Shown piece by piece: positions 1 to 64,000 of a stretch of 64,000 bases of DNA. Made by a program: the position numbers and the translations under genes. The stretch is taken from positions 324,595 to 388,594 of the forward strand of contig CAYPYN010000002.1 in NCBI GenBank assembly GCA_964415295.1. Reading direction: 5' to 3'. The DNA comes from an uncultured Bacteroidota bacterium. Its GTDB lineage: Bacteria; CLD3; SB21. The notes beneath the pieces are model-generated. The model made no database searches, was not told the DNA's origin, and saw only the letters and a list, made by a program, of their open reading frames with translations. Numbering within the stretch: the first letter of the stretch is position 1; each line of letters starts with the position of its first letter.

Positions 1-1998
1 AGCGCCCGTCAGCGGATCGCGGTTCTGCTGGATCATGCTGTTGAATTGTTTTCCGCGCCGCGTCGATACTAAAAATTGATTCGGCTGCAGCTTCAATTCC
101 TTTGGTTTAACAACGGTAAAATTCGCCTTACCATTCGCGGTCGGGAATTGCCACCCCTCACAAAGCCTCAGGCCGCCCCATTGAACATGATCGCCGCTTT
201 TTTTGAGATGTTGAATACCGTCGTAAAGAGGAATTATTTCAGCAATTTCATTTCTAATGTCCTGACCGGAATTAAAATGGATCCTATCTTTTTTCTCCGG
301 ATAGACACGTTTGGCCAATTCCATCAGAATTTCCCATTCGCTTTTCGTTTCCCCGATCTCGTGCCCCTCGATCTGAGGACTATAAATAATGCGGCGTTCG
401 GTCGTCGTTTCCGTTCCTCCGCCGCGCTGTTCATACCGCGTCTTCGCAGGAAGCAGGATGACCGTTTCATTGGGATCCATCAGCATCTGATTGGTCACGA
501 TGATGTCCTGATGAATCCGAAGTGGAATATTCGCGACGGCATTTCTAACAAATTCCGGATCGGGCAGAACCTCGAGGAAGTTACCTCCAACCTGATACAA
601 AATATCGATCTTGTTTTCGGCCGCCGCGTCGATCATTTCCACAGCGGTGAGTCCTCGTTGATCGGGAACGGTAAATCCGTATTGTTTTGATAGTTTTCCG
701 GCGCTATCCGGATTAACGGGCGCGCCTCCCGGAAAAGCCGTAGCGTAGGCGCCCATTTCCGCGCCGCCCTGAACGCCGGAATGACCGCGGATCGGCATCA
801 GACCGCAGCCTTCCCGTCCAACAAATCCCTTGGTCAACCCCAGATTGATGATCGCACGCACGCTCTCACTGCCGCACGAATGCTGAGTGATGCCCATACT
901 CCACACCAGAACGCCCCGCTGAGCCTCGTGCATTAATCGTGCAAAATCTTTCATACGTTCACGCGAAAGGCCCGAATATTTCTCCAGATTCTCCCATGAT
1001 TCATTTTCCAGATAGGTCTTCATGGTATCAAACCCGGCGGAATGATTTTTTATAAATTCATTGTCAATCCAATGCTCAGCGATCATCCATTTGATCACAC
1101 CGTTGATAAAGGCTATGTCGCCGCCGGTGTGAACCAAAAAGAATTCATCCGTGATCTTGGTCCCGAAAAGCGCGCTCTCCGTCACCGAAGGAACCCAGTA
1201 GTGCTCCATTCCGGGTTCGCGATACGGGTTCACACATACCACTTTGGTTCCGCGCTTTTTGGCATAGTACAAATATTTCATCGTCACCGGCTGATCATTG
1301 GCCGCATTGGAACCGAAAAAGACGATCAGATCGGTCTTGAACCAATCGGTATAGCTGCACGTAGTGGCAGCGGCACCGATGGTCGACTTGAGCGCAACCG
1401 TGCTCGGCGAGTGACAGATGCGGGCGGAATTATCCACGTTGTTGGTGCCGAGGAACCGCGCGACTTTTTGCGCCACATAGTATACTTCATTGGTAATGCC
1501 TCGCGATGTCAGATAAAAGGCCAGCCTTTTCGGGTTTGTAGATCGTATCTTTTCGGAGATGATACGGTAAGCCTCTTCCCACGAAATTCTGGTAAATCCT
1601 TTATCGCCCTTTCTGCGGATCATCGGATACGGCAGGCGGCCCAGTTCCCGTAATTGCCGGTTATCCAGATGTTTCAGATTTTCTACATCCTCCAGCTTTT
1701 TGAAATCCAATGCCGGCGCCGTGTTGAGCCGAAGCAGTTTCAGGCGCACCAGGCACAAGTGCGTGCTTTCGATCGTCCAGTCATGAAAGCCGGCCACGCC
1801 CAGCGCGCATCCGTCACAGACACCCTTGGACAGAATGCGCCACGCATAACGCATGTTGCCTTTGTTCTCCCAAATGATCTTGACCATATCCAAAAAATGA
1901 TTGGGCTTGGTTCTGCCGATGCCATTGGGCGACAAACTCACCCACGTGCTGGGATGCCACAGTCTTTTGAGGCTGGAATTTTTGATGCGATGATCCAT
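1..1998 (-). CDS. Molybdopterin oxidoreductase, YdeP/FdhF-like alpha subunit (partial, C-terminus beyond window start)
   Basis: Translating the minus strand from the ATG at 1998 gives MDHRIKNSSLKRLWHPSTWVSL..., then CDGCALGVAGFHDW, then GTNNVDNSARICHSPSTVALKSTIG. These are hallmark motifs of the molybdopterin (MGD) oxidoreductase / formate dehydrogenase family. All listed plus-strand ORFs in 76..2052 are antisense artifacts of this gene. Confidence 0.75.
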   Translation of the reverse strand, partial: MDHRIKNSSLKRLWHPSTWVSLSPNGIGRTKPNHFLDMVKIIWENKGNMRYAWRILSKGVCDGCALGVAGFHDWTIESTHLCLVRLKLLRLNTAPALDFKKLEDVENLKHLDNRQLRELGRLPYPMIRRKGDKGFTRISWEEAYRIISEKIRSTNPKRLAFYLTSRGITNEVYYVAQKVARFLGTNNVDNSARICHSPSTVALKSTIGAAATTCSYTDWFKTDLIVFFGSNAANDQPVTMKYLYYAKKRGTKVVCVNPYREPGMEHYWVPSVTESALFGTKITDEFFLVHTGGDIAFINGVIKWMIAEHWIDNEFIKNHSAGFDTMKTYLENESWENLEKYSGLSRERMKDFARLMHEAQRGVLVWSMGITQHSCGSESVRAIINLGLTKGFVGREGCGLMPIRGHSGVQGGAEMGAYATAFPGGAPVNPDSAGKLSKQYGFTVPDQRGLTAVEMIDAAAENKIDILYQVGGNFLEVLPDPEFVRNAVANIPLRIHQDIIVTNQMLMDPNETVILLPAKTRYEQRGGGTETTTERRIIYSPQIEGHEIGETKSEWEILMELAKRVYPEKKDRIHFNSGQDIRNEIAEIIPLYDGIQHLKKSGDHVQWGGLRLCEGWQFPTANGKANFTVVKPKELKLQPNQFLVSTRRGKQFNSMIQQNRDPLTGA

Positions 1999-2202
1999 GA
2001 ACGCCTTCGCGTAAAAGGTCAAAAAATACCGGATGTATTGAAACAGGATTAACTTAGCGAAGATAGAGAACGGCGATACGAATTGCTACTATTTTTTGTG
2101 AATAGCTACCGCAGATGTAGCGGGTTACTAATTCCTTTTCCAGGATAATTTAAAATCAGCAAAAATACTTTGCGCGCGTTGCGGCCTTTGCGGTTAGGGT
2201 TT

Positions 2203-3387
2203 TTACGATGCTATAAGCCACAATTTCTTCTGAGGACGCGAAATGAATTCCGCTCCATCGTCGCCAACCAGTACCATTTCCTCTACCGTGGCCACACCAT
2301 AACCCTCAACCGTCAGACGCGGTTCGATCGTAAAAACCATTCCTTTTTCGATCGTCTGAAAAGGCTTTTCCGCATATTTTTCCCATGCCGGTCCAAGTAA
2401 CGCCGTTCCGTCATGAGCAAAGCGGCCAACCTGATGCCCGAGCGCGTGGGGAAATTCACCGTAACCTTGTTTCACGATAAACTCACGCGCGATCTTGTCG
2501 ATCTCGATCCCTTTAGCACCGGGCTTCATGGCTTTTCTGGCCGATTCGATCGATTGCACGATCGTATCAAACCCTTTTTGAACGGGTTCCGGCGGCGCTA
2601 TTTCCCCTTCTTTTAAAATATAAAATGTTCTCTGCAGATCGGAACAGTAACTATTATACTTCACGCCAAAGTCGATATTCAGAACGTGCCCCGGCCTTAC
2701 AACGCGTAAAGTCGGATTGTAATGCGCACCGGCATGTTCGGGTCCTGTAAAGACTGCGGGGCAAACCTTTTCATCCCAAGCCAATCCGAGGCCGTGTTGC
2801 CGCACTCTATCCTGCATAAAATCTGCTACATCTTTTTCTGTGACCCCGGGCTTGATGTATCGTCGGGCGTCGTCAAGGATCGCCTCGGCTTTGGCTACAG
2901 AATCTTTGATATGCCGTATCTCCGTTTCCGACTTTCTCTGACGCAGCGCGGAAACGATCTTTTCCGAAGATATTAACCTGTTTTCATAACCGATCTCAGT
3001 CAAATATCCGACCAGCGTCAGATACAATCCGTAGGTCAATCCGTCGCATATCTCACTGCCAACGGAGTAATTGATCGCGATCGATTTTGGGTTCAGTTTG
3101 GTAATGAATTCCAGAAAATGCTTTTTGATCCCCTCCACGTAGCCGATCACTTCGTCGTAGGAACCCAGATCTTCGATGGCTTTTTTGTCATAAAGTCCGA
3201 CGATCGCACAAGTTTTACCGCTTGAAGTGACGATAAACATAGAATGCCAGGTCACATCGCCATTGGTCAGATAAGGCAGTGTGGGGTCGCCATTCAGCGC
3301 GCTCTCACGGGTGAATGTGATCCAGCAGTCGATCCCAAGTTCTTTAAGTATCCCCTTGGCCTGTTGTACTTTTTCTCGCACCAGCAT
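2203..3387 (-). CDS. Xaa-Pro aminopeptidase / prolidase (M24B metallopeptidase family)
   Basis: 394 aa with a creatinase/prolidase N-domain and an M24 pita-bread C-domain (HALGHQVGRFAHDG, metal-ligand pattern). It lies in the hydroxyproline locus. Confidence 0.82.
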   Translation of the reverse strand: MLVREKVQQAKGILKELGIDCWITFTRESALNGDPTLPYLTNGDVTWHSMFIVTSSGKTCAIVGLYDKKAIEDLGSYDEVIGYVEGIKKHFLEFITKLNPKSIAINYSVGSEICDGLTYGLYLTLVGYLTEIGYENRLISSEKIVSALRQRKSETEIRHIKDSVAKAEAILDDARRYIKPGVTEKDVADFMQDRVRQHGLGLAWDEKVCPAVFTGPEHAGAHYNPTLRVVRPGHVLNIDFGVKYNSYCSDLQRTFYILKEGEIAPPEPVQKGFDTIVQSIESARKAMKPGAKGIEIDKIAREFIVKQGYGEFPHALGHQVGRFAHDGTALLGPAWEKYAEKPFQTIEKGMVFTIEPRLTVEGYGVATVEEMVLVGDDGAEFISRPQKKLWLIAS

Positions 3388-3402
3388 GGGAGTATCCTTT
3401 CA

Positions 3403-4386
3403 TTATAAATTAACCATCGTTCCGAGACCTTTTTTCTCTGCTTCTGCTATCACATGAGCCGCCACGGCCAGGTCCTGGGCCGCATTCCCTACAGATTTGA
3501 ATACCGTGATCTCGCTATCGGAAGTTCTTCCGGGCTTCGACCCGGATACGATCTCTCCTAATTCAGCATAGATATGTTGCGTATACATTTTTCCTTCTTT
3601 GATCGGAATGGCGATATCTCCTGCTTCCTTCAAAGCCGTTTCCCTTTGATCGACAATGAGTTTACACATTACGATAGTCTCCTCGGGGATCTCGCGAGCA
3701 TTGGGTTTGTAAGACCCGACGCCGTTGATATGAATGCCCTGTTTGAGATCGCGGTGGGAAAAGACGGGTTCACCGGAAGTGGTCGCCGTACAAATAATGT
3801 CGGCCAAATTCAAGTTGCGGTGATCGGATTGCAATTGGAATACCCGATCGTGCTTTTGGCTCATTTCGCTGCAAAATGATTGAGCCTGCTCTTCATCGGC
3901 GCCATAAACCAAAACCTTTTCAATATCTCGGACGGCCATTACGCCTTCCACCTGTGTCCTTGCCTGCGCTCCGGTTCCGAATATCGCGAGTATTTTAGCA
4001 TCTATTCGTGCCAGGATATCGGTGGCCAATCCGGACGCCGCGCCGGTTCTTAACGCCGTCAGGTATTCCGCATCCATCACAGCCAACGGTTTCCCGTTCT
4101 GCGCATCCGTCACGAGCATCAGTCCCTGGATAAGCGGTAAGCCTTTGGCAGCGTTGTCGTTAAAGATAGAAACAACTTTGACGCCGCTGCTCCCGCTTTT
4201 TGGAAGGTGAACGGGCATGTAAAGCATACGCGCGTTTTGATAGGGAATTTCCATGTTGATTCTGAGGGGAACGACAGCCTCACCGGACGATAACTGGCTG
4301 AAAGCGTCCTTCATCAAGTCCAACGCCCTGTGCATGGAAATGCAATGCTGAACGTCGGATCGGGAGAGTATGCGTAACGAGTTCAT
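3403..4386 (-). CDS. Ornithine cyclodeaminase/mu-crystallin family protein; putative Delta1-pyrroline-2-carboxylate reductase
   Basis: 327 aa with an OCD/mu-crystallin Rossmann fold (IFGTGAQA). Its role is inferred from adjacency to a Cys/Thr proline-racemase-family dehydratase. Confidence 0.75.
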
Positions 4387-4413
4387 AGGATCACCCGTTG
4401 CAGGAATGGTCTA

Positions 4414-5475
4414 TTATCGGAAGAAAAATCCTTTTTTCAAAGGGTCATCGGGATCGATAAGAAATTCATTCTTACCGCAAATGTGTGCCGTCCCTTCAAC
4501 TTCAGGTATGACCGCACGGTGCGGTCCAAAGGTCGTGACTTCTTTGACACGGCAGATGAACTTACTGCCGACGATACTTTCGATCACCATCGGCTGGCCG
4601 ACAGCAAGTTCCCCGCGTTCGTAATGCAAAGCCATCCGCGCGCTCACACCCGTTCCAGTCGGACTGCGGTCCACTTCACCCTCGGCGAAGATACACACGT
4701 TGCGGCTGTCCGCGCCCTTCTCTAGGCCGGGACCTGTGAAGATCGTGCCGTAGAGAAAATTCAGGTCCTTCTCAAACGGATGTTCTATCTTGAAATTTTT
4801 CATTACAGCGCGTTTGATCGCCATTCCTTTTTCGATCAGCGGCCGGTAATCTTGACCCGTCATGCGAAGGCCGACGTCATCCGCCTTGACGTAGGCATAG
4901 AATGCGCCGCCGAACGCGATGTCAAAACGAACCCGTCCGATAGCCGGAACCTCCACCGTTTGATCGAGCGCCAGAACAAACGAAGGCACGTTATGAAAAT
5001 AAACGCTTTTTACTTTTTTGTTTTTGATGCGCGCATACGCCGTAACAAGGCCCGCAGGCGTATCGATCCCGACCATGGTTTCAGGCGTGCGCATTTTTAC
5101 CAACCCCGTTTCCACGGCAACTTTGGTCACAGCGATGATCCCGTGGCCGCACATCGTGCTGTAGCCTTCGTTGTGCATAAATAGCACACCGAAGTCTGCT
5201 TCCTTGGTAACGGGCGGGGTTATAATACAGCCATACATATCCGCATGCCCGCGCGGTTCCCACATGAGCGCTTTCCGCAAATGATCCAGATGTTCTTTCA
5301 TATAACGCCGGCGCTCGAGGATCGTTCGTCCTTTTAAAGGCGGCAGTCCCGATGTGATTATCCGTAGCGGTTCACCGCCCGTATGCGCGTCAATGGCCGT
5401 GATCTTCATCCACGTTTTCGGCGGCGTCCACTTCTGCATTTTTTTGATTCGATCCGTAAAAGCTTTTTGAGTCAT
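4414..5475 (-). CDS. Proline racemase family protein, Cys/Thr type; putative trans-3-hydroxy-L-proline dehydratase
   Basis: 353 aa. The first catalytic motif, MCGHG, has Cys. The second, SPTGTG, has Thr where racemases and epimerases have Cys. Confidence 0.8.
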   Translation of the reverse strand: MTQKAFTDRIKKMQKWTPPKTWMKITAIDAHTGGEPLRIITSGLPPLKGRTILERRRYMKEHLDHLRKALMWEPRGHADMYGCIITPPVTKEADFGVLFMHNEGYSTMCGHGIIAVTKVAVETGLVKMRTPETMVGIDTPAGLVTAYARIKNKKVKSVYFHNVPSFVLALDQTVEVPAIGRVRFDIAFGGAFYAYVKADDVGLRMTGQDYRPLIEKGMAIKRAVMKNFKIEHPFEKDLNFLYGTIFTGPGLEKGADSRNVCIFAEGEVDRSPTGTGVSARMALHYERGELAVGQPMVIESIVGSKFICRVKEVTTFGPHRAVIPEVEGTAHICGKNEFLIDPDDPLKKGFFFR

Positions 5476-5484
5476 GACAGTACC

Positions 5485-6750
5485 TTAATCAAATCGGTTA
5501 GGATTCAGCGCCTCGGTATCCACGGTCGGTTTTTGTCCCGTCACGATCTCGGAAACAATTTTGCCGGTGACCGGTGACAACGTAATTCCAAGCATGGCGT
5601 GACCGGTTGCGGCGATCAGGTTTTCGATCTGACTGAATCGTCCGATAAAAGGAATGCCGTCGGGCGAACAAGGTCTCAGTCCTGCCCACGCCTGATGCGT
5701 ATCTACCGTTTCAAGCCGCATGTCATCCAGATAGGCCGGAACGGCTTTCAGAATGGCTTTCACCCGGCGTTCATTGATCGTCAGATCAATGGGACTGAGT
5801 TCCAGCGTACCGCCGAAACGCATAGCGGATCCCATCGGCGTGATGGCAACGCGCGCCTCGGTCAGAATAAAGGGTATTTTCGACCGATGCGCCGGGTTTT
5901 GTACCGTAACGCTGTAACCTTTTCCGGGCTGAACCGGCAATTTAATGGAAAGTTTTTGCAATACTTTCGGCGACCATGATCCCGCCGCCAAGACGAAGTC
6001 CTTCGCACCGATCTTGTCGCCATGAATAATAACCGATGTTAAGCGACTGCCCGATCTCTCAAATCCTGTTACTTCGGTTTTTTCAAAGAACGCAACGCCG
6101 CTCTTTTTTGCAAGGTCAGTCATAGCGTTGACAAATTGATCCGGAATGAGGTGACCGTCGTTTGGAAAAAATAATCCGCCGCGGGAAAGGATCCTGACAT
6201 TCGGTTCGAGTTCGTTGAGTTGCGCATTATTCAAGATCCTCGCTTCCACGCCCACCTCTTCCGCCAGATGCGCTTCGTGCCGGTTCGCTTTTTCGCCCGC
6301 CGCCGTATTGTACAACATCAGAAGTCCGCGATGTTCAAACCCGTATTCGATCTTCTCATCGGCGTTGATCTCTTGAAACAACCGCAGGCTCTCTTGTGTA
6401 AGATCTCTTAACACAGGCATACCCCGCCGCATTTGCTTCTCGCTGCTCGCGCGAAAATAACGCCACAGCCACAGCAGCAGATCCGCATCCATGCGCGGAT
6501 GAATATAGAATGGACTTTCCGGGTTGAACATCCATTGGAGGCCTTTGGCAACCATCCCCGGCGCGGCGAGGGGAACAAAATGACTGGGGCTGATCAATCC
6601 TGCATTGCCCCAGGAACAGGAAGTTTCCTTCCCGATCTCGTTCTTTTCAATTACGGCAACACTCAACCCGCTCTTTGTCAAATAATATGCGGAGCATATC
6701 CCGATCGCCCCTCCGCCGATGATCACTACATCAAATTTCTGCTCCATCAA
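5485..6750 (-). CDS. FAD-dependent oxidoreductase (DadA/DAO-like); putative D-hydroxyproline dehydrogenase
   Basis: 421 aa with an N-terminal VVIIGGGAIG FAD dinucleotide-binding motif and a DAO domain. It lies in the Hyp locus. Confidence 0.8.
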   Translation of the reverse strand: MMEQKFDVVIIGGGAIGICSAYYLTKSGLSVAVIEKNEIGKETSCSWGNAGLISPSHFVPLAAPGMVAKGLQWMFNPESPFYIHPRMDADLLLWLWRYFRASSEKQMRRGMPVLRDLTQESLRLFQEINADEKIEYGFEHRGLLMLYNTAAGEKANRHEAHLAEEVGVEARILNNAQLNELEPNVRILSRGGLFFPNDGHLIPDQFVNAMTDLAKKSGVAFFEKTEVTGFERSGSRLTSVIIHGDKIGAKDFVLAAGSWSPKVLQKLSIKLPVQPGKGYSVTVQNPAHRSKIPFILTEARVAITPMGSAMRFGGTLELSPIDLTINERRVKAILKAVPAYLDDMRLETVDTHQAWAGLRPCSPDGIPFIGRFSQIENLIAATGHAMLGITLSPVTGKIVSEIVTGQKPTVDTEALNPNRFD

Positions 6751-6793
6751 TTCTCCGGTTCATTTTCAAACATATAATGTTGTTTTCAATTTC

Positions 6794-6977
6794 GGCCTTG
6801 AAAAAAAAGGCGCCGAAACTTGAGTTCGCTCCATAAATTCTGCGAAAAAAATGTTTGAGACCGCTGAAAGCGGTCGAGTTTTTTTTCGCAACCAACAAGC
6901 GAACGAAAGTTTAGACGTTTTTTTCACAGCCTTGATTTTTCTTTGCTTCTTTCTTTGCATCAAGGCAAAGAAAGAAG
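6794..6977. repeat. MITE-like intergenic element, copy A: ~33 bp imperfect terminal inverted repeats plus a 3' 13 bp-stem hairpin
   Basis: It starts GGCCTTGAAAAAAAAGGCGCCGAAACTTGAGTTCGC and ends GCGAACGAAAGTTTAGACGTTTTTTTCACAGCCTTGA. A perfect hairpin CTTCTTTCTTTGC-atcaag-GCAAAGAAAGAAG follows at 6945..6977. Homologous to copies at 8755, 8964, 10861 and 13382. Confidence 0.7.
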
Positions 6978-6978
6978 A

Positions 6979-7980
6979 TTAAATAACCTGAAATCCATGC
7001 GCATACGGGTCTTCATCATCCACCAGAATCGTATTAAATCCCGTCACGCAAGCCCATCCTTCGATACTCGGTATGATCGCATCGTAGGAACCAACCTTCG
7101 TCGCCGCTTCCACGCGCCCGCGGAACAGGCTTCCGATAATACTTTCGTGAACGAAGCTATCTCCGACTTTCAATTTCCCTTTTGCGGCCCATTGCGCCAT
7201 GCGCGCAGAAGTTCCCGTCCCGCACGGAGAACGGTCGATCGCTTTATCGCCGTAGAATACGGCATTTCGCGCATGCGCTTCCGGATGTCTGGGCGTTCCC
7301 GTCCATTCAACGTGTGAACAGCCTTTGATCGACGGGTTTTCCGGGTGCACGAAGGAATATTTTTCATTGATACGCTGCCGAATGATCGGACTCCACCATG
7401 TAATATCGGAGCCATGAATATGTTCCAACCCCTTGAAATTTTCTTGGGGATCGATGATCGCATAGAAATTTCCGCCATAGGCGACGTCAAACGCGAGTTC
7501 GCCCAGATCGGGACATTCAACCGTTAAACCCGAGGAGTGAAGGAAAGAAGGTACGTTGACAATCCGAACGGACTTAACTTTATCTCCTTTCATCTCGTAA
7601 TGCGCTTCCACCAGGCCGGCGGGAACTTCCAGTCGAAGCATTCCGGGAGTTTTAGGAACGACCAGATTTTGTTCGATCATGACCGTTACGGTTCCAATGG
7701 TACCGTGTCCGCACATGGGCAGACAGCCGCTTGTTTCGATAAACAAAATGCCGATATCGTTATCCGGATGAAGTGCCGGATACAATAAACTGCCGGACAT
7801 CATATCGTGTCCCCGAGGCTCGAACATCAGCGCCGTCCGTATCCAGTCGAACTCTTTCATGAAATAAAGACGACGCTCATTCATGTTATTCCCCTGCAAT
7901 TCGGGCTTACCGCTTGTTACAACCCGTACGGGGTTCCCGCAAGTATGAGCGTCAATACATGTGAATGTGGTCTTGGACAT
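6979..7980 (-). CDS. 4-hydroxyproline 2-epimerase (proline racemase family, Cys/Cys type)
   Basis: 333 aa with both catalytic motifs carrying Cys (PMCGHG and SPCGTG). Confidence 0.85.
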   Translation of the reverse strand: MSKTTFTCIDAHTCGNPVRVVTSGKPELQGNNMNERRLYFMKEFDWIRTALMFEPRGHDMMSGSLLYPALHPDNDIGILFIETSGCLPMCGHGTIGTVTVMIEQNLVVPKTPGMLRLEVPAGLVEAHYEMKGDKVKSVRIVNVPSFLHSSGLTVECPDLGELAFDVAYGGNFYAIIDPQENFKGLEHIHGSDITWWSPIIRQRINEKYSFVHPENPSIKGCSHVEWTGTPRHPEAHARNAVFYGDKAIDRSPCGTGTSARMAQWAAKGKLKVGDSFVHESIIGSLFRGRVEAATKVGSYDAIIPSIEGWACVTGFNTILVDDEDPYAHGFQVI

Positions 7981-7989
7981 GGCGGTTTC

Positions 7990-8631
7990 TTATTTATCTA
8001 TCGCTTCGCGAGTCAATTTATCCAGATAATCCATCAAACGATCGGTTGCCTCGATCGCTTTGCTTTCATCATTCGCCGCAACGGCGCGCATGATTTCTGC
8101 ATGAAGCCCTGCCGATTGCGTCAGATCCTCATCGTGATGAAAACGGTACCAAAAACGCCGGCAGTGCGCACGAAGAGGCGCACACGCCTCCGATGCAAAC
8201 GGATTTCGGGCCGCTTCGGCTATAATTTGGTCAAATTCATGGTCAAAGTGAATAAAAGAATTCAGATCGCCTTTTTCTGATGCCGATTCTATCCGATCGG
8301 CGAGTTCCGACAATGTCTTCCTTTGTTCCGGAGTTGCGCGGCGCACGGCCTTAGCAACAAGTACTTTTTCCAGTGCCCGTCGGGTTTCCAAAAGCGCCAG
8401 ATGATCGGAAATATGGATCTCGCTGACAATAATACCTTTGCGCGGCAGAGTCTCCACCAAATGTTCCTGCGCCAGACGCAGCAGCGCTTCACGAACCGGC
8501 GTCCGCCCGATGCCGGTCTTTTGCACCAACTCGCCTTCGGATATGACGCTGCCCGGCTTAAGTTCCAGCGTCACGATCATCTCCTCGATCCGATCGTAGG
8601 CTTGGTTGGATAGTGTGGCTGAGTTGTTCAT
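7990..8631 (-). CDS. GntR family transcriptional regulator (FadR/FCD subfamily)
   Basis: It has a wHTH GntR N-domain (SEGELVQKTGIGRTPVREALLRL) and an FCD C-domain. The ORF extends to 8685, but the MNNSATL start at 8631 is more plausible. Confidence 0.78.
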   Translation of the reverse strand: MNNSATLSNQAYDRIEEMIVTLELKPGSVISEGELVQKTGIGRTPVREALLRLAQEHLVETLPRKGIIVSEIHISDHLALLETRRALEKVLVAKAVRRATPEQRKTLSELADRIESASEKGDLNSFIHFDHEFDQIIAEAARNPFASEACAPLRAHCRRFWYRFHHDEDLTQSAGLHAEIMRAVAANDESKAIEATDRLMDYLDKLTREAIDK

Positions 8632-8754
8632 GTATAGACTATTCTCATAGTATGCACCCTCACCCCTTATCCCTCCCCTTGGCAAAGAGGCTGTTGCAGA
8701 AAGAGATTATTCAATGTCAATTTTCCGTGATAAGAAAAATCATGTGAATTTTCG

Positions 8755-8940
8755 GGCCTTTGAAAAAATGCCGTTAAGAAATCGAAGCGAAAGCCCGTTA
8801 AAAACAAAACATGTCCGAGTGGCGCTTCAGGCGCCACGAGTTTGTTTTGTTTAGGGCTTGAGCGAAGATTGAGGCATTTTTTCAACAGCCAAGGCCCTTT
8901 TCTTTCTCTCTTTCTTTTGGGCCAGCAAAAGAAAGAGAAG
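8755..8940. repeat. MITE-like element, copy B1 (same orientation as A, C and D)
   Basis: It begins GGCCTTTGAAAAAATGCCG and ends GGCATTTTTTCAACAGCCAAGG. A tail hairpin CTCTTTCTTTTG-ggccag-CAAAAGAAAGAG follows. Confidence 0.65.
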
Positions 8941-8963
8941 TGATTGCATTCTATGACTTGGAT

Positions 8964-9161
8964 CCACTTTCTTTTTAAAAAAGAAAGTGGCAAAGAAAAC
9001 TTCGGCTGTGATAAAAACGCCTAAACCCTCGTTCGCAGATCGAGGTTGCGAAAAACGATTCTCTATCTTTACATAACATTAAATCAGAACGTTTAGGGAA
9101 GCCGTTTTTCGCATGAATTTTTTCTGCGAACTCGGGTTTCTTCGGCATTCTTATCAAGGCC
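8964..9161. repeat. MITE-like element, copy B2 (inverted orientation, tail-to-tail with B1)
   Basis: It is the reverse complement of copy D. The hairpin CCACTTTCTTTTTAAAAAAGAAAGTGG is followed by CTTCGGCTGTGATAAAAACGCCTAAACCCTCGTTCGCAGA, and the element ends ...TCTGCGAACTCGGGTTTCTTCGGCATTCTTATCAAGGCC. Confidence 0.7.
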
Positions 9162-9241
9162 GCGAATACCGAAAACGAATTCCGTGAATTATTCAACGAT
9201 TATGTCATTTTGCAACAGCCTCAATGGCGAAGGCAGTTCCA

Positions 9242-10678
9242 TTACGCCATCATGTACGTCGTCTTCACCGTCGTATAGAACTCCTTCGCATACGAACCCT
9301 GTTCCCTTGGACCGTAACTCGATCCTTTTCGCCCGCCGAAAGGCACATGATAATCGATCCCCGCGGTCGGCAAATTGATCATCACCATCCCGGCCTGAGC
9401 ATGCTGTTTGAAATGCTGAGCTAATTTCAACGACTGCGTGCAAATGCCCGAGGTCAAACCATACGGCGTGTCGTTGGCAATGGCAAGCGCTTCTTCATAA
9501 TTCTTCACACGGATCACACTTGCAACCGGTCCGAAGATCTCTTCACGATTGATCCGCATCGATGGATCGGTTTCCGCAAACAACGCCGGTTCAAAATAGA
9601 ACCCTTTCTTGTTTCTTTGCAATCGTTCTCCGCCACAAAGCAGTTTGGCGCCTTCTTTTTTTCCGATGTCTATATATTCAAGGTCTTTGCTCATCTGCTC
9701 TTCATCCACCACCGGCCCGATGTCTGTTCCTGTGGCAAGCGCATCATCAACTTTCAATTTCTTCATCCGCTCGGTTAGGGCTTGAATGAATCGGTCGTGA
9801 ATGCCTTCTGTTACAATAAGCCGGCTCGATGCCGTGCACCGCTGACCTGTTGAATAATACGATCCCTGGATAGCGGCATTGACCGCGACGTCGAGATCCG
9901 CGTCGTCGAGGATCACCAGGGGATTCTTACCGCCCATTTCGAGTTGGACCTTCGCCATGCGCGAAACACATTGAACGGCGATCTTCTTTCCAACTTCCAC
10001 CGATCCCGTAAAACTGATTCCTGCAACTCCCGGGTGATTAACGAGCGCATGACCCACGACCTCTCCGCGACCCATGACCATATTAAAAACACCTTTGGGC
10101 AAACCCGAGCGCGAAATGATCTCCGCTAAGGCCCATGCGCTGGCTGGAACGAGTTCTGCCGGCTTGAACACGACGCAATTACCAAAAGCCAGCGCCGGCG
10201 CTATTTTCCATGCCGGAATCGCGATCGGAAAATTCCACGGCACGATCAGCCCGACAACGCCGATCGGTTCACGCACGGCATCCACGATCACACCGGGGCG
10301 AACGGACGCAATGAGATCGCCGGAATTCCTCAGCGCTTCGCCGGCAAAGAATTTAAAAATGTTCCCGGCGCGGTTCACTTCCCCGATCGCTTCGGGCAAC
10401 GTCTTCCCTTCTTCGCGGGCGAGCAATTGTCCCAATTCATTTTGCCGGAAAAGGATCTCGCTTCCGATCATATCCAGAATATTGAATCGTATCTGTGGTG
10501 TACTGTAAGCCCAAGCCGGAAAAGCTTCTGTGGCGGCTTTTACGGCTTGATCAACTTGGGACGCATCGGCTTCCGCAAAGAGGCCTATTGTATCGATTAC
10601 ATCGGACGGATTGATATCCGGTGTCGCTGTCGCACCATCAATCCACTCACCATTGATAAAGAGTTTTTTTGTTTCCAT
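9242..10678 (-). CDS. NAD(P)-dependent aldehyde dehydrogenase; putative alpha-ketoglutarate semialdehyde dehydrogenase
   Basis: 478 aa ALDH superfamily protein with the catalytic motifs ELGGKNP (LEMGGKNP) and GQRCTA. Confidence 0.85.
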   Translation of the reverse strand: METKKLFINGEWIDGATATPDINPSDVIDTIGLFAEADASQVDQAVKAATEAFPAWAYSTPQIRFNILDMIGSEILFRQNELGQLLAREEGKTLPEAIGEVNRAGNIFKFFAGEALRNSGDLIASVRPGVIVDAVREPIGVVGLIVPWNFPIAIPAWKIAPALAFGNCVVFKPAELVPASAWALAEIISRSGLPKGVFNMVMGRGEVVGHALVNHPGVAGISFTGSVEVGKKIAVQCVSRMAKVQLEMGGKNPLVILDDADLDVAVNAAIQGSYYSTGQRCTASSRLIVTEGIHDRFIQALTERMKKLKVDDALATGTDIGPVVDEEQMSKDLEYIDIGKKEGAKLLCGGERLQRNKKGFYFEPALFAETDPSMRINREEIFGPVASVIRVKNYEEALAIANDTPYGLTSGICTQSLKLAQHFKQHAQAGMVMINLPTAGIDYHVPFGGRKGSSYGPREQGSYAKEFYTTVKTTYMMA

Positions 10679-10860
10679 GGTTGTTTTTCTATTAATTCTG
10701 AATCATTTGTTATTACTGAGATTGCTTTTGTTATTGTCGGCCTTGGAAAGTTCCAAAATAGAACCGATTTCCGCGCAACTCTATCCTGCTTCGCTTCCTT
10801 CAACAAGCATGCCGAGTCATATAGCGCCTCTATGAATTTGAATTGTGCATTGGTATTCCA

Positions 10861-11055
10861 GGCCTTGAAAAAAATGCCGGACAAACCCGAGTTCGCGCCT
10901 TAACATCGGCGAAAAACCAGTCAATACATCAGTGAATTTGCACGGCTTCATGAAATAGGACCTGTTTTTCGCCGCTATGATAGCGAACGAGGGTTTAGGC
11001 ATTTTTTTCAAAGCCAAAGTTTTATTTGCAACTTTCTTTTCTAAAAAGAAAGTTG
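10861..11055. repeat. MITE-like element, copy C
   Basis: It begins GGCCTTGAAAAAAATGCCGGACAAACCCGAGTTCGC and ends GCGAACGAGGGTTTAGGCATTTTTTTCAAAGCCAAAG. The tail hairpin is CAACTTTCTTTTCTAAAAAGAAAGTTG. Internal inverted repeats GGCGAAAAAC and GTTTTTCGCC are also present. Confidence 0.7.
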
Positions 11056-11083
11056 ATATGAGGTATTTGTTAATCAAGAGTAA

Positions 11084-11989
11084 TCAAACCTTCGGCAACA
11101 CCGGTCTATTCGCCAGCGCGGTCTTCACAATTTGTTCCACCCTCGCCCGCTCCTCGCCAATCAGCGTCAACCGTGGCGGACGAACGAGCTCAGATCCTAC
11201 GCCAACGAGTTGTTCGACGAGCTTAATGTTCTGAACGAATTTCGTTGATACATCCAGATGCAACAGCGGCATGAACCAACGGTAGATCGGCAGTGCTTCC
11301 TGGATCCGCCCGGCTTTGATCAATTGGTAAAGCACCACGGTCTCCTTCGGGAACGCGACAACCAATCCGGCCAGCCACCCGCTGGCTCCCAGGACCAGAC
11401 TCTCCATCGCCAGATCATCCACGCCGCAAAATATTTGATAACGGTTGCCAACCAAATTTATTATGTCGGTCAGACGTCGAATATTATCCGACGATTCTTT
11501 GATCGCCACGAACCGCGGCTCGTCGGCCATCTCTGCAAACATCTCCGGCGTGATGTCAACTTTATAGGCCACCGGATTATTGTAGATCATGATCGGTCGG
11601 TCGGTTGCTTTGGCTACTGTGCGATAATGCTGGATCGTTTCGCGCCGGTCTGACGGATATGGAATTGCGGGTAAAACCATGAATCCATCCACGCCAAGTT
11701 TCGCCGCCTGTTCCGCATAGTCACAGGCTTTTGCTGTAGAGGTTTCCGCTACGCAAGATATGACTGGAACTATTCCCTTGGCCGCGCCTACCGTCATCTT
11801 TATGATGTCCAATTTCTCCTGTGGCGACAGAGTCATGTTTTCTCCGAGAGAACCAAGCACTACCAAACCATGAACGCCGGCATCCATCTGAAATTGTATG
11901 TGCTTTTCCATTGCGGAAAGATCCAGCGAAAGGTCATTCTTGAATTTGGTCGTGAGTGCAGGAAAAATCCCTTCCCATTTGTTAGACAT
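11084..11989 (-). CDS. Dihydrodipicolinate synthase/N-acetylneuraminate lyase family protein; putative Delta1-pyrroline-4-hydroxy-2-carboxylate deaminase
   Basis: 301 aa DapA-family TIM barrel protein. Its role is inferred from its position in the hydroxyproline locus. Confidence 0.8.
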   Translation of the reverse strand: MSNKWEGIFPALTTKFKNDLSLDLSAMEKHIQFQMDAGVHGLVVLGSLGENMTLSPQEKLDIIKMTVGAAKGIVPVISCVAETSTAKACDYAEQAAKLGVDGFMVLPAIPYPSDRRETIQHYRTVAKATDRPIMIYNNPVAYKVDITPEMFAEMADEPRFVAIKESSDNIRRLTDIINLVGNRYQIFCGVDDLAMESLVLGASGWLAGLVVAFPKETVVLYQLIKAGRIQEALPIYRWFMPLLHLDVSTKFVQNIKLVEQLVGVGSELVRPPRLTLIGEERARVEQIVKTALANRPVLPKV

Positions 11990-12082
11990 TATTATCTCCT
12001 ATAAAAACATAATGATAAATATCCATATATCTGTAATATATCACAAAAATCCAAATTAGCAATATGTTTTTTCCAGAAAATA

Positions 12083-13246
12083 TTAGTCAGCTTGATGCAG
12101 CTTTACAAAGTAGAAAATAAGCAGAATGGTGATGAATGACGATAAGGCAAATGTCGCCATTGGATTCACAAAGTACCAGATCAGTCCGGCCAAAGTACTC
12201 GCAATCAAAGCAGTCACACTTTGAAAAGCCGCATACGTTCCGATCGCCGTTGCGGTATCTTTTTTGTCACAGATGTTACTAATCCACGCTTTGGAAATAC
12301 CCTCCGTTCCTGCCGCATACAAACCATACAGAAAGAACAGGGCGTAAAAAATATACAGTTCGCGATTTATCGCAAAACCGGCGTAAACAACGGCAAACAA
12401 GATCAACCCACCGACAAATGTTTTCCGAAATCCTATACGATCTCCTAAAATACCCATCGGATAGGAAGCCAAAGCATACACTAGATTATAAAACACATAA
12501 GCCGAGATCACGTGCACGTCGTCAAATCCCCGGTGCTTGATCATGAGTAACAAGAAAATATCGGAACTGTTGATAATCGCGAAGATCAGAAGGCCGATCA
12601 AGAGCTGGCGGTACGCGAACGGACTTTCTTTCCAGTAGTTGATAAAAGAAAAAAATGAAACGGATGAATCGGGCTTTGGATCGGCATTCTTTTCTTTAAC
12701 AAGCAGGGTTAGGAAAATGGCTAGAATTCCAGGAATAAAAGCGATAAAAAAGATCGTTCGGTATTCTCCCGGATACCATTGCAGAAAAGCCAGCGCCGTG
12801 AGCGGCCCCAGAACCGCGCCCAGCGTGTCAAAGCCGCGATGGAATCCGAATACTTTACCTTTGTGCTCCGCCGTGGTTTCGCCCGACAATATAGCATCCC
12901 GCGCGCCGGTCCGGATACCTTTTCCCAATCTATCGGTGGTTCGTGCGATCAGCACCCAAATCGGAAATGTGAACGCCGCCATCATTGGTTTAGAAACGGC
13001 GCTTAGGGCATAACCCAACTGTACAAATGGAACTCGGCGTCCCATGCTGTCGGACAACTTTCCAAAATAGCCCTTACTCATGCCCGCCGTTGCTTCGGCT
13101 ATGCCTTCCAGTAAACCGATCCACACAGCTGTGAATCCGATGCTTTGCAGATACATCGGCATGATCGGATACAGCATTTCGCTGGCGAAATCGGTGAAAA
13201 GACTAACCAGCGAAAGGATCCAGATTGTACGGGTGATGAATTTCAT
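12083..13246 (-). CDS. MFS transporter
   Basis: 387 aa with about 12 predicted TM helices. The MFS signature resembles GRRVPF and DRLGKGIRTGARDA. Confidence 0.8.
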   Translation of the reverse strand: MKFITRTIWILSLVSLFTDFASEMLYPIMPMYLQSIGFTAVWIGLLEGIAEATAGMSKGYFGKLSDSMGRRVPFVQLGYALSAVSKPMMAAFTFPIWVLIARTTDRLGKGIRTGARDAILSGETTAEHKGKVFGFHRGFDTLGAVLGPLTALAFLQWYPGEYRTIFFIAFIPGILAIFLTLLVKEKNADPKPDSSVSFFSFINYWKESPFAYRQLLIGLLIFAIINSSDIFLLLMIKHRGFDDVHVISAYVFYNLVYALASYPMGILGDRIGFRKTFVGGLILFAVVYAGFAINRELYIFYALFFLYGLYAAGTEGISKAWISNICDKKDTATAIGTYAAFQSVTALIASTLAGLIWYFVNPMATFALSSFITILLIFYFVKLHQAD

Positions 13247-13381
13247 TATTCTGTTTCTCTGTCAACCGCTTCCAACATCCTATTGACGACAAATCCTAGA
13301 AGTACCACCCCGCTTATTGACCGTCATAATTTGTCACATTTTCTTCAAATATTTTAATGAGTTCTCGCTTTGGTATTTCAC

Positions 13382-13575
13382 GGCCTTGATAAAAATGCCG
13401 AAGAAACCCGAGTTCGCAGAATAATACTGCGAAAAACGGCTTTCATAAACGTTCTGATTTAGTGTCTCGTGATGATAGAGTATCGTTTTTCGGCGCCCGC
13501 TCTGCGAACGAGGGTTTAGGCATTTTTATCACAGCCGAAGTTTTCTTTCCCGCTTTCTTTTTTAAAAAGAAAGCG
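13382..13575. repeat. MITE-like element, copy D
   Basis: It begins GGCCTTGATAAAAATGCCGAAGAAACCCGAGTTCGCAGA and ends TCTGCGAACGAGGGTTTAGGCATTTTTATCACAGCCGAAG. The tail hairpin is CCGCTTTCTTTTTTAAAAAGAAAGCGG. Confidence 0.7.
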
Positions 13576-13599
13576 GATCCAATATATGACAGATCTTCA

Positions 13600-14175
13600 T
13601 TAACTGCCCTTTGGAAACCCATCACATTGCGCGGTCTTCCTCGCCTGCACGAGATGCCTTTCCTGGTGGTTGACCAACACAGCAAAGCATTCACCCAAAC
13701 TGAATTTAAAGAACGAATTCACCGGTGAGCGCAGTTTCACAGAATTAATGTCCCACCCGTCGCACTTCTTGATGAGGATCAGCAATTCCTGTTCATGGCG
13801 AACAAAATCCTCCAAAACCTTCTTCCCTTCAATGCGGACGGACGGCTGGAAGACTGGAAAAGTCTTGAATTTGAATAAGGATCCGGGTTTCATCATGCGG
13901 GCAAACCAGCGCCCGAAAAGGCTGGGCCGATAAGGTTTTTTCTCTACAAGTTGACTGGCGCTCGTGAGTTCAATAGCCTTTTTAATACCGGCAAAATACT
14001 GCTGGTCGGAAACAATGATGTGGTCGAGGCACTGCGCAATACTCCAGCTTTTTTCATCCGGTTTCCAGTTCAATTGCTGGGGATTGAACGCATTGGCAAA
14101 ACCGCGAACTTCCTCGACATGTTTTTCAAGCCTCTCACTCAACGACCGTAAATGTGCGTTTTTCAATTCGGCCAT
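13600..14175 (-). CDS. DinB/YfiT-like family protein
   Basis: 191 aa with a four-helix-bundle DinB_2-like pattern (conserved His in HIIVSDQQY and HQERH). Confidence 0.6.
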   Translation of the reverse strand: MAELKNAHLRSLSERLEKHVEEVRGFANAFNPQQLNWKPDEKSWSIAQCLDHIIVSDQQYFAGIKKAIELTSASQLVEKKPYRPSLFGRWFARMMKPGSLFKFKTFPVFQPSVRIEGKKVLEDFVRHEQELLILIKKCDGWDINSVKLRSPVNSFFKFSLGECFAVLVNHQERHLVQARKTAQCDGFPKGS

Positions 14176-14177
14176 CG

Positions 14178-15122
14178 CTACACCTTCTCAAAATCGCCGA
14201 TCTTGTCCAAATGAAGGATCGTGGTCTTGCCGTCCTTCGATCGTTCGAACATGGTCTTGAATTTCGCATTCCACTCGATCTCATCGAACCTATACGAATG
14301 CCTGGCGCTCACAGTCTGCGCAAACGTGTCATCAAAAGCTTTCAGGGAAATCATAATCTCCGCATCGGCTTTCGCAAGATCTTCGGTAGAAATCCCGAAC
14401 AGCGGACTTTTGTCATCGATGGGATGAACCACCGTCCAATTCATCGTAAGAAAATTGATCGTCTTAAGTTGCAGCGGGAGATCGAAGAAGCGGCGGATCG
14501 CATGTCCGTTATCCTCGATAACCATACTGATCAATACCTGTATTTCAGCGTCGACCAATGGATTGTTTTTTGCATTAGCCAGTCGGAACATGAGCGCCTT
14601 ACCGTCGCGAAACGGGGCCATCAGCGCCTTCTCACTGAACAGGATATTCGCGACTGGCCTGGAAAATCGCCCGTATAAAAGGCCCGTAGCCAACGCAAAG
14701 CACAGAACGCCCGTCATGGCTTCGAGCGAGGCAACGATATTGGCCAGTAAACCCACAGGATTGACGCGGCCGTAGCCAACTGTGGTCAGCGTCTGTGCGC
14801 TGAAGAAGAATTCTTCCATAAATTGATCGGCCAAGGTCGCACCATTGGTTCCGGCAAAGTGTTCGATGCCGATCAAAAAATAGACACAGGCAAACAAAAG
14901 ATTGAGCGTAAAATAAAAACATAAAATGATGGTCAGAAATTTCCACAGCGGCATTGTGATCATAGCATTGAAGAAGCTGAGCCTTTGAAGCAAAGGCACG
15001 CCCGTCTTGTGCACGTTGAAACTGCCGTCTTTATTGAGCAGCCGGCTCCCCTGATTGGCCACAAGGCTGCTCAGTCCCGAATCGTTGTAGTCTTTGAGAG
15101 ATCTGTAGATTTTTCCGATCAT
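14178..15122 (-). CDS. Inward-rectifier-type potassium channel (KirBac-like)
   Basis: 314 aa with two TM helices flanking a pore helix. The selectivity filter is TTVGYG, and a Kir-like cytoplasmic C-domain follows. Confidence 0.8.
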   Translation of the reverse strand: MIGKIYRSLKDYNDSGLSSLVANQGSRLLNKDGSFNVHKTGVPLLQRLSFFNAMITMPLWKFLTIILCFYFTLNLLFACVYFLIGIEHFAGTNGATLADQFMEEFFFSAQTLTTVGYGRVNPVGLLANIVASLEAMTGVLCFALATGLLYGRFSRPVANILFSEKALMAPFRDGKALMFRLANAKNNPLVDAEIQVLISMVIEDNGHAIRRFFDLPLQLKTINFLTMNWTVVHPIDDKSPLFGISTEDLAKADAEIMISLKAFDDTFAQTVSARHSYRFDEIEWNAKFKTMFERSKDGKTTILHLDKIGDFEKV

Positions 15123-15249
15123 CGAAATGGTTCCAAACTTTGATCATTAACTTTACTCGGTCGTTGAGCCTGTCGAAACGACCGGATAGGCTCCTGTTAG
15201 GTCGCCGAGTTGCAGAGTGAGCTTGTCGAACTCTTGTCGAAGCGACCAA

Positions 15250-16593
15250 TTACAACAAATTACTCGCCAATTCCGCCAGCGCGCTGCGTTCGCCTTTGAC
15301 CAGATTCACATGCGCAAAAAGTTCCTGCCCTTTCATCCGATCCACCAGATAAGTCAACCCGTTGGACTGGCTGTCGAGATACGGGGTATCGATCTGGTAG
15401 ATATCGCCGACAAACACCATCTTTGCGCCTTCGCCCGCGCGCGTAATGATCGTCTTGATCTCATGCGGCGTCAGGTTTTGCGCTTCATCGACAATAAAGA
15501 AGATCTTGTCCAGACTGCGACCGCGGATATAGGCCAGAGGTGCGATCACAAGTTTTTCCTTCTCGATCATATCGGAGATGCGTGTATGTTCCGCGCTGTC
15601 GGTCGGATACTTATGTTTGATCACCGAAAGATTATCCCACAAAGGCTGCATATACGGATCGAGTTTTTCATGAATATCGCCCGGAAGATAACCGATGTCC
15701 CTGTTGCTCAGCGGTACCACCGGTCTTGCCAGATAGATCTGACTGTAATTCTGTCTTTGCTGCAGCGCGGCCGCCAGCGCCAATAAGGTCTTTCCCGTTC
15801 CCGCTTTCCCGGTGAGCGTCACTACCGAGACCTCCGGACGCATCAGGGCATCCAGCGCAAAAACCTGTTCCGCATTCCTCGGCTCGATCCCGTAAGCCGG
15901 CCTTTTGGAAACTTTCTCCAGGACACTGGCGCCGGGATTAAAATGCGTCAGAACGCTGGAACTGTGATTTTTTAAAATGTAATACTCATGCGCTAATGGT
16001 TTTCGCGGAAGCTGGATCTGATCCAAAGTCACACCCTGGGCTTGCTCATAGAATTTGCGTATCACCGTCGTATCAAAATCCTGGTGCATCTGGATACCGG
16101 TGTACAATTCGTCGATATTCCGGATCTTGCCCGTCTCATAATCCTCCGCCGGAATGCCGAGCGACTTGGCCTTCATGCGTAAATTGATATCTTTGGTGAT
16201 GACAATGACCTCGCGGTCTTTGCGCTTCGCTCTCAACTGGTCGGCCAATGCAAGAATGCGATGATCGGGTTTGTTCACAGTGAAAGCCTGTGATACCATT
16301 TCTGAGAAAGGCTCTCCGACCTCGACAAAAAGGCGTCCGTGATTCTTACTGAGCGGTAATCCTTTTTTGAATAACTGATCTTTGGAAAGTTTGTCCATTT
16401 CTCGGATAAACTCCCGCGCCTGGAAATTGATAAGGTCGCTGCCTTTTTTGAAGGAATCGATCTCTTCCAGCACGACGATCGGGATAACGACGTCGTGCTC
16501 TTTGAAGTTATAGATACAAGTATAATCGTACAGGATCACATTCGTGTCCAGGATAAAAAGCTTCTTCTTTTCATCGTGATTACTTGTTGCCAT
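15250..16593 (-). CDS. PhoH2: N-terminal PIN domain fused to a PhoH-like ATPase
   Basis: 447 aa. The PIN domain begins LFILDTNVIL, and the Walker A motif is GKAGTGKT. Confidence 0.85.
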   Translation of the reverse strand: MATSNHDEKKKLFILDTNVILYDYTCIYNFKEHDVVIPIVVLEEIDSFKKGSDLINFQAREFIREMDKLSKDQLFKKGLPLSKNHGRLFVEVGEPFSEMVSQAFTVNKPDHRILALADQLRAKRKDREVIVITKDINLRMKAKSLGIPAEDYETGKIRNIDELYTGIQMHQDFDTTVIRKFYEQAQGVTLDQIQLPRKPLAHEYYILKNHSSSVLTHFNPGASVLEKVSKRPAYGIEPRNAEQVFALDALMRPEVSVVTLTGKAGTGKTLLALAAALQQRQNYSQIYLARPVVPLSNRDIGYLPGDIHEKLDPYMQPLWDNLSVIKHKYPTDSAEHTRISDMIEKEKLVIAPLAYIRGRSLDKIFFIVDEAQNLTPHEIKTIITRAGEGAKMVFVGDIYQIDTPYLDSQSNGLTYLVDRMKGQELFAHVNLVKGERSALAELASNLL

Positions 16594-16743
16594 TAGACCT
16601 TAGGGGTTGGTGGATGTTCAGTTGTTTAGAATCGCCACGAAAAAGCACAAAATAATATTAATAATTTTTGACGATAGGGTTTTGAGTTTTTGTGCCTTTT
16701 GTGCTTTTTTGTGGCTGTCAGATATTCTTCTCTGTGGTTGGTA

Positions 16744-17544
16744 TTAATTCCTATTATATACCTCGATCGCCTTTTCCATTTTTCCCGACTGCATCAAACT
16801 TGGAATCCACGACAAATTGGCTACCACGCCGCCGGCAACCAGTAAGCCAACCGATGGCGGATGTTCCTTATCTGCACCAATGAAAGCCGAGCCGATCAAA
16901 CCCAGCCCTCCCAGGATCAGAACTATTTTGGCGGTGCCGAGTGTCTTATGTTCTCTGAGCAGCTGAATACTTTTAGGGTTTGACGAAAGGGCGGCCATTA
17001 AATTATCGCGCGTGGCAGGGAGAATATCGCTCGTATCGCTGGTGGAGAAATAATCGAAACGTGCAAACGATGTGATGCCTGGCGTGTACTGCGTGATCCG
17101 GCCGCCTGGAGTGGATATCGTATTAAAAGAACCCGGCGAGGAATACATTTGATAGGCTGTATATAAATTTACTTTACCTGACCGGGTCCTTTTGACCAGT
17201 TTTGAATCCCCATAAAGACCGCCAATATGAGCCAGTGCAAAATAACCTTCTCCGTTCTGGAACGCCCTGATCTTAGAAAGAGGATACCTTACCGTATCCT
17301 CGAATATGAGATATTCCTGCCCAAAGAGAGGGGATTTGAGTTCAACTTTCCCATAGAGCTTTTCTTTGGTTCTCAGAACTATAAAACTCTGTTTTTCCAG
17401 TTCTTGATCCTGAGCCGAGAGATACCAAACCGGCACCAACCACACGCCGATCAAGGCAAAAGAAAAAAAGGCACAAAAGCCAGTGAATGCTGTACTTTTA
17501 TGCCCTTTCGATGTCTTCGATTGAACTATCACTATGACAGACAA
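16744..17544 (-). CDS. Hypothetical membrane protein
   Basis: 266 aa with N- and C-terminal hydrophobic segments and no recognisable motifs. Confidence 0.45.
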   Translation of the reverse strand: MSVIVIVQSKTSKGHKSTAFTGFCAFFSFALIGVWLVPVWYLSAQDQELEKQSFIVLRTKEKLYGKVELKSPLFGQEYLIFEDTVRYPLSKIRAFQNGEGYFALAHIGGLYGDSKLVKRTRSGKVNLYTAYQMYSSPGSFNTISTPGGRITQYTPGITSFARFDYFSTSDTSDILPATRDNLMAALSSNPKSIQLLREHKTLGTAKIVLILGGLGLIGSAFIGADKEHPPSVGLLVAGGVVANLSWIPSLMQSGKMEKAIEVYNRN

Positions 17545-17612
17545 CTTCCTTCGTTGTGCCGTTATAAAGTCCCGACCGTAAAGTTCATACCTTCAAAGAA
17601 CAGGAACCGTGA

Positions 17613-20600
17613 TTATGAGCAACCCATGCTGTTGCCGCAGTTCAAGCATTTATAGCAGGCGCCGTTGCGCACGGTCATGTGTCCGCACACATCGCAGGCC
17701 GGGGCATCGCCCATCATTTCGCTCAGTTGTTTTTCCATCAGGTTCATCGGGGCGTCTTTCGTCATATCCGATGCAACCGCCTCTGCGATCTCCGCCGGTT
17801 TGCTTTCTGTCGTGGCGGCCGGCTGGATCTGTCCATCCAGGGTCGGTGGAACGTGAACAAAGTCCATACGCCCGAGATATTCCATGCCGAGAACGCGGAA
17901 AATGAAATCGAGGATCGATGTTGCATTTTTGATATTCGGATGATCCGTGAAACCGCTCGGCTCGAAACGGGTAAAAGTGAATTTCTCGACGAATTTCTCC
18001 AGCGGCACGCCGTACTGCAGACCCATCGAGACCGCTACAGCGAAACAGTTGAGCAGACTCCGGTACGCGGCGCCTTCTTTGAACATATCGATGAAGATCT
18101 CGCCCAGCTGTCCGTCTTCGTATTCGCCGGTACGGAAATAGATCTTATGACCGCCGAGCGTAACTTCCTGTGTGAATCCGTGCCGTTTGTGCGGAATGGG
18201 TTTCTTCTGCCCGCGCTTGAGTTCCTTGCTCATTTTCTCCACGACATCTTTGACCGCTTTGTCGAGCTGCTCCTGTGTGATCGTCGCCGTCACGTCTTCC
18301 GAATCGCTGCTCAGCGATTTATTGCTCAGCGGCTGGGAGAATTTGGATCCGTCGCGATAAAGCGCTACGGCTTTGAGTCCGAGTTTCCATCCTTCAAAAT
18401 AGATCTTTTCGATGTCTTTGACCGTCGCTTCGTTGGGAATATTGACGGTCTTGGAAATTGCGCCAGAGAGGAACGGCTGCACGGCGCCCATCATTTTAAT
18501 GTGACCCATCGGATCGATGAAACGTTTCCCGATACCGCATTTATTGGCGCAGTCGAATACGGCCAGATGCTCTTCCTTCAGCAGATGCGTACCTTCCACG
18601 GTCTGCGCGCCGCCGATGTAAATCACCGCGCGGGAGATCTGCTCGCCGGAAAGGCCGCGGGCTTTCAGCGTTTTGATATTGATGTGCGGCGTCCATTCGT
18701 CGAGCGATTTATTCTTATTCACATACGCTTCGGCTTCTTCGATCTCCGCGTCTTTGAAACCCAATTGATTCAATTGCTCCGGATTCACATACGGCGCACC
18801 TTTGAATGTGCCGTGGCCGAGAATATACTTGATGATACCGTCGATCTCGTCCGGCGTATATCCGAGCTTACGAAGGGATTGAGGTATGGAACTGTTGACG
18901 ATCTTGAAATAACCGCCGCCGGCCAGTTTTTTCCATTTGACCAGAGAGAATTCCGGTTCCACGCCCGTCGTATCGCAATCCATCAGAAGACCGATCGTAC
19001 CCGTCGGCGCCAAAACCGTCGCCTGGGCATTGCGGTAGCCGTACTGCTCACCCATTTTCACGCAGGTGTCCCAGTCCTCGCGCGCCGCCTTGAGCAGTTC
19101 ATCCGGACAATATTCCGGATCGATCTTGTAGGCCGCATCGCGGTGTTTATTCATCACACGCATCATCGGTTTTTCGTTCTTCTTGTATCCGGCAAAAGGC
19201 CCTTTGATAGAGGCGACTTCGGCCGAACCGCGATAGCCCCAAGCGTGCATGATCGCCGTAATGGCTCCGGCCCAGGCGCGGCCTTCTTCGCTGTCGTACG
19301 GAATGCCGTTGACCATGAGCAATGTGCCGAGATTGGCATAACCCAATCCGAGCGGCCGGTAATCGTGGCTGTTCTGCGCGATCTTGTGCGTCGGATACGA
19401 CGACATGTCCACTAAAATTTCCTGCGCAATGATGAAAATGCGGCAGGCCTCGCGGAAACCTTCGATATCGAACTTCCCATTCTCATCGGCGAATTTCATC
19501 AGATTGATCGAAGCGAGGTTGCACGCCGTATCGTCGAGGAACATGTATTCGGAACACGGATTGGAGGCGTGGATTTTGTCCGTATTGGGGGACGTATGCC
19601 AGTCGTTGATCGTATCGTCGAACTGGATGCCGGGGTCGGCGCAGGCCCATGCGGCATTGGCGATCTGATCGAAAAGATCACGCGCTTTGTACGTATCCAC
19701 TACCGCACCCGTCGTGCGGCCGATGGTGCTCCAGTTGCCGTCTTCGAGAACGGCGTTCATGAACTTATCCGAAACGCGAACCGAGTTATTCGAGTTCTGC
19801 CCGGCAACCGTCTGATACGCCTCGCCGTTGAAATCGGATTCGTAACCGGCATCGATCAGCGCCTTGACTTTTTTCTCTTCTTTCACTTTCCAATTGATGA
19901 AATCCACGATCTCCGGATGGTCCATATCGAGACAGACCATCTTCGCCGCACGGCGGGTGGTTCCTCCGGACTTCGTGGCGCCCGCTCCGCGGTCCAAGAC
20001 CGACAGGAAAGACATAAGACCGGATGAAGTGCCTCCGCCGGAAAGTTTTTCCTGTTTTCCGCGCAATGCGGAAAAGTTACTTCCGGTGCCCGAACCGTAT
20101 TTGAATAAACGGGCTTCGTTCTTGGCCAATTCAAAGATCCCCATCAGATCGTCCGAGACCGATTGAATGAAACAAGCGGAACATTGCGGATGGGAATACG
20201 AATCGTCGGTCGCTTCGATGTTGCCCGATTTGGGATTCCAATAATAGTTGCCACCCGTACCATTAATACCGTACTCATGATACAAACCGCAATTGAACCA
20301 GACGGGCGAATTGAAGGCACCCATTTGATTAATCAGCAAGTGCGTGAGTTCCATTTCAAAAATCTCCGCGTCGGCAGAGGAATTGAAATAGCCGAGATTT
20401 TCGCCTTCCGCACGGATCGTGTGGGCCACGCGGTGAACCAACTGTTTCGCGCTCGTTTCATGGCCGGTTCCAGGCACTCCCGCTTTACGGAAATACTTGG
20501 ATGCGGCTATATCCGTAGCTAATTGCGACCAGCTTCTGGGAATTTCCAGATCTTTCATTTCAAATACGACCGAACCGTCGGGTTCGGTGATCACGCTCGA

Positions 20601-20777
20601 ACGTTTTTCAAATTCGATCGTATCGAATGGATGAAGACCTTCCTGAGTAAAGTAACGGTCGAAACGTAATCCTTTGGCGCCTTCATACGAAATCCCGTTG
20701 ATCTCATGTTTTGAAGCCTTGCTCGGAGATGATTTCTTTACGTCCTTCACTTGGGCATCAGGGTTTTGAACGGCCAT
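17613..20777 (-). CDS. nrdJ: Ribonucleoside-diphosphate reductase, class II, adenosylcobalamin-dependent
   Basis: 1054 aa class II RNR. The conserved RNR core includes the active-site region NPCSEY and a C-terminal zinc ribbon CDVCG...CYKCLNCG. Confidence 0.9.
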   Translation of the reverse strand: MAVQNPDAQVKDVKKSSPSKASKHEINGISYEGAKGLRFDRYFTQEGLHPFDTIEFEKRSSVITEPDGSVVFEMKDLEIPRSWSQLATDIAASKYFRKAGVPGTGHETSAKQLVHRVAHTIRAEGENLGYFNSSADAEIFEMELTHLLINQMGAFNSPVWFNCGLYHEYGINGTGGNYYWNPKSGNIEATDDSYSHPQCSACFIQSVSDDLMGIFELAKNEARLFKYGSGTGSNFSALRGKQEKLSGGGTSSGLMSFLSVLDRGAGATKSGGTTRRAAKMVCLDMDHPEIVDFINWKVKEEKKVKALIDAGYESDFNGEAYQTVAGQNSNNSVRVSDKFMNAVLEDGNWSTIGRTTGAVVDTYKARDLFDQIANAAWACADPGIQFDDTINDWHTSPNTDKIHASNPCSEYMFLDDTACNLASINLMKFADENGKFDIEGFREACRIFIIAQEILVDMSSYPTHKIAQNSHDYRPLGLGYANLGTLLMVNGIPYDSEEGRAWAGAITAIMHAWGYRGSAEVASIKGPFAGYKKNEKPMMRVMNKHRDAAYKIDPEYCPDELLKAAREDWDTCVKMGEQYGYRNAQATVLAPTGTIGLLMDCDTTGVEPEFSLVKWKKLAGGGYFKIVNSSIPQSLRKLGYTPDEIDGIIKYILGHGTFKGAPYVNPEQLNQLGFKDAEIEEAEAYVNKNKSLDEWTPHINIKTLKARGLSGEQISRAVIYIGGAQTVEGTHLLKEEHLAVFDCANKCGIGKRFIDPMGHIKMMGAVQPFLSGAISKTVNIPNEATVKDIEKIYFEGWKLGLKAVALYRDGSKFSQPLSNKSLSSDSEDVTATITQEQLDKAVKDVVEKMSKELKRGQKKPIPHKRHGFTQEVTLGGHKIYFRTGEYEDGQLGEIFIDMFKEGAAYRSLLNCFAVAVSMGLQYGVPLEKFVEKFTFTRFEPSGFTDHPNIKNATSILDFIFRVLGMEYLGRMDFVHVPPTLDGQIQPAATTESKPAEIAEAVASDMTKDAPMNLMEKQLSEMMGDAPACDVCGHMTVRNGACYKCLNCGNSMGCS

Positions 20778-21478
20778 GGTGAGAAATCCTTATGGGTTTA
20801 GAATTATATCAAAATAAAGTGTTCTTATTTTTTATCGAGAACCTGACAAAGCAGCGATTCAAAGAGAAAAATTCCCTCTTATGTTCCTTAGTATTTTTTC
20901 AAAAAAAGAAAAAAAGACCTTTTGAAAATACTGCGAACATGACTGTCTTCGGATGTAACGGACAGTTATTATTTCTTGAAATGCCTTCTCTCTCGGAAAG
21001 ACCATTTCTAACAGGGGTAAAAACATTATAAAACACCTTGTTTTTAAACGCAAGAAGATTTTGATAATTAACATAATCCACAAATTATCAACATTCTTAA
21101 TGTATTATAAACAATATGTAAATTCCACAAAAAAAAGTTATTAACATAAAATTGATGTTCACATTTTTTGAACAAAATACCATGCCAAAATCGGCTGTTT
21201 ATCCATGATTTCAGTGTTATTTTTTTCACCCGAGTATAACATCAATAATATAAATATTTCTCAGACGGCTGAGATTGAATCACAACAAATTTTCTAATAA
21301 CTTTTACACAGTCGGATAAAGTTCTTGCTTTTTTTTGGCAAAAAAAGTACTATTCACACCAGAAAAACAGCCCACTGAGACAATACCTTCACGGATTGCT
21401 CGCGCCTGTTCATACACAACCTGTTCATTCGAACAACTTTAAAGTGAAATAGCTAAATATAACTTCGGAGCTCGGCTT
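20778..21478. promoter_or_regulatory. 700 bp AT-rich divergent intergenic region between nrdJ and sdhC
   Basis: No credible ORFs. The region has A/T tracts and an A/T hairpin CTTTTTTTTGGCAAAAAAAG at about 21333-21352. It probably carries divergent promoters and operator sites. Confidence 0.4.
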
Positions 21479-22159
21479 ATGCTTCCCTTTTCAACGGTTA
21501 TATGGTCATCGGTAGGAAAAAAGATCCTGACCGGAATCACCGGTATCCTGCTTTGCCTTTTTGTTATCGGTCATATGGGCGGAAATATCAATCTTTTCAT
21601 AGGACCGGACGCATTCAATTCGTATACCAAAAAACTTGAGAGTCTCGGTGTACTTCTATATGTGATTGAGATCGGACTGGTCACCGTATTTGTGATCCAC
21701 GCGATCATCGGCATCTCAATCTATCTTAAGAAACGAGAGGCACGACCGGAACCTTATATGAAAGTCGGCGATGCCGGAGGCAATAGCCAGAAGTCGGTTT
21801 CGTCGGAAACCATGATATGGACCGGCTTGATCATGTTCGTTTTTACGATCCTGCATCTGATCACTTTCAAATACGGTCCATATTACCGCACTTATGTCGA
21901 CGGCGTGGAAATGAGGGATCTATACAGATTGGTCGTTGAGGTCTTCCAATCCCCGTCATACGCTTTCGGATATGTCATTATAATGCTCCTTCTGGGTTTT
22001 CATCTCCGTCACGGTTTCTGGAGTGCTTTCCAGTCCCTCGGATTGACCAACCCGCGAATGAAGGCGTTTGTCTACAGTCTCGGAATGTTCATTTCATTCG
22101 TTCTGGCCGTAGGATTTCTCTCCATGCCCTTATGTATTTATTTTGGATTGGTAAAATAG
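21479..22159 (+). CDS. sdhC: Succinate dehydrogenase/fumarate reductase cytochrome b subunit (Bacteroides type)
   Basis: 226 aa with five TM helices and His ligands. It sits upstream of sdhA/sdhB in frdCAB-like order. Confidence 0.85.
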   Translation: MLPFSTVIWSSVGKKILTGITGILLCLFVIGHMGGNINLFIGPDAFNSYTKKLESLGVLLYVIEIGLVTVFVIHAIIGISIYLKKREARPEPYMKVGDAGGNSQKSVSSETMIWTGLIMFVFTILHLITFKYGPYYRTYVDGVEMRDLYRLVVEVFQSPSYAFGYVIIMLLLGFHLRHGFWSAFQSLGLTNPRMKAFVYSLGMFISFVLAVGFLSMPLCIYFGLVK

Positions 22160-22222
22160 TATTAGCATCGGAAATTCATAAAATTCGATTATCGATTTTG
22201 ATTCTTTATACGGAGGCTTCAC

Positions 22223-24136
22223 ATGAAACTGGACTCTAAACTCCCCGGCGGACCTCTTGCCGAAAAATGGAGCAAACATAAGTTTGACATGAAACTGGTT
22301 AACCCGGCCAATCGGCGCAAATACACCGTCTTGGTGGTCGGAACCGGATTGGCCGGCGCTTCCGCCGCGGCTTCGCTGGGCGAATTGGGATATAACGTAA
22401 AATCGTTCTGCATACAGGATTCCCCCCGCCGTGCCCACAGCATCGCCGCACAAGGTGGCATCAACGCCGCCAAGAATTATTCAAACGACGGTGACAGCGT
22501 GTGGCGATTATTCTATGATACCATCAAAGGCGGTGACTACCGCGCCCGCGAGGCCAACGTGTATCGGCTGGCGGAACTCAGCGTCAATATCATCGACCAA
22601 TGCGTTGCACAGGGTGTACCTTTTGCCCGTGAGTACGGCGGACAACTGGATAACCGCTCTTTCGGCGGTGCGCAGGTCTCACGAACCTTTTACGCACGGG
22701 GACAGACAGGCCAACAGCTTCTGCTTGGCGCTTACGGCTCCATGATGCGGCAGGTCGAAGAGGGTCGCGTCATGATGTACGCACGCCGCGAAATGCTGGA
22801 TCTTGTAGTCATCGACGGCAAGGCGCGAGGCATCGTCGTGCGCAATCTGACCAACGGACAGATAGAAACCTATGCGGGCGACGCGGTTCTGCTTTGCACG
22901 GGCGGCTATGGTAACGTCTTTTATCTCTCTACCAACGCCAAAAATTCCAATGCCACCGCGGCATGGCGCTGCTACAAAAAAGGCGCCGCATTCGGAAACC
23001 CTTGTTACACTCAGATCCACCCGACGTGCATTCCTCAAAGCGGCGACTATCAGGCCAAACTGACCCTTATGAGTGAGAGCTTACGCAACGACGGCCGCGT
23101 CTGGGTGCCAAAGAATAAAGGCGACAAACGTCCGCCGGAACAAATCCCCGAAGATGAACGCGATTATTATTTGGAACGTAAATACCCGAGTTTCGGCAAT
23201 CTCGTTCCGCGCGACGTAGCATCCCGCAATGCCAAAGCCGTTTGCGACGAAGGGCGCGGCGTAGGTGAGACGGGACTGGCTGTCTATCTCGATTTCTCTG
23301 ATGCGATCAACCGACTCGGTGAAGCCGATATAAAGGACAAATACGGAAATCTTTTTGATATGTATGAACGTATCACGGGCGACAACCCGTACAAAACTCC
23401 GATGCGGATCTACCCTGCGGTACATTATACAATGGGCGGGCTCTGGGTTGACTACAATCTCATGACCTCGATCCCGGGTTTATTTGCTCTGGGTGAAGCC
23501 AATTTCTCCGACCATGGCGCCAACAGACTGGGCGCCTCGGCGCTCATGCAGGGCCTGGCCGATGGCTATTTTGTGATTCCATACACACTGGCCAATTACC
23601 TCGCCACCAACTCCTTTTCAAAAGTTTCTCCGGATCAGGCTGAATTTGTGTCCGCAAAAGATGACGCTCAGTCCCAGATCAAGAAACTGATGGCCGTTGG
23701 CGGAAAAAAGACGGTGACCGAATTTCACAGGGAACTCGGCAAGATCATGTGGGATAACGTAGGCATGGCGCGAACCGAGAAAAGCCTGAAATACGCTTTG
23801 CAGGAAATACCCAAGCTAAGGGAGGAATTCTGGAAGAACGTGATGATCCCGCAGGATACCGATAATCTGAATAAGAACCTGGAATTTGCCGGCCGCGTAG
23901 CCGATTTCCTGGAACTGGGTGAGCTCATGGCCAAAGATGCTCTGCATCGCAACGAATCCTGCGGCGGCCATTTCCGCGAAGAATATCAAACGCCGGAAGG
24001 GGAAGCCCAGCGTGATGATGAAAAATTCACCTATGTTGCGGCTTGGGAATATGCCGGTCAGGATAAGGAACCCATTCTTAATAAAGAACCTCTCGAGTTT
24101 GAGAATGTCCACTTAAGTCAACGCAGCTATAAATAA
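22223..24136 (+). CDS. sdhA: Succinate dehydrogenase/fumarate reductase flavoprotein subunit
   Basis: 637 aa with the FAD-binding motif [14 protein letters not shown], the covalent-FAD His region [14 protein letters not shown] and the catalytic Arg/His motifs. Confidence 0.9.
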
Positions 24137-24177
24137 ACCTTTTCACCGCTAACAGGCGGTAAAAAATACGAGGAAAT

Positions 24178-24936
24178 ATGGAAACCAACAATAAATTGAC
24201 CCTGCACCTGAAAGTCTGGCGCCAGAAGAACGGAAACTCCAAAGGCAAATTGGTCGACTACACACTGACCGACGTTTCCACGCACATGTCGTTTCTGGAA
24301 ATGCTGGATGTACTCAACGAGCAGTTGATGAAAAAGGGCGAAGATCCGGTGGAATTCGACAACGATTGCCGCGAAGGGATCTGCGGTATGTGCAGCCTTG
24401 TGATCAACGGAGTAGCTCACGGTCAGGAAAAGAGCACGGCCACATGCCAATTGCATATGCGCAAATTCAACGACGGCGATACGATTACGATCGAGCCCTG
24501 GCGTTCCAAAGCCTTCCCGGTAATTAAAGACCTGGTCGTTGATCGTAGCGCTTTTGATCAGATCATTTCCGCCGGCGGATATACTTCATGCCGTGTCGGC
24601 GCCGCGGCCGACGGCAACAGTCTGCTGATTCCCAAAGACATGGCCGAAAAAGCCATGGACGCCGCCGCCTGCATCGGCTGCGGAGCCTGCGTCGCTGCCT
24701 GTCCCAACGGATCCGCTTCTCTTTTTGTGGCGGCCAAGATCGCCCAATTCTCCTATCTGCCACAAGGTCAGGCCGAACGTAAGCAACGCGTTCTAAATAT
24801 GGTCAGCAAGATGGATGAACTGGGCTTCGGCGACTGCTCCAATCACGGCGAATGCGAAGCGGCCTGCCCCAAAGAGATCTCTATCACACACATCGCCATT
24901 ATGCGTAAAGAATATTTGAAAGCCGCGTTAAGCTGA
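24178..24936 (+). CDS. sdhB: Succinate dehydrogenase/fumarate reductase iron-sulfur subunit
   Basis: 252 aa with the 2Fe-2S motif CREGICGMC and the 4Fe-4S/3Fe-4S motifs [12 protein letters not shown] and [12 protein letters not shown]. Confidence 0.9.
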
Positions 24937-24965
24937 GAATATTTGTCTATTGCCGTATCACACTA

Positions 24966-24997
24966 AAAGGGTTGTTAAGAGCAACCCTTTTTTTGTT
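24966..24997 (+). terminator. Rho-independent terminator after sdhB
   Basis: Hairpin AAGGGTTG-ttaaga-GCAACCCTT followed by TTTTTTG. Confidence 0.7.
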
Positions 24998-25120
24998 AAT
25001 TTCCGGGAGCTAAAGACAAAATTTTTACATATTTCGTGAAACATTTTGTCGCCAGGGGCGTATCTTTTAACGGTCGCTTATACTAGCTTCTGAAGCCTTC
25101 ATAAAACGGCAAGGTGGTTT

Positions 25121-26848
25121 ATGCTCCATCATATTAAAACATTCTGGTTGACCGTCGTGATCATGGTTTCCTGTTCTACCACGATTATGGCTCAGTACGT
25201 GATCGCCGATCTCAAGAATTTTGAAATGGACAAGATTTACGTGAAAGGATTCACGGTAAAACGAACGGCCACAATCTCAGTAGATGCGGTGGGTGTTATG
25301 TCGCGGTCTGAAAAATGGAACCGCTGGAATCCCATGATTGCTTACGGCTGGATACTCAATACCGACACCAAAGAAGTCGTTTGGGAAATGAAGCCTTACA
25401 ACGTTAATTCCGAATCCGGAACAAGCAATGTGGAATTTCACGGAACCGTGGCGCTTCAGCCGGGCAATTACGAAGCGTATTATTCCACTTATGGCCAGAA
25501 AATCATCCGTATATCCAAGTCCGACAGTTACATGGGCGAATTTTTCAAGAACCTCGCCAAAGTATTTGTTGACGATGAAGATTTGTATCATGATGCCGAT
25601 CAATGGAAACTCAAGATTGTGTCCAATGCATCAAGCGACAACTTCGCCTCGTACGACGGATCCAAATCGAAAAAAGTTATTTGTGCTCTGTCCGGCGCGC
25701 GCGACAGCGATTATCTGGAAAAAGGCTTTACGCTTGAGAAAGATATGAAAGTGAGGATTTACGCCATTGGTGAGGGTCAGGATCGCCGCATGTATGATTT
25801 CGGATGGCTGTTAGACGACAAAACGTCCAAGACCGTTTGGGAAATGCGGTATGAAACCACTTCCCATGGTGGCGGTGCAGAAAAGAACCGTACGTATTCA
25901 GGAATTTTTAATCTGCGCGCCGGCAATTATGTCGCAACCTATGTGACTGACGACTCCCACTCTTTTACGGAATGGAATATGCAGCCGCCGTACGATCCGG
26001 CTAATTGGGGTCTGACCATCAGCGTACTGGACGAAGAGGACCTGGCGTACGTTCGTGACTACAAAAAGTCCAAGAAACAGGAGATCATCTCCCTGACCCG
26101 AATTGGCGACAGTGAATACAAGTCGGAAGGATTTTCGTTGACGAAAACCACGGACATCCTTATCTATTCGCTGGGCGAAGGCCGCGATCACCGCATGTAT
26201 GACTACGGCTGGATCACCAATGCCGAAACCGGCCGTACGGTTTGGGAAATGCGGTACATGGACACAAAGTTCGCCGGGGGCTCGGACAAGAACCGTCTCT
26301 TCGAAGGCACAGTGACTCTGGAACCCGGGAACTATATGGTTTATTACAAGACCGACGGATCTCACTCGTACGACGATTGGAACGATGATCCCCCATACAA
26401 CGGAAGTAAATGGGGTATCACGCTCAACTTGGTCAACAATGAGGATGCAAAGAACCTTTCGAAATACAGCGAAACAGAAGACCAGAGTCTCATTGCTCAG
26501 ATCGTCAGGGTTGGTGATGATGAATACCGTACCAAAGAATTTACGCTAACCAAGGACGCCAAAGTGCGTGTCCTGTGCCTCGGCGAAGGAAAAAGCGGAC
26601 GTATGTATGATTACGGGTGGATCAAAAATGAATCCACCGGCCAGACGGTTTGGGAAATGACCTACGGCATGAGTGAAAATGCCGGAGGCGCTCGTAAGAA
26701 CAGACTGTTCGACGGAAACATCTACCTGGATGCCGGCAATTATCAAGTTGTATATATTACGGACGGTTCCCACTCGTTCGACGACTGGAACGACGATCCC
26801 CCGTATCAACCCGATAAATGGGGCATTACGATCAAACGGGTCAAATAA
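25121..26848 (+). CDS. Secreted protein built from four tandem ~135 aa repeats of an uncharacterised domain
   Basis: 575 aa with signal peptide MLHHIKTFWLTVVIMVSCSTTIMAQ. The four repeats share the pattern F(T/S)L-K-x-V-GEG-RMYDYGW-TVWEM-Y-GG-KNR-F-G-L-GNY-VY-TDGSHS-DDWNDDPPY-KWGIT. Confidence 0.7.
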   Translation: MLHHIKTFWLTVVIMVSCSTTIMAQYVIADLKNFEMDKIYVKGFTVKRTATISVDAVGVMSRSEKWNRWNPMIAYGWILNTDTKEVVWEMKPYNVNSESGTSNVEFHGTVALQPGNYEAYYSTYGQKIIRISKSDSYMGEFFKNLAKVFVDDEDLYHDADQWKLKIVSNASSDNFASYDGSKSKKVICALSGARDSDYLEKGFTLEKDMKVRIYAIGEGQDRRMYDFGWLLDDKTSKTVWEMRYETTSHGGGAEKNRTYSGIFNLRAGNYVATYVTDDSHSFTEWNMQPPYDPANWGLTISVLDEEDLAYVRDYKKSKKQEIISLTRIGDSEYKSEGFSLTKTTDILIYSLGEGRDHRMYDYGWITNAETGRTVWEMRYMDTKFAGGSDKNRLFEGTVTLEPGNYMVYYKTDGSHSYDDWNDDPPYNGSKWGITLNLVNNEDAKNLSKYSETEDQSLIAQIVRVGDDEYRTKEFTLTKDAKVRVLCLGEGKSGRMYDYGWIKNESTGQTVWEMTYGMSENAGGARKNRLFDGNIYLDAGNYQVVYITDGSHSFDDWNDDPPYQPDKWGITIKRVK

Positions 26849-26869
26849 GAATCTCCCGCAAAAACTTAA

Positions 26870-26903
26870 AAGCGATTTCTTTAAGGAAATCGCTTTTTTT
26901 ATT
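26870..26903 (+). terminator. Rho-independent terminator
   Basis: Hairpin AAGCGATTTC-tttaagg-GAAATCGCTT followed by TTTTTTT. Confidence 0.7.
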
Positions 26904-26979
26904 TTCAATAAATTCCGGGTTGTTATTGAAATAAAAAATTGTACATTGCTCATGCACGCCAACCCGGGGAGGTTCCACT

Positions 26980-27306
26980 ATGTTTGACCGCATCAAATTC
27001 ACCATCAAACCTAAATCCGTTCATATCAGCGTGGATCCGTTCTTTGCTAATGATTACGTATTATACCACGAGAGGAACGGTGAAATTCGCCTGCTGGAGA
27101 GGGATCTGGAAGGTTTCGAGACGGATGAAGATCTCTGCATCTATGATACTTCCAAAGGCGTCCAATACGATATCGACAAGAAGGACGACCATTTCACCGT
27201 TACCGTCGAAGAGATGGATCTGGATGCCCTTCTCTTCATCGGATTGCCGAGAGAAGCATTGGATCAGATCATCCTGCTCAAAAAACGCGTGATAAATCCC
27301 AGATGA
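26980..27306 (+). CDS. Hypothetical small acidic protein
   Basis: 108 aa. A GGGGAGG Shine-Dalgarno site lies 7 nt upstream of the ATG. No recognisable motifs. Confidence 0.4.
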   Translation: MFDRIKFTIKPKSVHISVDPFFANDYVLYHERNGEIRLLERDLEGFETDEDLCIYDTSKGVQYDIDKKDDHFTVTVEEMDLDALLFIGLPREALDQIILLKKRVINPR

Positions 27307-27311
27307 TATTG

Positions 27312-30300
27312 TTATTTCTTGTCAATCAGTATGACCGGTAATTCCTTTGCTTTGATAAATTCATTGAGTTTCGGAAGCTCTTTTTCGCAAAGCCATTGGC
27401 ATTTTCTCACTTCAAGATCCACCAGCCCGGATAATTGTTCGAAAACCTCTATCGACTGCTTGGTAGGCCTCATGTCTGCGGACGAAACCGTGCTCGTCAG
27501 AGAAACCAATTTATTGCTCAACTTCATGGGATAATTCAGCACGTCCTGGGAACTTTTGATCTTGGTTTGTATCAATTCATTTTCAACCGCCGAAAGACTG
27601 TCCAGAAGAGGCTTTGCAAATTTCCTGATCTCCCGGACCAGCGAAGTGTCTTTGAATTTCCCGCAAAATTCGTTGAATTGTTTTTGAATTTCACGGATCG
27701 AATTGATCGTCTTGTGGGCTTCCGTGATCTTCCTATTGATTTTCAGTAACAGATCCAACTGATGCTTCAAATCCTCCTGCGAAAATTCAACGCGCGGATC
27801 CTTTCTTATTTCAAAACTCTGCTTTTGGATGAAGGCTCCTGACGTAAGACGAATCTGATAGATACCCGGCAATACCTTCGGACCAGCCGTTGATCCATCC
27901 CAGAAGATCGCTCCCGGAACTTCTTCAGCGTCCGGATGACGCATGTCCCAGACGAACCGGTTCATGCCCGTGTCCGCCGGCACCACGAACATCCGCGTCT
28001 CTTTGGGCTTTTCATAAAATTCAGCGGAAGGCCGGACTTCTTTTCCCTTCTTGTCCTTCTTGCTTGAATAACTGACTATTAAGTTCCCTTCAGCATCCAG
28101 AAAATCAAGCTTTACTTCTTCCGTCGGTCTATTCTTGAAAAAATAATTTACCAGCACTCCGTTCGGCGGGTTTTGACCCAATGCAAGACCGGGACGGTTG
28201 TACTGAAAACCTTCCATCCGATAGGCAAAACGGGGCTCCATCAGAAAAGCTTCCGCTTTGGCCAGACCGTCATTCATTTGATAGAGCGGCGTAAGATCGT
28301 CCAATATCCAGAATGACCGGCCGTGTGTTGCCACGACGAGATCCATGTCCCGTGCCTGGACAGCTATATCATGGATCGGAGTAAGCGGTAAGTTCAGCTG
28401 CAGCGATTGCCACGAGCCGCCGTCATCAAATGACACATATACGCCCGTTTCCGTGCCGGCATAAAGTAATCCCTTTCGATTGGGATCTTCGCGAATCACG
28501 CGGGTATAAGCGTCGGCCGGAATTCCATCCGCGATCTTTGTCCATGTTCGACCGAAATCGTTCGTTTTGAACAGATACGGTTTAAAATCGTTCAGTTTGT
28601 AACGGGTTGCCGCCACGTAAGCTGATCCGGCATCCCATGGCGAGGCTTCGACCATACTTACCAAGGACCATTCGGGAAGATCCTTTGGTGTCGCATTGAT
28701 CCAGTTTGCGTCCTGTCCCCGCTTGATATAAATGAGACCGTCATCGGTTCCGGCCCAGAGCAATCCCTTTTCTTTGGGTGATTCCGCAAGGGTGAAAATC
28801 GTATTATAATATTCGACACCCGTATTATCTTTGGTGATGGGCCCACCGGAAGCCTTTTGTTTACCGGTATCGTTGCGGGTGAGGTCAGGACTGATATCTT
28901 CCCAACTCATTCCCTCATCCGTACTGCGATGAACTTTTTGAGACGTTACATAAAGCGTATTGGGGTCGTGCGGGGATAACAAGATCGGATAGGTCCATTG
29001 AAAACGGTATTTCAAACCTATTGTGCCGGCTCCGATCGGTGATTCCGGCCAAACCGAGATATTTTGCTCCTGTTTGGTCCGATAATTGTACTTGGTCAGG
29101 TAGCCGCCATAACTGCCGCCATACGTGATGTGGGGACGTTCCGGATGTGCAACAACGTATCCACTCTCTCCACCGGCAACCGGATGCCAGTCGGTAAAAT
29201 CAATCCCCCAACTGCCGGTCCTGCTCACGATACCGATAGTGCTGTTGTCCTGCTGCGCGCCGTAAACGTGATAAGGAAACTGATTGTCCAGCGATACGTG
29301 GTAAAATTGAGCGGTGGGGATATCCTGATCGGTCCATGATTGGCCGCCGTTGTATGAAACAACTCCGCCGCCATCGTCTCCGATGATCATGCATTGCGGA
29401 TCGTTCGGATTGATCCACAGATCGTGGTGATCACCGTGCTGAGTCGGCATATTTCTGAATGTTTTTCCGCCATCCATTGATTTGAAAAATTGTACATTCA
29501 ATGCATATAAAGTCTCGGCATGTTTTGGATCCGCATAAATATGGCTGTAATACCAAGCACGCTGCCTCAGATTTCGATCATCGTTGGTCCGCTGCCAGGT
29601 GTCTCCTCCGTCGTCCGAGCGAAAGATGCCGCCGTTTTCGGATTCAATACTGACCCATATGCGTCCGGCCTGGGCGGGTGATACCGCTATACCAATCTTT
29701 CCGACGAGGCCCTTCGGCATACCGGGCTTTTTTGTAATCTCTGTCCACGTGTCGCCTCCATCGGTTGATTTATACAGTCCGCTACCTTCGCCTCCGCTGG
29801 ACATACTCCATGGATTTCGATAAGCCTCCCACATCGCGGCATATAAAACGCGCGGATTATTCGGATCGATCTGGATATCCACTGCGCCCGTCTTATCATT
29901 CTTGAATAATACATTTTTCCACGAAATCCCGCCGTCAACAGAGCGATAGATACCGCGCTCTTTATTGACTCCAAAGATTTGCCCCATAGCGGCAACATAG
30001 ACCAAATTCGGGTCTTTGGGATGAACGGCAATTCTCGCTATCGTCTGTGTTTCTTTTAGACCGGCGTGTTTCCACGTTTTACCGGCATCCGCCGATCTGT
30101 ACATGCCATCCCCGGGCGAAATATTTCCACGAATGCACGACTCACCGGTACCGGCATAGATCACATTCGGGTCGGAGGGCGCCGTTTCGATCGCACCTAC
30201 CGAACTGCTTTTCAGAAAGCCATCCGAAATATTCATCCATGATATACCTCCGTCAACGGACTTCCAGATACCGCCTCCGGTTGCTCCAAAATAGAAAGTC

Positions 30301-30494
30301 TGCGGCTGATCCGCATGGCCGGTCACGGCAATGGAACGGCCTCCACGGAATGGCCCTATATTGCGCCATTGCATGGACTTAAAAAAGTATTCGTCGTATT
30401 TCTTTCCGACGACCGTCTTATTCTTTTGTTGTGCGTCCGCCGGTGAAGAGTAAAAGACGCAGGCCAGCAACAGCCATAGAATAGGGGTTTTCAA
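27312..30494 (-). CDS. Secreted BNR/Asp-box repeat protein (sortilin/VPS10- or GH74-like beta-propeller) with a C-terminal helical domain
   Basis: 1060 aa with signal peptide MKTPILWLLLACVFYSSPADA. At least eight SxDxGxTW Asp-box repeats are present (SVDGGISW, SADAGKTW, STDGGDTW, SDDGGDTW, SMDGGKTF, YNGGQSW, STDEGMSW and FDDGGSW). Confidence 0.75.
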   Translation of the reverse strand: MKTPILWLLLACVFYSSPADAQQKNKTVVGKKYDEYFFKSMQWRNIGPFRGGRSIAVTGHADQPQTFYFGATGGGIWKSVDGGISWMNISDGFLKSSSVGAIETAPSDPNVIYAGTGESCIRGNISPGDGMYRSADAGKTWKHAGLKETQTIARIAVHPKDPNLVYVAAMGQIFGVNKERGIYRSVDGGISWKNVLFKNDKTGAVDIQIDPNNPRVLYAAMWEAYRNPWSMSSGGEGSGLYKSTDGGDTWTEITKKPGMPKGLVGKIGIAVSPAQAGRIWVSIESENGGIFRSDDGGDTWQRTNDDRNLRQRAWYYSHIYADPKHAETLYALNVQFFKSMDGGKTFRNMPTQHGDHHDLWINPNDPQCMIIGDDGGGVVSYNGGQSWTDQDIPTAQFYHVSLDNQFPYHVYGAQQDNSTIGIVSRTGSWGIDFTDWHPVAGGESGYVVAHPERPHITYGGSYGGYLTKYNYRTKQEQNISVWPESPIGAGTIGLKYRFQWTYPILLSPHDPNTLYVTSQKVHRSTDEGMSWEDISPDLTRNDTGKQKASGGPITKDNTGVEYYNTIFTLAESPKEKGLLWAGTDDGLIYIKRGQDANWINATPKDLPEWSLVSMVEASPWDAGSAYVAATRYKLNDFKPYLFKTNDFGRTWTKIADGIPADAYTRVIREDPNRKGLLYAGTETGVYVSFDDGGSWQSLQLNLPLTPIHDIAVQARDMDLVVATHGRSFWILDDLTPLYQMNDGLAKAEAFLMEPRFAYRMEGFQYNRPGLALGQNPPNGVLVNYFFKNRPTEEVKLDFLDAEGNLIVSYSSKKDKKGKEVRPSAEFYEKPKETRMFVVPADTGMNRFVWDMRHPDAEEVPGAIFWDGSTAGPKVLPGIYQIRLTSGAFIQKQSFEIRKDPRVEFSQEDLKHQLDLLLKINRKITEAHKTINSIREIQKQFNEFCGKFKDTSLVREIRKFAKPLLDSLSAVENELIQTKIKSSQDVLNYPMKLSNKLVSLTSTVSSADMRPTKQSIEVFEQLSGLVDLEVRKCQWLCEKELPKLNEFIKAKELPVILIDKK

Positions 30495-30570
30495 TGTATG
30501 TCTCCTTTGCTATGAGTTTGACTTTTAATCTTAACGTTTTATATTAGGCAGATCTAAAAAGGAAAAGCTT

Positions 30571-31377
30571 ATGTGCCGATTAGTTGTATATAAAGGTCGA
30601 GCGGTGCCGATTTGCAAATTATTACTGGAACCGCCCCATTCCCTACTAAAGCAGAGTTATGAGGCACGGGAGATGTTATCAGGCCGGCTGAACGCCGATG
30701 GGTTTGGTATTGGTTGGTATCAGAAAGCCCTCGATCCGAGTCCCGCCATTTATACCAGCACTCTTCCAGCATGGAATGATGTCAATTTACCGCGCATGAC
30801 AAACAAAATCGCCTCCGACCTTATATTCGGTCACGTCCGCGGCGCTTCGGATGGCATGCCGGTTACTTCCGCTAACACGCACCCTTTTTGTTATAAGAAT
30901 TTCATGTTCATGCACAACGGTTCAGTGGACAGCTTCCGTTCAAAAATTTATCCTGAAGTAACCTCATTTATAGACAAGAATCTTTGGGAGCATATCAAAG
31001 GTAATACGGATTCGGAACATATCTTCGGATTGTGGCTGAGTTTCCTTGGTATTTCCGATGTCCGTCCGTTCACGGTCGAGGAACAATCGGAGGCGCTTCG
31101 AAAAACAATTTCTTTCCTCGAAACTCTGGCCGACCGAATGAAAATCGAGATGGTCTTAAATTTGGCCATTTCCGACGGTTCCAATATTCTTGCGACGCGC
31201 CATCATTTTGGCAGCAGGAAAGCTTCGTTGTACTTTGCCAAAAATCTTACCGCATTCCCGGACTCTATTATCATTGCTTCTGAAAAACTGAACGACGACA
31301 ACGATTGGAAGCCGATTCCTGAAAGATCATTGGTCACAATTGAGGATGGCCATATTTTCCGGATTTCTACGCTGTGA
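30571..31377 (+). CDS. Class II (Ntn-type) glutamine amidotransferase domain protein (YafJ/EgtC-like)
   Basis: 268 aa beginning MCRL with a Cys2 nucleophile. Further motifs are DGFGIGWY and HTRWAS-like GHVRGASDG. Confidence 0.75.
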   Translation: MCRLVVYKGRAVPICKLLLEPPHSLLKQSYEAREMLSGRLNADGFGIGWYQKALDPSPAIYTSTLPAWNDVNLPRMTNKIASDLIFGHVRGASDGMPVTSANTHPFCYKNFMFMHNGSVDSFRSKIYPEVTSFIDKNLWEHIKGNTDSEHIFGLWLSFLGISDVRPFTVEEQSEALRKTISFLETLADRMKIEMVLNLAISDGSNILATRHHFGSRKASLYFAKNLTAFPDSIIIASEKLNDDNDWKPIPERSLVTIEDGHIFRISTL

Positions 31378-31498
31378 AACCTGCGCCACGCGTATCTTTC
31401 CCCACAGCCAGTACTTACGGTTGAACACATTCATACCCTATGGATCCAAGAAATGGAACGGACTTCCAAGGTCGTCTCTACGGCTATAGTCTTGCATG

Positions 31499-31521
31499 AA
31501 AAGCCGCCATGGCGGCCATTC
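31499..31521. terminator. Bidirectional terminator between convergent genes
   Basis: Palindrome GCCGCCATGGCGGC flanked by A-rich and T-rich runs. Confidence 0.5.
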
Positions 31522-31541
31522 TTTGACTATGTGTTGAAAGG

Positions 31542-32459
31542 CTAATCCTTTTTGTTTTTATTCACTTCCCCCGCAATCACCATCGCGTCGCGGATCTGAT
31601 CGGCGATCGATGTCAGACCTCCCGGGGAATGCGGCATAAGAATCGTATTGGTATGCGAATGCTCACCGATATTTTGCAGCGTATCAAAGTACTGCGTCAT
31701 CAATACAAGGGTCATCACATCTTTGGCCGAAGATCCTTCGACGGCGGCCTGGAACTGTTCCACGGAATCCCTCAATCCTTCGATGATCGCTTTGCGCTGA
31801 TCAGCAATACCTTTGCCCTGCAAGGCTTTGCTTTGCGCTTCCGCTTCTGCGGCTTTTACTTTGAGAATCCGGTCCGCCTCGCCTTTTTCCGAAGCCGCCA
31901 TACGCAAACGCGTGGCCGCATTAATCTCGTTCATGGCCTCTTTGACTTTGGAATCCGGGTCGATATCTGTAACAAGGGCTTTCAAAATATCATAACCAAA
32001 AGCTTCCATGGTCTGATTCAGTTCCTGACGCACGGCATCGGCAATTTCATCCTTTTTTTCAAATAGATCGTCCAATTTGAGTTTAGGCACGCGCGCACGC
32101 ACGAGATCGAATACAAATGAGGTCACCTGCTGATGCACGTTGGTCAGCTTGTAGTAGGCATCGTATACTTTTTCCGGGATAACGAAGTACTGAACAGAAA
32201 CTTTGAGATGGACAAATACGTCGTCCGCGGTTTTCGTCTCGACCACCACGTCCAGCTGCTGTACGCGCATATTGATCCGCGTGACCAGCGCATCGACGAT
32301 GGGAATTTTGAAACGGAGTCCGGGTTGTGCCAGACGAAGAAACTTACCAAACCTTTCGATGATCCCAACGGTCTGTTGTTTGATCACAAAAAAAGAGCCC
32401 AACAAAATGATAAAAAATATAAATGCGGCCAATCCGAAACATATCCATGCACCATCCAT
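31542..32459 (-). CDS. SPFH/band-7 (stomatin/prohibitin-like) membrane protein
   Basis: 305 aa with an N-terminal TM helix and an SPFH domain (VVETKTADDVFVHLKVSVQY). A coiled-coil C-terminus is rich in Ala/Glu. Confidence 0.85.
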   Translation of the reverse strand: MDGAWICFGLAAFIFFIILLGSFFVIKQQTVGIIERFGKFLRLAQPGLRFKIPIVDALVTRINMRVQQLDVVVETKTADDVFVHLKVSVQYFVIPEKVYDAYYKLTNVHQQVTSFVFDLVRARVPKLKLDDLFEKKDEIADAVRQELNQTMEAFGYDILKALVTDIDPDSKVKEAMNEINAATRLRMAASEKGEADRILKVKAAEAEAQSKALQGKGIADQRKAIIEGLRDSVEQFQAAVEGSSAKDVMTLVLMTQYFDTLQNIGEHSHTNTILMPHSPGGLTSIADQIRDAMVIAGEVNKNKKD

Positions 32460-32601
32460 GACACACCTCCGATATTTTCTATTGAAGAATTGACGAGGAA
32501 TGAAATTAAGTCTGCATCAAATTATAAAAAAGATTGGAAATTGGCCATACTTATTTATATATATGAAAAACTTTTTGAGTCGTTTGCTAAAGTAATAACC
32601 A

Positions 32602-33501
32602 TTGATGCTCCACGAAATCGCAAAGGAGATCCATTCCCCGACCAATGCCGCTCTTTTGGCACGGGTCATAAGCCTCCTCAGGTGCACTTCCTGCGGCGCA
32701 TCCCGTTTTGAGATACATCGGGACGAATCGACCCCTCTGGACATTCAGACGCATTGCGTCGTCGTTTGTGAAGAGTGCAAGACCTGTTTCAAATACGAGA
32801 ACGGCATTCTCGAAATGCTGACCGAAAGACCATCCGGCCTGAGTCTTGCACAACGAAGCAACTTCACTGACATGGTCGCCGATTATTATCAGTCGGCCTG
32901 GCGCTCCTGGTGCATGCATCTGTTCTGCGGAAAAAAATTTGACAACGAGGCGGAATCGAAGCAGTTAATTGATTTATTACGTTTCAATGAGCTCCCTCAG
33001 AACCCTGTTTTCGTCGATGTAGGAACAAGTCACGGATATTATGCCATTTCCGTCGCCGGCAAATTAAAAGAGACGCATCCGGAAGGATATGTTATCGGAA
33101 TTGATTTTTCCAAAAAGATGTTATACCGGGCGGTCGCGGCGGCAGAAAAAGCGGCCGTGAGCGACCGCATTTTATGGATCCTCGCCGACGCGGAAGATAT
33201 GCCTTTTTCAGGTGGATGCGCTGACCGTGTAACGTGCGGCGGCGGCCTCAACGAATACGGGCATCCGCAGAAGGTCATTTCAGAATGCGCCAGAGTTGTG
33301 TCCGAGAATAGTTTGTATGTTACAATGAATCTTTTCTCCAAAGGTGCCTTTTCAAAATTCTTGTTTTTCATAACACGTCTTATATCCGGACTCTTGTTCC
33401 TGACCAGGGATTCGTGGAACCGAATGTTGGAAGAAGCAGGATTTCACCAAAGAGAGCAGCGCATCTGCGGTGTGGTTATGTTCACTGTTTCGCAGAAATG
33501 A
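32602..33501 (+). CDS. Class I SAM-dependent methyltransferase with an N-terminal Trm112-like zinc ribbon
   Basis: 299 aa. The zinc ribbon contains CTSCGAS...CEECKTCF. The methyltransferase motif I is VDVGTSHGYYAIS and a post-I acidic residue follows. Confidence 0.7.
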   Translation: MMLHEIAKEIHSPTNAALLARVISLLRCTSCGASRFEIHRDESTPLDIQTHCVVVCEECKTCFKYENGILEMLTERPSGLSLAQRSNFTDMVADYYQSAWRSWCMHLFCGKKFDNEAESKQLIDLLRFNELPQNPVFVDVGTSHGYYAISVAGKLKETHPEGYVIGIDFSKKMLYRAVAAAEKAAVSDRILWILADAEDMPFSGGCADRVTCGGGLNEYGHPQKVISECARVVSENSLYVTMNLFSKGAFSKFLFFITRLISGLLFLTRDSWNRMLEEAGFHQREQRICGVVMFTVSQK

Positions 33502-33848
33502 CCGGAAATATTCAAAGCGATTGGCGGAGCCGTATGGAGACTGAAATGAGTGCAGCCCGCCAAGCCTGGGATGAGAAGAACGACGGTCGCGCAAGAGCCT
33601 GCGTGCGAAGAGCGGTTGGAATTCTGCTAAAGGAAGTGGATAGGCGGGATGGAAAGCCGTTGAATTCTTCTTTTTCCGCTGTGGACCGTTTGCGCCACGT
33701 TGCCGCCGATCAGGAACTTCCGGAAAACATCAGGAAAGCGGCTCAAAGATTGGTGACGAATATCAATAACCGTCTTAGTACCGACTTCACACTTCATCCC
33801 ATTCACGATGCCAATATCCTGATCGATTATTTCCAAAAAGACACCTGA
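33498..33848 (+). CDS. Hypothetical protein
   Basis: About 117 aa, from an ATG that overlaps the stop of the upstream methyltransferase (ATGA). The longer ORF from 33414 would overlap the upstream gene. No motifs. Confidence 0.35.
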   Translation: MTGNIQSDWRSRMETEMSAARQAWDEKNDGRARACVRRAVGILLKEVDRRDGKPLNSSFSAVDRLRHVAADQELPENIRKAAQRLVTNINNRLSTDFTLHPIHDANILIDYFQKDT

Positions 33849-34090
33849 CTCTAGGTTTGCCTACCGACCACCGCAAGAAAAAACTTTCATCTGCAATTTT
33901 TTTGTTTCTAATATCCTTTAACATTTGGATAATACTGGAAATAATGTGCTCATAATCACATTGTAAACGTAATAAAAACAATAAAAAAAGTCAGTGGGTG
34001 TCGATACGTAAATTTGGCACGAAGCTTGTATGCAATATGGCCGCAACGATAAAGAAATTTAGGACCAGTTAAATAGATTTTGGAGAAGTT

Positions 34091-34921
34091 ATGAAAGCGA
34101 TCATTTTAGCGGCAGGACAAGGAAAAAGGTTACTCCCTCTGACCCAGGACACCCCTAAAACGTTATTGAATATTTCCGGCACCACGATTTTGGAATACCA
34201 GTTGGTCACTTTGGCCAGTTGCAATGTCAAAGAAGTGGTCTTAGTTGGCGGCTTCCGTGTGGACAAACTGAAAGACTATGCGGAACGCTATATTGCCCTG
34301 CACGGATTGGACCTCAAGTTAAAGGTCATCAACAACAAAGATTACGCGATCACGAACAATCTGTATTCTCTGTGGCTCGCTAAGGACGAAATGAATTCGG
34401 ATTTTCTCGTTATCAATGGCGACAACGTTTTCGATCGCCGCGCGATCGTGAAAATGCTGCAGCAGAAAGACATTACAGCCGCCGTGGCCATACACAAGAA
34501 CCCCAGCTACGACGATGAAGATATGAAAGTTCGTATTGTTGGTTCCAATGTGGTTGAAATCAGCAAAGGTATTGACAATCAGCTGGCCAGCGGCGAATCG
34601 ATCGGACTCCGGTTATTCCGCGGCAAAGGCGTAGCCGCTTTCAAGTATGCGATGGATCTGGCTATGATAGAAGACGTCAAACGCAACGCCTTTTTCGTTC
34701 GCGCGATCCAGCACATGATCGACATGGGTCACAACGTCGGTTACGTCGAAGTGACGGAATACAAATACGGTGAACTCGACTTTTTCGAAGACCTGAAGAA
34801 TCTCGAAATCGAAATGGCCGGTATGATGAAACAAACGATCATGATGCATACCAATCCGGCGAGCCTTTATGCGATCAGCTTACAGCCTTACCGCGCTTCC
34901 GGCATGAAAAAAGCGAGCTAA
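34091..34921 (+). CDS. Nucleotidyltransferase (sugar-/alcohol-phosphate cytidylyltransferase-like, IPCT/LicC-like)
   Basis: 276 aa with the N-terminal motif MKAIILAAGQGKRLLPL (GxGxRL NTP-binding loop) and LVINGDNVFD. A GGAGAAG Shine-Dalgarno site lies upstream. Confidence 0.8.
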   Translation: MKAIILAAGQGKRLLPLTQDTPKTLLNISGTTILEYQLVTLASCNVKEVVLVGGFRVDKLKDYAERYIALHGLDLKLKVINNKDYAITNNLYSLWLAKDEMNSDFLVINGDNVFDRRAIVKMLQQKDITAAVAIHKNPSYDDEDMKVRIVGSNVVEISKGIDNQLASGESIGLRLFRGKGVAAFKYAMDLAMIEDVKRNAFFVRAIQHMIDMGHNVGYVEVTEYKYGELDFFEDLKNLEIEMAGMMKQTIMMHTNPASLYAISLQPYRASGMKKAS

Positions 34922-34962
34922 TAGCTTGTAAATATTGATATCATTTGCAATTATATTAAATT

Positions 34963-34994
34963 CTTGATAGTTTAACTATCAAGAATTTTTTTTT
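34963..34994 (+). terminator. Hairpin plus T-run (terminator or attenuator) between the cytidylyltransferase gene and the downstream operon
   Basis: Stem CTTGATAG-tttaa-CTATCAAG followed by AATTTTTTTTTT. Confidence 0.55.
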
Positions 34995-35003
34995 GGCGTC
35001 AAT

Positions 35004-36170
35004 ATGAAAATAGCCTATATCACAACCATCAAGATTCCCAGCCCGCAGGCGATATCAGAACAGGTGCTGAATAATCTTTCCGCATTGAGTTCTCACTCCG
35101 ACCTTACAATCACGCTGATTGCGCCAAAAAGAAAAGACGAGGAGCCTTCATCGGATACCATACGCCAATATTACGGGCTGAAGACTCCGGTGAAAATACA
35201 ATTCATGATGTACGCACGTTGGATGGGGCCAAAGCTCCGACGGTTTCTGCACCCCTTTTTGGCACCTCTATATTGTTCACTAAAAGGATTTGATGTATTC
35301 TATACCCGACATCCGACCATTCTGTTTTTTTGTCTTCTGCTTCACAAAAAAACGGTTTTCGATACTTACCGAATGGATCTGAGTTACGATGGAAGATATC
35401 TATTATGGAGAAAGTTCTGTCTGAATCGACGGAAGCTCATCGGTATATTCAGCCATTCGGAATTGGCCCGTCAGTCCTATATCAAAGCGGGCTTTGATCC
35501 TGATAAGATAATCACCGTTTACAACGGCTGTAACGATCGCTTCGAGGAGAGTTGTACCCAAAGAGCCAAGGTTCGTACCGATCTGAACATACCGCACGAC
35601 CAGATCGTAGTATGTTATGCCGGGCGCATCGAAAGCAAGAAAAAAAGGACCGATCTTCTTCTTCATATCGCCCATGAATTTCCCGATATCGTTTTTTTGA
35701 TAGTTGGAGGGGCTACTCAACCGTCTGAAGACGCCGTTTTTGACGACTCCATCAAAGCGCTCGGTCTTAACAACGTAATCCGGACCGGAATGGTCAAACC
35801 GTGCGAAGTCATGAATTATTTATGTGCTTCGGATATACTCATCATACCGCCTTCGGAAGACCCGCTGCACAAATGCGGCAAAACGGTACTGCCTCTCAAA
35901 ACTTTTCAATACTTGTCGGCCCGAAAAGCGATCCTGGCACCGAGACTCCCGGATATCGGTGAGGTATTAAATCACATGCAAAACGCGGTTCTGGTCACCC
36001 CCGGAGACCTAAGCGAGGCCAACCAGCAGTTGCAGGTGCTCATTGTGAACCACGACCTTCGCACAAAATTATCCAACCAGTGCGCTGAAGATATAAAGAA
36101 GTACACATGGGAATATCGGGCCAATCAAATTGCCGGTTTTCTGCATCAACATACCTCCGAAGGACGTTAA
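35004..36170 (+). CDS. Glycosyltransferase family 4 (GT-B fold)
   Basis: 388 aa with a GT4 C-terminal domain. The EX7E-like region includes SEDPLHKCGKTVLPLKTFQYLSARKAIL. Confidence 0.75.
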   Translation: MKIAYITTIKIPSPQAISEQVLNNLSALSSHSDLTITLIAPKRKDEEPSSDTIRQYYGLKTPVKIQFMMYARWMGPKLRRFLHPFLAPLYCSLKGFDVFYTRHPTILFFCLLLHKKTVFDTYRMDLSYDGRYLLWRKFCLNRRKLIGIFSHSELARQSYIKAGFDPDKIITVYNGCNDRFEESCTQRAKVRTDLNIPHDQIVVCYAGRIESKKKRTDLLLHIAHEFPDIVFLIVGGATQPSEDAVFDDSIKALGLNNVIRTGMVKPCEVMNYLCASDILIIPPSEDPLHKCGKTVLPLKTFQYLSARKAILAPRLPDIGEVLNHMQNAVLVTPGDLSEANQQLQVLIVNHDLRTKLSNQCAEDIKKYTWEYRANQIAGFLHQHTSEGR

Positions 36171-37009
36171 TGATGAAGTTCAGTATCCCCCGAAAGATGC
36201 TATGGACTATGGCCATGGTTTTTGGTCTGTCCGCCGTGATCGGTTTTCTTCTCCTCGAAAACAGTATGCGGCCGGTTCTGATCCCTCTGATAGTTGGCAT
36301 AGCAACACTGCTGTTTTTTAGTGCTTATGCATATATTGAGTTATCCAGCCGCTTAAGCTCCCATCATGACCTTGTTTACAGACAAACTGAAGCTTTATTC
36401 GGGATTCATTCCGTACTGCATCCAAGACTTCCTTTACCCTCGATGAGAGGCTGGACCATTCTTCCGGACGCCGCCGCCATTATTATTTCCAATATTCTTT
36501 CCCGAAAGCCTAACTTCATTCTCGAGTGCGGGTCCGGCGTCTCCACTATTCTGTGCGGATATTCTCTGGAGCGACTCAATAGTAAAGGCAAGATTCTGTC
36601 CATCGATCATGAAGCGTATTATGGTTCGTTAACCGCGAAGACCATGGAGAAACACGGTTTTTCATCGGATATGTTCAAAATTGTCCACGCACCGCTTATT
36701 ACTCACAAGAATGATTCCAAGCCCTTCATTTGGTATGACACGTCGTTCTTGTCCTTATTGACAAATCCCGTGGATCTTCTTATCGTGGATGGACCTCCGC
36801 ACAAGACGCAGTATAAAGCCCGTTATCCCGCCATGGCATTCCTTTTCGAAAAGCTGTCGGACAATGCCGTCATCATCCTGGACGATGGCAGCCGTCAGGA
36901 TGAAAAAGCCATCGTCGAGCAATGGCTGTCAGAATATCCTTCTTTAAAATTAGAATTTCATGACACTGAAAAAGGTGTTGCTGTGTTAACCAAAACCTCT
37001 GGCGCATGA
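36171..37009 (+). CDS. Membrane-anchored class I SAM-dependent methyltransferase
   Basis: The start ATG abuts the upstream stop. Two N-terminal TM helices are followed by motif I ILECGSGVSTIL and motif LLIVDGPPH. Confidence 0.65.
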
Positions 37010-37012
37010 CCC

Positions 37013-37600
37013 ATGGAAACAACCATTAAGAAAATCGTATCGGAATCCATTTCAGCAAAGAACAAGCTTCTTGAAAACAAGGAACTGATTCGAACCATCG
37101 GCGTGGTGGTCAATCAAATAACAGACGCTTACCGAAATAACCGAAAAGTACTTTTCTGCGGCAATGGCGGCAGCGCTGCGGATGCTCAACACATCGCCGC
37201 CGAATTATCCGGAAGGTTTTATCTCAACCGGAAACCGCTTTATGCCGAAGCACTGCATACCAATTCGTCTCATGTAACGGCCGTGGCCAATGACTTCGGA
37301 TACCACGAAGTATTTTCAAGACTGATAGAAGCCATGGCCAATAAAAACGACATTTTGGTCGCCATTTCAACTTCGGGAAATTCTCCCAATATTTTAAAAG
37401 CCATCGAGGCGGGCCGGAAAGCCGGCATGATTACAGTCGGCCTGACCGGAGAAAATGGCGGCAAAATGAGGAACTTGTGCGATCATCTACTCAACGTACC
37501 GTCCAACGATACACCGCGTATCCAGGAGTGTCATATCCTGATTGGACACATTATTTGTGAACTTGTCGAAAAGGCGCTTTTTGAACCGGATCGACCTTGA
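37013..37600 (+). CDS. gmhA: SIS-domain D-sedoheptulose-7-phosphate isomerase
   Basis: 195 aa. FCGNGGSAADAQHIAAEL and ISTSGNSPNILKA are hallmark GmhA motifs. Confidence 0.85.
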   Translation: METTIKKIVSESISAKNKLLENKELIRTIGVVVNQITDAYRNNRKVLFCGNGGSAADAQHIAAELSGRFYLNRKPLYAEALHTNSSHVTAVANDFGYHEVFSRLIEAMANKNDILVAISTSGNSPNILKAIEAGRKAGMITVGLTGENGGKMRNLCDHLLNVPSNDTPRIQECHILIGHIICELVEKALFEPDRP

Positions 37601-38847
37601 TTGGAGTTTTTATGAAAGTCATCATTGATGCCCGTTCGCGCATGTCATTTGAGAAAGTCTACAGCATCCCGTTGTTTGAACGCATACTTAGACAACTCAA
37701 TGAACTCAAAGCCGACGTGGAAGCTATCATACTTCTTCCGCCGGACTGCAATCCTGATCATGCACTCACAGGAGGTTTTTCAAAAAGATATAAGATCAGG
37801 AAGAAGTTCATTACCACAGTTGATCCATTGCAAAAAGTGATCTCGGCCGAATCAGCCGGCGACGGTGACATGATCCTTCTGGAAGGGGACGGAATATATG
37901 ACGAAAGGATCATTTCGGCACTTATTTCCAGTCCTAAATCTATCCTGATTTGCGATGGTTCAAGTCCTTTGCCTTTGGCGGCCAGACTATCTCATGACCA
38001 TATTGGGATCCTACTGTCGTCCCAAAGAGGTGTCATGGAGTCCATCAATAATCTGGTGGAAAGCGGTTCGGTTCATCGATTTGAGATTCGTTCGATGAAC
38101 AATTATGTGCGATTTCTCCGCCGCAATGTCATACCGTTAATCACGAGAATTGTATCGAAAGATCAGATTCCTGAGATTGAAAATACGATGTACGCCAATA
38201 CATTCAAAGGAACGTTGGAGCTGGTGGCCGTTTACGGATACCGAATTCCTGTAAGAGAACTCACCAAATTATTCGCCCGAACACCAATCACTCCAAATCA
38301 TGTCACAGCGGCCGCATTGATTTGCTCTTTTGGCGCCATACCCTTCTTGGCTTTAGGTTGGCTCTGGACGGGTATTTTGATGGCCGCCGGTTTCATTATC
38401 TTTGATTCGCTTGACGGAAAATTGGCCCGGATGACCATCCGACTTAGCAAGGCCGCCGATCGCTTTGATCATTTGACGAGCACACCGACGCGATCGGCCT
38501 GGTATCTAGCTATGGGCTGGCATCTATCGAACGGAAATCTCCTAGACGGAACGGGGCTTTTTGCACTCGTCTACGCCGCCATGCCTTATGTGGATAAGCT
38601 GACCGGAGTTGCTTTTAATGCAAGATTCGGCCGGTCTCCGTTGGATTACACTCCGCTGGATGCGAAGGTCCATCTTTTTACAGTACGAAGAAATGATATC
38701 TTTTTGATGATTCTCGGGCTGAGTTTCGGATTTATTGAAACGGCCTATCGCATCGCGGCCATCTGGGCCTTGTTGACATGGCTTTGGCATCTGTATCGGT
38801 TCATCTGGTTCAACCTCTTCCCTCTCAAGAAGGAAGCCCAGTCATGA
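37597..38847 (+). CDS. Fusion protein: degenerate cytidylyltransferase-like N-domain + CDP-alcohol phosphotransferase-like membrane domain (paralog 1, non-canonical motif)
   Basis: 416 aa. The N-domain has KVIIDARSRMSFEKV in place of the GxGxRL loop but keeps ILLEGDGIYDERII (compare LVINGDNVFD in the 34091 protein). The C-domain has DGKLARMTIRLSKAADRFDHLTS, a CDP-alcohol phosphotransferase motif with G replaced by A and the last D replaced by S. It overlaps the gmhA stop by 4 bp. Confidence 0.7.
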   Translation: MIGVFMKVIIDARSRMSFEKVYSIPLFERILRQLNELKADVEAIILLPPDCNPDHALTGGFSKRYKIRKKFITTVDPLQKVISAESAGDGDMILLEGDGIYDERIISALISSPKSILICDGSSPLPLAARLSHDHIGILLSSQRGVMESINNLVESGSVHRFEIRSMNNYVRFLRRNVIPLITRIVSKDQIPEIENTMYANTFKGTLELVAVYGYRIPVRELTKLFARTPITPNHVTAAALICSFGAIPFLALGWLWTGILMAAGFIIFDSLDGKLARMTIRLSKAADRFDHLTSTPTRSAWYLAMGWHLSNGNLLDGTGLFALVYAAMPYVDKLTGVAFNARFGRSPLDYTPLDAKVHLFTVRRNDIFLMILGLSFGFIETAYRIAAIWALLTWLWHLYRFIWFNLFPLKKEAQS

Positions 38848-40019
38848 AAGTAATGATCCTGGCCATGAAATTCCTTCCTGCAAGCGGAGGAAGCGCCTCG
38901 TATGCATACAATATGGCGATCGGTCTGCATAGACTTGGACATGATATTACACTGATGGCGCCGACTTACTCGCACAGAACCATGGAAGATCATGTGTTTC
39001 CTTTCAAAGTCAGGCGATTATTTTGGTCGGGTCCCCATTTCGGAATGTTCAGGCTCTTGTTTGCGGCACTCCATATTATGGCTGTTTACATCCGGATCAA
39101 ACCGGACGTTGTTTGGACCACAAGCTTTGCAGGTTGCCGTGTTCTCGGGCTTCTGACCTTCTTAAGTGCCCGCTTTGTCGGAACGATACACGGCGGGGGT
39201 ATTCACCGGCGCTATCCCTCAAAAAAAATTTCCAACAAATTCGGTGATTACCTCGGAATGAGGTTCATGAAACGGGCGGATGCTATCGTTACCATCAGCG
39301 AAGAATCCAAAAAGATAATAAAGACCAAATTGCCTTTCGAGTTCATACATCGGAAGCTCCGTCTTATTTACAACAGTATAGACTTTGATAAGACGAAATT
39401 CCGATCCAGAGAAGACGCTCTGCAACTTCTGTCTGGTCTGAAAGACAAAAAGGTAATCCTCACGGTGGCGAGACTGGTGGCCGCAAAGGGTCAAGACGTT
39501 GTCATTCGCGCTATGTCTTTACTGGCCGATCGTCATCCGGATGCCGTCTATGTCATCGTAGGTGAAGGAGTGGAGAGACCGGCTCTGGAGGCTCTTGTCA
39601 AAGAGCTACGTTTGGAGGACCGTGTCCTATTCGCGGGATATGTCACCGACGAACAGCTTGAAATGTATTACGCCGTATGCGATCTGTTTGTGATGGCCGG
39701 GCGATGGACCCCTAATTTTGTGGAGGGTTTCGGCCTCGTATATCTCGAAGCAGGCATTCGAGGCAAAGTGGTCATTGGAACAAGAGTCGGAGGAATTCCA
39801 GAAGCCATTGTCGAAGGGCAGACGGGTTTTGTAATCGAGCCGGAAAACCCCGAATTGCTTTCGCAAAAGATCGCCGAAGTACTCTCCGACGAGAAACTCC
39901 GGTCAGAAATGGGAATTTTCGCCGCCCAATACATCGACCGTCACTACAGTAACGATGTCATGGCCGGCCACAACAACGATCTTCTCAAAGCACTGAAGGG
40001 ATCGCAACAGAAAGTATGA
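38845..40019 (+). CDS. Glycosyltransferase family 4
   Basis: The start MKVMILAMKF overlaps the upstream stop. It has a GT4 signature and an EX7E-like motif (VEGFGLVYLEAGIRGKVVIGTRVGGIPE). Confidence 0.8.
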
Positions 40020-41332
40020 ATAGTCTCGTAAAACAATCCTTACGTATTCTGTTTGGAAAATCGAGCATTTCCGGCATCGGTGTGTTGTTCACCATATATT
40101 TTGCCTACGAACTGCCAAAGAATTTATTCGCACTGATCGCCCTTTACAGTACGGCCGCCAGTTTTACTCAGGTCATGATCGACCTTGGCCTGTCGGCAAA
40201 AATGGTCCGCGAAGCGCCGTCCCTTCTGAAAGACCAATCGACCCTTAAGGACGCCGTAGATCGCGTAATCATGCCCAGCGTGGTTCTTCGCTGGATGGCG
40301 GCCGGTATCGTTTGTTTGATCATGTTCGGTTTTCTCCAATGGATGCAGGTACCTTTGTCCGACGAATTCCCGGATCTCAATATTCAGTTCATGATCCTGA
40401 TCGCTCCCGTGAGCATGATGTTTGAGAATGGCAATTCCACGCTCTCTTCCATTTTTCAGGTCAATCGCCGATTTGGTACGGATGCGATGCTGGCTTCTCT
40501 GGCGACCTTGCTTGAAATGGTTTTTGCCTTTATACTCTATCTTAATTTTGGCATGAGTCAGTATTTTACAGGCGTTCTGGCGGCACAAGCTTCCATTTTT
40601 CTTGTCAGGCTGTATCTTTGCCGGGAAACGATCCGACTCTTCAATTCGGCGGGATTGCCTTGGAAAAAGTACAGGGGTATTGTAAGAGAATATTGGCCCT
40701 ATTACTTAAGGCGCTTTTTCCGTTTCGGGCTTCTGCAGGGAGAACAGCTGTTGGTAGCGATACTCCTTCCGCTTGCACAGCTGGCCGATTTTAATCTGGC
40801 AAAAAAATTGTCAAAGTATATGAAATTCTATATTGAGGCCTTTACGAACCCGCTCATCATGAAGCTCTCCAAGAATCGAGACATCGAACTTAGGCGCAGG
40901 CACGCACGTCAATTCCTGCTTTTTACGGTACCCCCGCCGATCATACTTTGCCTGTTGAGCCCGTGGATCATGCAGATCGCCGGAGGGGAAAAATATGCCG
41001 GGAGTTGGTTCATCCTCGCCATACTTTATGCTTCCTATGTATTCTATGCTTTTTCCAATCTCCAGATATCCGCAATAACTATATTCGGAAAAGGTACTGA
41101 TGTCCTGATGAGAGATGCGATAGGCAGTGTGGTCGGTTTGTGTGCCACGTTTGTTTTGATTCTGCTGTTCGGGCAATACGGATTGGCATGGGGCCAGCTT
41201 CTCGCTTATTTCACACTTTTCATAACCGGATACCAGTTGTCAAAGAAGTACATTGACTCTGATACGTCTGTTGATAAAGAGAAAAATAAAAACAAAACTC
41301 CGGAACCATCGGCACTGACGATTCCGGACTGA
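40016..41332 (+). CDS. Wzx-like oligosaccharide/lipid flippase (MOP superfamily)
   Basis: 438 aa with about 12 predicted TM helices. It overlaps the upstream stop by 4 bp. Confidence 0.7.
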   Translation: MNSLVKQSLRILFGKSSISGIGVLFTIYFAYELPKNLFALIALYSTAASFTQVMIDLGLSAKMVREAPSLLKDQSTLKDAVDRVIMPSVVLRWMAAGIVCLIMFGFLQWMQVPLSDEFPDLNIQFMILIAPVSMMFENGNSTLSSIFQVNRRFGTDAMLASLATLLEMVFAFILYLNFGMSQYFTGVLAAQASIFLVRLYLCRETIRLFNSAGLPWKKYRGIVREYWPYYLRRFFRFGLLQGEQLLVAILLPLAQLADFNLAKKLSKYMKFYIEAFTNPLIMKLSKNRDIELRRRHARQFLLFTVPPPIILCLLSPWIMQIAGGEKYAGSWFILAILYASYVFYAFSNLQISAITIFGKGTDVLMRDAIGSVVGLCATFVLILLFGQYGLAWGQLLAYFTLFITGYQLSKKYIDSDTSVDKEKNKNKTPEPSALTIPD

Positions 41333-41362
41333 TTCTGGCAAAACCCAATTTGCGGAGTAATT

Positions 41363-42010
41363 ATGAAGTTGCTAAACCTCGCCAATACCATCACCATGGT
41401 TCGTATCATCATCCTGTACATCACTGTTTACCTGATATACAATGGGGAAATAGTATTCCTGTTTATGGCAATCGGGCTGTCCATAGTCATAATCGGCTTA
41501 GATTGGCTGGATGGTTTTGTGGCCCGCCGTCGTAATGAGGTGACGCAATTCGGCGGTGTTTTGGATATCACCGGCGACCGTATTGTCGAAAATGTGTTCT
41601 GGATCGTCTTTGCCGACCTCGACATCATTCCGATGTGGATACCCATTATCGTTATGTCCCGCGGTTTCATGACTGATGCGATCCGCAGCCAGGCTTTGAC
41701 CGAAGGTAAAACCGCCTTTGGAGAGAATACCATGATGACCAGTGATATCGGGAAATTTCTTGTATCCGGCCGGTTCATGCGCGGACTATACGGCATTATC
41801 AAAGGCGTGACATTCCCATACCTGATCCTGGTACTGATCGCGCAGGAGCGTCATTTGAGGGATGCCAATCTTCAGGACTATCTGTGGGTCTCTACTTACA
41901 CGAAGAACGGCGGCGTCGCTTTGGCCATTACTACAACGGTTGTGAGCCTATTAAGAGGAATCCCTGTTCTGACCGAGGGACGTAAACTCTTTGTTAAGGA
42001 TGAAAAGTGA
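41363..42010 (+). CDS. CDP-alcohol phosphatidyltransferase (PgsA/PIP-synthase-like), canonical motif
   Basis: 215 aa. DGFVARRRNEVTQFGGVLDITGD fits D-G-x2-A-R-x8-G-x3-D-x3-D exactly. Multiple TM helices. Confidence 0.85.
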   Translation: MKLLNLANTITMVRIIILYITVYLIYNGEIVFLFMAIGLSIVIIGLDWLDGFVARRRNEVTQFGGVLDITGDRIVENVFWIVFADLDIIPMWIPIIVMSRGFMTDAIRSQALTEGKTAFGENTMMTSDIGKFLVSGRFMRGLYGIIKGVTFPYLILVLIAQERHLRDANLQDYLWVSTYTKNGGVALAITTTVVSLLRGIPVLTEGRKLFVKDEK

Positions 42011-42648
42011 AACTGGCTATTTTCGATATCGACGGAACCATTACTAATAAATCATCGGAACGATTTTTCATCAAGTATCTGTTGGAACGGAAGATCATCG
42101 GCTACGGCCATTTGGTGAAGACATTTTTTCTATTCGTAATGAAGCACCCTTTGCAGGCACGGACGGGTTTTAAACAGAATAAGATGTATCTGAGAGATCT
42201 AAGTGATAAAGCCCTGCGACTGGCTGCGGCCGAGTGTTTCAAAAGGAGCATCAAGCCCAATATTAAACAAACCATATTGGATGAAATAAATGAACGGAAG
42301 TCCCGAGGATACAAGATACTCCTACTAAGTGGGTCGCTTCCCTGTCTTGTGGAACCGATGCTAGATCATACCGGCGCCGATCATATGATCTGTTCCGATG
42401 TAGAAATTTCCAACGGTCTTTTCACTGGACATATGACAGATCTGCATCCATACGGACCAAGAAAAAGGATACTCGCAGAAAGATTTTGTCAGAGAAACGG
42501 CTACCGCATGGACCAATCGTGCGCCTATGCCAACGAATGGGCCGACCGGTTTCTTTTGGAATCAGTCGGAGAAGCAGTTGCTGTCGATCCGGATGAGAAG
42601 CTCAGGAAATTGGCTGACTCCAAGAAGTGGAAAATGATTAAAAGTTAA
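42007..42648 (+). CDS. HAD-superfamily hydrolase, subfamily IB (phosphoserine-phosphatase-like)
   Basis: 213 aa with motif I LAIFDIDGTIT, then S/T, K and DD motifs. It overlaps the upstream stop by 4 bp. Confidence 0.75.
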   Translation: MKLAIFDIDGTITNKSSERFFIKYLLERKIIGYGHLVKTFFLFVMKHPLQARTGFKQNKMYLRDLSDKALRLAAAECFKRSIKPNIKQTILDEINERKSRGYKILLLSGSLPCLVEPMLDHTGADHMICSDVEISNGLFTGHMTDLHPYGPRKRILAERFCQRNGYRMDQSCAYANEWADRFLLESVGEAVAVDPDEKLRKLADSKKWKMIKS

Positions 42649-42649
42649 T

Positions 42650-44092
42650 ATGGCTAAAACATTTAAACTCAAGCAGGCCGCGTGGTTTAAGGATGAAGAG
42701 AGGGAATTTACAGTTCCCGATTCCTTCACTGTTGACTTGATCACTCCGAAGGATGCCCCCTCTTTGACACCCGACGAGATACTCGGCTCAATTCAAAAAC
42801 CTTTCGGTCCATCATTAAGAGAAATGGCCATTGGAAAAAAGAAGGTTGTCGTTGTAACCGACGATCTCGGAAGACCCACACCTGCTTACCTGTTGATTCC
42901 AATTTTAATCGAAGAGTTGGAGACGGCCGGTATACTGAAAGAAAATATTTCCTTCGTTATCGCGACCGGTTCCCACCGTCAGTTGTCTTGCAGTGAGATT
43001 GAAAAAAAAATCGGCAAGACCATAGCCGATTCCTATCCCGTTCATTGTCACGATGCCTTCAATTCCCCCATGGTTCATCTTGGCCGTTTGGATAATGGAT
43101 TCCCCTGTATAGCCAATAGACAAGTTGCCGAAGCCGATCTGATTCTTGGGATAGGGTGCGTGATCCCGCACGCTTGCCATGGTTTTGGAGGCGGCGCTAA
43201 GCTTTTCTGTCCCGGTATTGCCGGCATGGAAAGCATTGTTACCATGCACGGTTTTGTACCAAAACGCGGCCGCGTGATAACCGATCCTCCTCCTGGTGTG
43301 TGGGATATGCGTTCGGCATCCGAGGCCTTTGCCCGGCTATTGCCGCCGATCTTCCTGGTAAACGCCGTTGTCAATTCGCAAAGAGAAATTGCCGGATTAT
43401 TTGCCGGAGAGACCGATCCGGTTTTTCGGGCGGCTCAAGAACGGGCGTTGGAAATTTATAAAACGGAAATCGACCCTGAAAAGGCCGCCTCGTACGACGT
43501 CATCTTGGTCAACATGTATCCTCTGGATTCAGATCCGGTCCAGTCGGGAAAAAGCCCGTGGATCCGTCAGTACTTCAAGCATGCTTTACCTATTCAGATC
43601 AACAGTTCTGCGGACGGTATCGACTACCACGGCTGGAAATTATTGAGAAAGAGCCGCTGGTCAACTTTCTTAATACTATTAACCGGAGAAGCCTTGAGCC
43701 TTAAATTCATGCCCGTTTTCCTAAGACGGCCGGCTTCGTGGAAAATCATTAAAACCCTGAGGTCCTATTGCCTTAAACGAATGTTGGATCACCCGGGTGT
43801 CGATTATGACACATTCATCAAAAACCAACATACGCTGACTCAACGTACGGAAGATTATACAGATGATTCTAAGATCCCAAGTCTATTTCGCAAACCCTGG
43901 ATATTCTCTGAGAATTATCCTCCGTTACAATTCAAGAAGAAATATCCATTCGGGTCATTGCTGAGAAATTGGGATCACGTAATTCAGTCCATACAGAGCC
44001 ATTTTCCCAAGCCAAAAATTGCCGTCGTAACATGCGCCGCGATGCAGATTCCCGTTTATAGCAACTCACAAAACGAACCAAATGCTTTATGA
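42650..44092 (+). CDS. LarA-like (lactate racemase N-terminal domain / DUF2088) protein
   Basis: 480 aa. The N-terminal region VVVVTDDLGRPTP...IATGSHR resembles the nickel-pincer racemase/epimerase family. The C-terminal half is divergent. Confidence 0.6.
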   Translation: MAKTFKLKQAAWFKDEEREFTVPDSFTVDLITPKDAPSLTPDEILGSIQKPFGPSLREMAIGKKKVVVVTDDLGRPTPAYLLIPILIEELETAGILKENISFVIATGSHRQLSCSEIEKKIGKTIADSYPVHCHDAFNSPMVHLGRLDNGFPCIANRQVAEADLILGIGCVIPHACHGFGGGAKLFCPGIAGMESIVTMHGFVPKRGRVITDPPPGVWDMRSASEAFARLLPPIFLVNAVVNSQREIAGLFAGETDPVFRAAQERALEIYKTEIDPEKAASYDVILVNMYPLDSDPVQSGKSPWIRQYFKHALPIQINSSADGIDYHGWKLLRKSRWSTFLILLTGEALSLKFMPVFLRRPASWKIIKTLRSYCLKRMLDHPGVDYDTFIKNQHTLTQRTEDYTDDSKIPSLFRKPWIFSENYPPLQFKKKYPFGSLLRNWDHVIQSIQSHFPKPKIAVVTCAAMQIPVYSNSQNEPNAL

Positions 44093-45315
44093 CCATCCTT
44101 ATTGATGCCAGATCGAAATACGCTTCGGAAAGACTATTCAACTTATCCTTAACCGAGAGAATTCTGAGGCAATTGCATGTATTGGAAGCCAGAAACGTAT
44201 GCGTAATAATTTCTGAAGGCATGCGTCCTGACAATTTTGTTAAGACCGGATTTGAAAAACGTTTTCCTCTAGCGTTGCGCTGGATCTGCACAAACGAACC
44301 ACTGGCTAGAATTGCCGGCGAAACCGCAGATAAGAGCGACTACCTCATTCTCGAAGGAGACGGCATTTACGACGATCGTATTTTAAAAGAACTGTTGGAA
44401 TCGAAATCTTCGTTATGGGTAAGAAATGAGAAGAACCCGGAAGCGCCTCTAGCCCTCGCTCTCCGCGGATCCGACGTAAGGCATTTCACGGAATCCGGCA
44501 AATCACCAAAGGAATTCTTGGCAACCTTCTCCATTCCAACACTTGGCACGCACTCCATGCAGGCCTATATCCGCTTTTTGCGGAAACATATTGAACCCGT
44601 TTTGATTCGCTTGACGGATCCAAAGGATATTCGATCGATCGAAAACGATCTTTACGAAAAAACCTTTAAAGGCGGAATGGAAATCGTGGCGATCTACGGT
44701 TACCGGATCCCCGTTCGCGAACTCACTCGTTTTTTTGCCAAGACACCGATTACGCCCAATATGGTGACCGGCGTAGCTACCCTTTGTAAACTGGGAGCTA
44801 TACCGTTCTTTTTCTACGGTCATCTCTTGACGGGTCTGCTGTTGGCTTTTTCTTTTATTATCCTTGATTCACTGGATGGAAAACTGGCCCGCATGACCTT
44901 CCGATTCAGCGATACGGCCGATAAAGTTGATCATATGACAAGCATGCCGGCGCGGGTTGGGTGGAACTTCGGCATGTGCTGGCATTTTTCCGGCGGAGAC
45001 CTTACCAGCATACCCGGGATCGCCGGATTGATCGTAACGGTCCTGCCTTTTCTGGACGACATCAACTGGACCATTATCAAGCACAAATTCCATCGTTCTC
45101 TTTTCGATCTTACCCCTTTTGATGCAACCGTGCACCTGTTCAATGTCAAACGCAATGATACAGCCGTTATGATCATCGGCACCTTGGCCGGATTTCCTTT
45201 ACAGGCTTTTTATTTCATAACTTTTTGGACCATGGTCGTTTGGATCTGGCACACGGTACGAACCGCCTATGTGATCCTGGTTCTTAGTAAACAACATCCG
45301 GAAATGCTGCAATAA
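44089..45315 (+). CDS. Fusion protein: degenerate cytidylyltransferase-like N-domain + CDP-alcohol phosphotransferase-like domain (paralog 2, non-canonical motif)
   Basis: 408 aa, a paralog of the 37597 gene. The N-domain has MTILIDARSKY and ILEGDGIYDDRIL. The C-domain has DGKLARMTFRFSDTADKVDHMTS, with the same G-to-A and D-to-S substitutions. Confidence 0.7.
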   Translation: MTILIDARSKYASERLFNLSLTERILRQLHVLEARNVCVIISEGMRPDNFVKTGFEKRFPLALRWICTNEPLARIAGETADKSDYLILEGDGIYDDRILKELLESKSSLWVRNEKNPEAPLALALRGSDVRHFTESGKSPKEFLATFSIPTLGTHSMQAYIRFLRKHIEPVLIRLTDPKDIRSIENDLYEKTFKGGMEIVAIYGYRIPVRELTRFFAKTPITPNMVTGVATLCKLGAIPFFFYGHLLTGLLLAFSFIILDSLDGKLARMTFRFSDTADKVDHMTSMPARVGWNFGMCWHFSGGDLTSIPGIAGLIVTVLPFLDDINWTIIKHKFHRSLFDLTPFDATVHLFNVKRNDTAVMIIGTLAGFPLQAFYFITFWTMVVWIWHTVRTAYVILVLSKQHPEMLQ

Positions 45316-45336
45316 AACCGATAAGGCGATTAATCC

Positions 45337-46830
45337 ATGACCCCTTCTCCAGCTATAAGAAATGCGATACTGATCACGGTCAACTCACAACACCAGTCCA
45401 TAGTTACCGATGTGCTCTACGGCGGCGAAACTCTGCTTAACCGTTCGCTCGTGGCTATGTCCAAATCCGGGATTACGAAGGCAACGATCGTCTCGGCACC
45501 GGGTTCATCCCAAAAGATTATGGAAATGATCAGTAAAGTCGATCATCGTCTTTCTCTCAAGTATGATATCACGGAACTGAGTCAAAATGAAATTTTATCG
45601 GTAAAGATCAAATCGATTACCGCCGGAAACAAAGAAAGCTTTTTGATTTTCGAGGCGGACAAGTTCATGCATCCAACCTTCCTTCAGCAGGTCGTGGCGT
45701 CGGAGCTTCCGGATAAAGCCGTACTCCCGGCTTATAAAGATGTGCTCACCAAAGACGGACAGGTTGTCTTTGCTCCCTCTTTTAAAGAAAAATTCAAGAT
45801 CATTTTTGCAAATGCCGGGAGTTTCAACAAAATCAAAGTTGAGAACGCCGACTGGTCTTTATTCAACTCCAATCCCATGACACTTTCTGCGGCCAATGTC
45901 CGTACTGTTTTGACACAGAACGGGAGCGGTATTATATCCACTGACGTGATGGTTTGTTCAGGAAATATATTAAACCGCTTGACTGATTTTCGATCCCTGG
46001 ATGAAGCAATAAATCAGGCGATCGGATCGGGCCTTGCATCAGTGGCATTTGTCAAAGATGCCTGGTGGCTGCGTGTCACGCCGTCCATATCGAAGTCGCA
46101 CATCAAAGAGATGATATGGAAAATCGCTTTTAAAGAGATCAGCGGGGAATTTTCCAAGGCGGTTAACTCCAAGATGTCAAAACCGTTATCATTTTATTTT
46201 GCACGTAAAGGCGTAACTCCCAATACCCTCAGCAATGCGCAACTGGTCCTGTTTCTTTTGGCCTCCTGTTTCCTGCTATTCAATACACACTGGGCGATGA
46301 TCGTATTTGCGGTAATCTGGCAGTTTTCCGCCGGCGTTTTGGACCGCTGCGACGGCGAGGTAGCCCGCATTCGCAATCACGAATCGGAATCCGGCGGTCG
46401 CTTTGACATGATCATCGACGACATGCGTTTTGGATTACCGTTCATCATATTGGGTGCGGTACTTTATCTGGAAAGTCAAGACTCATTGTATCTCTTCTCC
46501 TTTGGAGCGGCATTTGTCTGGTTCTTAGCCTTGACCCTGTACGAACAGAATTTCATGCGCAAAGCCGGGTATGTCAGCCGCCAGGTGATGTATGTCGATT
46601 ATATGAAAATGATCGGTGAGGATAGCCAGACAACGTCGGCATTGAAGAAATACGCACCTATCGCCAAGGGCGATATCAGAACGTTTTATGTTTTTCTTTT
46701 ATCTCTTTTTGGTCTAAAAGAGATTGTCTTTTGGGTACTTTTGGCTTATCTTACCTTAGTTCCTATCTCTTCCTTCGTGGGTGTCCTGCGCTTTAAGAAG
46801 GAATATTCCAAGAACCCGGGCCGGGTGTAG
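45337..46830 (+). CDS. Fusion protein: cytidylyltransferase-like N-domain + canonical CDP-alcohol phosphotransferase (DIPPS-like) domain (paralog 3)
   Basis: 497 aa. The C-domain motif DGEVARIRNHESESGGRFDMIIDD fits D-G-x2-A-R-x8-G-x3-D-x3-D exactly. The N-domain (~250 aa) lacks a glycine-rich loop. Confidence 0.75.
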   Translation: MTPSPAIRNAILITVNSQHQSIVTDVLYGGETLLNRSLVAMSKSGITKATIVSAPGSSQKIMEMISKVDHRLSLKYDITELSQNEILSVKIKSITAGNKESFLIFEADKFMHPTFLQQVVASELPDKAVLPAYKDVLTKDGQVVFAPSFKEKFKIIFANAGSFNKIKVENADWSLFNSNPMTLSAANVRTVLTQNGSGIISTDVMVCSGNILNRLTDFRSLDEAINQAIGSGLASVAFVKDAWWLRVTPSISKSHIKEMIWKIAFKEISGEFSKAVNSKMSKPLSFYFARKGVTPNTLSNAQLVLFLLASCFLLFNTHWAMIVFAVIWQFSAGVLDRCDGEVARIRNHESESGGRFDMIIDDMRFGLPFIILGAVLYLESQDSLYLFSFGAAFVWFLALTLYEQNFMRKAGYVSRQVMYVDYMKMIGEDSQTTSALKKYAPIAKGDIRTFYVFLLSLFGLKEIVFWVLLAYLTLVPISSFVGVLRFKKEYSKNPGRV

Positions 46831-47038
46831 AAAAAAAATAACACTGTGATTGGATTCCGCTTTTTTGGTTTCTCTTATTTAAGAGTATTTTATCTTAAAT
46901 ATTAGAAACACTGATTTTACTTAAAGATCTGTACGGCTTTCTTTTTCGGCACAATTATTGTCTATTACTGGTGGGAATTTCTGAAGGTCACTTGATCCTT
47001 AAGCTGTCTTTCACTTTAATTTCTGAAAGGGATACACC
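46831..47038 (+). promoter_or_regulatory. Intergenic region with the direct repeat AATTTCTGAAGG / AATTTCTGAAAGG upstream of the activase gene
   Basis: The two copies are separated by about 36 bp at roughly 46975-47030. It is the only gap over 100 bp in the co-directional block and is probably an internal promoter or operator. Confidence 0.3.
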
Positions 47039-50000
47039 ATGCACAATCCCGCATTGCGACCCGTTTATGTCGGCATTGACGTTGGTTCTATCAGCGTCAA
47101 AATGGCCGCGCTGACCGCACCTGAGGACGAACTTGGTTCTTCTGATCACTTCGAACTTTTCAAGAACCAGCGCTTCACAATGGCTCTGTCCCGCTATCGC
47201 CGTTCGAACGGCGAAAGCCTGGCCGTGACCGTGCAGATGCTGCGTCAGTTAACAGAAATAATTCCTCTGAGCCGCATCGCCGGGATTCAGGTCATTGGAT
47301 CCGGCGGACGACAGATCAGCGATCATTTACAGGCGCAATTCGAGAATGAATTTCGTGCCGTAGCCAAAGGCGTGGGTACCTTATATCCGGATGTTCAGAC
47401 CGTATTCGAAATGGGCGGCGACAATTCCAAGTTCCTTCATATTCAAATCAACAAGCAGAGCGGCATGATCGGGATCGAAGATTATGAAAAGAACGGCGAT
47501 TGCGCGGCGGGCACGGGGTCTTTTATGGATCAGCAGGCCAGCCGATTGAAATACAACATCGAAGAAGTAGGAGACATCGTACTGAAAGCCGGAAAAGCCA
47601 GTACCATTGCCGGCCGTTGCTCCGTTTTTGCAAAGAGCGACATGATCCACGCCCAGCAGAAAGGCGAACAGCCCCCTGAAATCCTCAAAGGTCTGTGCGA
47701 AGCGGTTGTCAGAAACTTTAAGAGTTCCATCGTTAAAGGACGTACGATCGCGCCCAAAGCCATTTTCATCGGCGGCGTCTCGGCCAATAAAGGTGTGGTT
47801 CAAGCCATGAAGAACTTATTTGAAATTCCGGACGAGGATTTCATCACGACGCCGTTTTATGCCTGGTGCGGAGCTATCGGCGCGGCGCTCTTGGCTAAGG
47901 AAGCGAAGGTTCTAAAAGATCACCGGTATCTCGAAAGCTTAATTTCAGAAGGAGAACTCAAATCAAATAATAGTTTTGCGTCGGGACAACCGCTTCACAC
48001 ACGCGATGTCATCTTTTTGCGTGACCGGGTGAAGCCGTATTCCTTTGAAGGAAAATCCATTCCCGTCAAAGCCTATTTGGGAATTGATATCGGTTCGGTC
48101 AGCACCAACCTGGTCGTGATCGACGACGATAATAATATCATAAAAGAGATCTACGTCTATACGCAGGCGAGGCCTATCGAGATCGTAAACCAGGGTCTTA
48201 AGGATATCCACCGGGAACTGGGCGGAAAAATATCCGTTGAAGGCGTTGGCACGACAGGTTCCGGGCGGGAATTGATCGGAGAGCTGATCGGCGCCGATGC
48301 GATTAAGGACGAGATCACGGCGCATAAGACGGGAGCCGTCTACATCAGCGACAAACTCATCCAAGCCAAAGTCGATACGATATTCGAAATCGGCGGGCAG
48401 GATTCCAAATTCATCAGCCTGCAGGATAATATCGTGGTTGATTTTGCGATGAACGAGGCCTGTGCGGCAGGAACCGGTTCCTTCCTGGAAGAACAGGCGG
48501 AAAAACTCGGCATCAGCATCAAAGGTGAGTTCTCAAAGCTGGCCTTGAGTTCCGCCAGTCCGATCAAGCTCGGCGAACGATGCACGGTCTTCATGGAAAA
48601 AGACATCAACGCCTTCATGCAGACGGGCGCGGCCAAAGAGGACATCGTAGCGGGACTTGCCTATTCCATTGTTCACAATTATCTCAACCGGGTCGTGCGT
48701 TCAAGGAAGATCGGCGACACAATCTATTTCCAGGGCGGCACCGCTTACAATGATTCCGTGGCCGCGGCCTTCTCGATGGTTCTGGGTAAGAAGATCATCG
48801 TGCCTCCGCACAACGGCGTTGTCGGCGCTATCGGCGCGGCTATTCTAGCCAAAGAAAAAGTTCTTGCCGGTCAGGATAAGACGAAATTCCGAGGCTACAG
48901 TCTTGATGCGATCAATTATACCGTTCGCCATTTTACCTGCCGCGCCTGCTCCAATTTCTGCGACATGCAGGAGGTCAAAGTGGATTCAGAAAAAACATTC
49001 TGGGGGGATAAATGCTCCGACAAATTCCGTAAGAAAGCCAAAGTGGATAAAAAGCCGGTCATACCCAACCTGGCCGATCTCCGGGAAAACATCCTCATGG
49101 AAACATTTGAACCGGGCCGTAATCAAGGGAACAAATCGATCGGGCTCCCGAGGAGCATGCATTTTTTTGAGAAACTTCCATTTTGGAATGCCTATTTCAA
49201 TAGCGTGGGTTTTCAAGTGGTATTGTCGGAATCTACCAATAAAGAGATCATTAATGCCGGCGTCGAAGCGACCATCGCCGAACCGTGTTTCCCGATCAAG
49301 GTCGCTCACGGTCATTTTAAGAATCTAATAGACAAAGGCTGCGATTATATTTTCCAACCCAATGTCATCGACGGCGAGACGAAGTTCATGAACTACAACT
49401 CCCACCATTGCCCATGGACGCAGACTTTGCCGTTCGTTCTCAAAGGCTCCTCTCTCGGTGAAGGCCGCGAAGAAATGATCCTGTGTCCGACCCTTCATTT
49501 CCGCGAAGGTCAGAAAAAGATATCGGATGAACTTTTTGATTATCTGAAGAGGCCCCTGAATCTCAAACGGACATTGCACGATAAAGCCGTGCAAAGGGCT
49601 TATGATGCCCAGCACCGGTTCCAGCAAAAGCTCTATGAATTGGGCCGTGACGCGATCCGTGCTATCGACGACAGCGGCGAAATGGCCGTGATCCTGGTCG
49701 GCCGCGTGTATAACGTGAACGACCGCAGCATGAATCTCAATATCCCCAACAAATTGCGGGAGTATTACGGGATTAATGTCATCCCCATGGACATGCTCGA
49801 TATTCATTCCATCGATATCACCGATATCAACAACAACATGTACTGGAATTCCGGCCGAAAGATCCTTCAGATTGCGAAGTTCATAAAGGACAGACCGCAC
49901 CTGCATCTCATTTACATCACCAATTTCAAGTGCGGTCCGGATTCTTACATCAAACATTTCGTCGCCGAGGCATCAGGGAAACCTTTTCTAACCCTGCAAC

Positions 50001-50125
50001 TGGACGGCCACGCCAACGACGCCGGTGTGGTTACCCGATGCGAGGCTTATCTGGACAGCAAGGGATTTTTCAGATCCCAAAATGCCTCCTACCGGTACGA
50101 AATGGAAAAATGCGACGTCTGTTAA
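47039..50125 (+). CDS. CoA-substrate-specific enzyme activase-like protein (two BadF/BadG/BcrA/BcrD-type ATPase domains + C-terminal Cys-containing domain)
   Basis: 1028 aa with two acetate/sugar-kinase-fold ATPase starts (VYVGIDVGSISVKMA and YLGIDIGSVSTNLVVID). The downstream Cys cluster is CRACSNFCD. Confidence 0.7.
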   Translation: MHNPALRPVYVGIDVGSISVKMAALTAPEDELGSSDHFELFKNQRFTMALSRYRRSNGESLAVTVQMLRQLTEIIPLSRIAGIQVIGSGGRQISDHLQAQFENEFRAVAKGVGTLYPDVQTVFEMGGDNSKFLHIQINKQSGMIGIEDYEKNGDCAAGTGSFMDQQASRLKYNIEEVGDIVLKAGKASTIAGRCSVFAKSDMIHAQQKGEQPPEILKGLCEAVVRNFKSSIVKGRTIAPKAIFIGGVSANKGVVQAMKNLFEIPDEDFITTPFYAWCGAIGAALLAKEAKVLKDHRYLESLISEGELKSNNSFASGQPLHTRDVIFLRDRVKPYSFEGKSIPVKAYLGIDIGSVSTNLVVIDDDNNIIKEIYVYTQARPIEIVNQGLKDIHRELGGKISVEGVGTTGSGRELIGELIGADAIKDEITAHKTGAVYISDKLIQAKVDTIFEIGGQDSKFISLQDNIVVDFAMNEACAAGTGSFLEEQAEKLGISIKGEFSKLALSSASPIKLGERCTVFMEKDINAFMQTGAAKEDIVAGLAYSIVHNYLNRVVRSRKIGDTIYFQGGTAYNDSVAAAFSMVLGKKIIVPPHNGVVGAIGAAILAKEKVLAGQDKTKFRGYSLDAINYTVRHFTCRACSNFCDMQEVKVDSEKTFWGDKCSDKFRKKAKVDKKPVIPNLADLRENILMETFEPGRNQGNKSIGLPRSMHFFEKLPFWNAYFNSVGFQVVLSESTNKEIINAGVEATIAEPCFPIKVAHGHFKNLIDKGCDYIFQPNVIDGETKFMNYNSHHCPWTQTLPFVLKGSSLGEGREEMILCPTLHFREGQKKISDELFDYLKRPLNLKRTLHDKAVQRAYDAQHRFQQKLYELGRDAIRAIDDSGEMAVILVGRVYNVNDRSMNLNIPNKLREYYGINVIPMDMLDIHSIDITDINNNMYWNSGRKILQIAKFIKDRPHLHLIYITNFKCGPDSYIKHFVAEASGKPFLTLQLDGHANDAGVVTRCEAYLDSKGFFRSQNASYRYEMEKCDVC

Positions 50126-50146
50126 TGCCGGATTGAAACCAATATT

Positions 50147-51481
50147 ATGACAAACGGAGACAATTATATGAATACTCATCAGCCTTCCTTGAAAGACCGA
50201 ACCGTGTATATTCCCCGAATGAGTTACGAAGGGGCGAGAGCGATGGCCGCGGCACTGAAAGCCATAGGGATTCAGGCACAGCCCGTGCCTCCGTCCGACC
50301 ACAACACGTTGGCCTTAGGAAAAAAATTCTCTTCCGGAGATGAATGCCATCCGCAAACAGTTACCCTCGGAGGCTTTCTGAAAATTTTAGAAATGCCGGG
50401 ATTTGACCCACAAAAGACCGCCTTTCTTATGCCGATGGCCGGTGGCCCTTGCCGATTCGGTCAATATTCCGTGTATGTGCGGAAAGTTCTGGATCAACTC
50501 GGTCATTCCGACATTTTGGTGTTCTCCCCCACCGGAGAGAATAGTTATGACGGATTCGGCGAACAAGGAAAGGGGTTTGCGCGGATCGCCTGGCGCGCGG
50601 TGGTGGCTTCGGATATTCTGCGCAAACTGCTTCTTAAAACACGTCCTTATGAGATCACACGCGGTTCATCCGATGCTGTATTCGAACAGTCGCTGGACCA
50701 TATTTGCGAGGCGATTGCTGCATGGAACGGAAACTCCAAGGAACATATGGAAGGTCTTCTGCATGCCTTAACGGTTTGTCGTGAACGTTTTCGGCAAATC
50801 AGCTGCAACTACGACCCGGACAGGCCTCTTATAGGTGTGGTCGGCGAAATCTACTGCCGTCTCGATGATTTTGCCAATGAGCAGATCCTCCGCGTCATCG
50901 AGGCTCAGGGCGGTGAAGCCTGGATGGCCGATATTTCCGAATGGATCTGGTATACCAATTACCGTCAGATCGGAACGATCCGCGATAAGGGACAGCGGTT
51001 TTCCAAAGCCATGCTGGCCGCCAAGATCAAGAACTTCGTTCAGCGGCGTGATGAGCATGCTCTGCTGGAACTATTCCGAGAAGATTTCAAAGGCTACGAA
51101 GAACCGCATCACGTCACACAGGTCCTTCAAAAAAGCCTTCCCTATCTGCCGCATTACGGCGCTCTTGGTGAAATGACCGTCAGTTCCGGCAAAGCTATGT
51201 ATCTTTATGAAAAAGGCGTGGACGGGATCGTGGATGTGAGCCCCTTTACTTGTATGAACGGAATAGTATGCGAAGCGCTTTATCCGAAGATCAGCCGCGC
51301 TCATGATAATATTCCAATGAAGGTATTCTATTTTGACGGAACCCGTTCCGATTGGGACAGGGACATCGGAATCTTTATTGAATTGGCGAGGAATTACAGA
51401 CAGAAGAAAACCCGTAAGCGGATATATCCAAATTATTTTTTGACTAAGGACGGAAATTCTGCTAACTTCCTTCGCGTGTAA
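50147..51481 (+). CDS. Activase-associated protein (HgdB/DUF2229-like, 2-hydroxyacyl-CoA dehydratase-related)
   Basis: 444 aa, separated from the 47039 gene by only 21 bp. In other genomes this domain is often fused to the C-terminus of the large activase proteins. Confidence 0.55.
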   Translation: MTNGDNYMNTHQPSLKDRTVYIPRMSYEGARAMAAALKAIGIQAQPVPPSDHNTLALGKKFSSGDECHPQTVTLGGFLKILEMPGFDPQKTAFLMPMAGGPCRFGQYSVYVRKVLDQLGHSDILVFSPTGENSYDGFGEQGKGFARIAWRAVVASDILRKLLLKTRPYEITRGSSDAVFEQSLDHICEAIAAWNGNSKEHMEGLLHALTVCRERFRQISCNYDPDRPLIGVVGEIYCRLDDFANEQILRVIEAQGGEAWMADISEWIWYTNYRQIGTIRDKGQRFSKAMLAAKIKNFVQRRDEHALLELFREDFKGYEEPHHVTQVLQKSLPYLPHYGALGEMTVSSGKAMYLYEKGVDGIVDVSPFTCMNGIVCEALYPKISRAHDNIPMKVFYFDGTRSDWDRDIGIFIELARNYRQKKTRKRIYPNYFLTKDGNSANFLRV

Positions 51482-51507
51482 TTGCATTCATTAAGCGGAG
51501 TCACGTC

Positions 51508-52239
51508 ATGAAAATGTTTCCAAAGATACCTCTGGCATTGACCTTGGCCGCCGTTCTGGTCTTTGTTTTCCGCATGGACGAAGCCTCATCCGGCGTAGAT
51601 CGGGTCGTTGTTGAGGATTTCTCAACCTCCATCACAGGTCAATTCCCAAAGAACTGGGGCTGGTTGGATGGTACGTCGGTTAAGAAGATCAGTGAAGCGT
51701 CGCCCGGAGAAGTGCCTTACGTTGTCCTTGAAGAAAACGGAAATAAATACCTCCACGCCGATGATGCGGGGCAAGCCGTTACGATCGTAAGCGACAAAAA
51801 ATGGAACGTCAAGAAATATCCCTGTCTCAGTTGGCGCTGGAGAGTAAAGCAATTCCCGACCGGCGCGAATGAAAAAAGGGCCGGCAAAAAGGACAGCCCG
51901 GCCGCATTGTACATCACGTATTATGTCAATTTCCTGGGCATTCCCAAAAGTATAAAATACATCTGGAGCAATGAACTCGGACCCTGCGATATTTTTAAGA
52001 ATGAAGGTACTGGAAAAGCCATGCAGACGGTTGTGGAATCGGGTGCAATAAAGAAAGATGTCTGGGTCACCGAGACCATCAATATTTACGAGCACTATAA
52101 AAAAGTCTTTGGTGATTATCCTCCCGATGAGATCGCGGGCATTGCTATCCGTACTGACGCCGACCACACCAAGAGCCGGGCAACAGCCGATTACGATGAC
52201 ATTGTTGCGTTGGCGGATTGCGATGGGAAGTGTAAATAG
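51508..52239 (+). CDS. Secreted DUF3047-like protein
   Basis: 243 aa with an N-terminal signal/TM segment and a GGAG Shine-Dalgarno site. Conserved W/Y-rich segments include WRWRVKQFP and IKYIWSN. Confidence 0.55.
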   Translation: MKMFPKIPLALTLAAVLVFVFRMDEASSGVDRVVVEDFSTSITGQFPKNWGWLDGTSVKKISEASPGEVPYVVLEENGNKYLHADDAGQAVTIVSDKKWNVKKYPCLSWRWRVKQFPTGANEKRAGKKDSPAALYITYYVNFLGIPKSIKYIWSNELGPCDIFKNEGTGKAMQTVVESGAIKKDVWVTETINIYEHYKKVFGDYPPDEIAGIAIRTDADHTKSRATADYDDIVALADCDGKCK

Positions 52240-52275
52240 CAGTACACACGATTAACCCTCAATGCTGAAAACACG

Positions 52276-52839
52276 ATGACGCCAATTGCTGGATCCAGAC
52301 ACGCAACCAAAAAGCTCGCGCTTTGTTTCTTTTTGTTTTTCACCATACCGGCCTTTATGGTCAAGGGTCAGGAAGAAAAACCGCCCGTTAACGCGCTGCG
52401 CTTTTCCAGTCAGATCGTCATCGGCACCGTCGGGGGCGTCATGGCCTCTCTCGCAGGAAATTATGTCGGTAATATTATTTTCTCGAGCGGCAAGACGAGT
52501 TCTGCCGTATGCTGGACCATCGGTGTAACCGCGGGCGTCGTAGGAATTGGAGAATTAGGCGGTCCGACCGGATCTTATAACCTGGCTTTCCTGGGCAGCG
52601 CCGTTGGCGCGATCCCATTCGGCGTTTGGGGTTATCGGGCGCTCGGTATGCATGAAGGTGTGATCTTTAAAAAGCGCGGACCAAAAAACTTAAAAGACTG
52701 GACAGGCATCCTGGCTTCGCCCGTGTTGTCAGCAACCGCATTTACACTGACCCGGAAGCACAAGAACCTGAGCGTTATTCCCGGGTACGATCCTGAGAGT
52801 AAAATGGCGACCCTGAGCCTGAATATCAGGTTCCGGTAA
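52276..52839 (+). CDS. Hypothetical glycine-zipper membrane protein
   Basis: 187 aa with a signal peptide and Gly-rich TM segments (GTVGGVMASLAGNYVGN and GVTAGVVGIGELGG). Confidence 0.45.
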   Translation: MTPIAGSRHATKKLALCFFLFFTIPAFMVKGQEEKPPVNALRFSSQIVIGTVGGVMASLAGNYVGNIIFSSGKTSSAVCWTIGVTAGVVGIGELGGPTGSYNLAFLGSAVGAIPFGVWGYRALGMHEGVIFKKRGPKNLKDWTGILASPVLSATAFTLTRKHKNLSVIPGYDPESKMATLSLNIRFR

Positions 52840-52842
52840 ATA

Positions 52843-55800
52843 TCATTTTGTTGCGATGGATACACGGCCTCTACCGATGACGCCGTGGAGGGTCTTGAAG
52901 AATTCGTTATTGGGTACAATGCGGAATTTGTTGACCTTGTATCGTGCTACTGCATTCTTGTCGGGTATGTCCACGTTCAACTGGATCTCGCAAGTATTCG
53001 CATTCTTATCGCGGCCGGTCTTCATGCTGTTCCTGAAAATTTCAGCCAATTTATCCAGCACCCCGTTCTGCAATTGTTCTGAAGAAAGCTGGATCACTAC
53101 CTTATTAGTGAAACGCTCCAGCACGTCATCCATCGCCAACACCGTGTCGGCAATAATACTCATGGACTCGTTCCGGTGCGAAGCCTTTCCGGAGATCATT
53201 ACCACGTTTTCTTTGCGCAATTTGTCCGCACAGTCCTTCATGACGCTGGCAAAAACGACTGCCTCCATCGTTCCTCCAAACCCTTCCAGCTTAACAAAGG
53301 CCATCGGATTCCCTTTCTTGTCGAAGATCTGGCGCACATCGGCAATCATGCCGCCCACGCGCATTTCCGCTCCGTCCCTCACGGAAGTCTCTTCTCCGAT
53401 ACGGTAAGTGGAGAACGCCTCAAGTTCGAAGCGGTATTTATCCAGCGGATGCCCGGATGCATAGAATCCAAGGAGTTCTTTCTCTTTGGCCAATTCCTCG
53501 GCATGCGTCCATCGCGGCACGTCCGGTAGAACAAAGATCCCTGAGTCCACGGGTTTTTCCGATGGAGCGAGATTTCCGAAAATATCCGTCTGATCGGAAT
53601 TGGCCTGCACCTGTTTTTTGGACCCATAATTCAGCGCTTTTTCAATGGAAGCAAATAGCTGTGACCGGTGGCCGTGAAGCGAATCGCACGCGCCCGACAT
53701 CACCAGGCTTTCCATGACCTTCTTGTTGGCGAGACGCAGATCGACGAATTCGCAAAGATCAAAAATCGTCTTGAACTTACCGTGCGTTTCGCGTGCCTGA
53801 ATGATCGATTCGATCGCTCCTAAGCCGACATTCTTTACGGCTCCAAGGCCAAAGCGTATCGTGTTATTTTTGACGGAAAACTCCGCGACGCTTTCGTTGA
53901 CATCGGGCGGCAACACTTCAATGCCCATGTCGCGGCAGGCATTGATGAGAACCGAGATGCGGTCCGTATTGGCCATTTCGCTCGATAGAACGGCGGCCAT
54001 GAATTCCGCCGTATAATGCGCTTTCAGGTAAGCCGTTTGATACGCCAGGATCGAATAAGCGGCAGAGTGGGATTTATTGAACGCGTAATTGGAAAACGGC
54101 ACCAGAATGTCAAATATCTGCTCCGCGAGGACTTTTGTGTAGCCGCGGGCTACGGCCCCATCCACCCATTCCGGCCGGATCTTTTCGAGTTCTTCCGGTT
54201 TCTTTTTGGACATAATTCGACGCACAACATCGGCTTTGCCGAGAGAAAAGCCGGCCAGAACCTGTGCAACCTGCATCACCTGCTCCTGGTAAACGATCAC
54301 ACCGTACGTGCTCATCAAAATGGGTTCGAGATTGGGATGAAAACAATCGATCGGAAGTTTCCCGTTCTTACGCGCGATAAAGGTCTCGATAAATTCCATA
54401 GGGCCGGGACGGTACAACGCATTCATCGCGATCAGATCGTCGATGCAGGTCGGCTTGAGTTTCTTCATGTATTCCGTCATGCCCTGCGATTCGAACTGGA
54501 AAATGCCTACCGTTTCGCCGCGCCAGAAAAGCTGGAACGCCTTGTCGTCATCGAGAGGAATGGTATTGAGGTCAATATCCACCCCATGATTCATTTTGAT
54601 ATGCCGGCGGGCATCGTCGAGGATACTCAGCGTCGTAAGGCCCAGAAAATCCATTTTGAGCAGACCGATCTTCTCGACCCAATCTTTGTCGAATTGCGTG
54701 GAAATTTCGTCCTTGGCCGATTTGTACACCGGAACAAACTTCTTGATCTGGTCCGGTGTGATCACGACGCCGGCGGCATGAATACCGGGCTGCCGGACGA
54801 GACCTTCCAGGGTCTGAGAATATTCAAGAAGATTCCGCATGCGGTCGTCGTCGCTGTCGGACAGTTTCTTCAGATCCGGGACTTCGTCGATAGCCTCCTT
54901 CAAGGTGATGTCCAAACGGCGAGGGATCATCTTGGCGATCCGGTCGGCGTCTGCCAGCGTAATATTGAGCGCCCGAGCAACATCACGGATCACCGCACGC
55001 GCCTTCATCGCGCCAAACGTGATGATCTGCGCTACGTTATCCTTGCCGTATTTATTGATTACATATTCAATGACTTTACCCCGATTCTTATCGTCAAAAT
55101 CGATATCAATATCCGGCATGGAAATGCGGTCGGGATTAAGAAAACGCTCGAAGAGAAGGCTATACTTGAGCGGATCCACATCCGTAATGCCTATCGCATA
55201 GGATACCAGACTTCCTGCGGCCGAGCCGCGGCCCGGACCGACCGACACACCCATTTGCTTTGCCGAGTTGATGAAATCCTGCACGACAAGGAAATATCCC
55301 GGGAAACCCATCTTCGCGATCATTTCCAGTTCGTAATCGAGACGCGCGGTCATTTCCGGTGTGACCTGTCCGCCCATTTTCTTCTTCAGGCCTTCCTGCG
55401 CAAGGAATTTCAGATACTCATTCTCACCGCCAAACGGCTCGGGCAGAGTGAATTTGGGCAATTGCGATTTTCCGAATTCCATCTCGAACGTACATTTTTC
55501 AGCCAGAGCCAGTGTATTCTCGATCGCGGACGGAACATCTTTGAACAATTGTTTCATTTCGTCCGAAGAGCGGAAATAAAACGTATCGCCGGGATATTTA
55601 GGCCGGGTCACATCGGTCATGGTTTTCCCGGACTGGATGCACAAAAGAACCTCGTGCGCGCCGGCATGCGAAGGCTCCATGTAGTGGATATCATTGGTTG
55701 CGATCAGAGGAATATGCAGCTCTTTCGACAACCTCATCAAACCGTCATTGACCACGGCGTCCACCGAAAGCCCGTGACGCTGCATTTCGAGATAGAAATC

Positions 55801-56289
55801 GCCGTTGAATATTTCCAGATATTCCGAAGCCAGGGCTCTGGCTTCCTCATATTTGCCGTGCATCAGGCGTTGAGGGATCTCTCCTTTAAGGCACGCGGAA
55901 GTTCCGATCAATCCGGCGGCATATTGCCTGATGAATGCCTTATCGATGCGGGGCTTGTAATAAAATCCGTCGAGATATCCCTGCGACGCCAACAGCATCA
56001 GGTTGTGATAGCCCTCCTGATCCTTCGCGATCAAAACGAGGTGATAGATCAACTTGCTCTTTTCAAGGCGGTTGGGCGCGATATACGCCTCCATGCCGAT
56101 GATGGGTTTGACGCCGGCCTTCTTGGCTTTACTGTAAAATTCCGCTGCGCCGAACATGTTACCGTAATCCGTGATCCCCAGGCCCGGCATCTTGTGATTG
56201 ACAGCGGCTTCGACCAGATCATCGACCTTGCAGATGCTGTCGAGAAGGCTGTAATCGGTGTGATTGTGGAGATGTATGAAATCGGACAT
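52843..56289 (-). CDS. dnaE: DNA polymerase III alpha subunit
   Basis: About 1148 aa from the start MSDFIHLHNHTDYSLLD (PHP domain), followed by the polymerase core and an OB fold. The ORF continues to 56325 but the internal start is preferred. Confidence 0.9.
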   Translation of the reverse strand: MSDFIHLHNHTDYSLLDSICKVDDLVEAAVNHKMPGLGITDYGNMFGAAEFYSKAKKAGVKPIIGMEAYIAPNRLEKSKLIYHLVLIAKDQEGYHNLMLLASQGYLDGFYYKPRIDKAFIRQYAAGLIGTSACLKGEIPQRLMHGKYEEARALASEYLEIFNGDFYLEMQRHGLSVDAVVNDGLMRLSKELHIPLIATNDIHYMEPSHAGAHEVLLCIQSGKTMTDVTRPKYPGDTFYFRSSDEMKQLFKDVPSAIENTLALAEKCTFEMEFGKSQLPKFTLPEPFGGENEYLKFLAQEGLKKKMGGQVTPEMTARLDYELEMIAKMGFPGYFLVVQDFINSAKQMGVSVGPGRGSAAGSLVSYAIGITDVDPLKYSLLFERFLNPDRISMPDIDIDFDDKNRGKVIEYVINKYGKDNVAQIITFGAMKARAVIRDVARALNITLADADRIAKMIPRRLDITLKEAIDEVPDLKKLSDSDDDRMRNLLEYSQTLEGLVRQPGIHAAGVVITPDQIKKFVPVYKSAKDEISTQFDKDWVEKIGLLKMDFLGLTTLSILDDARRHIKMNHGVDIDLNTIPLDDDKAFQLFWRGETVGIFQFESQGMTEYMKKLKPTCIDDLIAMNALYRPGPMEFIETFIARKNGKLPIDCFHPNLEPILMSTYGVIVYQEQVMQVAQVLAGFSLGKADVVRRIMSKKKPEELEKIRPEWVDGAVARGYTKVLAEQIFDILVPFSNYAFNKSHSAAYSILAYQTAYLKAHYTAEFMAAVLSSEMANTDRISVLINACRDMGIEVLPPDVNESVAEFSVKNNTIRFGLGAVKNVGLGAIESIIQARETHGKFKTIFDLCEFVDLRLANKKVMESLVMSGACDSLHGHRSQLFASIEKALNYGSKKQVQANSDQTDIFGNLAPSEKPVDSGIFVLPDVPRWTHAEELAKEKELLGFYASGHPLDKYRFELEAFSTYRIGEETSVRDGAEMRVGGMIADVRQIFDKKGNPMAFVKLEGFGGTMEAVVFASVMKDCADKLRKENVVMISGKASHRNESMSIIADTVLAMDDVLERFTNKVVIQLSSEQLQNGVLDKLAEIFRNSMKTGRDKNANTCEIQLNVDIPDKNAVARYKVNKFRIVPNNEFFKTLHGVIGRGRVSIATK

Positions 56290-56459
56290 AGCTTTAGTAA
56301 AGAAACTTTTAACCACAAAGTGCACAAAATAATACTAACAAAGAGCGCAAGGAATAGAAAGTATTATACTTAGTGATCTTGTGATTTTCTCTCAGTGAAC
56401 TTTGTGGTTAGCAAAAATTAACAATACAAACTTAGAATGTTTTTGAACTTTATCAAATA

Positions 56460-57692
56460 TTATTTCGGCTCCAGCAAGACCATCGTTTCTATATGTTCCG
56501 TTGCAGGAAACATGTCGAGCGGAACGACACGGCTTACCCGATATCCGTTTTGCGTCCAGTGCTTTAATTCAGCCGAGATTAAATCGGCCTCGCAAAAGAT
56601 ATGGAGAGCTTTCTTCAGTTTTTGTTCGGCTAAAAACTCTATAACACCGTTATCCGTACCGTTGCGCGGCGGATCAAGTATCACGGATGATGGAACCGAT
56701 CCTTGGCTCATAAATTTACCCAGAGACTCCGCCGTGATTTTTTCTTTATAGAATCGCACATTGCTGATCTTGTTCCGCACCGCATTTGATTTAGCTGACG
56801 CAACCGCTGAAGGCGATGATTCGATCCCTGTTACATGCGTGACCCGTTTAGCCGCGCTCAGCCCAAAAAGACCAAAACCGGAGTAAAGATCGTAGAGAAC
56901 ATCTTCTTTCTTCAGATTCATCATGTTCAACGCGGTCTCAGCCATAGTTCCAATGATCGAGGCGTTCGTCTGCGAAAAAGCTAAAGGCGAGAAAAGCAAA
57001 GACAGGTCACGGATCTTCAGGAAGACCTCATTTTTTCCATAGACCTTCCTGAAATTCTCATGAGCCCGGTCGGATAGATAATATTTGGACCGTTCCTCGA
57101 CCACAAAAAACAGACCGGAAATCTCTTTAATTTCTTTGGTCAGATTTTTTGACAACCGCGTCAGGGAAGCGCCGATCTCTTTGGATGAATCCTGAAGATT
57201 GAAGATGATCCAGAATTCATCATAGCTTCCTTTGAGGATCACGTGGCTCAATACACGGGCCAGAGCCCTTCCATCACGGGAGGCGATGAATTGCTGAATA
57301 TGCTGATAGATATGATTATGACCGGCAGGTTCTATGGCGCAGTGCATCACATCGATCGGGCGGACGCGGCCGGATTCTGAGATATCGGTCAGGCCAAGAA
57401 GTGTCTGGCCATTGGCGTCGCGAAACGCCCGGCGCTTACTTACCGTTCGGTATCCTCTTCCCTGCGGCGAAACGACCAGAGGCTCCGCTGTTCCGGGCAG
57501 CTTGTTCACCCGCCAAAATTCCGCGAAGGACTTTTCTTTTACAGTGGTTTCATCCTTATAGCCGAGGTCAATGGCCGGACAAATGGTACAAATTTCGCCG
57601 CGGTAGGTTTCACAATATTTATCCTTAGGCTTGACGCGCGAAAAAGTGGAAGACCGGTTGGTTCGAAGAAATATTTCGGAAAATGAGGTCAT
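56460..57692 (-). CDS. RNA (uracil-5-)-methyltransferase, TrmA/RumA (RlmD-like) family
   Basis: 410 aa with an N-terminal Cys cluster (CETYRGEICTICP), SAM motif I DLYSGFGLFGLSAA and a catalytic region near VILDPPRNG. Confidence 0.75.
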   Translation of the reverse strand: MTSFSEIFLRTNRSSTFSRVKPKDKYCETYRGEICTICPAIDLGYKDETTVKEKSFAEFWRVNKLPGTAEPLVVSPQGRGYRTVSKRRAFRDANGQTLLGLTDISESGRVRPIDVMHCAIEPAGHNHIYQHIQQFIASRDGRALARVLSHVILKGSYDEFWIIFNLQDSSKEIGASLTRLSKNLTKEIKEISGLFFVVEERSKYYLSDRAHENFRKVYGKNEVFLKIRDLSLLFSPLAFSQTNASIIGTMAETALNMMNLKKEDVLYDLYSGFGLFGLSAAKRVTHVTGIESSPSAVASAKSNAVRNKISNVRFYKEKITAESLGKFMSQGSVPSSVILDPPRNGTDNGVIEFLAEQKLKKALHIFCEADLISAELKHWTQNGYRVSRVVPLDMFPATEHIETMVLLEPK

Positions 57693-57836
57693 GGAGTTGA
57701 AATATCAAATCACAAAAAACAAATTACAAACAAATCTCAAGTTCTAATTCCAGAAAACACATCTTCTTGATTATCGTTTGCTATTTGGTTCTTGGAATAT
57801 ATCTGGAATTTGGCGCTTGTTATTTGTGATTTAATA

Positions 57837-59390
57837 CTATTCCCATTCAATAGTGGCCGGCGGCTTGGAGCTGATGTCGTACGTCACGCGGTTAATGCCA
57901 CGGACTTCGTTGATGATCCTGTTGGATACTTTGCCGAGCAATTCGTACGGCACATGCGCCCAATCGGCGGTCATACCGTCCTGACTGGTAACGGCGCGGA
58001 GCGCCACGGCGTTCTGATACGTTCTCTCATCCCCCATCACACCGACCGACTTAACCGGAAGAAGGACCGTGAACGCCTGCCAAATATTCTTGTATTCGCC
58101 GGATGCTTTCAACTCGTCAATGAAAATCGCATCCGCTTCGCGTAAAAGATCGCAACGTTCTTTGTTGACTTCGCCCAAAATACGTACCGCTAATCCCGGA
58201 CCCGGGAACGGATGGCGCATCAGCAATTCATCGGATAATCCCAACTGACGTCCCACCGATCGTACTTCATCCTTAAAGAGTTCCCGCAGCGGCTCGATCA
58301 GTTTTAATCGCATTTTTTCCGGCAGACCGCCGACGTTGTGATGCGTTTTTATCGTAGCCGAGGGACCTTTGACGGAAACACTCTCGATCACATCCGGATA
58401 TAAAGTGCCCTGGGCAAGGAAATCAATATGACCGACGGTCGTACGCAGTTTTTCTACTTCCGTTTCAAACACATCGATGAACGTATTACCGATGATCTTG
58501 CGTTTCTTTTCCGGATCTTCCACGCCTTTGAGCCGTGAGAGAAAAAGCTGCGAGGCATCGGCCACGATCAGATGGTTCTTAAAGAACTTCTTAAATGTGG
58601 ATTCCACCTGCTCGCGTTCGTTCTTCCGGAGCAAACCGTTGTCCACAAAAATGGCCGAAAACCGGTCCGGTATGGATTCATGAAGCAGCATCGCCGCCAC
58701 GGAAGAATCCACGCCGCCGGACAAGGCGCAGATCACGTATCCGTCACCGACCGTATCCCGGATATTCTTTACGGATTCTTTTACAAAAGAAGAAGCGGTC
58801 CAGGAACCGGAACAACCGCAAATGCTTTTTGTGAAGTTCTCAAGGAGGTTTTTACCCAAAACCGTGTGAGCCACTTCGGGGTGGAATTGTACGCCCCAGA
58901 ATTTCTTATTCGTTTGCCTCATGGCCGTGATCGGAGCATTATCCGTTCCGGCGATGATCTCAAATTCCGCCGGAGCCTTTTCAAGACGGTCGCCGTGACT
59001 TTGCCATACGGTGGTCGCCGCCGGGAAACCTTTGAACAAATCGTCGTGGTTGGCAATACGAATTTCCGCACGGCCGTATTCGCGGTGCGCCGCTTTGTCT
59101 ACTTTGCCGCCGAGATAATGCGCCATGACCTGCATGCCATAGCAAATTCCAAGTACCGGCACGCCGAGATCAAATACGGTTCGATCCGGCAAGGGAGCTT
59201 TTTCGTCGTATACGCTTGACGGTCCACCGGATAGAATGATCCCTACCGGCTTAAGTGAGCGGATCTTTTCAGGCGATGTATTAAACGGATGGATCTCACA
59301 ATAGATATTCATCTCGCGTATGCGGCGGGCGATGAGTTGGGTAAATTGCGAGCCGAAATCAAGAATGAGAATGGTTTCAGAATGGTGCAC
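57837..59390 (-). CDS. guaA: GMP synthase (glutamine-hydrolysing)
   Basis: 517 aa with a GATase1 N-domain ([27 protein letters not shown]), the ATP-PPase motif SGGVDSSV, and the C-terminal dimerisation domain ending IEWE. Confidence 0.92.
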
Positions 59391-59477
59391 GGACTTGAAC
59401 CTTTATTGTTAATGCTTTTGGTTGAATAGAAATTGAATCATTGATTCATTTAGTCATTGAGTCATTTGAAATCGGTT

Positions 59478-59903
59478 TTATTTTATTTTTTGATAGATAT
59501 TCCAGGCTTTTTCGAAGTCTTTCAGCAGAAAACTTGTTTTTGTTTCACCTAATTTTGGATGGTGATTACGCAGATCCTCAATCGTAGACCAGCGAAATTC
59601 AGAATGTTCCTTGGACAATTGAACCTCTCCAGAGCTGGTCGTTGCTAGATAATCGATGGAAGTAAGCAGACCATTTTGGTAATTTCCATGCCAAACATAC
59701 ACCGGCATGAGCAGTTCCACCTCTAATCCCGTCTCCTCTCTTACTTCCCGCATAACGCCCTTGTTCGGATCCTCATCCGGTTCAAGCCGGCCGCCGGGCG
59801 GACCCCAGACCGCGGGCTCATGGTTGCGTTTCAACAGGAGAAATTTATTGCCGCGAACGATATAAGCAATCACGGCTAATTGATGCGTGTGTGCCATTAG
59901 CAT
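59478..59903 (-). CDS. NUDIX hydrolase
   Basis: 141 aa with the Nudix box GGRLEPDEDPNKGVMREVREETGL. Confidence 0.8.
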   Translation of the reverse strand: MLMAHTHQLAVIAYIVRGNKFLLLKRNHEPAVWGPPGGRLEPDEDPNKGVMREVREETGLEVELLMPVYVWHGNYQNGLLTSIDYLATTSSGEVQLSKEHSEFRWSTIEDLRNHHPKLGETKTSFLLKDFEKAWNIYQKIK

Positions 59904-60427
59904 TATTTCTTGAGTGACAGGTATTTTTCCCGGCCCATACGAATAGCCGCATGCGCAAAGGCCATAGGCTCCCAGCCAAAACTGCGCACATCCTTTCCTT
60001 CCAAATGTTTATAAGTGGAAAAGAAATGTTCGATCTCGACCAACAAATGATGCGGTAATTGTTCCACACGCAACACATCTTTGTAGTGTTCGTCACGCAC
60101 CGCAACAGAAATGATCTTATCGTCCGGACCTTTATCGTCGCGCATGCGCAACACGCCCAGCGAACGCGCTTCTACAAGAATACCGATCGACAGCGGCTGG
60201 CTGGTCAATACCAGAATATCGAGCGGATCGCCGTCGTCATAGTACGTTCCCGGGATGAACCCATACGCCGTCGGGTAATGCACGGCGGAATACAGCACGC
60301 GGTCGAGTTTGAATATGTTCAACTCCGGATCATACTCGTATTTGTTACGGCTGCCTTCCGGGATTTCAATGATCGCATTGACGATCTCGGGAAACTGATC
60401 ACCTATGGGATAATCTTTTAAATTCAT
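59903..60427 (-). CDS. ppa: Inorganic pyrophosphatase (family I)
   Basis: About 174 aa from MNLKDY. The EIPxGSxNKYE-like motif IEIPEGSRNKYEYD and DGDPLDILV are present. The ORF extends to 60478 but the internal start is preferred. Confidence 0.85.
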   Translation of the reverse strand: MNLKDYPIGDQFPEIVNAIIEIPEGSRNKYEYDPELNIFKLDRVLYSAVHYPTAYGFIPGTYYDDGDPLDILVLTSQPLSIGILVEARSLGVLRMRDDKGPDDKIISVAVRDEHYKDVLRVEQLPHHLLVEIEHFFSTYKHLEGKDVRSFGWEPMAFAHAAIRMGREKYLSLKK

Positions 60428-60489
60428 AAAGCCTCTGGTTTGGTGGCGCAATATGCAGAAAAAAGAGGTAAGAAACAAAAAAAAGATAT

Positions 60490-61854
60490 TCAGGAAATCT
60501 TTTTCAGGCTTTTATTGGCGGCAATAAGAATGGGATCCCACACGGGAGAAAAAGGCGGTGAATAAAGCAGGTCCAGTCCGGCCAAATCGCGAATGGTCAT
60601 TTTATTTTGAATGGCCACCGAAAGAATATTCGCACGCATCGCGGCGCCTTCTTCGGCGATCAGGTTGGCGCCGATCAGACGTTTGCGGAATTTATCGATG
60701 ATGAATTTTATAAAAACAGGTCTTGAACCCGGATACGATTTGGAGCGTGAACTGGATGTAATGGATTCCGTGATCACCTGAAATCCGTGATAGGCCGCTT
60801 CATCTGAACTCAATCCGACCGAAGCCACTTCAAGTTCGAATACCTTGACGGCGGTCGTTCGGACCACGCCGGGGAATTCCGATCTCGATCCGGCCAGATT
60901 CTCACCGGCGATCCATCCGGTTTTGTTGGCTATATTTCCAAGCGGCAGATAAATGGATTTATTGGAAATAATATTCTTGATCTCCGTACAGGCGCCGGCG
61001 GCATAAATATTATCGAAATTGGTCTTCATACGCGGATCAACAAGGATACCACCCGATACGGCCGTTCGAATACCGGCTTTCTTAGCTATTTCGGTGTTGG
61101 GTTCAAACCCCAATGCCATGAGTATCAGATCAGCCTCAAAATCGCCGGCCGTCGTTTTCACTTTTGACGCCAGACCGTCTTTCATTTCCATGCCGGTTAC
61201 CACCGCATTTCCGATGAATTTTACACCATGCCTTTTTAGTTCATCCGCGACGATCGCTTGCGATTCGGGCTCCAACGTATTCATCGGCTGTACGGCACGG
61301 TGTATAACCGTGATCTCCAAACCGTGTTTTGCGAACGCCTCGGCCATTTCCATGCCAATAAATCCGCCGCCGATGATCAGCGCTTTTCGCGGCTTGCGCG
61401 TTTCGATGAATTTCTTAAGATCGATACTATCCTGCAGGTGTTTGATCGTAAAAACATTTTTTCCCTGAAGCCAGCCCCCATCTGGAATTCGCGCGCGTGC
61501 GCCGGTGGCGATGAGGAGTTTATCGTAGGCGTATTCGACACGCTTTCGGTTTTTTAAATCCATTACAACAATCTGGTTCTGTTTTGGGAGAATCTCTTCT
61601 ACGCGATGGAACGTTCTGACCGAACAACCCTTTTCTTTTTCGAATTCCGACGGAGAAAATGTGATTATGTTATGATAATCCGGGATCACGCCGCCGACAT
61701 AATACGGCATGGAACATGTTCCGTAAGAAATGAACTCCCCTTGTTCGAAAATAGTAATATTGAGATCCGGATCGATACGTTTGGCCTTTGCCGCCGCCGC
61801 AGGCCCGGCCGCCGTACCGCCTATGATGAGGATAGTCTTCTGAATTTTCTTCAT
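60490..61854 (-). CDS. FAD-dependent pyridine nucleotide-disulfide oxidoreductase (CoA-disulfide reductase / NADH oxidase family)
   Basis: 454 aa with the FAD-binding motif ILIIGGTAAGPAAAAKA, the redox Cys region YGTCSMPYY and the NAD-binding motif ALIIGGGFIGMEMA. Confidence 0.8.
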   Translation of the reverse strand: MKKIQKTILIIGGTAAGPAAAAKAKRIDPDLNITIFEQGEFISYGTCSMPYYVGGVIPDYHNIITFSPSEFEKEKGCSVRTFHRVEEILPKQNQIVVMDLKNRKRVEYAYDKLLIATGARARIPDGGWLQGKNVFTIKHLQDSIDLKKFIETRKPRKALIIGGGFIGMEMAEAFAKHGLEITVIHRAVQPMNTLEPESQAIVADELKRHGVKFIGNAVVTGMEMKDGLASKVKTTAGDFEADLILMALGFEPNTEIAKKAGIRTAVSGGILVDPRMKTNFDNIYAAGACTEIKNIISNKSIYLPLGNIANKTGWIAGENLAGSRSEFPGVVRTTAVKVFELEVASVGLSSDEAAYHGFQVITESITSSSRSKSYPGSRPVFIKFIIDKFRKRLIGANLIAEEGAAMRANILSVAIQNKMTIRDLAGLDLLYSPPFSPVWDPILIAANKSLKKIS

Positions 61855-61862
61855 GACACCAC

Positions 61863-63209
61863 TCAGGTTTTCTGCGGTTTTTTTCTTGCTGCCGGGAAAA
61901 GGATATTATTCAGGATCAGACGGTAACCGGGCGAATTCTTATGCAGAGCGAGATCTGTCGGCGGATCACCAACCTGATGGGCATAATCCTCGGGATCGTG
62001 CCCGCCGTAAAAAGTGAACATACCTTTACCGAAGTTGCCGTGAATATATTTGGCGGTACCGATTGAAGCGTCTTCACCCATGATGACCAGGTTGTCTTTG
62101 ACGAGCGAGCGGCGGTAGCCGGTGGTCTGACCCATAAATCCTTTGACCGTCGAGACATGGTTTTGAGTCAGCATCGTCGGAACGGGATCGTATTTTGCAG
62201 AAAAATCGAACAGGGTAAAATAATCCTCTTCGGGCGTCTTCAAACGCGCCGTCAGATTGGACGGATGATCGATATCGGAAAACTCATACGCGTACGGATT
62301 CATCTCAACCTTAAATCCGGTGAAGGCCAGTGTTTGGGAGTAATTCAAACGGCTGTTGGCGGACGGATCGGCCGGATCGCCGTCGTACATGATGTCGCAG
62401 ATATCCGTATTCTGCGCGGCAAGTGCAATGTCAAAACTGTCGGTGGCCCCGCACATGGCAAAAAGGAAACCTCCGTTGGCCACATACTCCTTCATCAGCT
62501 TCACAACCGCCAATTTTTCCCTGGAAACCTTGGCAAAGCCCATCTGGCGGGCAAATGACTCATAGTCCTTTTGCTGTTGTATATACCAGGGCGCGGTGGC
62601 ATAAAGCGCATAGAATTTGCCGTATTGTCCCGTGAAATCCTCATGGTGCAGATGCAGCCAGTCGTACTCGGAGAGTTTTCCCTGCAAGACCTCAAGGTCG
62701 AAGATCTTGTCGTAGCGGATCTCGGCATATTCCAACGCCATGGTAACCGCATCGTCCCAAGGTTTCTTGTCCGGCGGCGTGTACACGGCGATACGCGGCG
62801 CTTTTTCCAGCAGAATCGATTCCATATTCTCATCCGCAATGGTCTGATATACCTGTACGATTTCGGACGCACTCAACGTCTGCATCGTAACGCCGCGAAC
62901 GAGGCATTCGTTCTCAACCCCGGCCGAATAATCCATCATAAAAGAACCGCCGCGATAGTTCAGCAGCCATTCCACATTATTTCCTCCCTCGAGCGTTTTG
63001 AAAGCCACGCCGTACGCTTTGAGGTGATCGTTTTGCCTGAGATCCATGGGAATCAATATTTTCTGGGCAAACAAAGGTAGTGAAAGGCTCAGCAAGATGG
63101 TCCAACAATGGAGAGCGTAACGGAAGAGTTGAGTCATTAATCGTTTCGCATTACGTTTTTTGGTTTGTTTCGTTGATTCAATCGAACAAAACAATGAGTG
63201 AGAATTCAT
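61863..63209 (-). CDS. Hypothetical secreted protein (possible GATase1-like / ThuA-like fold)
   Basis: 448 aa. The probable true start is MTQLFRYALHCWTILLSLSLPLFAQ (signal peptide) at about 63137. GFLFAMCGATDSF resembles a nucleophile-elbow Cys; this is weak evidence only. Confidence 0.45.
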   Translation of the reverse strand: MNSHSLFCSIESTKQTKKRNAKRLMTQLFRYALHCWTILLSLSLPLFAQKILIPMDLRQNDHLKAYGVAFKTLEGGNNVEWLLNYRGGSFMMDYSAGVENECLVRGVTMQTLSASEIVQVYQTIADENMESILLEKAPRIAVYTPPDKKPWDDAVTMALEYAEIRYDKIFDLEVLQGKLSEYDWLHLHHEDFTGQYGKFYALYATAPWYIQQQKDYESFARQMGFAKVSREKLAVVKLMKEYVANGGFLFAMCGATDSFDIALAAQNTDICDIMYDGDPADPSANSRLNYSQTLAFTGFKVEMNPYAYEFSDIDHPSNLTARLKTPEEDYFTLFDFSAKYDPVPTMLTQNHVSTVKGFMGQTTGYRRSLVKDNLVIMGEDASIGTAKYIHGNFGKGMFTFYGGHDPEDYAHQVGDPPTDLALHKNSPGYRLILNNILFPAARKKPQKT

Positions 63210-63694
63210 TCTGCAGAAAATATCTTATGGACTTCTTCCGCAGTCCTGGCGTTCAGCAGTTTCTCTTTATTACGGCCGCTGCGCAAAAAGCGGGCAATCT
63301 GAGCCAGCGCTTTCACGTGAGGCCCTGTAACGGAAGGAGGGGAAGCCAGCATAAAAAACAACTTCACCGGCTGGCCGTCGGCCGCGTCAAAGTGGATGCC
63401 TTCGCGCTTGATGCCGAACGCCGCCACCAGCTTTTCGACTCCGGATGTTTTACCGTGAGGAACGGCCACTTCTTCACCAAGCCCTGTGCTCAGTTTGGCT
63501 TCACGTTCGATAATGGCCTGACGGACCGCAGACTTATCCAGAAGAGCGCCGGTCCGGTCCAGCGTTTCAATAAGCTCATCGATGATCTCTTGTTTGGTCA
63601 AACCCCGGAGTTCCAGATTAATCGCCGCCGGCTTCAGAAGTTCCGATAGAGTCTGTTTCTGTTTCGATTCCGATTTCAATAACATAGTCTCCAT
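63206..63694 (-). CDS. ptsN: PTS EIIA-Ntr type nitrogen-regulatory protein
   Basis: About 162 aa from METMLL. The PTS_EIIA_2 domain has the phosphorylatable His in VAVPHGK. The stop overlaps the downstream gene start by 4 bp. Confidence 0.75.
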   Translation of the reverse strand: METMLLKSESKQKQTLSELLKPAAINLELRGLTKQEIIDELIETLDRTGALLDKSAVRQAIIEREAKLSTGLGEEVAVPHGKTSGVEKLVAAFGIKREGIHFDAADGQPVKLFFMLASPPSVTGPHVKALAQIARFLRSGRNKEKLLNARTAEEVHKIFSAE

Positions 63695-63775
63695 GATAAT
63701 AACGCGGTAAAAGTAGTGAATACGTCCCTTTAATTCAACGATATTTACCGGGAAAACGGCGAAAAGTTTCAATTC

Positions 63776-64000
63776 ATTTCTTTCGGCGGCACGATCACCA
63801 CTTCCTCTCTTTCTATCACTACTTGACCCGGGCGTGAGCCTTTAGGCTTTCGTACATATTTTTTCAATGTGTACGCCACCGGCACCAGGGAAGAGGTCCT
63901 GGCTTTGCTGAAAAACGCCGCGATCGACGCCGCCGACTCTATGGCTTGTTTGCCGGGATTGTCCTTACGTCCGTCGCGCTTGAGGATGACATGAGAACCG
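63776..64000 (-). CDS. Partial ORF (N-terminus beyond window), possibly a ribosome-associated / sigma-54-modulation (HPF-like) protein
   Basis: The C-terminus is ...HVILKRDGRKDNPGKQAIESAASIAAFFSKARTSSLVPVAYTLKKYVRKPKGSRPGQVVIEREEVVIVPPKEMN*. Its position immediately upstream of ptsN recalls the rpoN-hpf-ptsN arrangement. The identification is weak. Confidence 0.3.

Follow-up and report, generated by a model that had tools for sequence, protein, structure and literature searches.

The locus examined here raises the question of what becomes of a heptose phosphate when the genes that usually act on it are not at hand: a gene for GmhA, the isomerase that would convert sedoheptulose-7-phosphate into D-glycero-D-manno-heptose-7-phosphate, stands among CDP-alcohol transferase genes in an uncultured Bacteroidota bacterium. 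In the GDP-D-glycero-alpha-D-manno-heptose pathway, which serves S-layer and capsule heptoses, GmhA is joined by HddA, GmhB, and HddC, and to our knowledge every characterised GmhA-dependent pathway goes through phosphorylation at C-1. We analysed the whole 64-kb stretch of DNA, referred to as the window, together with related loci and with loci of more distant GmhA proteins.

The open reading frame at 37013-37600, on the forward strand, extends exactly from an ATG to a stop codon and encodes 195 amino acids. Its product matches the Pfam model SIS_2 (E value of 2.5e-26; 92.8 bits, with a cutoff of 27), and the solved GmhA structures of B. pseudomallei (2xbl) and C. jejuni (1tk9) were matched over residues 8 to 190 with an E value of 2.7e-52, the identity to solved GmhA proteins being about 50% over the whole length. 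In particular, His60, Glu64, Gln171, and His179 align with the His/Glu/Gln/His set of Zn/catalytic residues of 2xbl, and all four are conserved. The nearest GmhA proteins outside the lineage, which are orthologous and 65% identical, are encoded in canonical hddA-gmhA-hddC-gmhB operons (L005, L098, and L117). The score of the NCBIfam model TIGR00441 (gmhA) is marginally under its cutoff (207.0 against 209.45 bits), and those of two further GmhA equivalog models are well under theirs (NF010547, 203.5 against 320; NF010546, 202 against 276). These scores might suggest that the protein does not serve as a heptose-7-phosphate isomerase and instead isomerises another sugar phosphate or is a non-catalytic paralogue resembling DiaA. 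We consider this very improbable, since the Zn/catalytic residues are kept and the protein is so close to the GmhAs of canonical operons; a DiaA-like role, in particular, was rejected also on account of the far lower score of the DiaA model (128, with a cutoff of 352). The sequence-only reading had recognised GmhA in this frame, and the identification stands: the gene is predicted to encode a genuine, ordinary, and intact sedoheptulose-7-phosphate isomerase.

That reading had also noted that the partners HldE, HddA, and HddC were lacking, and both of our searches agree with it. A Pfam scan of essentially all window open reading frames of at least 150 amino acids revealed neither a kinase of the GHMP or PfkB type nor a HAD-IIIA domain as in GmhB nor a CTP_transf_like/HldE domain in the 64 kb, the HAD protein of the window belonging to subfamily IB. 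Furthermore, HddA, HddC, and GmhB of the canonical operon L005, used as tblastn queries, matched neither the window nor the syntenic loci (L001 to L004 and L010 to L013). A heptose kinase and a heptose-1-phosphate nucleotidyltransferase are therefore absent from the 37 kb upstream and the 26 kb downstream of gmhA in the window, as well as from the 10 kb on either side in all nine loci where gmhA is paired in the way described below. No HddA was found in the variable region of the related loci either, where the open reading frames encode GT4 glycosyltransferases and methyltransferases.

The expectation that a kinase and a nucleotidyltransferase normally accompany GmhA does not hold in general. 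The genes gmhA, hldE, and gmhB of the E. coli ADP-heptose pathway are unlinked, and in strain K-12 gmhA sits between fadE and yafJ, apart from its pathway partners; hence, a new pathway cannot be deduced from the lack of such neighbours. In the Bacteroidota loci L093 to L095, a GT4 gene is the sole companion beside gmhA. Moreover, in about 9 of 22 background GmhA loci, drawn from a metagenome scan, none of HddA, HddC, and GmhB is encoded at a distance of up to about 10 kb. The metagenome relatives of the window GmhA reach at most 62% identity in their best segment, apart from one partial match (residues 46 to 193) of 67%, and none belongs to the clade. A GmhA without heptose kinase neighbours is thus common, and in this respect the window resembles E. 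coli; it differs in that the E. coli gene lies outside a biosynthetic operon, whereas the gmhA of the window belongs to such an operon and keeps a constant neighbour.

The genes between 35004 and 46830, all on the forward strand, are tightly spaced, with gaps of at most 30 nucleotides or overlaps throughout, and form a predicted operon in which gmhA would be co-transcribed with CDP-alcohol transferase genes. At its upstream end lies a variable region: the first gene (35004-36170) encodes a GT4 glycosyltransferase of 388 amino acids (Glycos_transf_1), and in other loci its position is held by different GT4, PMT_2, or methyltransferase genes; the second (36107-37009, start uncertain) encodes a membrane-anchored Methyltransf_24 protein of 300 amino acids with two predicted transmembrane segments, which is absent from the other loci. 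Downstream of gmhA, the first gene encodes a protein that we call CDP416 (37612-38847), with a nucleotidyltransferase-fold N-domain and a CDP-alcohol-transferase-like domain of six transmembrane segments; its reading frame opens at a TTG at 37597, but the homologues and the sequence point to the ATG at 37612 as the likely start. It is followed by a second GT4 glycosyltransferase, GT413 (38844-40019, with ATG 38844 as the likely start; Glycos_transf_1, E value of 1.2e-42), which is conserved together with GmhA and CDP416, is 71 to 76% identical in the related loci, and has BshA, PimB', and MshA as its best PDB matches, and by a Wzx-like flippase (Polysacc_synt; 40016-41332) with multiple transmembrane segments, also conserved in the related loci.

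The remainder of the operon is rich in CDP-alcohol transferases. CDP215 (41363-42010) is a small canonical phosphatidyltransferase of the PgsA/AIPS type (Pfam E value of 1.5e-17; 67 bits with the pgsA model, under its cutoff), carries the full DxxDGxxAR..G..D..D motif, and is 86 to 93% identical in the related loci. The start of the HAD-IB phosphatase gene (42007-42648; TIGR01490, 107 bits, above cutoff) overlaps its stop codon. A LarA-like protein of 480 amino acids (42650-44092; Lar_N, E value of 1.3e-44), whose matches to malate/lactate racemase models are under their cutoffs, comes next; its gene accompanies CDP408-like genes in 13 loci, which are spread over several phyla. CDP408 itself (44089-45315) is a paralogue of CDP416 (43% identity by BLAST) with the same architecture and NCBIfam matches to PIP and AIP synthases. 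Finally, CDP497 (45337-46830) joins a nucleotidyltransferase-like N-domain to a canonical CDP-alcohol transferase domain with the full motif (Pfam E value of 1.7e-10; 59 bits with the IPCT/DIPPS model). The sequence-only reading was right about the nucleotidyltransferase at 34091 and the HAD-IB protein at 42007, but its inventory was incomplete, as the operon holds four proteins of the CDP-alcohol transferase family (37612-38847, 41363-42010, 44089-45315, and 45337-46830) rather than two, and the two GT4 enzymes, the Wzx-like flippase, the methyltransferase, and the LarA-like protein had been left out. No RNA family was found in the window with Rfam, and the scan for sigma-70 promoters was not above chance (24 found, 22.7 expected).

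The cluster and its flanking genes are the same in L001, L002, L004, and L010 to L013, and we regard it as a hitherto undescribed envelope-lipid/glycan operon of an uncultured lineage, which one source record labels CLD3. The reading that we favour, to which we would give about an even chance, is that this conserved, lineage-specific operon builds an envelope phospho-glycolipid or a lipid-linked glycan, the heptose being activated by the conventional C-1 route through unlinked genes. A C-1 kinase, a 7-phosphatase, and a heptose-1-phosphate nucleotidyltransferase encoded outside the window would turn heptose-7-phosphate into an NDP-heptose, which would be the donor for the GT4 enzymes of the operon, while the CDP-alcohol transferases, together with a LicC-like cytidylyltransferase, would attach phospho-alcohol groups or form the lipid anchor. 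Pfam scans revealed no other sugar-nucleotide synthesis genes in the operon, so that the glycosyltransferases depend on unlinked genes for their donors anyway. Against the conventional route speaks the absence of HddA, HddC, and GmhB, the partners in the GDP-heptose pathway, from the window and from the vicinity of the nine paired loci. The GT4 accompanying GmhA in Bacteroidota, which we used as a proxy for a heptosyltransferase, does not help it either: the GT4 enzymes of the window are unrelated to it (at most 24% identity, against 40%), and a relationship between them was rejected.

What sets the locus apart is the neighbour of gmhA. In all nine related loci, the gene that immediately follows gmhA encodes a CDP416 orthologue (at least 49% identity), whereas no GmhA occurs near CDP416-family members in about 70 more distant loci of the family, and no CDP-alcohol transferase occurs near GmhA in the 22 background loci. 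This strict pairing is new, and it upholds the earlier suggestion that GmhA is tied to the CDP-alcohol transferase machinery. The CDP416 family is widespread, with 277 relatives among the GTDB species representatives, in Latescibacterota, Gemmatimonadota, Binatia, Myxococcota, and Alphaproteobacteria; one of them is from a cultured strain of Dongia deserti. The Pfam match of CDP416 to CDP-OH_P_transf (PF01066) is weak (21.7 bits, with a cutoff of 22), and its best NCBIfam models are those of PIP synthase, AIP synthase, and IPCT-DIPPS, three enzymes that share inositol-1-phosphate as a substrate. The AF2 model of CDP416 (pLDDT of 88) predicts the two-domain architecture of IPCT/DIPPS, with a cytoplasmic nucleotidyltransferase fold and a CDP-alcohol transferase domain of six transmembrane segments; accordingly, its top Foldseek matches are IPCT-DIPPS (4mnd; E value of 7.6e-13), AF2299, and PIPS, and further matches of the N-domain are MurU, RmlA, and PntC. 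CDP408 and CDP497 share this architecture of the A. fulgidus IPCT/DIPPS and of the AF2299/PIP synthases. Furthermore, in the di-myo-inositol-phosphate system the inositol-phosphate synthase MIPS adjoins IPCT/DIPPS, just as GmhA, another sugar-phosphate-forming enzyme, adjoins CDP416 here.

However, CDP416 and CDP408 differ from IPCT/DIPPS, to which they are only about 14% identical, in lacking the GxGxR loop, the nucleotidyltransferase catalytic Asp, and the fourth Asp of the transferase domain. Compared to the reference motif of PF01066, D-x2-D-G-x2-A-R-x8-G-x3-D-x3-D, that of the two proteins reads D265-x2-D268-G-x2-A-R273-x8-A-x3-D286-x3-S, and the fourth Asp is thus replaced by a serine. 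In the N-domain of CDP416, the loop of the nucleotidyltransferase signature reads D-A-R-S, and the "GD" motif does not have a constant Asp among 30 members of the family, so the domain is probably non-catalytic. A polar, Arg-rich patch (D6, R8, E23, R24, R27, Q28, D97, and R99) is nonetheless invariant.

It is possible to hypothesize that heptose-7-phosphate is consumed directly by the co-transcribed CDP416, without C-1 activation, a reading that we hold tentatively and consider less probable than the conventional one. Its more likely form, by analogy with PIP synthase and DIPPS, would have heptose-7-phosphate as the phosphorylated polyol acceptor: CDP-X or CDP-diacylglycerol would react with it to give X-P-heptose-7-phosphate, which would be trimmed by a phosphatase and extended by the GT4 enzymes, as in PIM and mycothiol chemistry. 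In a second, less likely form, the N-domain of CDP416 would cytidylylate heptose-7-phosphate, making it a CDP-7-heptose donor. In either case, GmhA would take the role that inositol-phosphate synthase has for inositol lipids, and the resulting heptose-phosphate lipid or glycan would be extended by the GT4 enzymes and flipped by the Wzx-like protein. The exclusive adjacency of the two genes, the inositol-1-phosphate-using relatives of the CDP416 fold, the invariant patch of its N-domain, and the similarity of GT413 to BshA, PimB', and MshA all argue for direct use. On the other hand, we know of no enzymes other than C-1 kinases that use heptose-7-phosphate, and the adjacency would be equally expected if both genes merely served one product. 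Moreover, without the fourth Asp and with the nucleotidyltransferase Asp not conserved, even the activity of CDP416 is uncertain, and L001 has no HAD phosphatase.

A close analogue is offered by the alternate inositol-lipid cluster of Bacteroidetes, in which MIPS, taking the part of GmhA, occurs with a LicC-like NTP transferase, a CDP-alcohol phosphatidyltransferase, and a HAD protein, a pathway which is itself unconfirmed (Heaver et al. 2022, PMC9246714). The window shares with this cluster the LicC-like nucleotidyltransferase, the small CDP-alcohol transferase CDP215, and the HAD protein, and an LPG-synthase-like neighbour is found in the related locus L053. Unlike that cluster, the window has no MIPS domain in its scanned open reading frames (Pfam), and GmhA is its only sugar-phosphate enzyme. 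A literature search retrieved no paper mentioning GmhA together with CDP-alcohol.

The evidence from the sister locus L090 can be read in both directions. It has the same flanking genes, but inside the same cluster it holds hddA-gmhA-hddC, with no gmhB; its GmhA is 66 to 72% identical to those of the clade, and its CDP485 is 45% identical to CDP497. Its gene arrangement shows that a cluster of this type can have its heptose activated conventionally, in keeping with the GDP-heptose pathway. However, L090, the sole related locus with hddA and hddC, lacks CDP416, GT413, and the Wzx-like flippase, which also fits a replacement of the C-1 route. The resulting complementary distribution of CDP416 and HddA/HddC would favour direct use, although it rests on this single hddA/hddC locus.

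The sequence-only reading had proposed yet another fate, namely, that the nucleotidyltransferase at 34091 cytidylylates heptose-7-phosphate with CTP and that the CDP-alcohol transferases then transfer heptose-phosphate from CDP-7-heptose. This protein, NT276 (34091-34921, forward strand), is a predicted LicC-type cytidylyltransferase, of the phospho-alcohol rather than the sugar-1-phosphate type: its best PDB match is LicC (1jyk; E value of 1.7e-15), with which it shares an NN(L/F)YSL stretch, followed by IPCT and PntC; its signature (GxGxR...K and the GD motif) is intact, reading LAAGQGKRL...TPK...INGDNVFD, and its homologues are named "phosphocholine cytidylyltransferase family." It shows no significant similarity and no tblastn match to HddC of L005, and the HddC model gives 42.9 bits over the N-terminal 133 amino acids only, with a cutoff of 300. 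An hhalign comparison with CDP416 gave a probability of 46% (E value of 2e-4). As for the chemistry, which had been thought unprecedented, that claim was overstated: in the CDP-6-D-fructose/CDP-6-D-glucitol pathway of C. jejuni HS:5, CDP-6-D-fructose is made from CTP and fructose-6-phosphate (Ghosh et al. 2024, PMC10918830), so that a sugar is cytidylylated through its primary-alcohol phosphate, as proposed for heptose-7-phosphate. In that system the substrate is a ketohexose and a reductase follows, whereas the window has no reductase; the sections of that paper that we consulted describe no enzyme of the CDP-alcohol transferase family. The proposal is also supported by the analogy with the CDP-inositol route proposed in Bacteroidetes (PMC9246714), and no other gene for a head-group precursor is obvious in the core cluster.

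The comparative evidence, nonetheless, makes this role of NT276 quite unlikely. A terminator-like hairpin (34958-34997, forward strand; 14-bp stem and T-run) separates NT276 from the downstream operon and is kept after the NT276 orthologues, with compensatory stem changes, in L001, L002, L004, and L090. Orthologues of 61 to 72% identity occur without a nearby GmhA in L014, L015, L018, and L092, and in L090 the orthologue, NT273 (77% identity), adjoins a dedicated hddA-gmhA-hddC set. Moreover, NT276 is 94 to 97% identical among the related loci and GmhA about 70%, a difference which indicates an absence of paired co-evolution, and LicC-like nucleotidyltransferases accompany CDP416-family genes in many phyla without GmhA. 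CDP-heptose chemistry of this kind is possible and feasible but is not favoured by the comparison. The existing literature on "CDP-heptose" deals with the anomeric nucleotide sugar that ALPK1 senses. A transketolase gene adjoins the NT276 orthologues in two related loci only, probably through inherited synteny, and was set aside as a link to sedoheptulose-7-phosphate.

It had also been suggested that the HAD-IB phosphatase at 42007 stands in for GmhB, so that only a kinase and a nucleotidyltransferase would be encoded elsewhere. A phosphatase is indeed present in the operon, and the hddA-gmhA-hddC set of L090 without gmhB makes a non-orthologous phosphatase conceivable. We nevertheless judge this substitution unlikely. 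GmhB belongs to another subfamily (HAD-IIIA), and the GmhB query found nothing with tblastn. The HAD-IB gene, whose start lies within the end of the CDP215 gene, is paired with CDP215 in L002, L004, L010, L011, and L013, as well as in L017, a locus without GmhA; L001, by contrast, encodes a GmhA but no HAD-IB protein. Furthermore, a HAD protein belongs to the nucleotidyltransferase, CDP-alcohol transferase, and HAD trio of Bacteroidetes (PMC9246714).

We infer that the conventional continuation of heptose-7-phosphate through C-1 is the most likely one. If so, the operon, which belongs to an uncultured phylum, would be a new one for an envelope glycoconjugate, with an ordinary GmhA in it; this would be useful for annotation and unsurprising. 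If heptose-7-phosphate were instead used directly, this would be the first GmhA-dependent pathway to bypass C-1 phosphorylation, and it would provide a substrate and a first function for the widespread and unstudied fusions of a pseudo-nucleotidyltransferase with a CDP-alcohol transferase. Since heptose metabolites are agonists of innate immunity through ALPK1, new heptose conjugates would be of some interest.

The protein encoded by the 195-codon ORF at 37013 to 37600 (plus strand) matches SIS_2 in the Pfam scan (E value, 2.5e-26) and aligns with solved GmhAs across its full length, with about 50% identity (E value, 2.7e-52), while the DiaA model gives it a much lower score than the GmhA model. 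Its score with TIGR00441, the GmhA equivalog, is 207 bits, slightly below the cutoff of 209.45. Furthermore, His60, Glu64, Gln171, and His179 are all kept and align with the residues of B. pseudomallei GmhA that form its zinc-binding and catalytic site. The protein thus appears to be a real GmhA, and it is most improbable that it is not a heptose-7-phosphate isomerase.

The gene is the third of 11 on the plus strand between 35004 and 46830, where neighbors overlap or stand at most 30 nt apart. In order, they encode a GT4 glycosyltransferase of 388 residues, a membrane methyltransferase, GmhA, CDP416 (37612 to 38847), the GT4 protein GT413 (38844 to 40019), a Wzx-like flippase, the small canonical CDP-alcohol transferase CDP215 (41363 to 42010), a HAD-IB phosphatase, a LarA-like protein (42650 to 44092), CDP408 (44089 to 45315), and CDP497 (45337 to 46830); any function assigned in the window beyond family membership is one that we infer. 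The sequence-only reading rightly placed CDP-alcohol transferases near GmhA but implied fewer than the four family members present. Behind the operon (47039 to 52239) come first a double BcrAD/BadFG ATPase with DUF2229 (1,028 residues, CoA-enzyme activase type) and then a 444-residue protein without family match and a DUF3047 protein. Since a DUF3047 gene lies directly 3' of the last CDP-alcohol transferase in two comparison loci, L090 and L014, this protein may belong to the system.

GmhA had been described as lacking its kinase and nucleotidyltransferase partners, and within the 64-kb window this is confirmed. Pfam scans of essentially all window ORFs of at least 150 residues revealed no GHMP or PfkB kinase, HAD-IIIA phosphatase, or HldE-type domain, and tblastn with HddA, HddC, and GmhB from the canonical hddA-gmhA-hddC-gmhB operon (L005) gave no match there. 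However, the premise that GmhA comes with its pathway partners is not general, as three controls indicate. In E. coli K-12, fadE and yafJ border gmhA, and heptose genes are absent from its vicinity; in a Bacteroidota genome, a GmhA with 67% identity has only one GT4 and one thioesterase as neighbors; and among 22 background metagenome GmhA loci, all flanked by 4 kb or more in either direction, HddC/GmhB occur in 12 to 13 (with HddA too in 9 of those) and about 9 carry none. It follows that a gmhA standing alone is not unusual. The E. coli yafJ gene (244327 to 245094) is immediately downstream of gmhA, and a GATase_4 gene (YafJ-like class II glutamine amidotransferase; 30571 to 31377 in the window) flanks the cluster in all syntenic loci, possibly by coincidence. 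On the minus strand, positions 2203 to 11989 hold an apparent hydroxyproline/proline catabolic cluster (two proline racemase family genes, an FAD oxidase [DAO], ornithine cyclodeaminase-like and DHDPS-like genes, an aldehyde dehydrogenase, an M24 peptidase, and a GntR/FCD regulator).

Flanked by the same genes as in the window, the cluster was also found in L001, L002 (contig label "p_CLD3"), L004, and L010 to L013. A CDP416 ortholog (at least 49% identity) lies directly downstream of GmhA in nine of nine loci, window included, and HddA and GmhB are within 10 kb in none of the GmhA-CDP416 loci. Near more distant CDP416 family members, GmhA was absent within 10 kb in all of about 70 loci, and no CDP-alcohol transferase lies near GmhA in the 22 background loci. 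Across related loci, the variable region between GmhA and the upstream nucleotidyltransferase gene NT276 contains only GT4 and methyltransferase genes. The association of GmhA with an IPCT/DIPPS-like protein is real, and it has not been described before. The pair formed by CDP215 and the HAD phosphatase travels on its own, being found in L017 without GmhA, and L001 has GmhA and no HAD; that the HAD-IB protein acts in place of GmhB is improbable. The LarA-like gene forms a pair with a CDP408-like gene in 13 loci, which belong to several phyla (e.g., L008, L014, L017, L023, and L030). Its product has a lactate/malate racemase N-terminal domain and a divergent C-terminal half, and no larB, larC, or larE cofactor gene was seen in the window; the pairing ties a nickel-pincer racemase homolog to CDP-alcohol transferases.

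CDP416, whose start is probably the ATG at 37612, and CDP408 are paralogs with 43% identity. The AlphaFold model of CDP416, built from 30 homologs (pLDDT, 88), finds its best PDB matches in the IPCT-DIPPS bifunctional enzyme 4mnd (E value, 7.6e-13), AF2299, and PIP synthases, and its first 200 residues match nucleotidyltransferases as well. In the 30-homolog comparison, the family features D-A-R-S in place of the GxGxR loop, a variable nucleotidyltransferase "GD" aspartate, an invariant polar patch in the N-terminal domain (D6, R8, E23, R24, R27, Q28, D97, and R99), and the transferase motif DxxDGxxAR-x8-A-x3-D-x3-S, without the fourth Asp; the canonical motif is complete in CDP215 and CDP497. 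CDP416 and CDP408 would then be a pseudo-nucleotidyltransferase domain fused to a CDP-alcohol-transferase-like domain. The family, of which we know no characterized member, has 277 relatives among GTDB species representatives from at least six phyla, including Latescibacterota, Gemmatimonadota, Binatia, Myxococcota, and Alphaproteobacteria (with the cultured Dongia deserti). A LicC-like nucleotidyltransferase and a Wzx/MATE-like flippase often adjoin its genes (loci L007 to L089); an LPG-synthase-like protein does so in L053, and in D. deserti (L089) the gene is directly behind lptF-lptG. In L001 (15101 to 20582), two extra paralogs stand where the HAD/LarA module would be, followed by a PEP mutase-nucleotidyltransferase fusion, a phosphonopyruvate decarboxylase, and another nucleotidyltransferase. 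These following genes look like a phosphonate (AEP-type) head-group module, which suggests that the phospho or phosphono group installed may differ from paralog to paralog.

NT276 (34091 to 34921), upstream of the operon, is an intact nucleotidyltransferase whose best solved relative is the CTP:phosphocholine cytidylyltransferase LicC (E value, 1.7e-15), followed by IPCT and PntC. Its homologs bear the name "phosphocholine cytidylyltransferase family," so that the label of cytidylyltransferase given to it earlier is reasonable; neither the HddC model nor tblastn gave significant similarity to HddC. Right behind the gene (34958 to 34997), an AT-rich, terminator-like 14-bp hairpin with a T-run is kept behind the orthologs in L001 (about 6840 to 6880), L002 (about 7565 to 7605), L004 (about 7958 to 7998), and L090 (about 10856 to 10897), with compensatory stem changes (GATAGT/ACTATC versus GGTAAC/GTTACC), which suggests a transcription unit apart from the GmhA operon. 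Moreover, orthologs with 61 to 72% identity occur in L014, L015, and L018 with no GmhA near, L092 has an ortholog alone at the syntenic site, and NT276 is conserved at 94 to 97% where GmhA is at about 70%. In the GmhA-less L014 (3179 to 5227) and L018 (4848 to 6989), a full-length transketolase gene, encoding the enzyme that makes sedoheptulose-7-phosphate, is immediately upstream of the NT276 ortholog; being limited to two related lineages, this adjacency may be inherited synteny.

L090, from a sister lineage with the flanking genes of the window, carries a cluster variant (10001 to 17583) encoding, in order, NT273 (77% identity to NT276), a DegT aminotransferase, HddA (63.5% to canonical HddA), GmhA (72% to that of L002), an HddC-like nucleotidyltransferase, two CDP-alcohol transferases, and DUF3047, with no glycosyltransferase, flippase, or GmhB. 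On this gene content, heptose is evidently activated at C-1 in L090, which indicates that the C-1 route operates in this cluster type; since these genes stand beside NT273, the NT276 ortholog would have another job. The proposal that the 34091 protein converts heptose-7-phosphate to CDP-heptose is therefore disfavored, and we consider it quite unlikely, given the conserved hairpin, the GmhA-less orthologs, the unequal conservation, and the coexistence with HddA and HddC in L090. That chemistry had also been called unprecedented. C. jejuni HS5.18 forms CDP-6-D-fructose from CTP and fructose-6-phosphate (PMC10918830); on that account, cytidylylation of a sugar via its primary phosphate is already known, and CDP-7-heptose would extend this known class by one member without founding a new class. 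The closest published analog of the NT276, CDP215, and HAD trio is a Bacteroidetes cluster of MIPS, a LicC-like nucleotidyltransferase, a CDP-alcohol transferase, and a HAD protein, for which a path via CDP-inositol to phosphatidylinositol was proposed and not confirmed (PMC9246714).

Direct use of heptose-7-phosphate by CDP416 is a tentative possibility, to which several observations point: GmhA and CDP416 are strictly adjacent, hddA/hddC and CDP416-GT413-Wzx complement each other in distribution (as seen from one hddA/hddC locus), all characterized CDP416 relatives handle inositol-1-phosphate, and GT413 resembles BshA, PimB', and MshA. However, this evidence amounts to a likelihood ratio of about sixfold, too little to overturn a prior that is strongly for the conventional route because, to our knowledge, every characterized GmhA pathway passes through C-1 phosphorylation. 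To this conventional C-1 route, with the other heptose genes unlinked, we give about an even chance. The lone GmhA is thus less surprising than was claimed, and the specific mechanism put forward for it is disfavored; the association of GmhA with an IPCT/DIPPS-like protein is worth pursuing.
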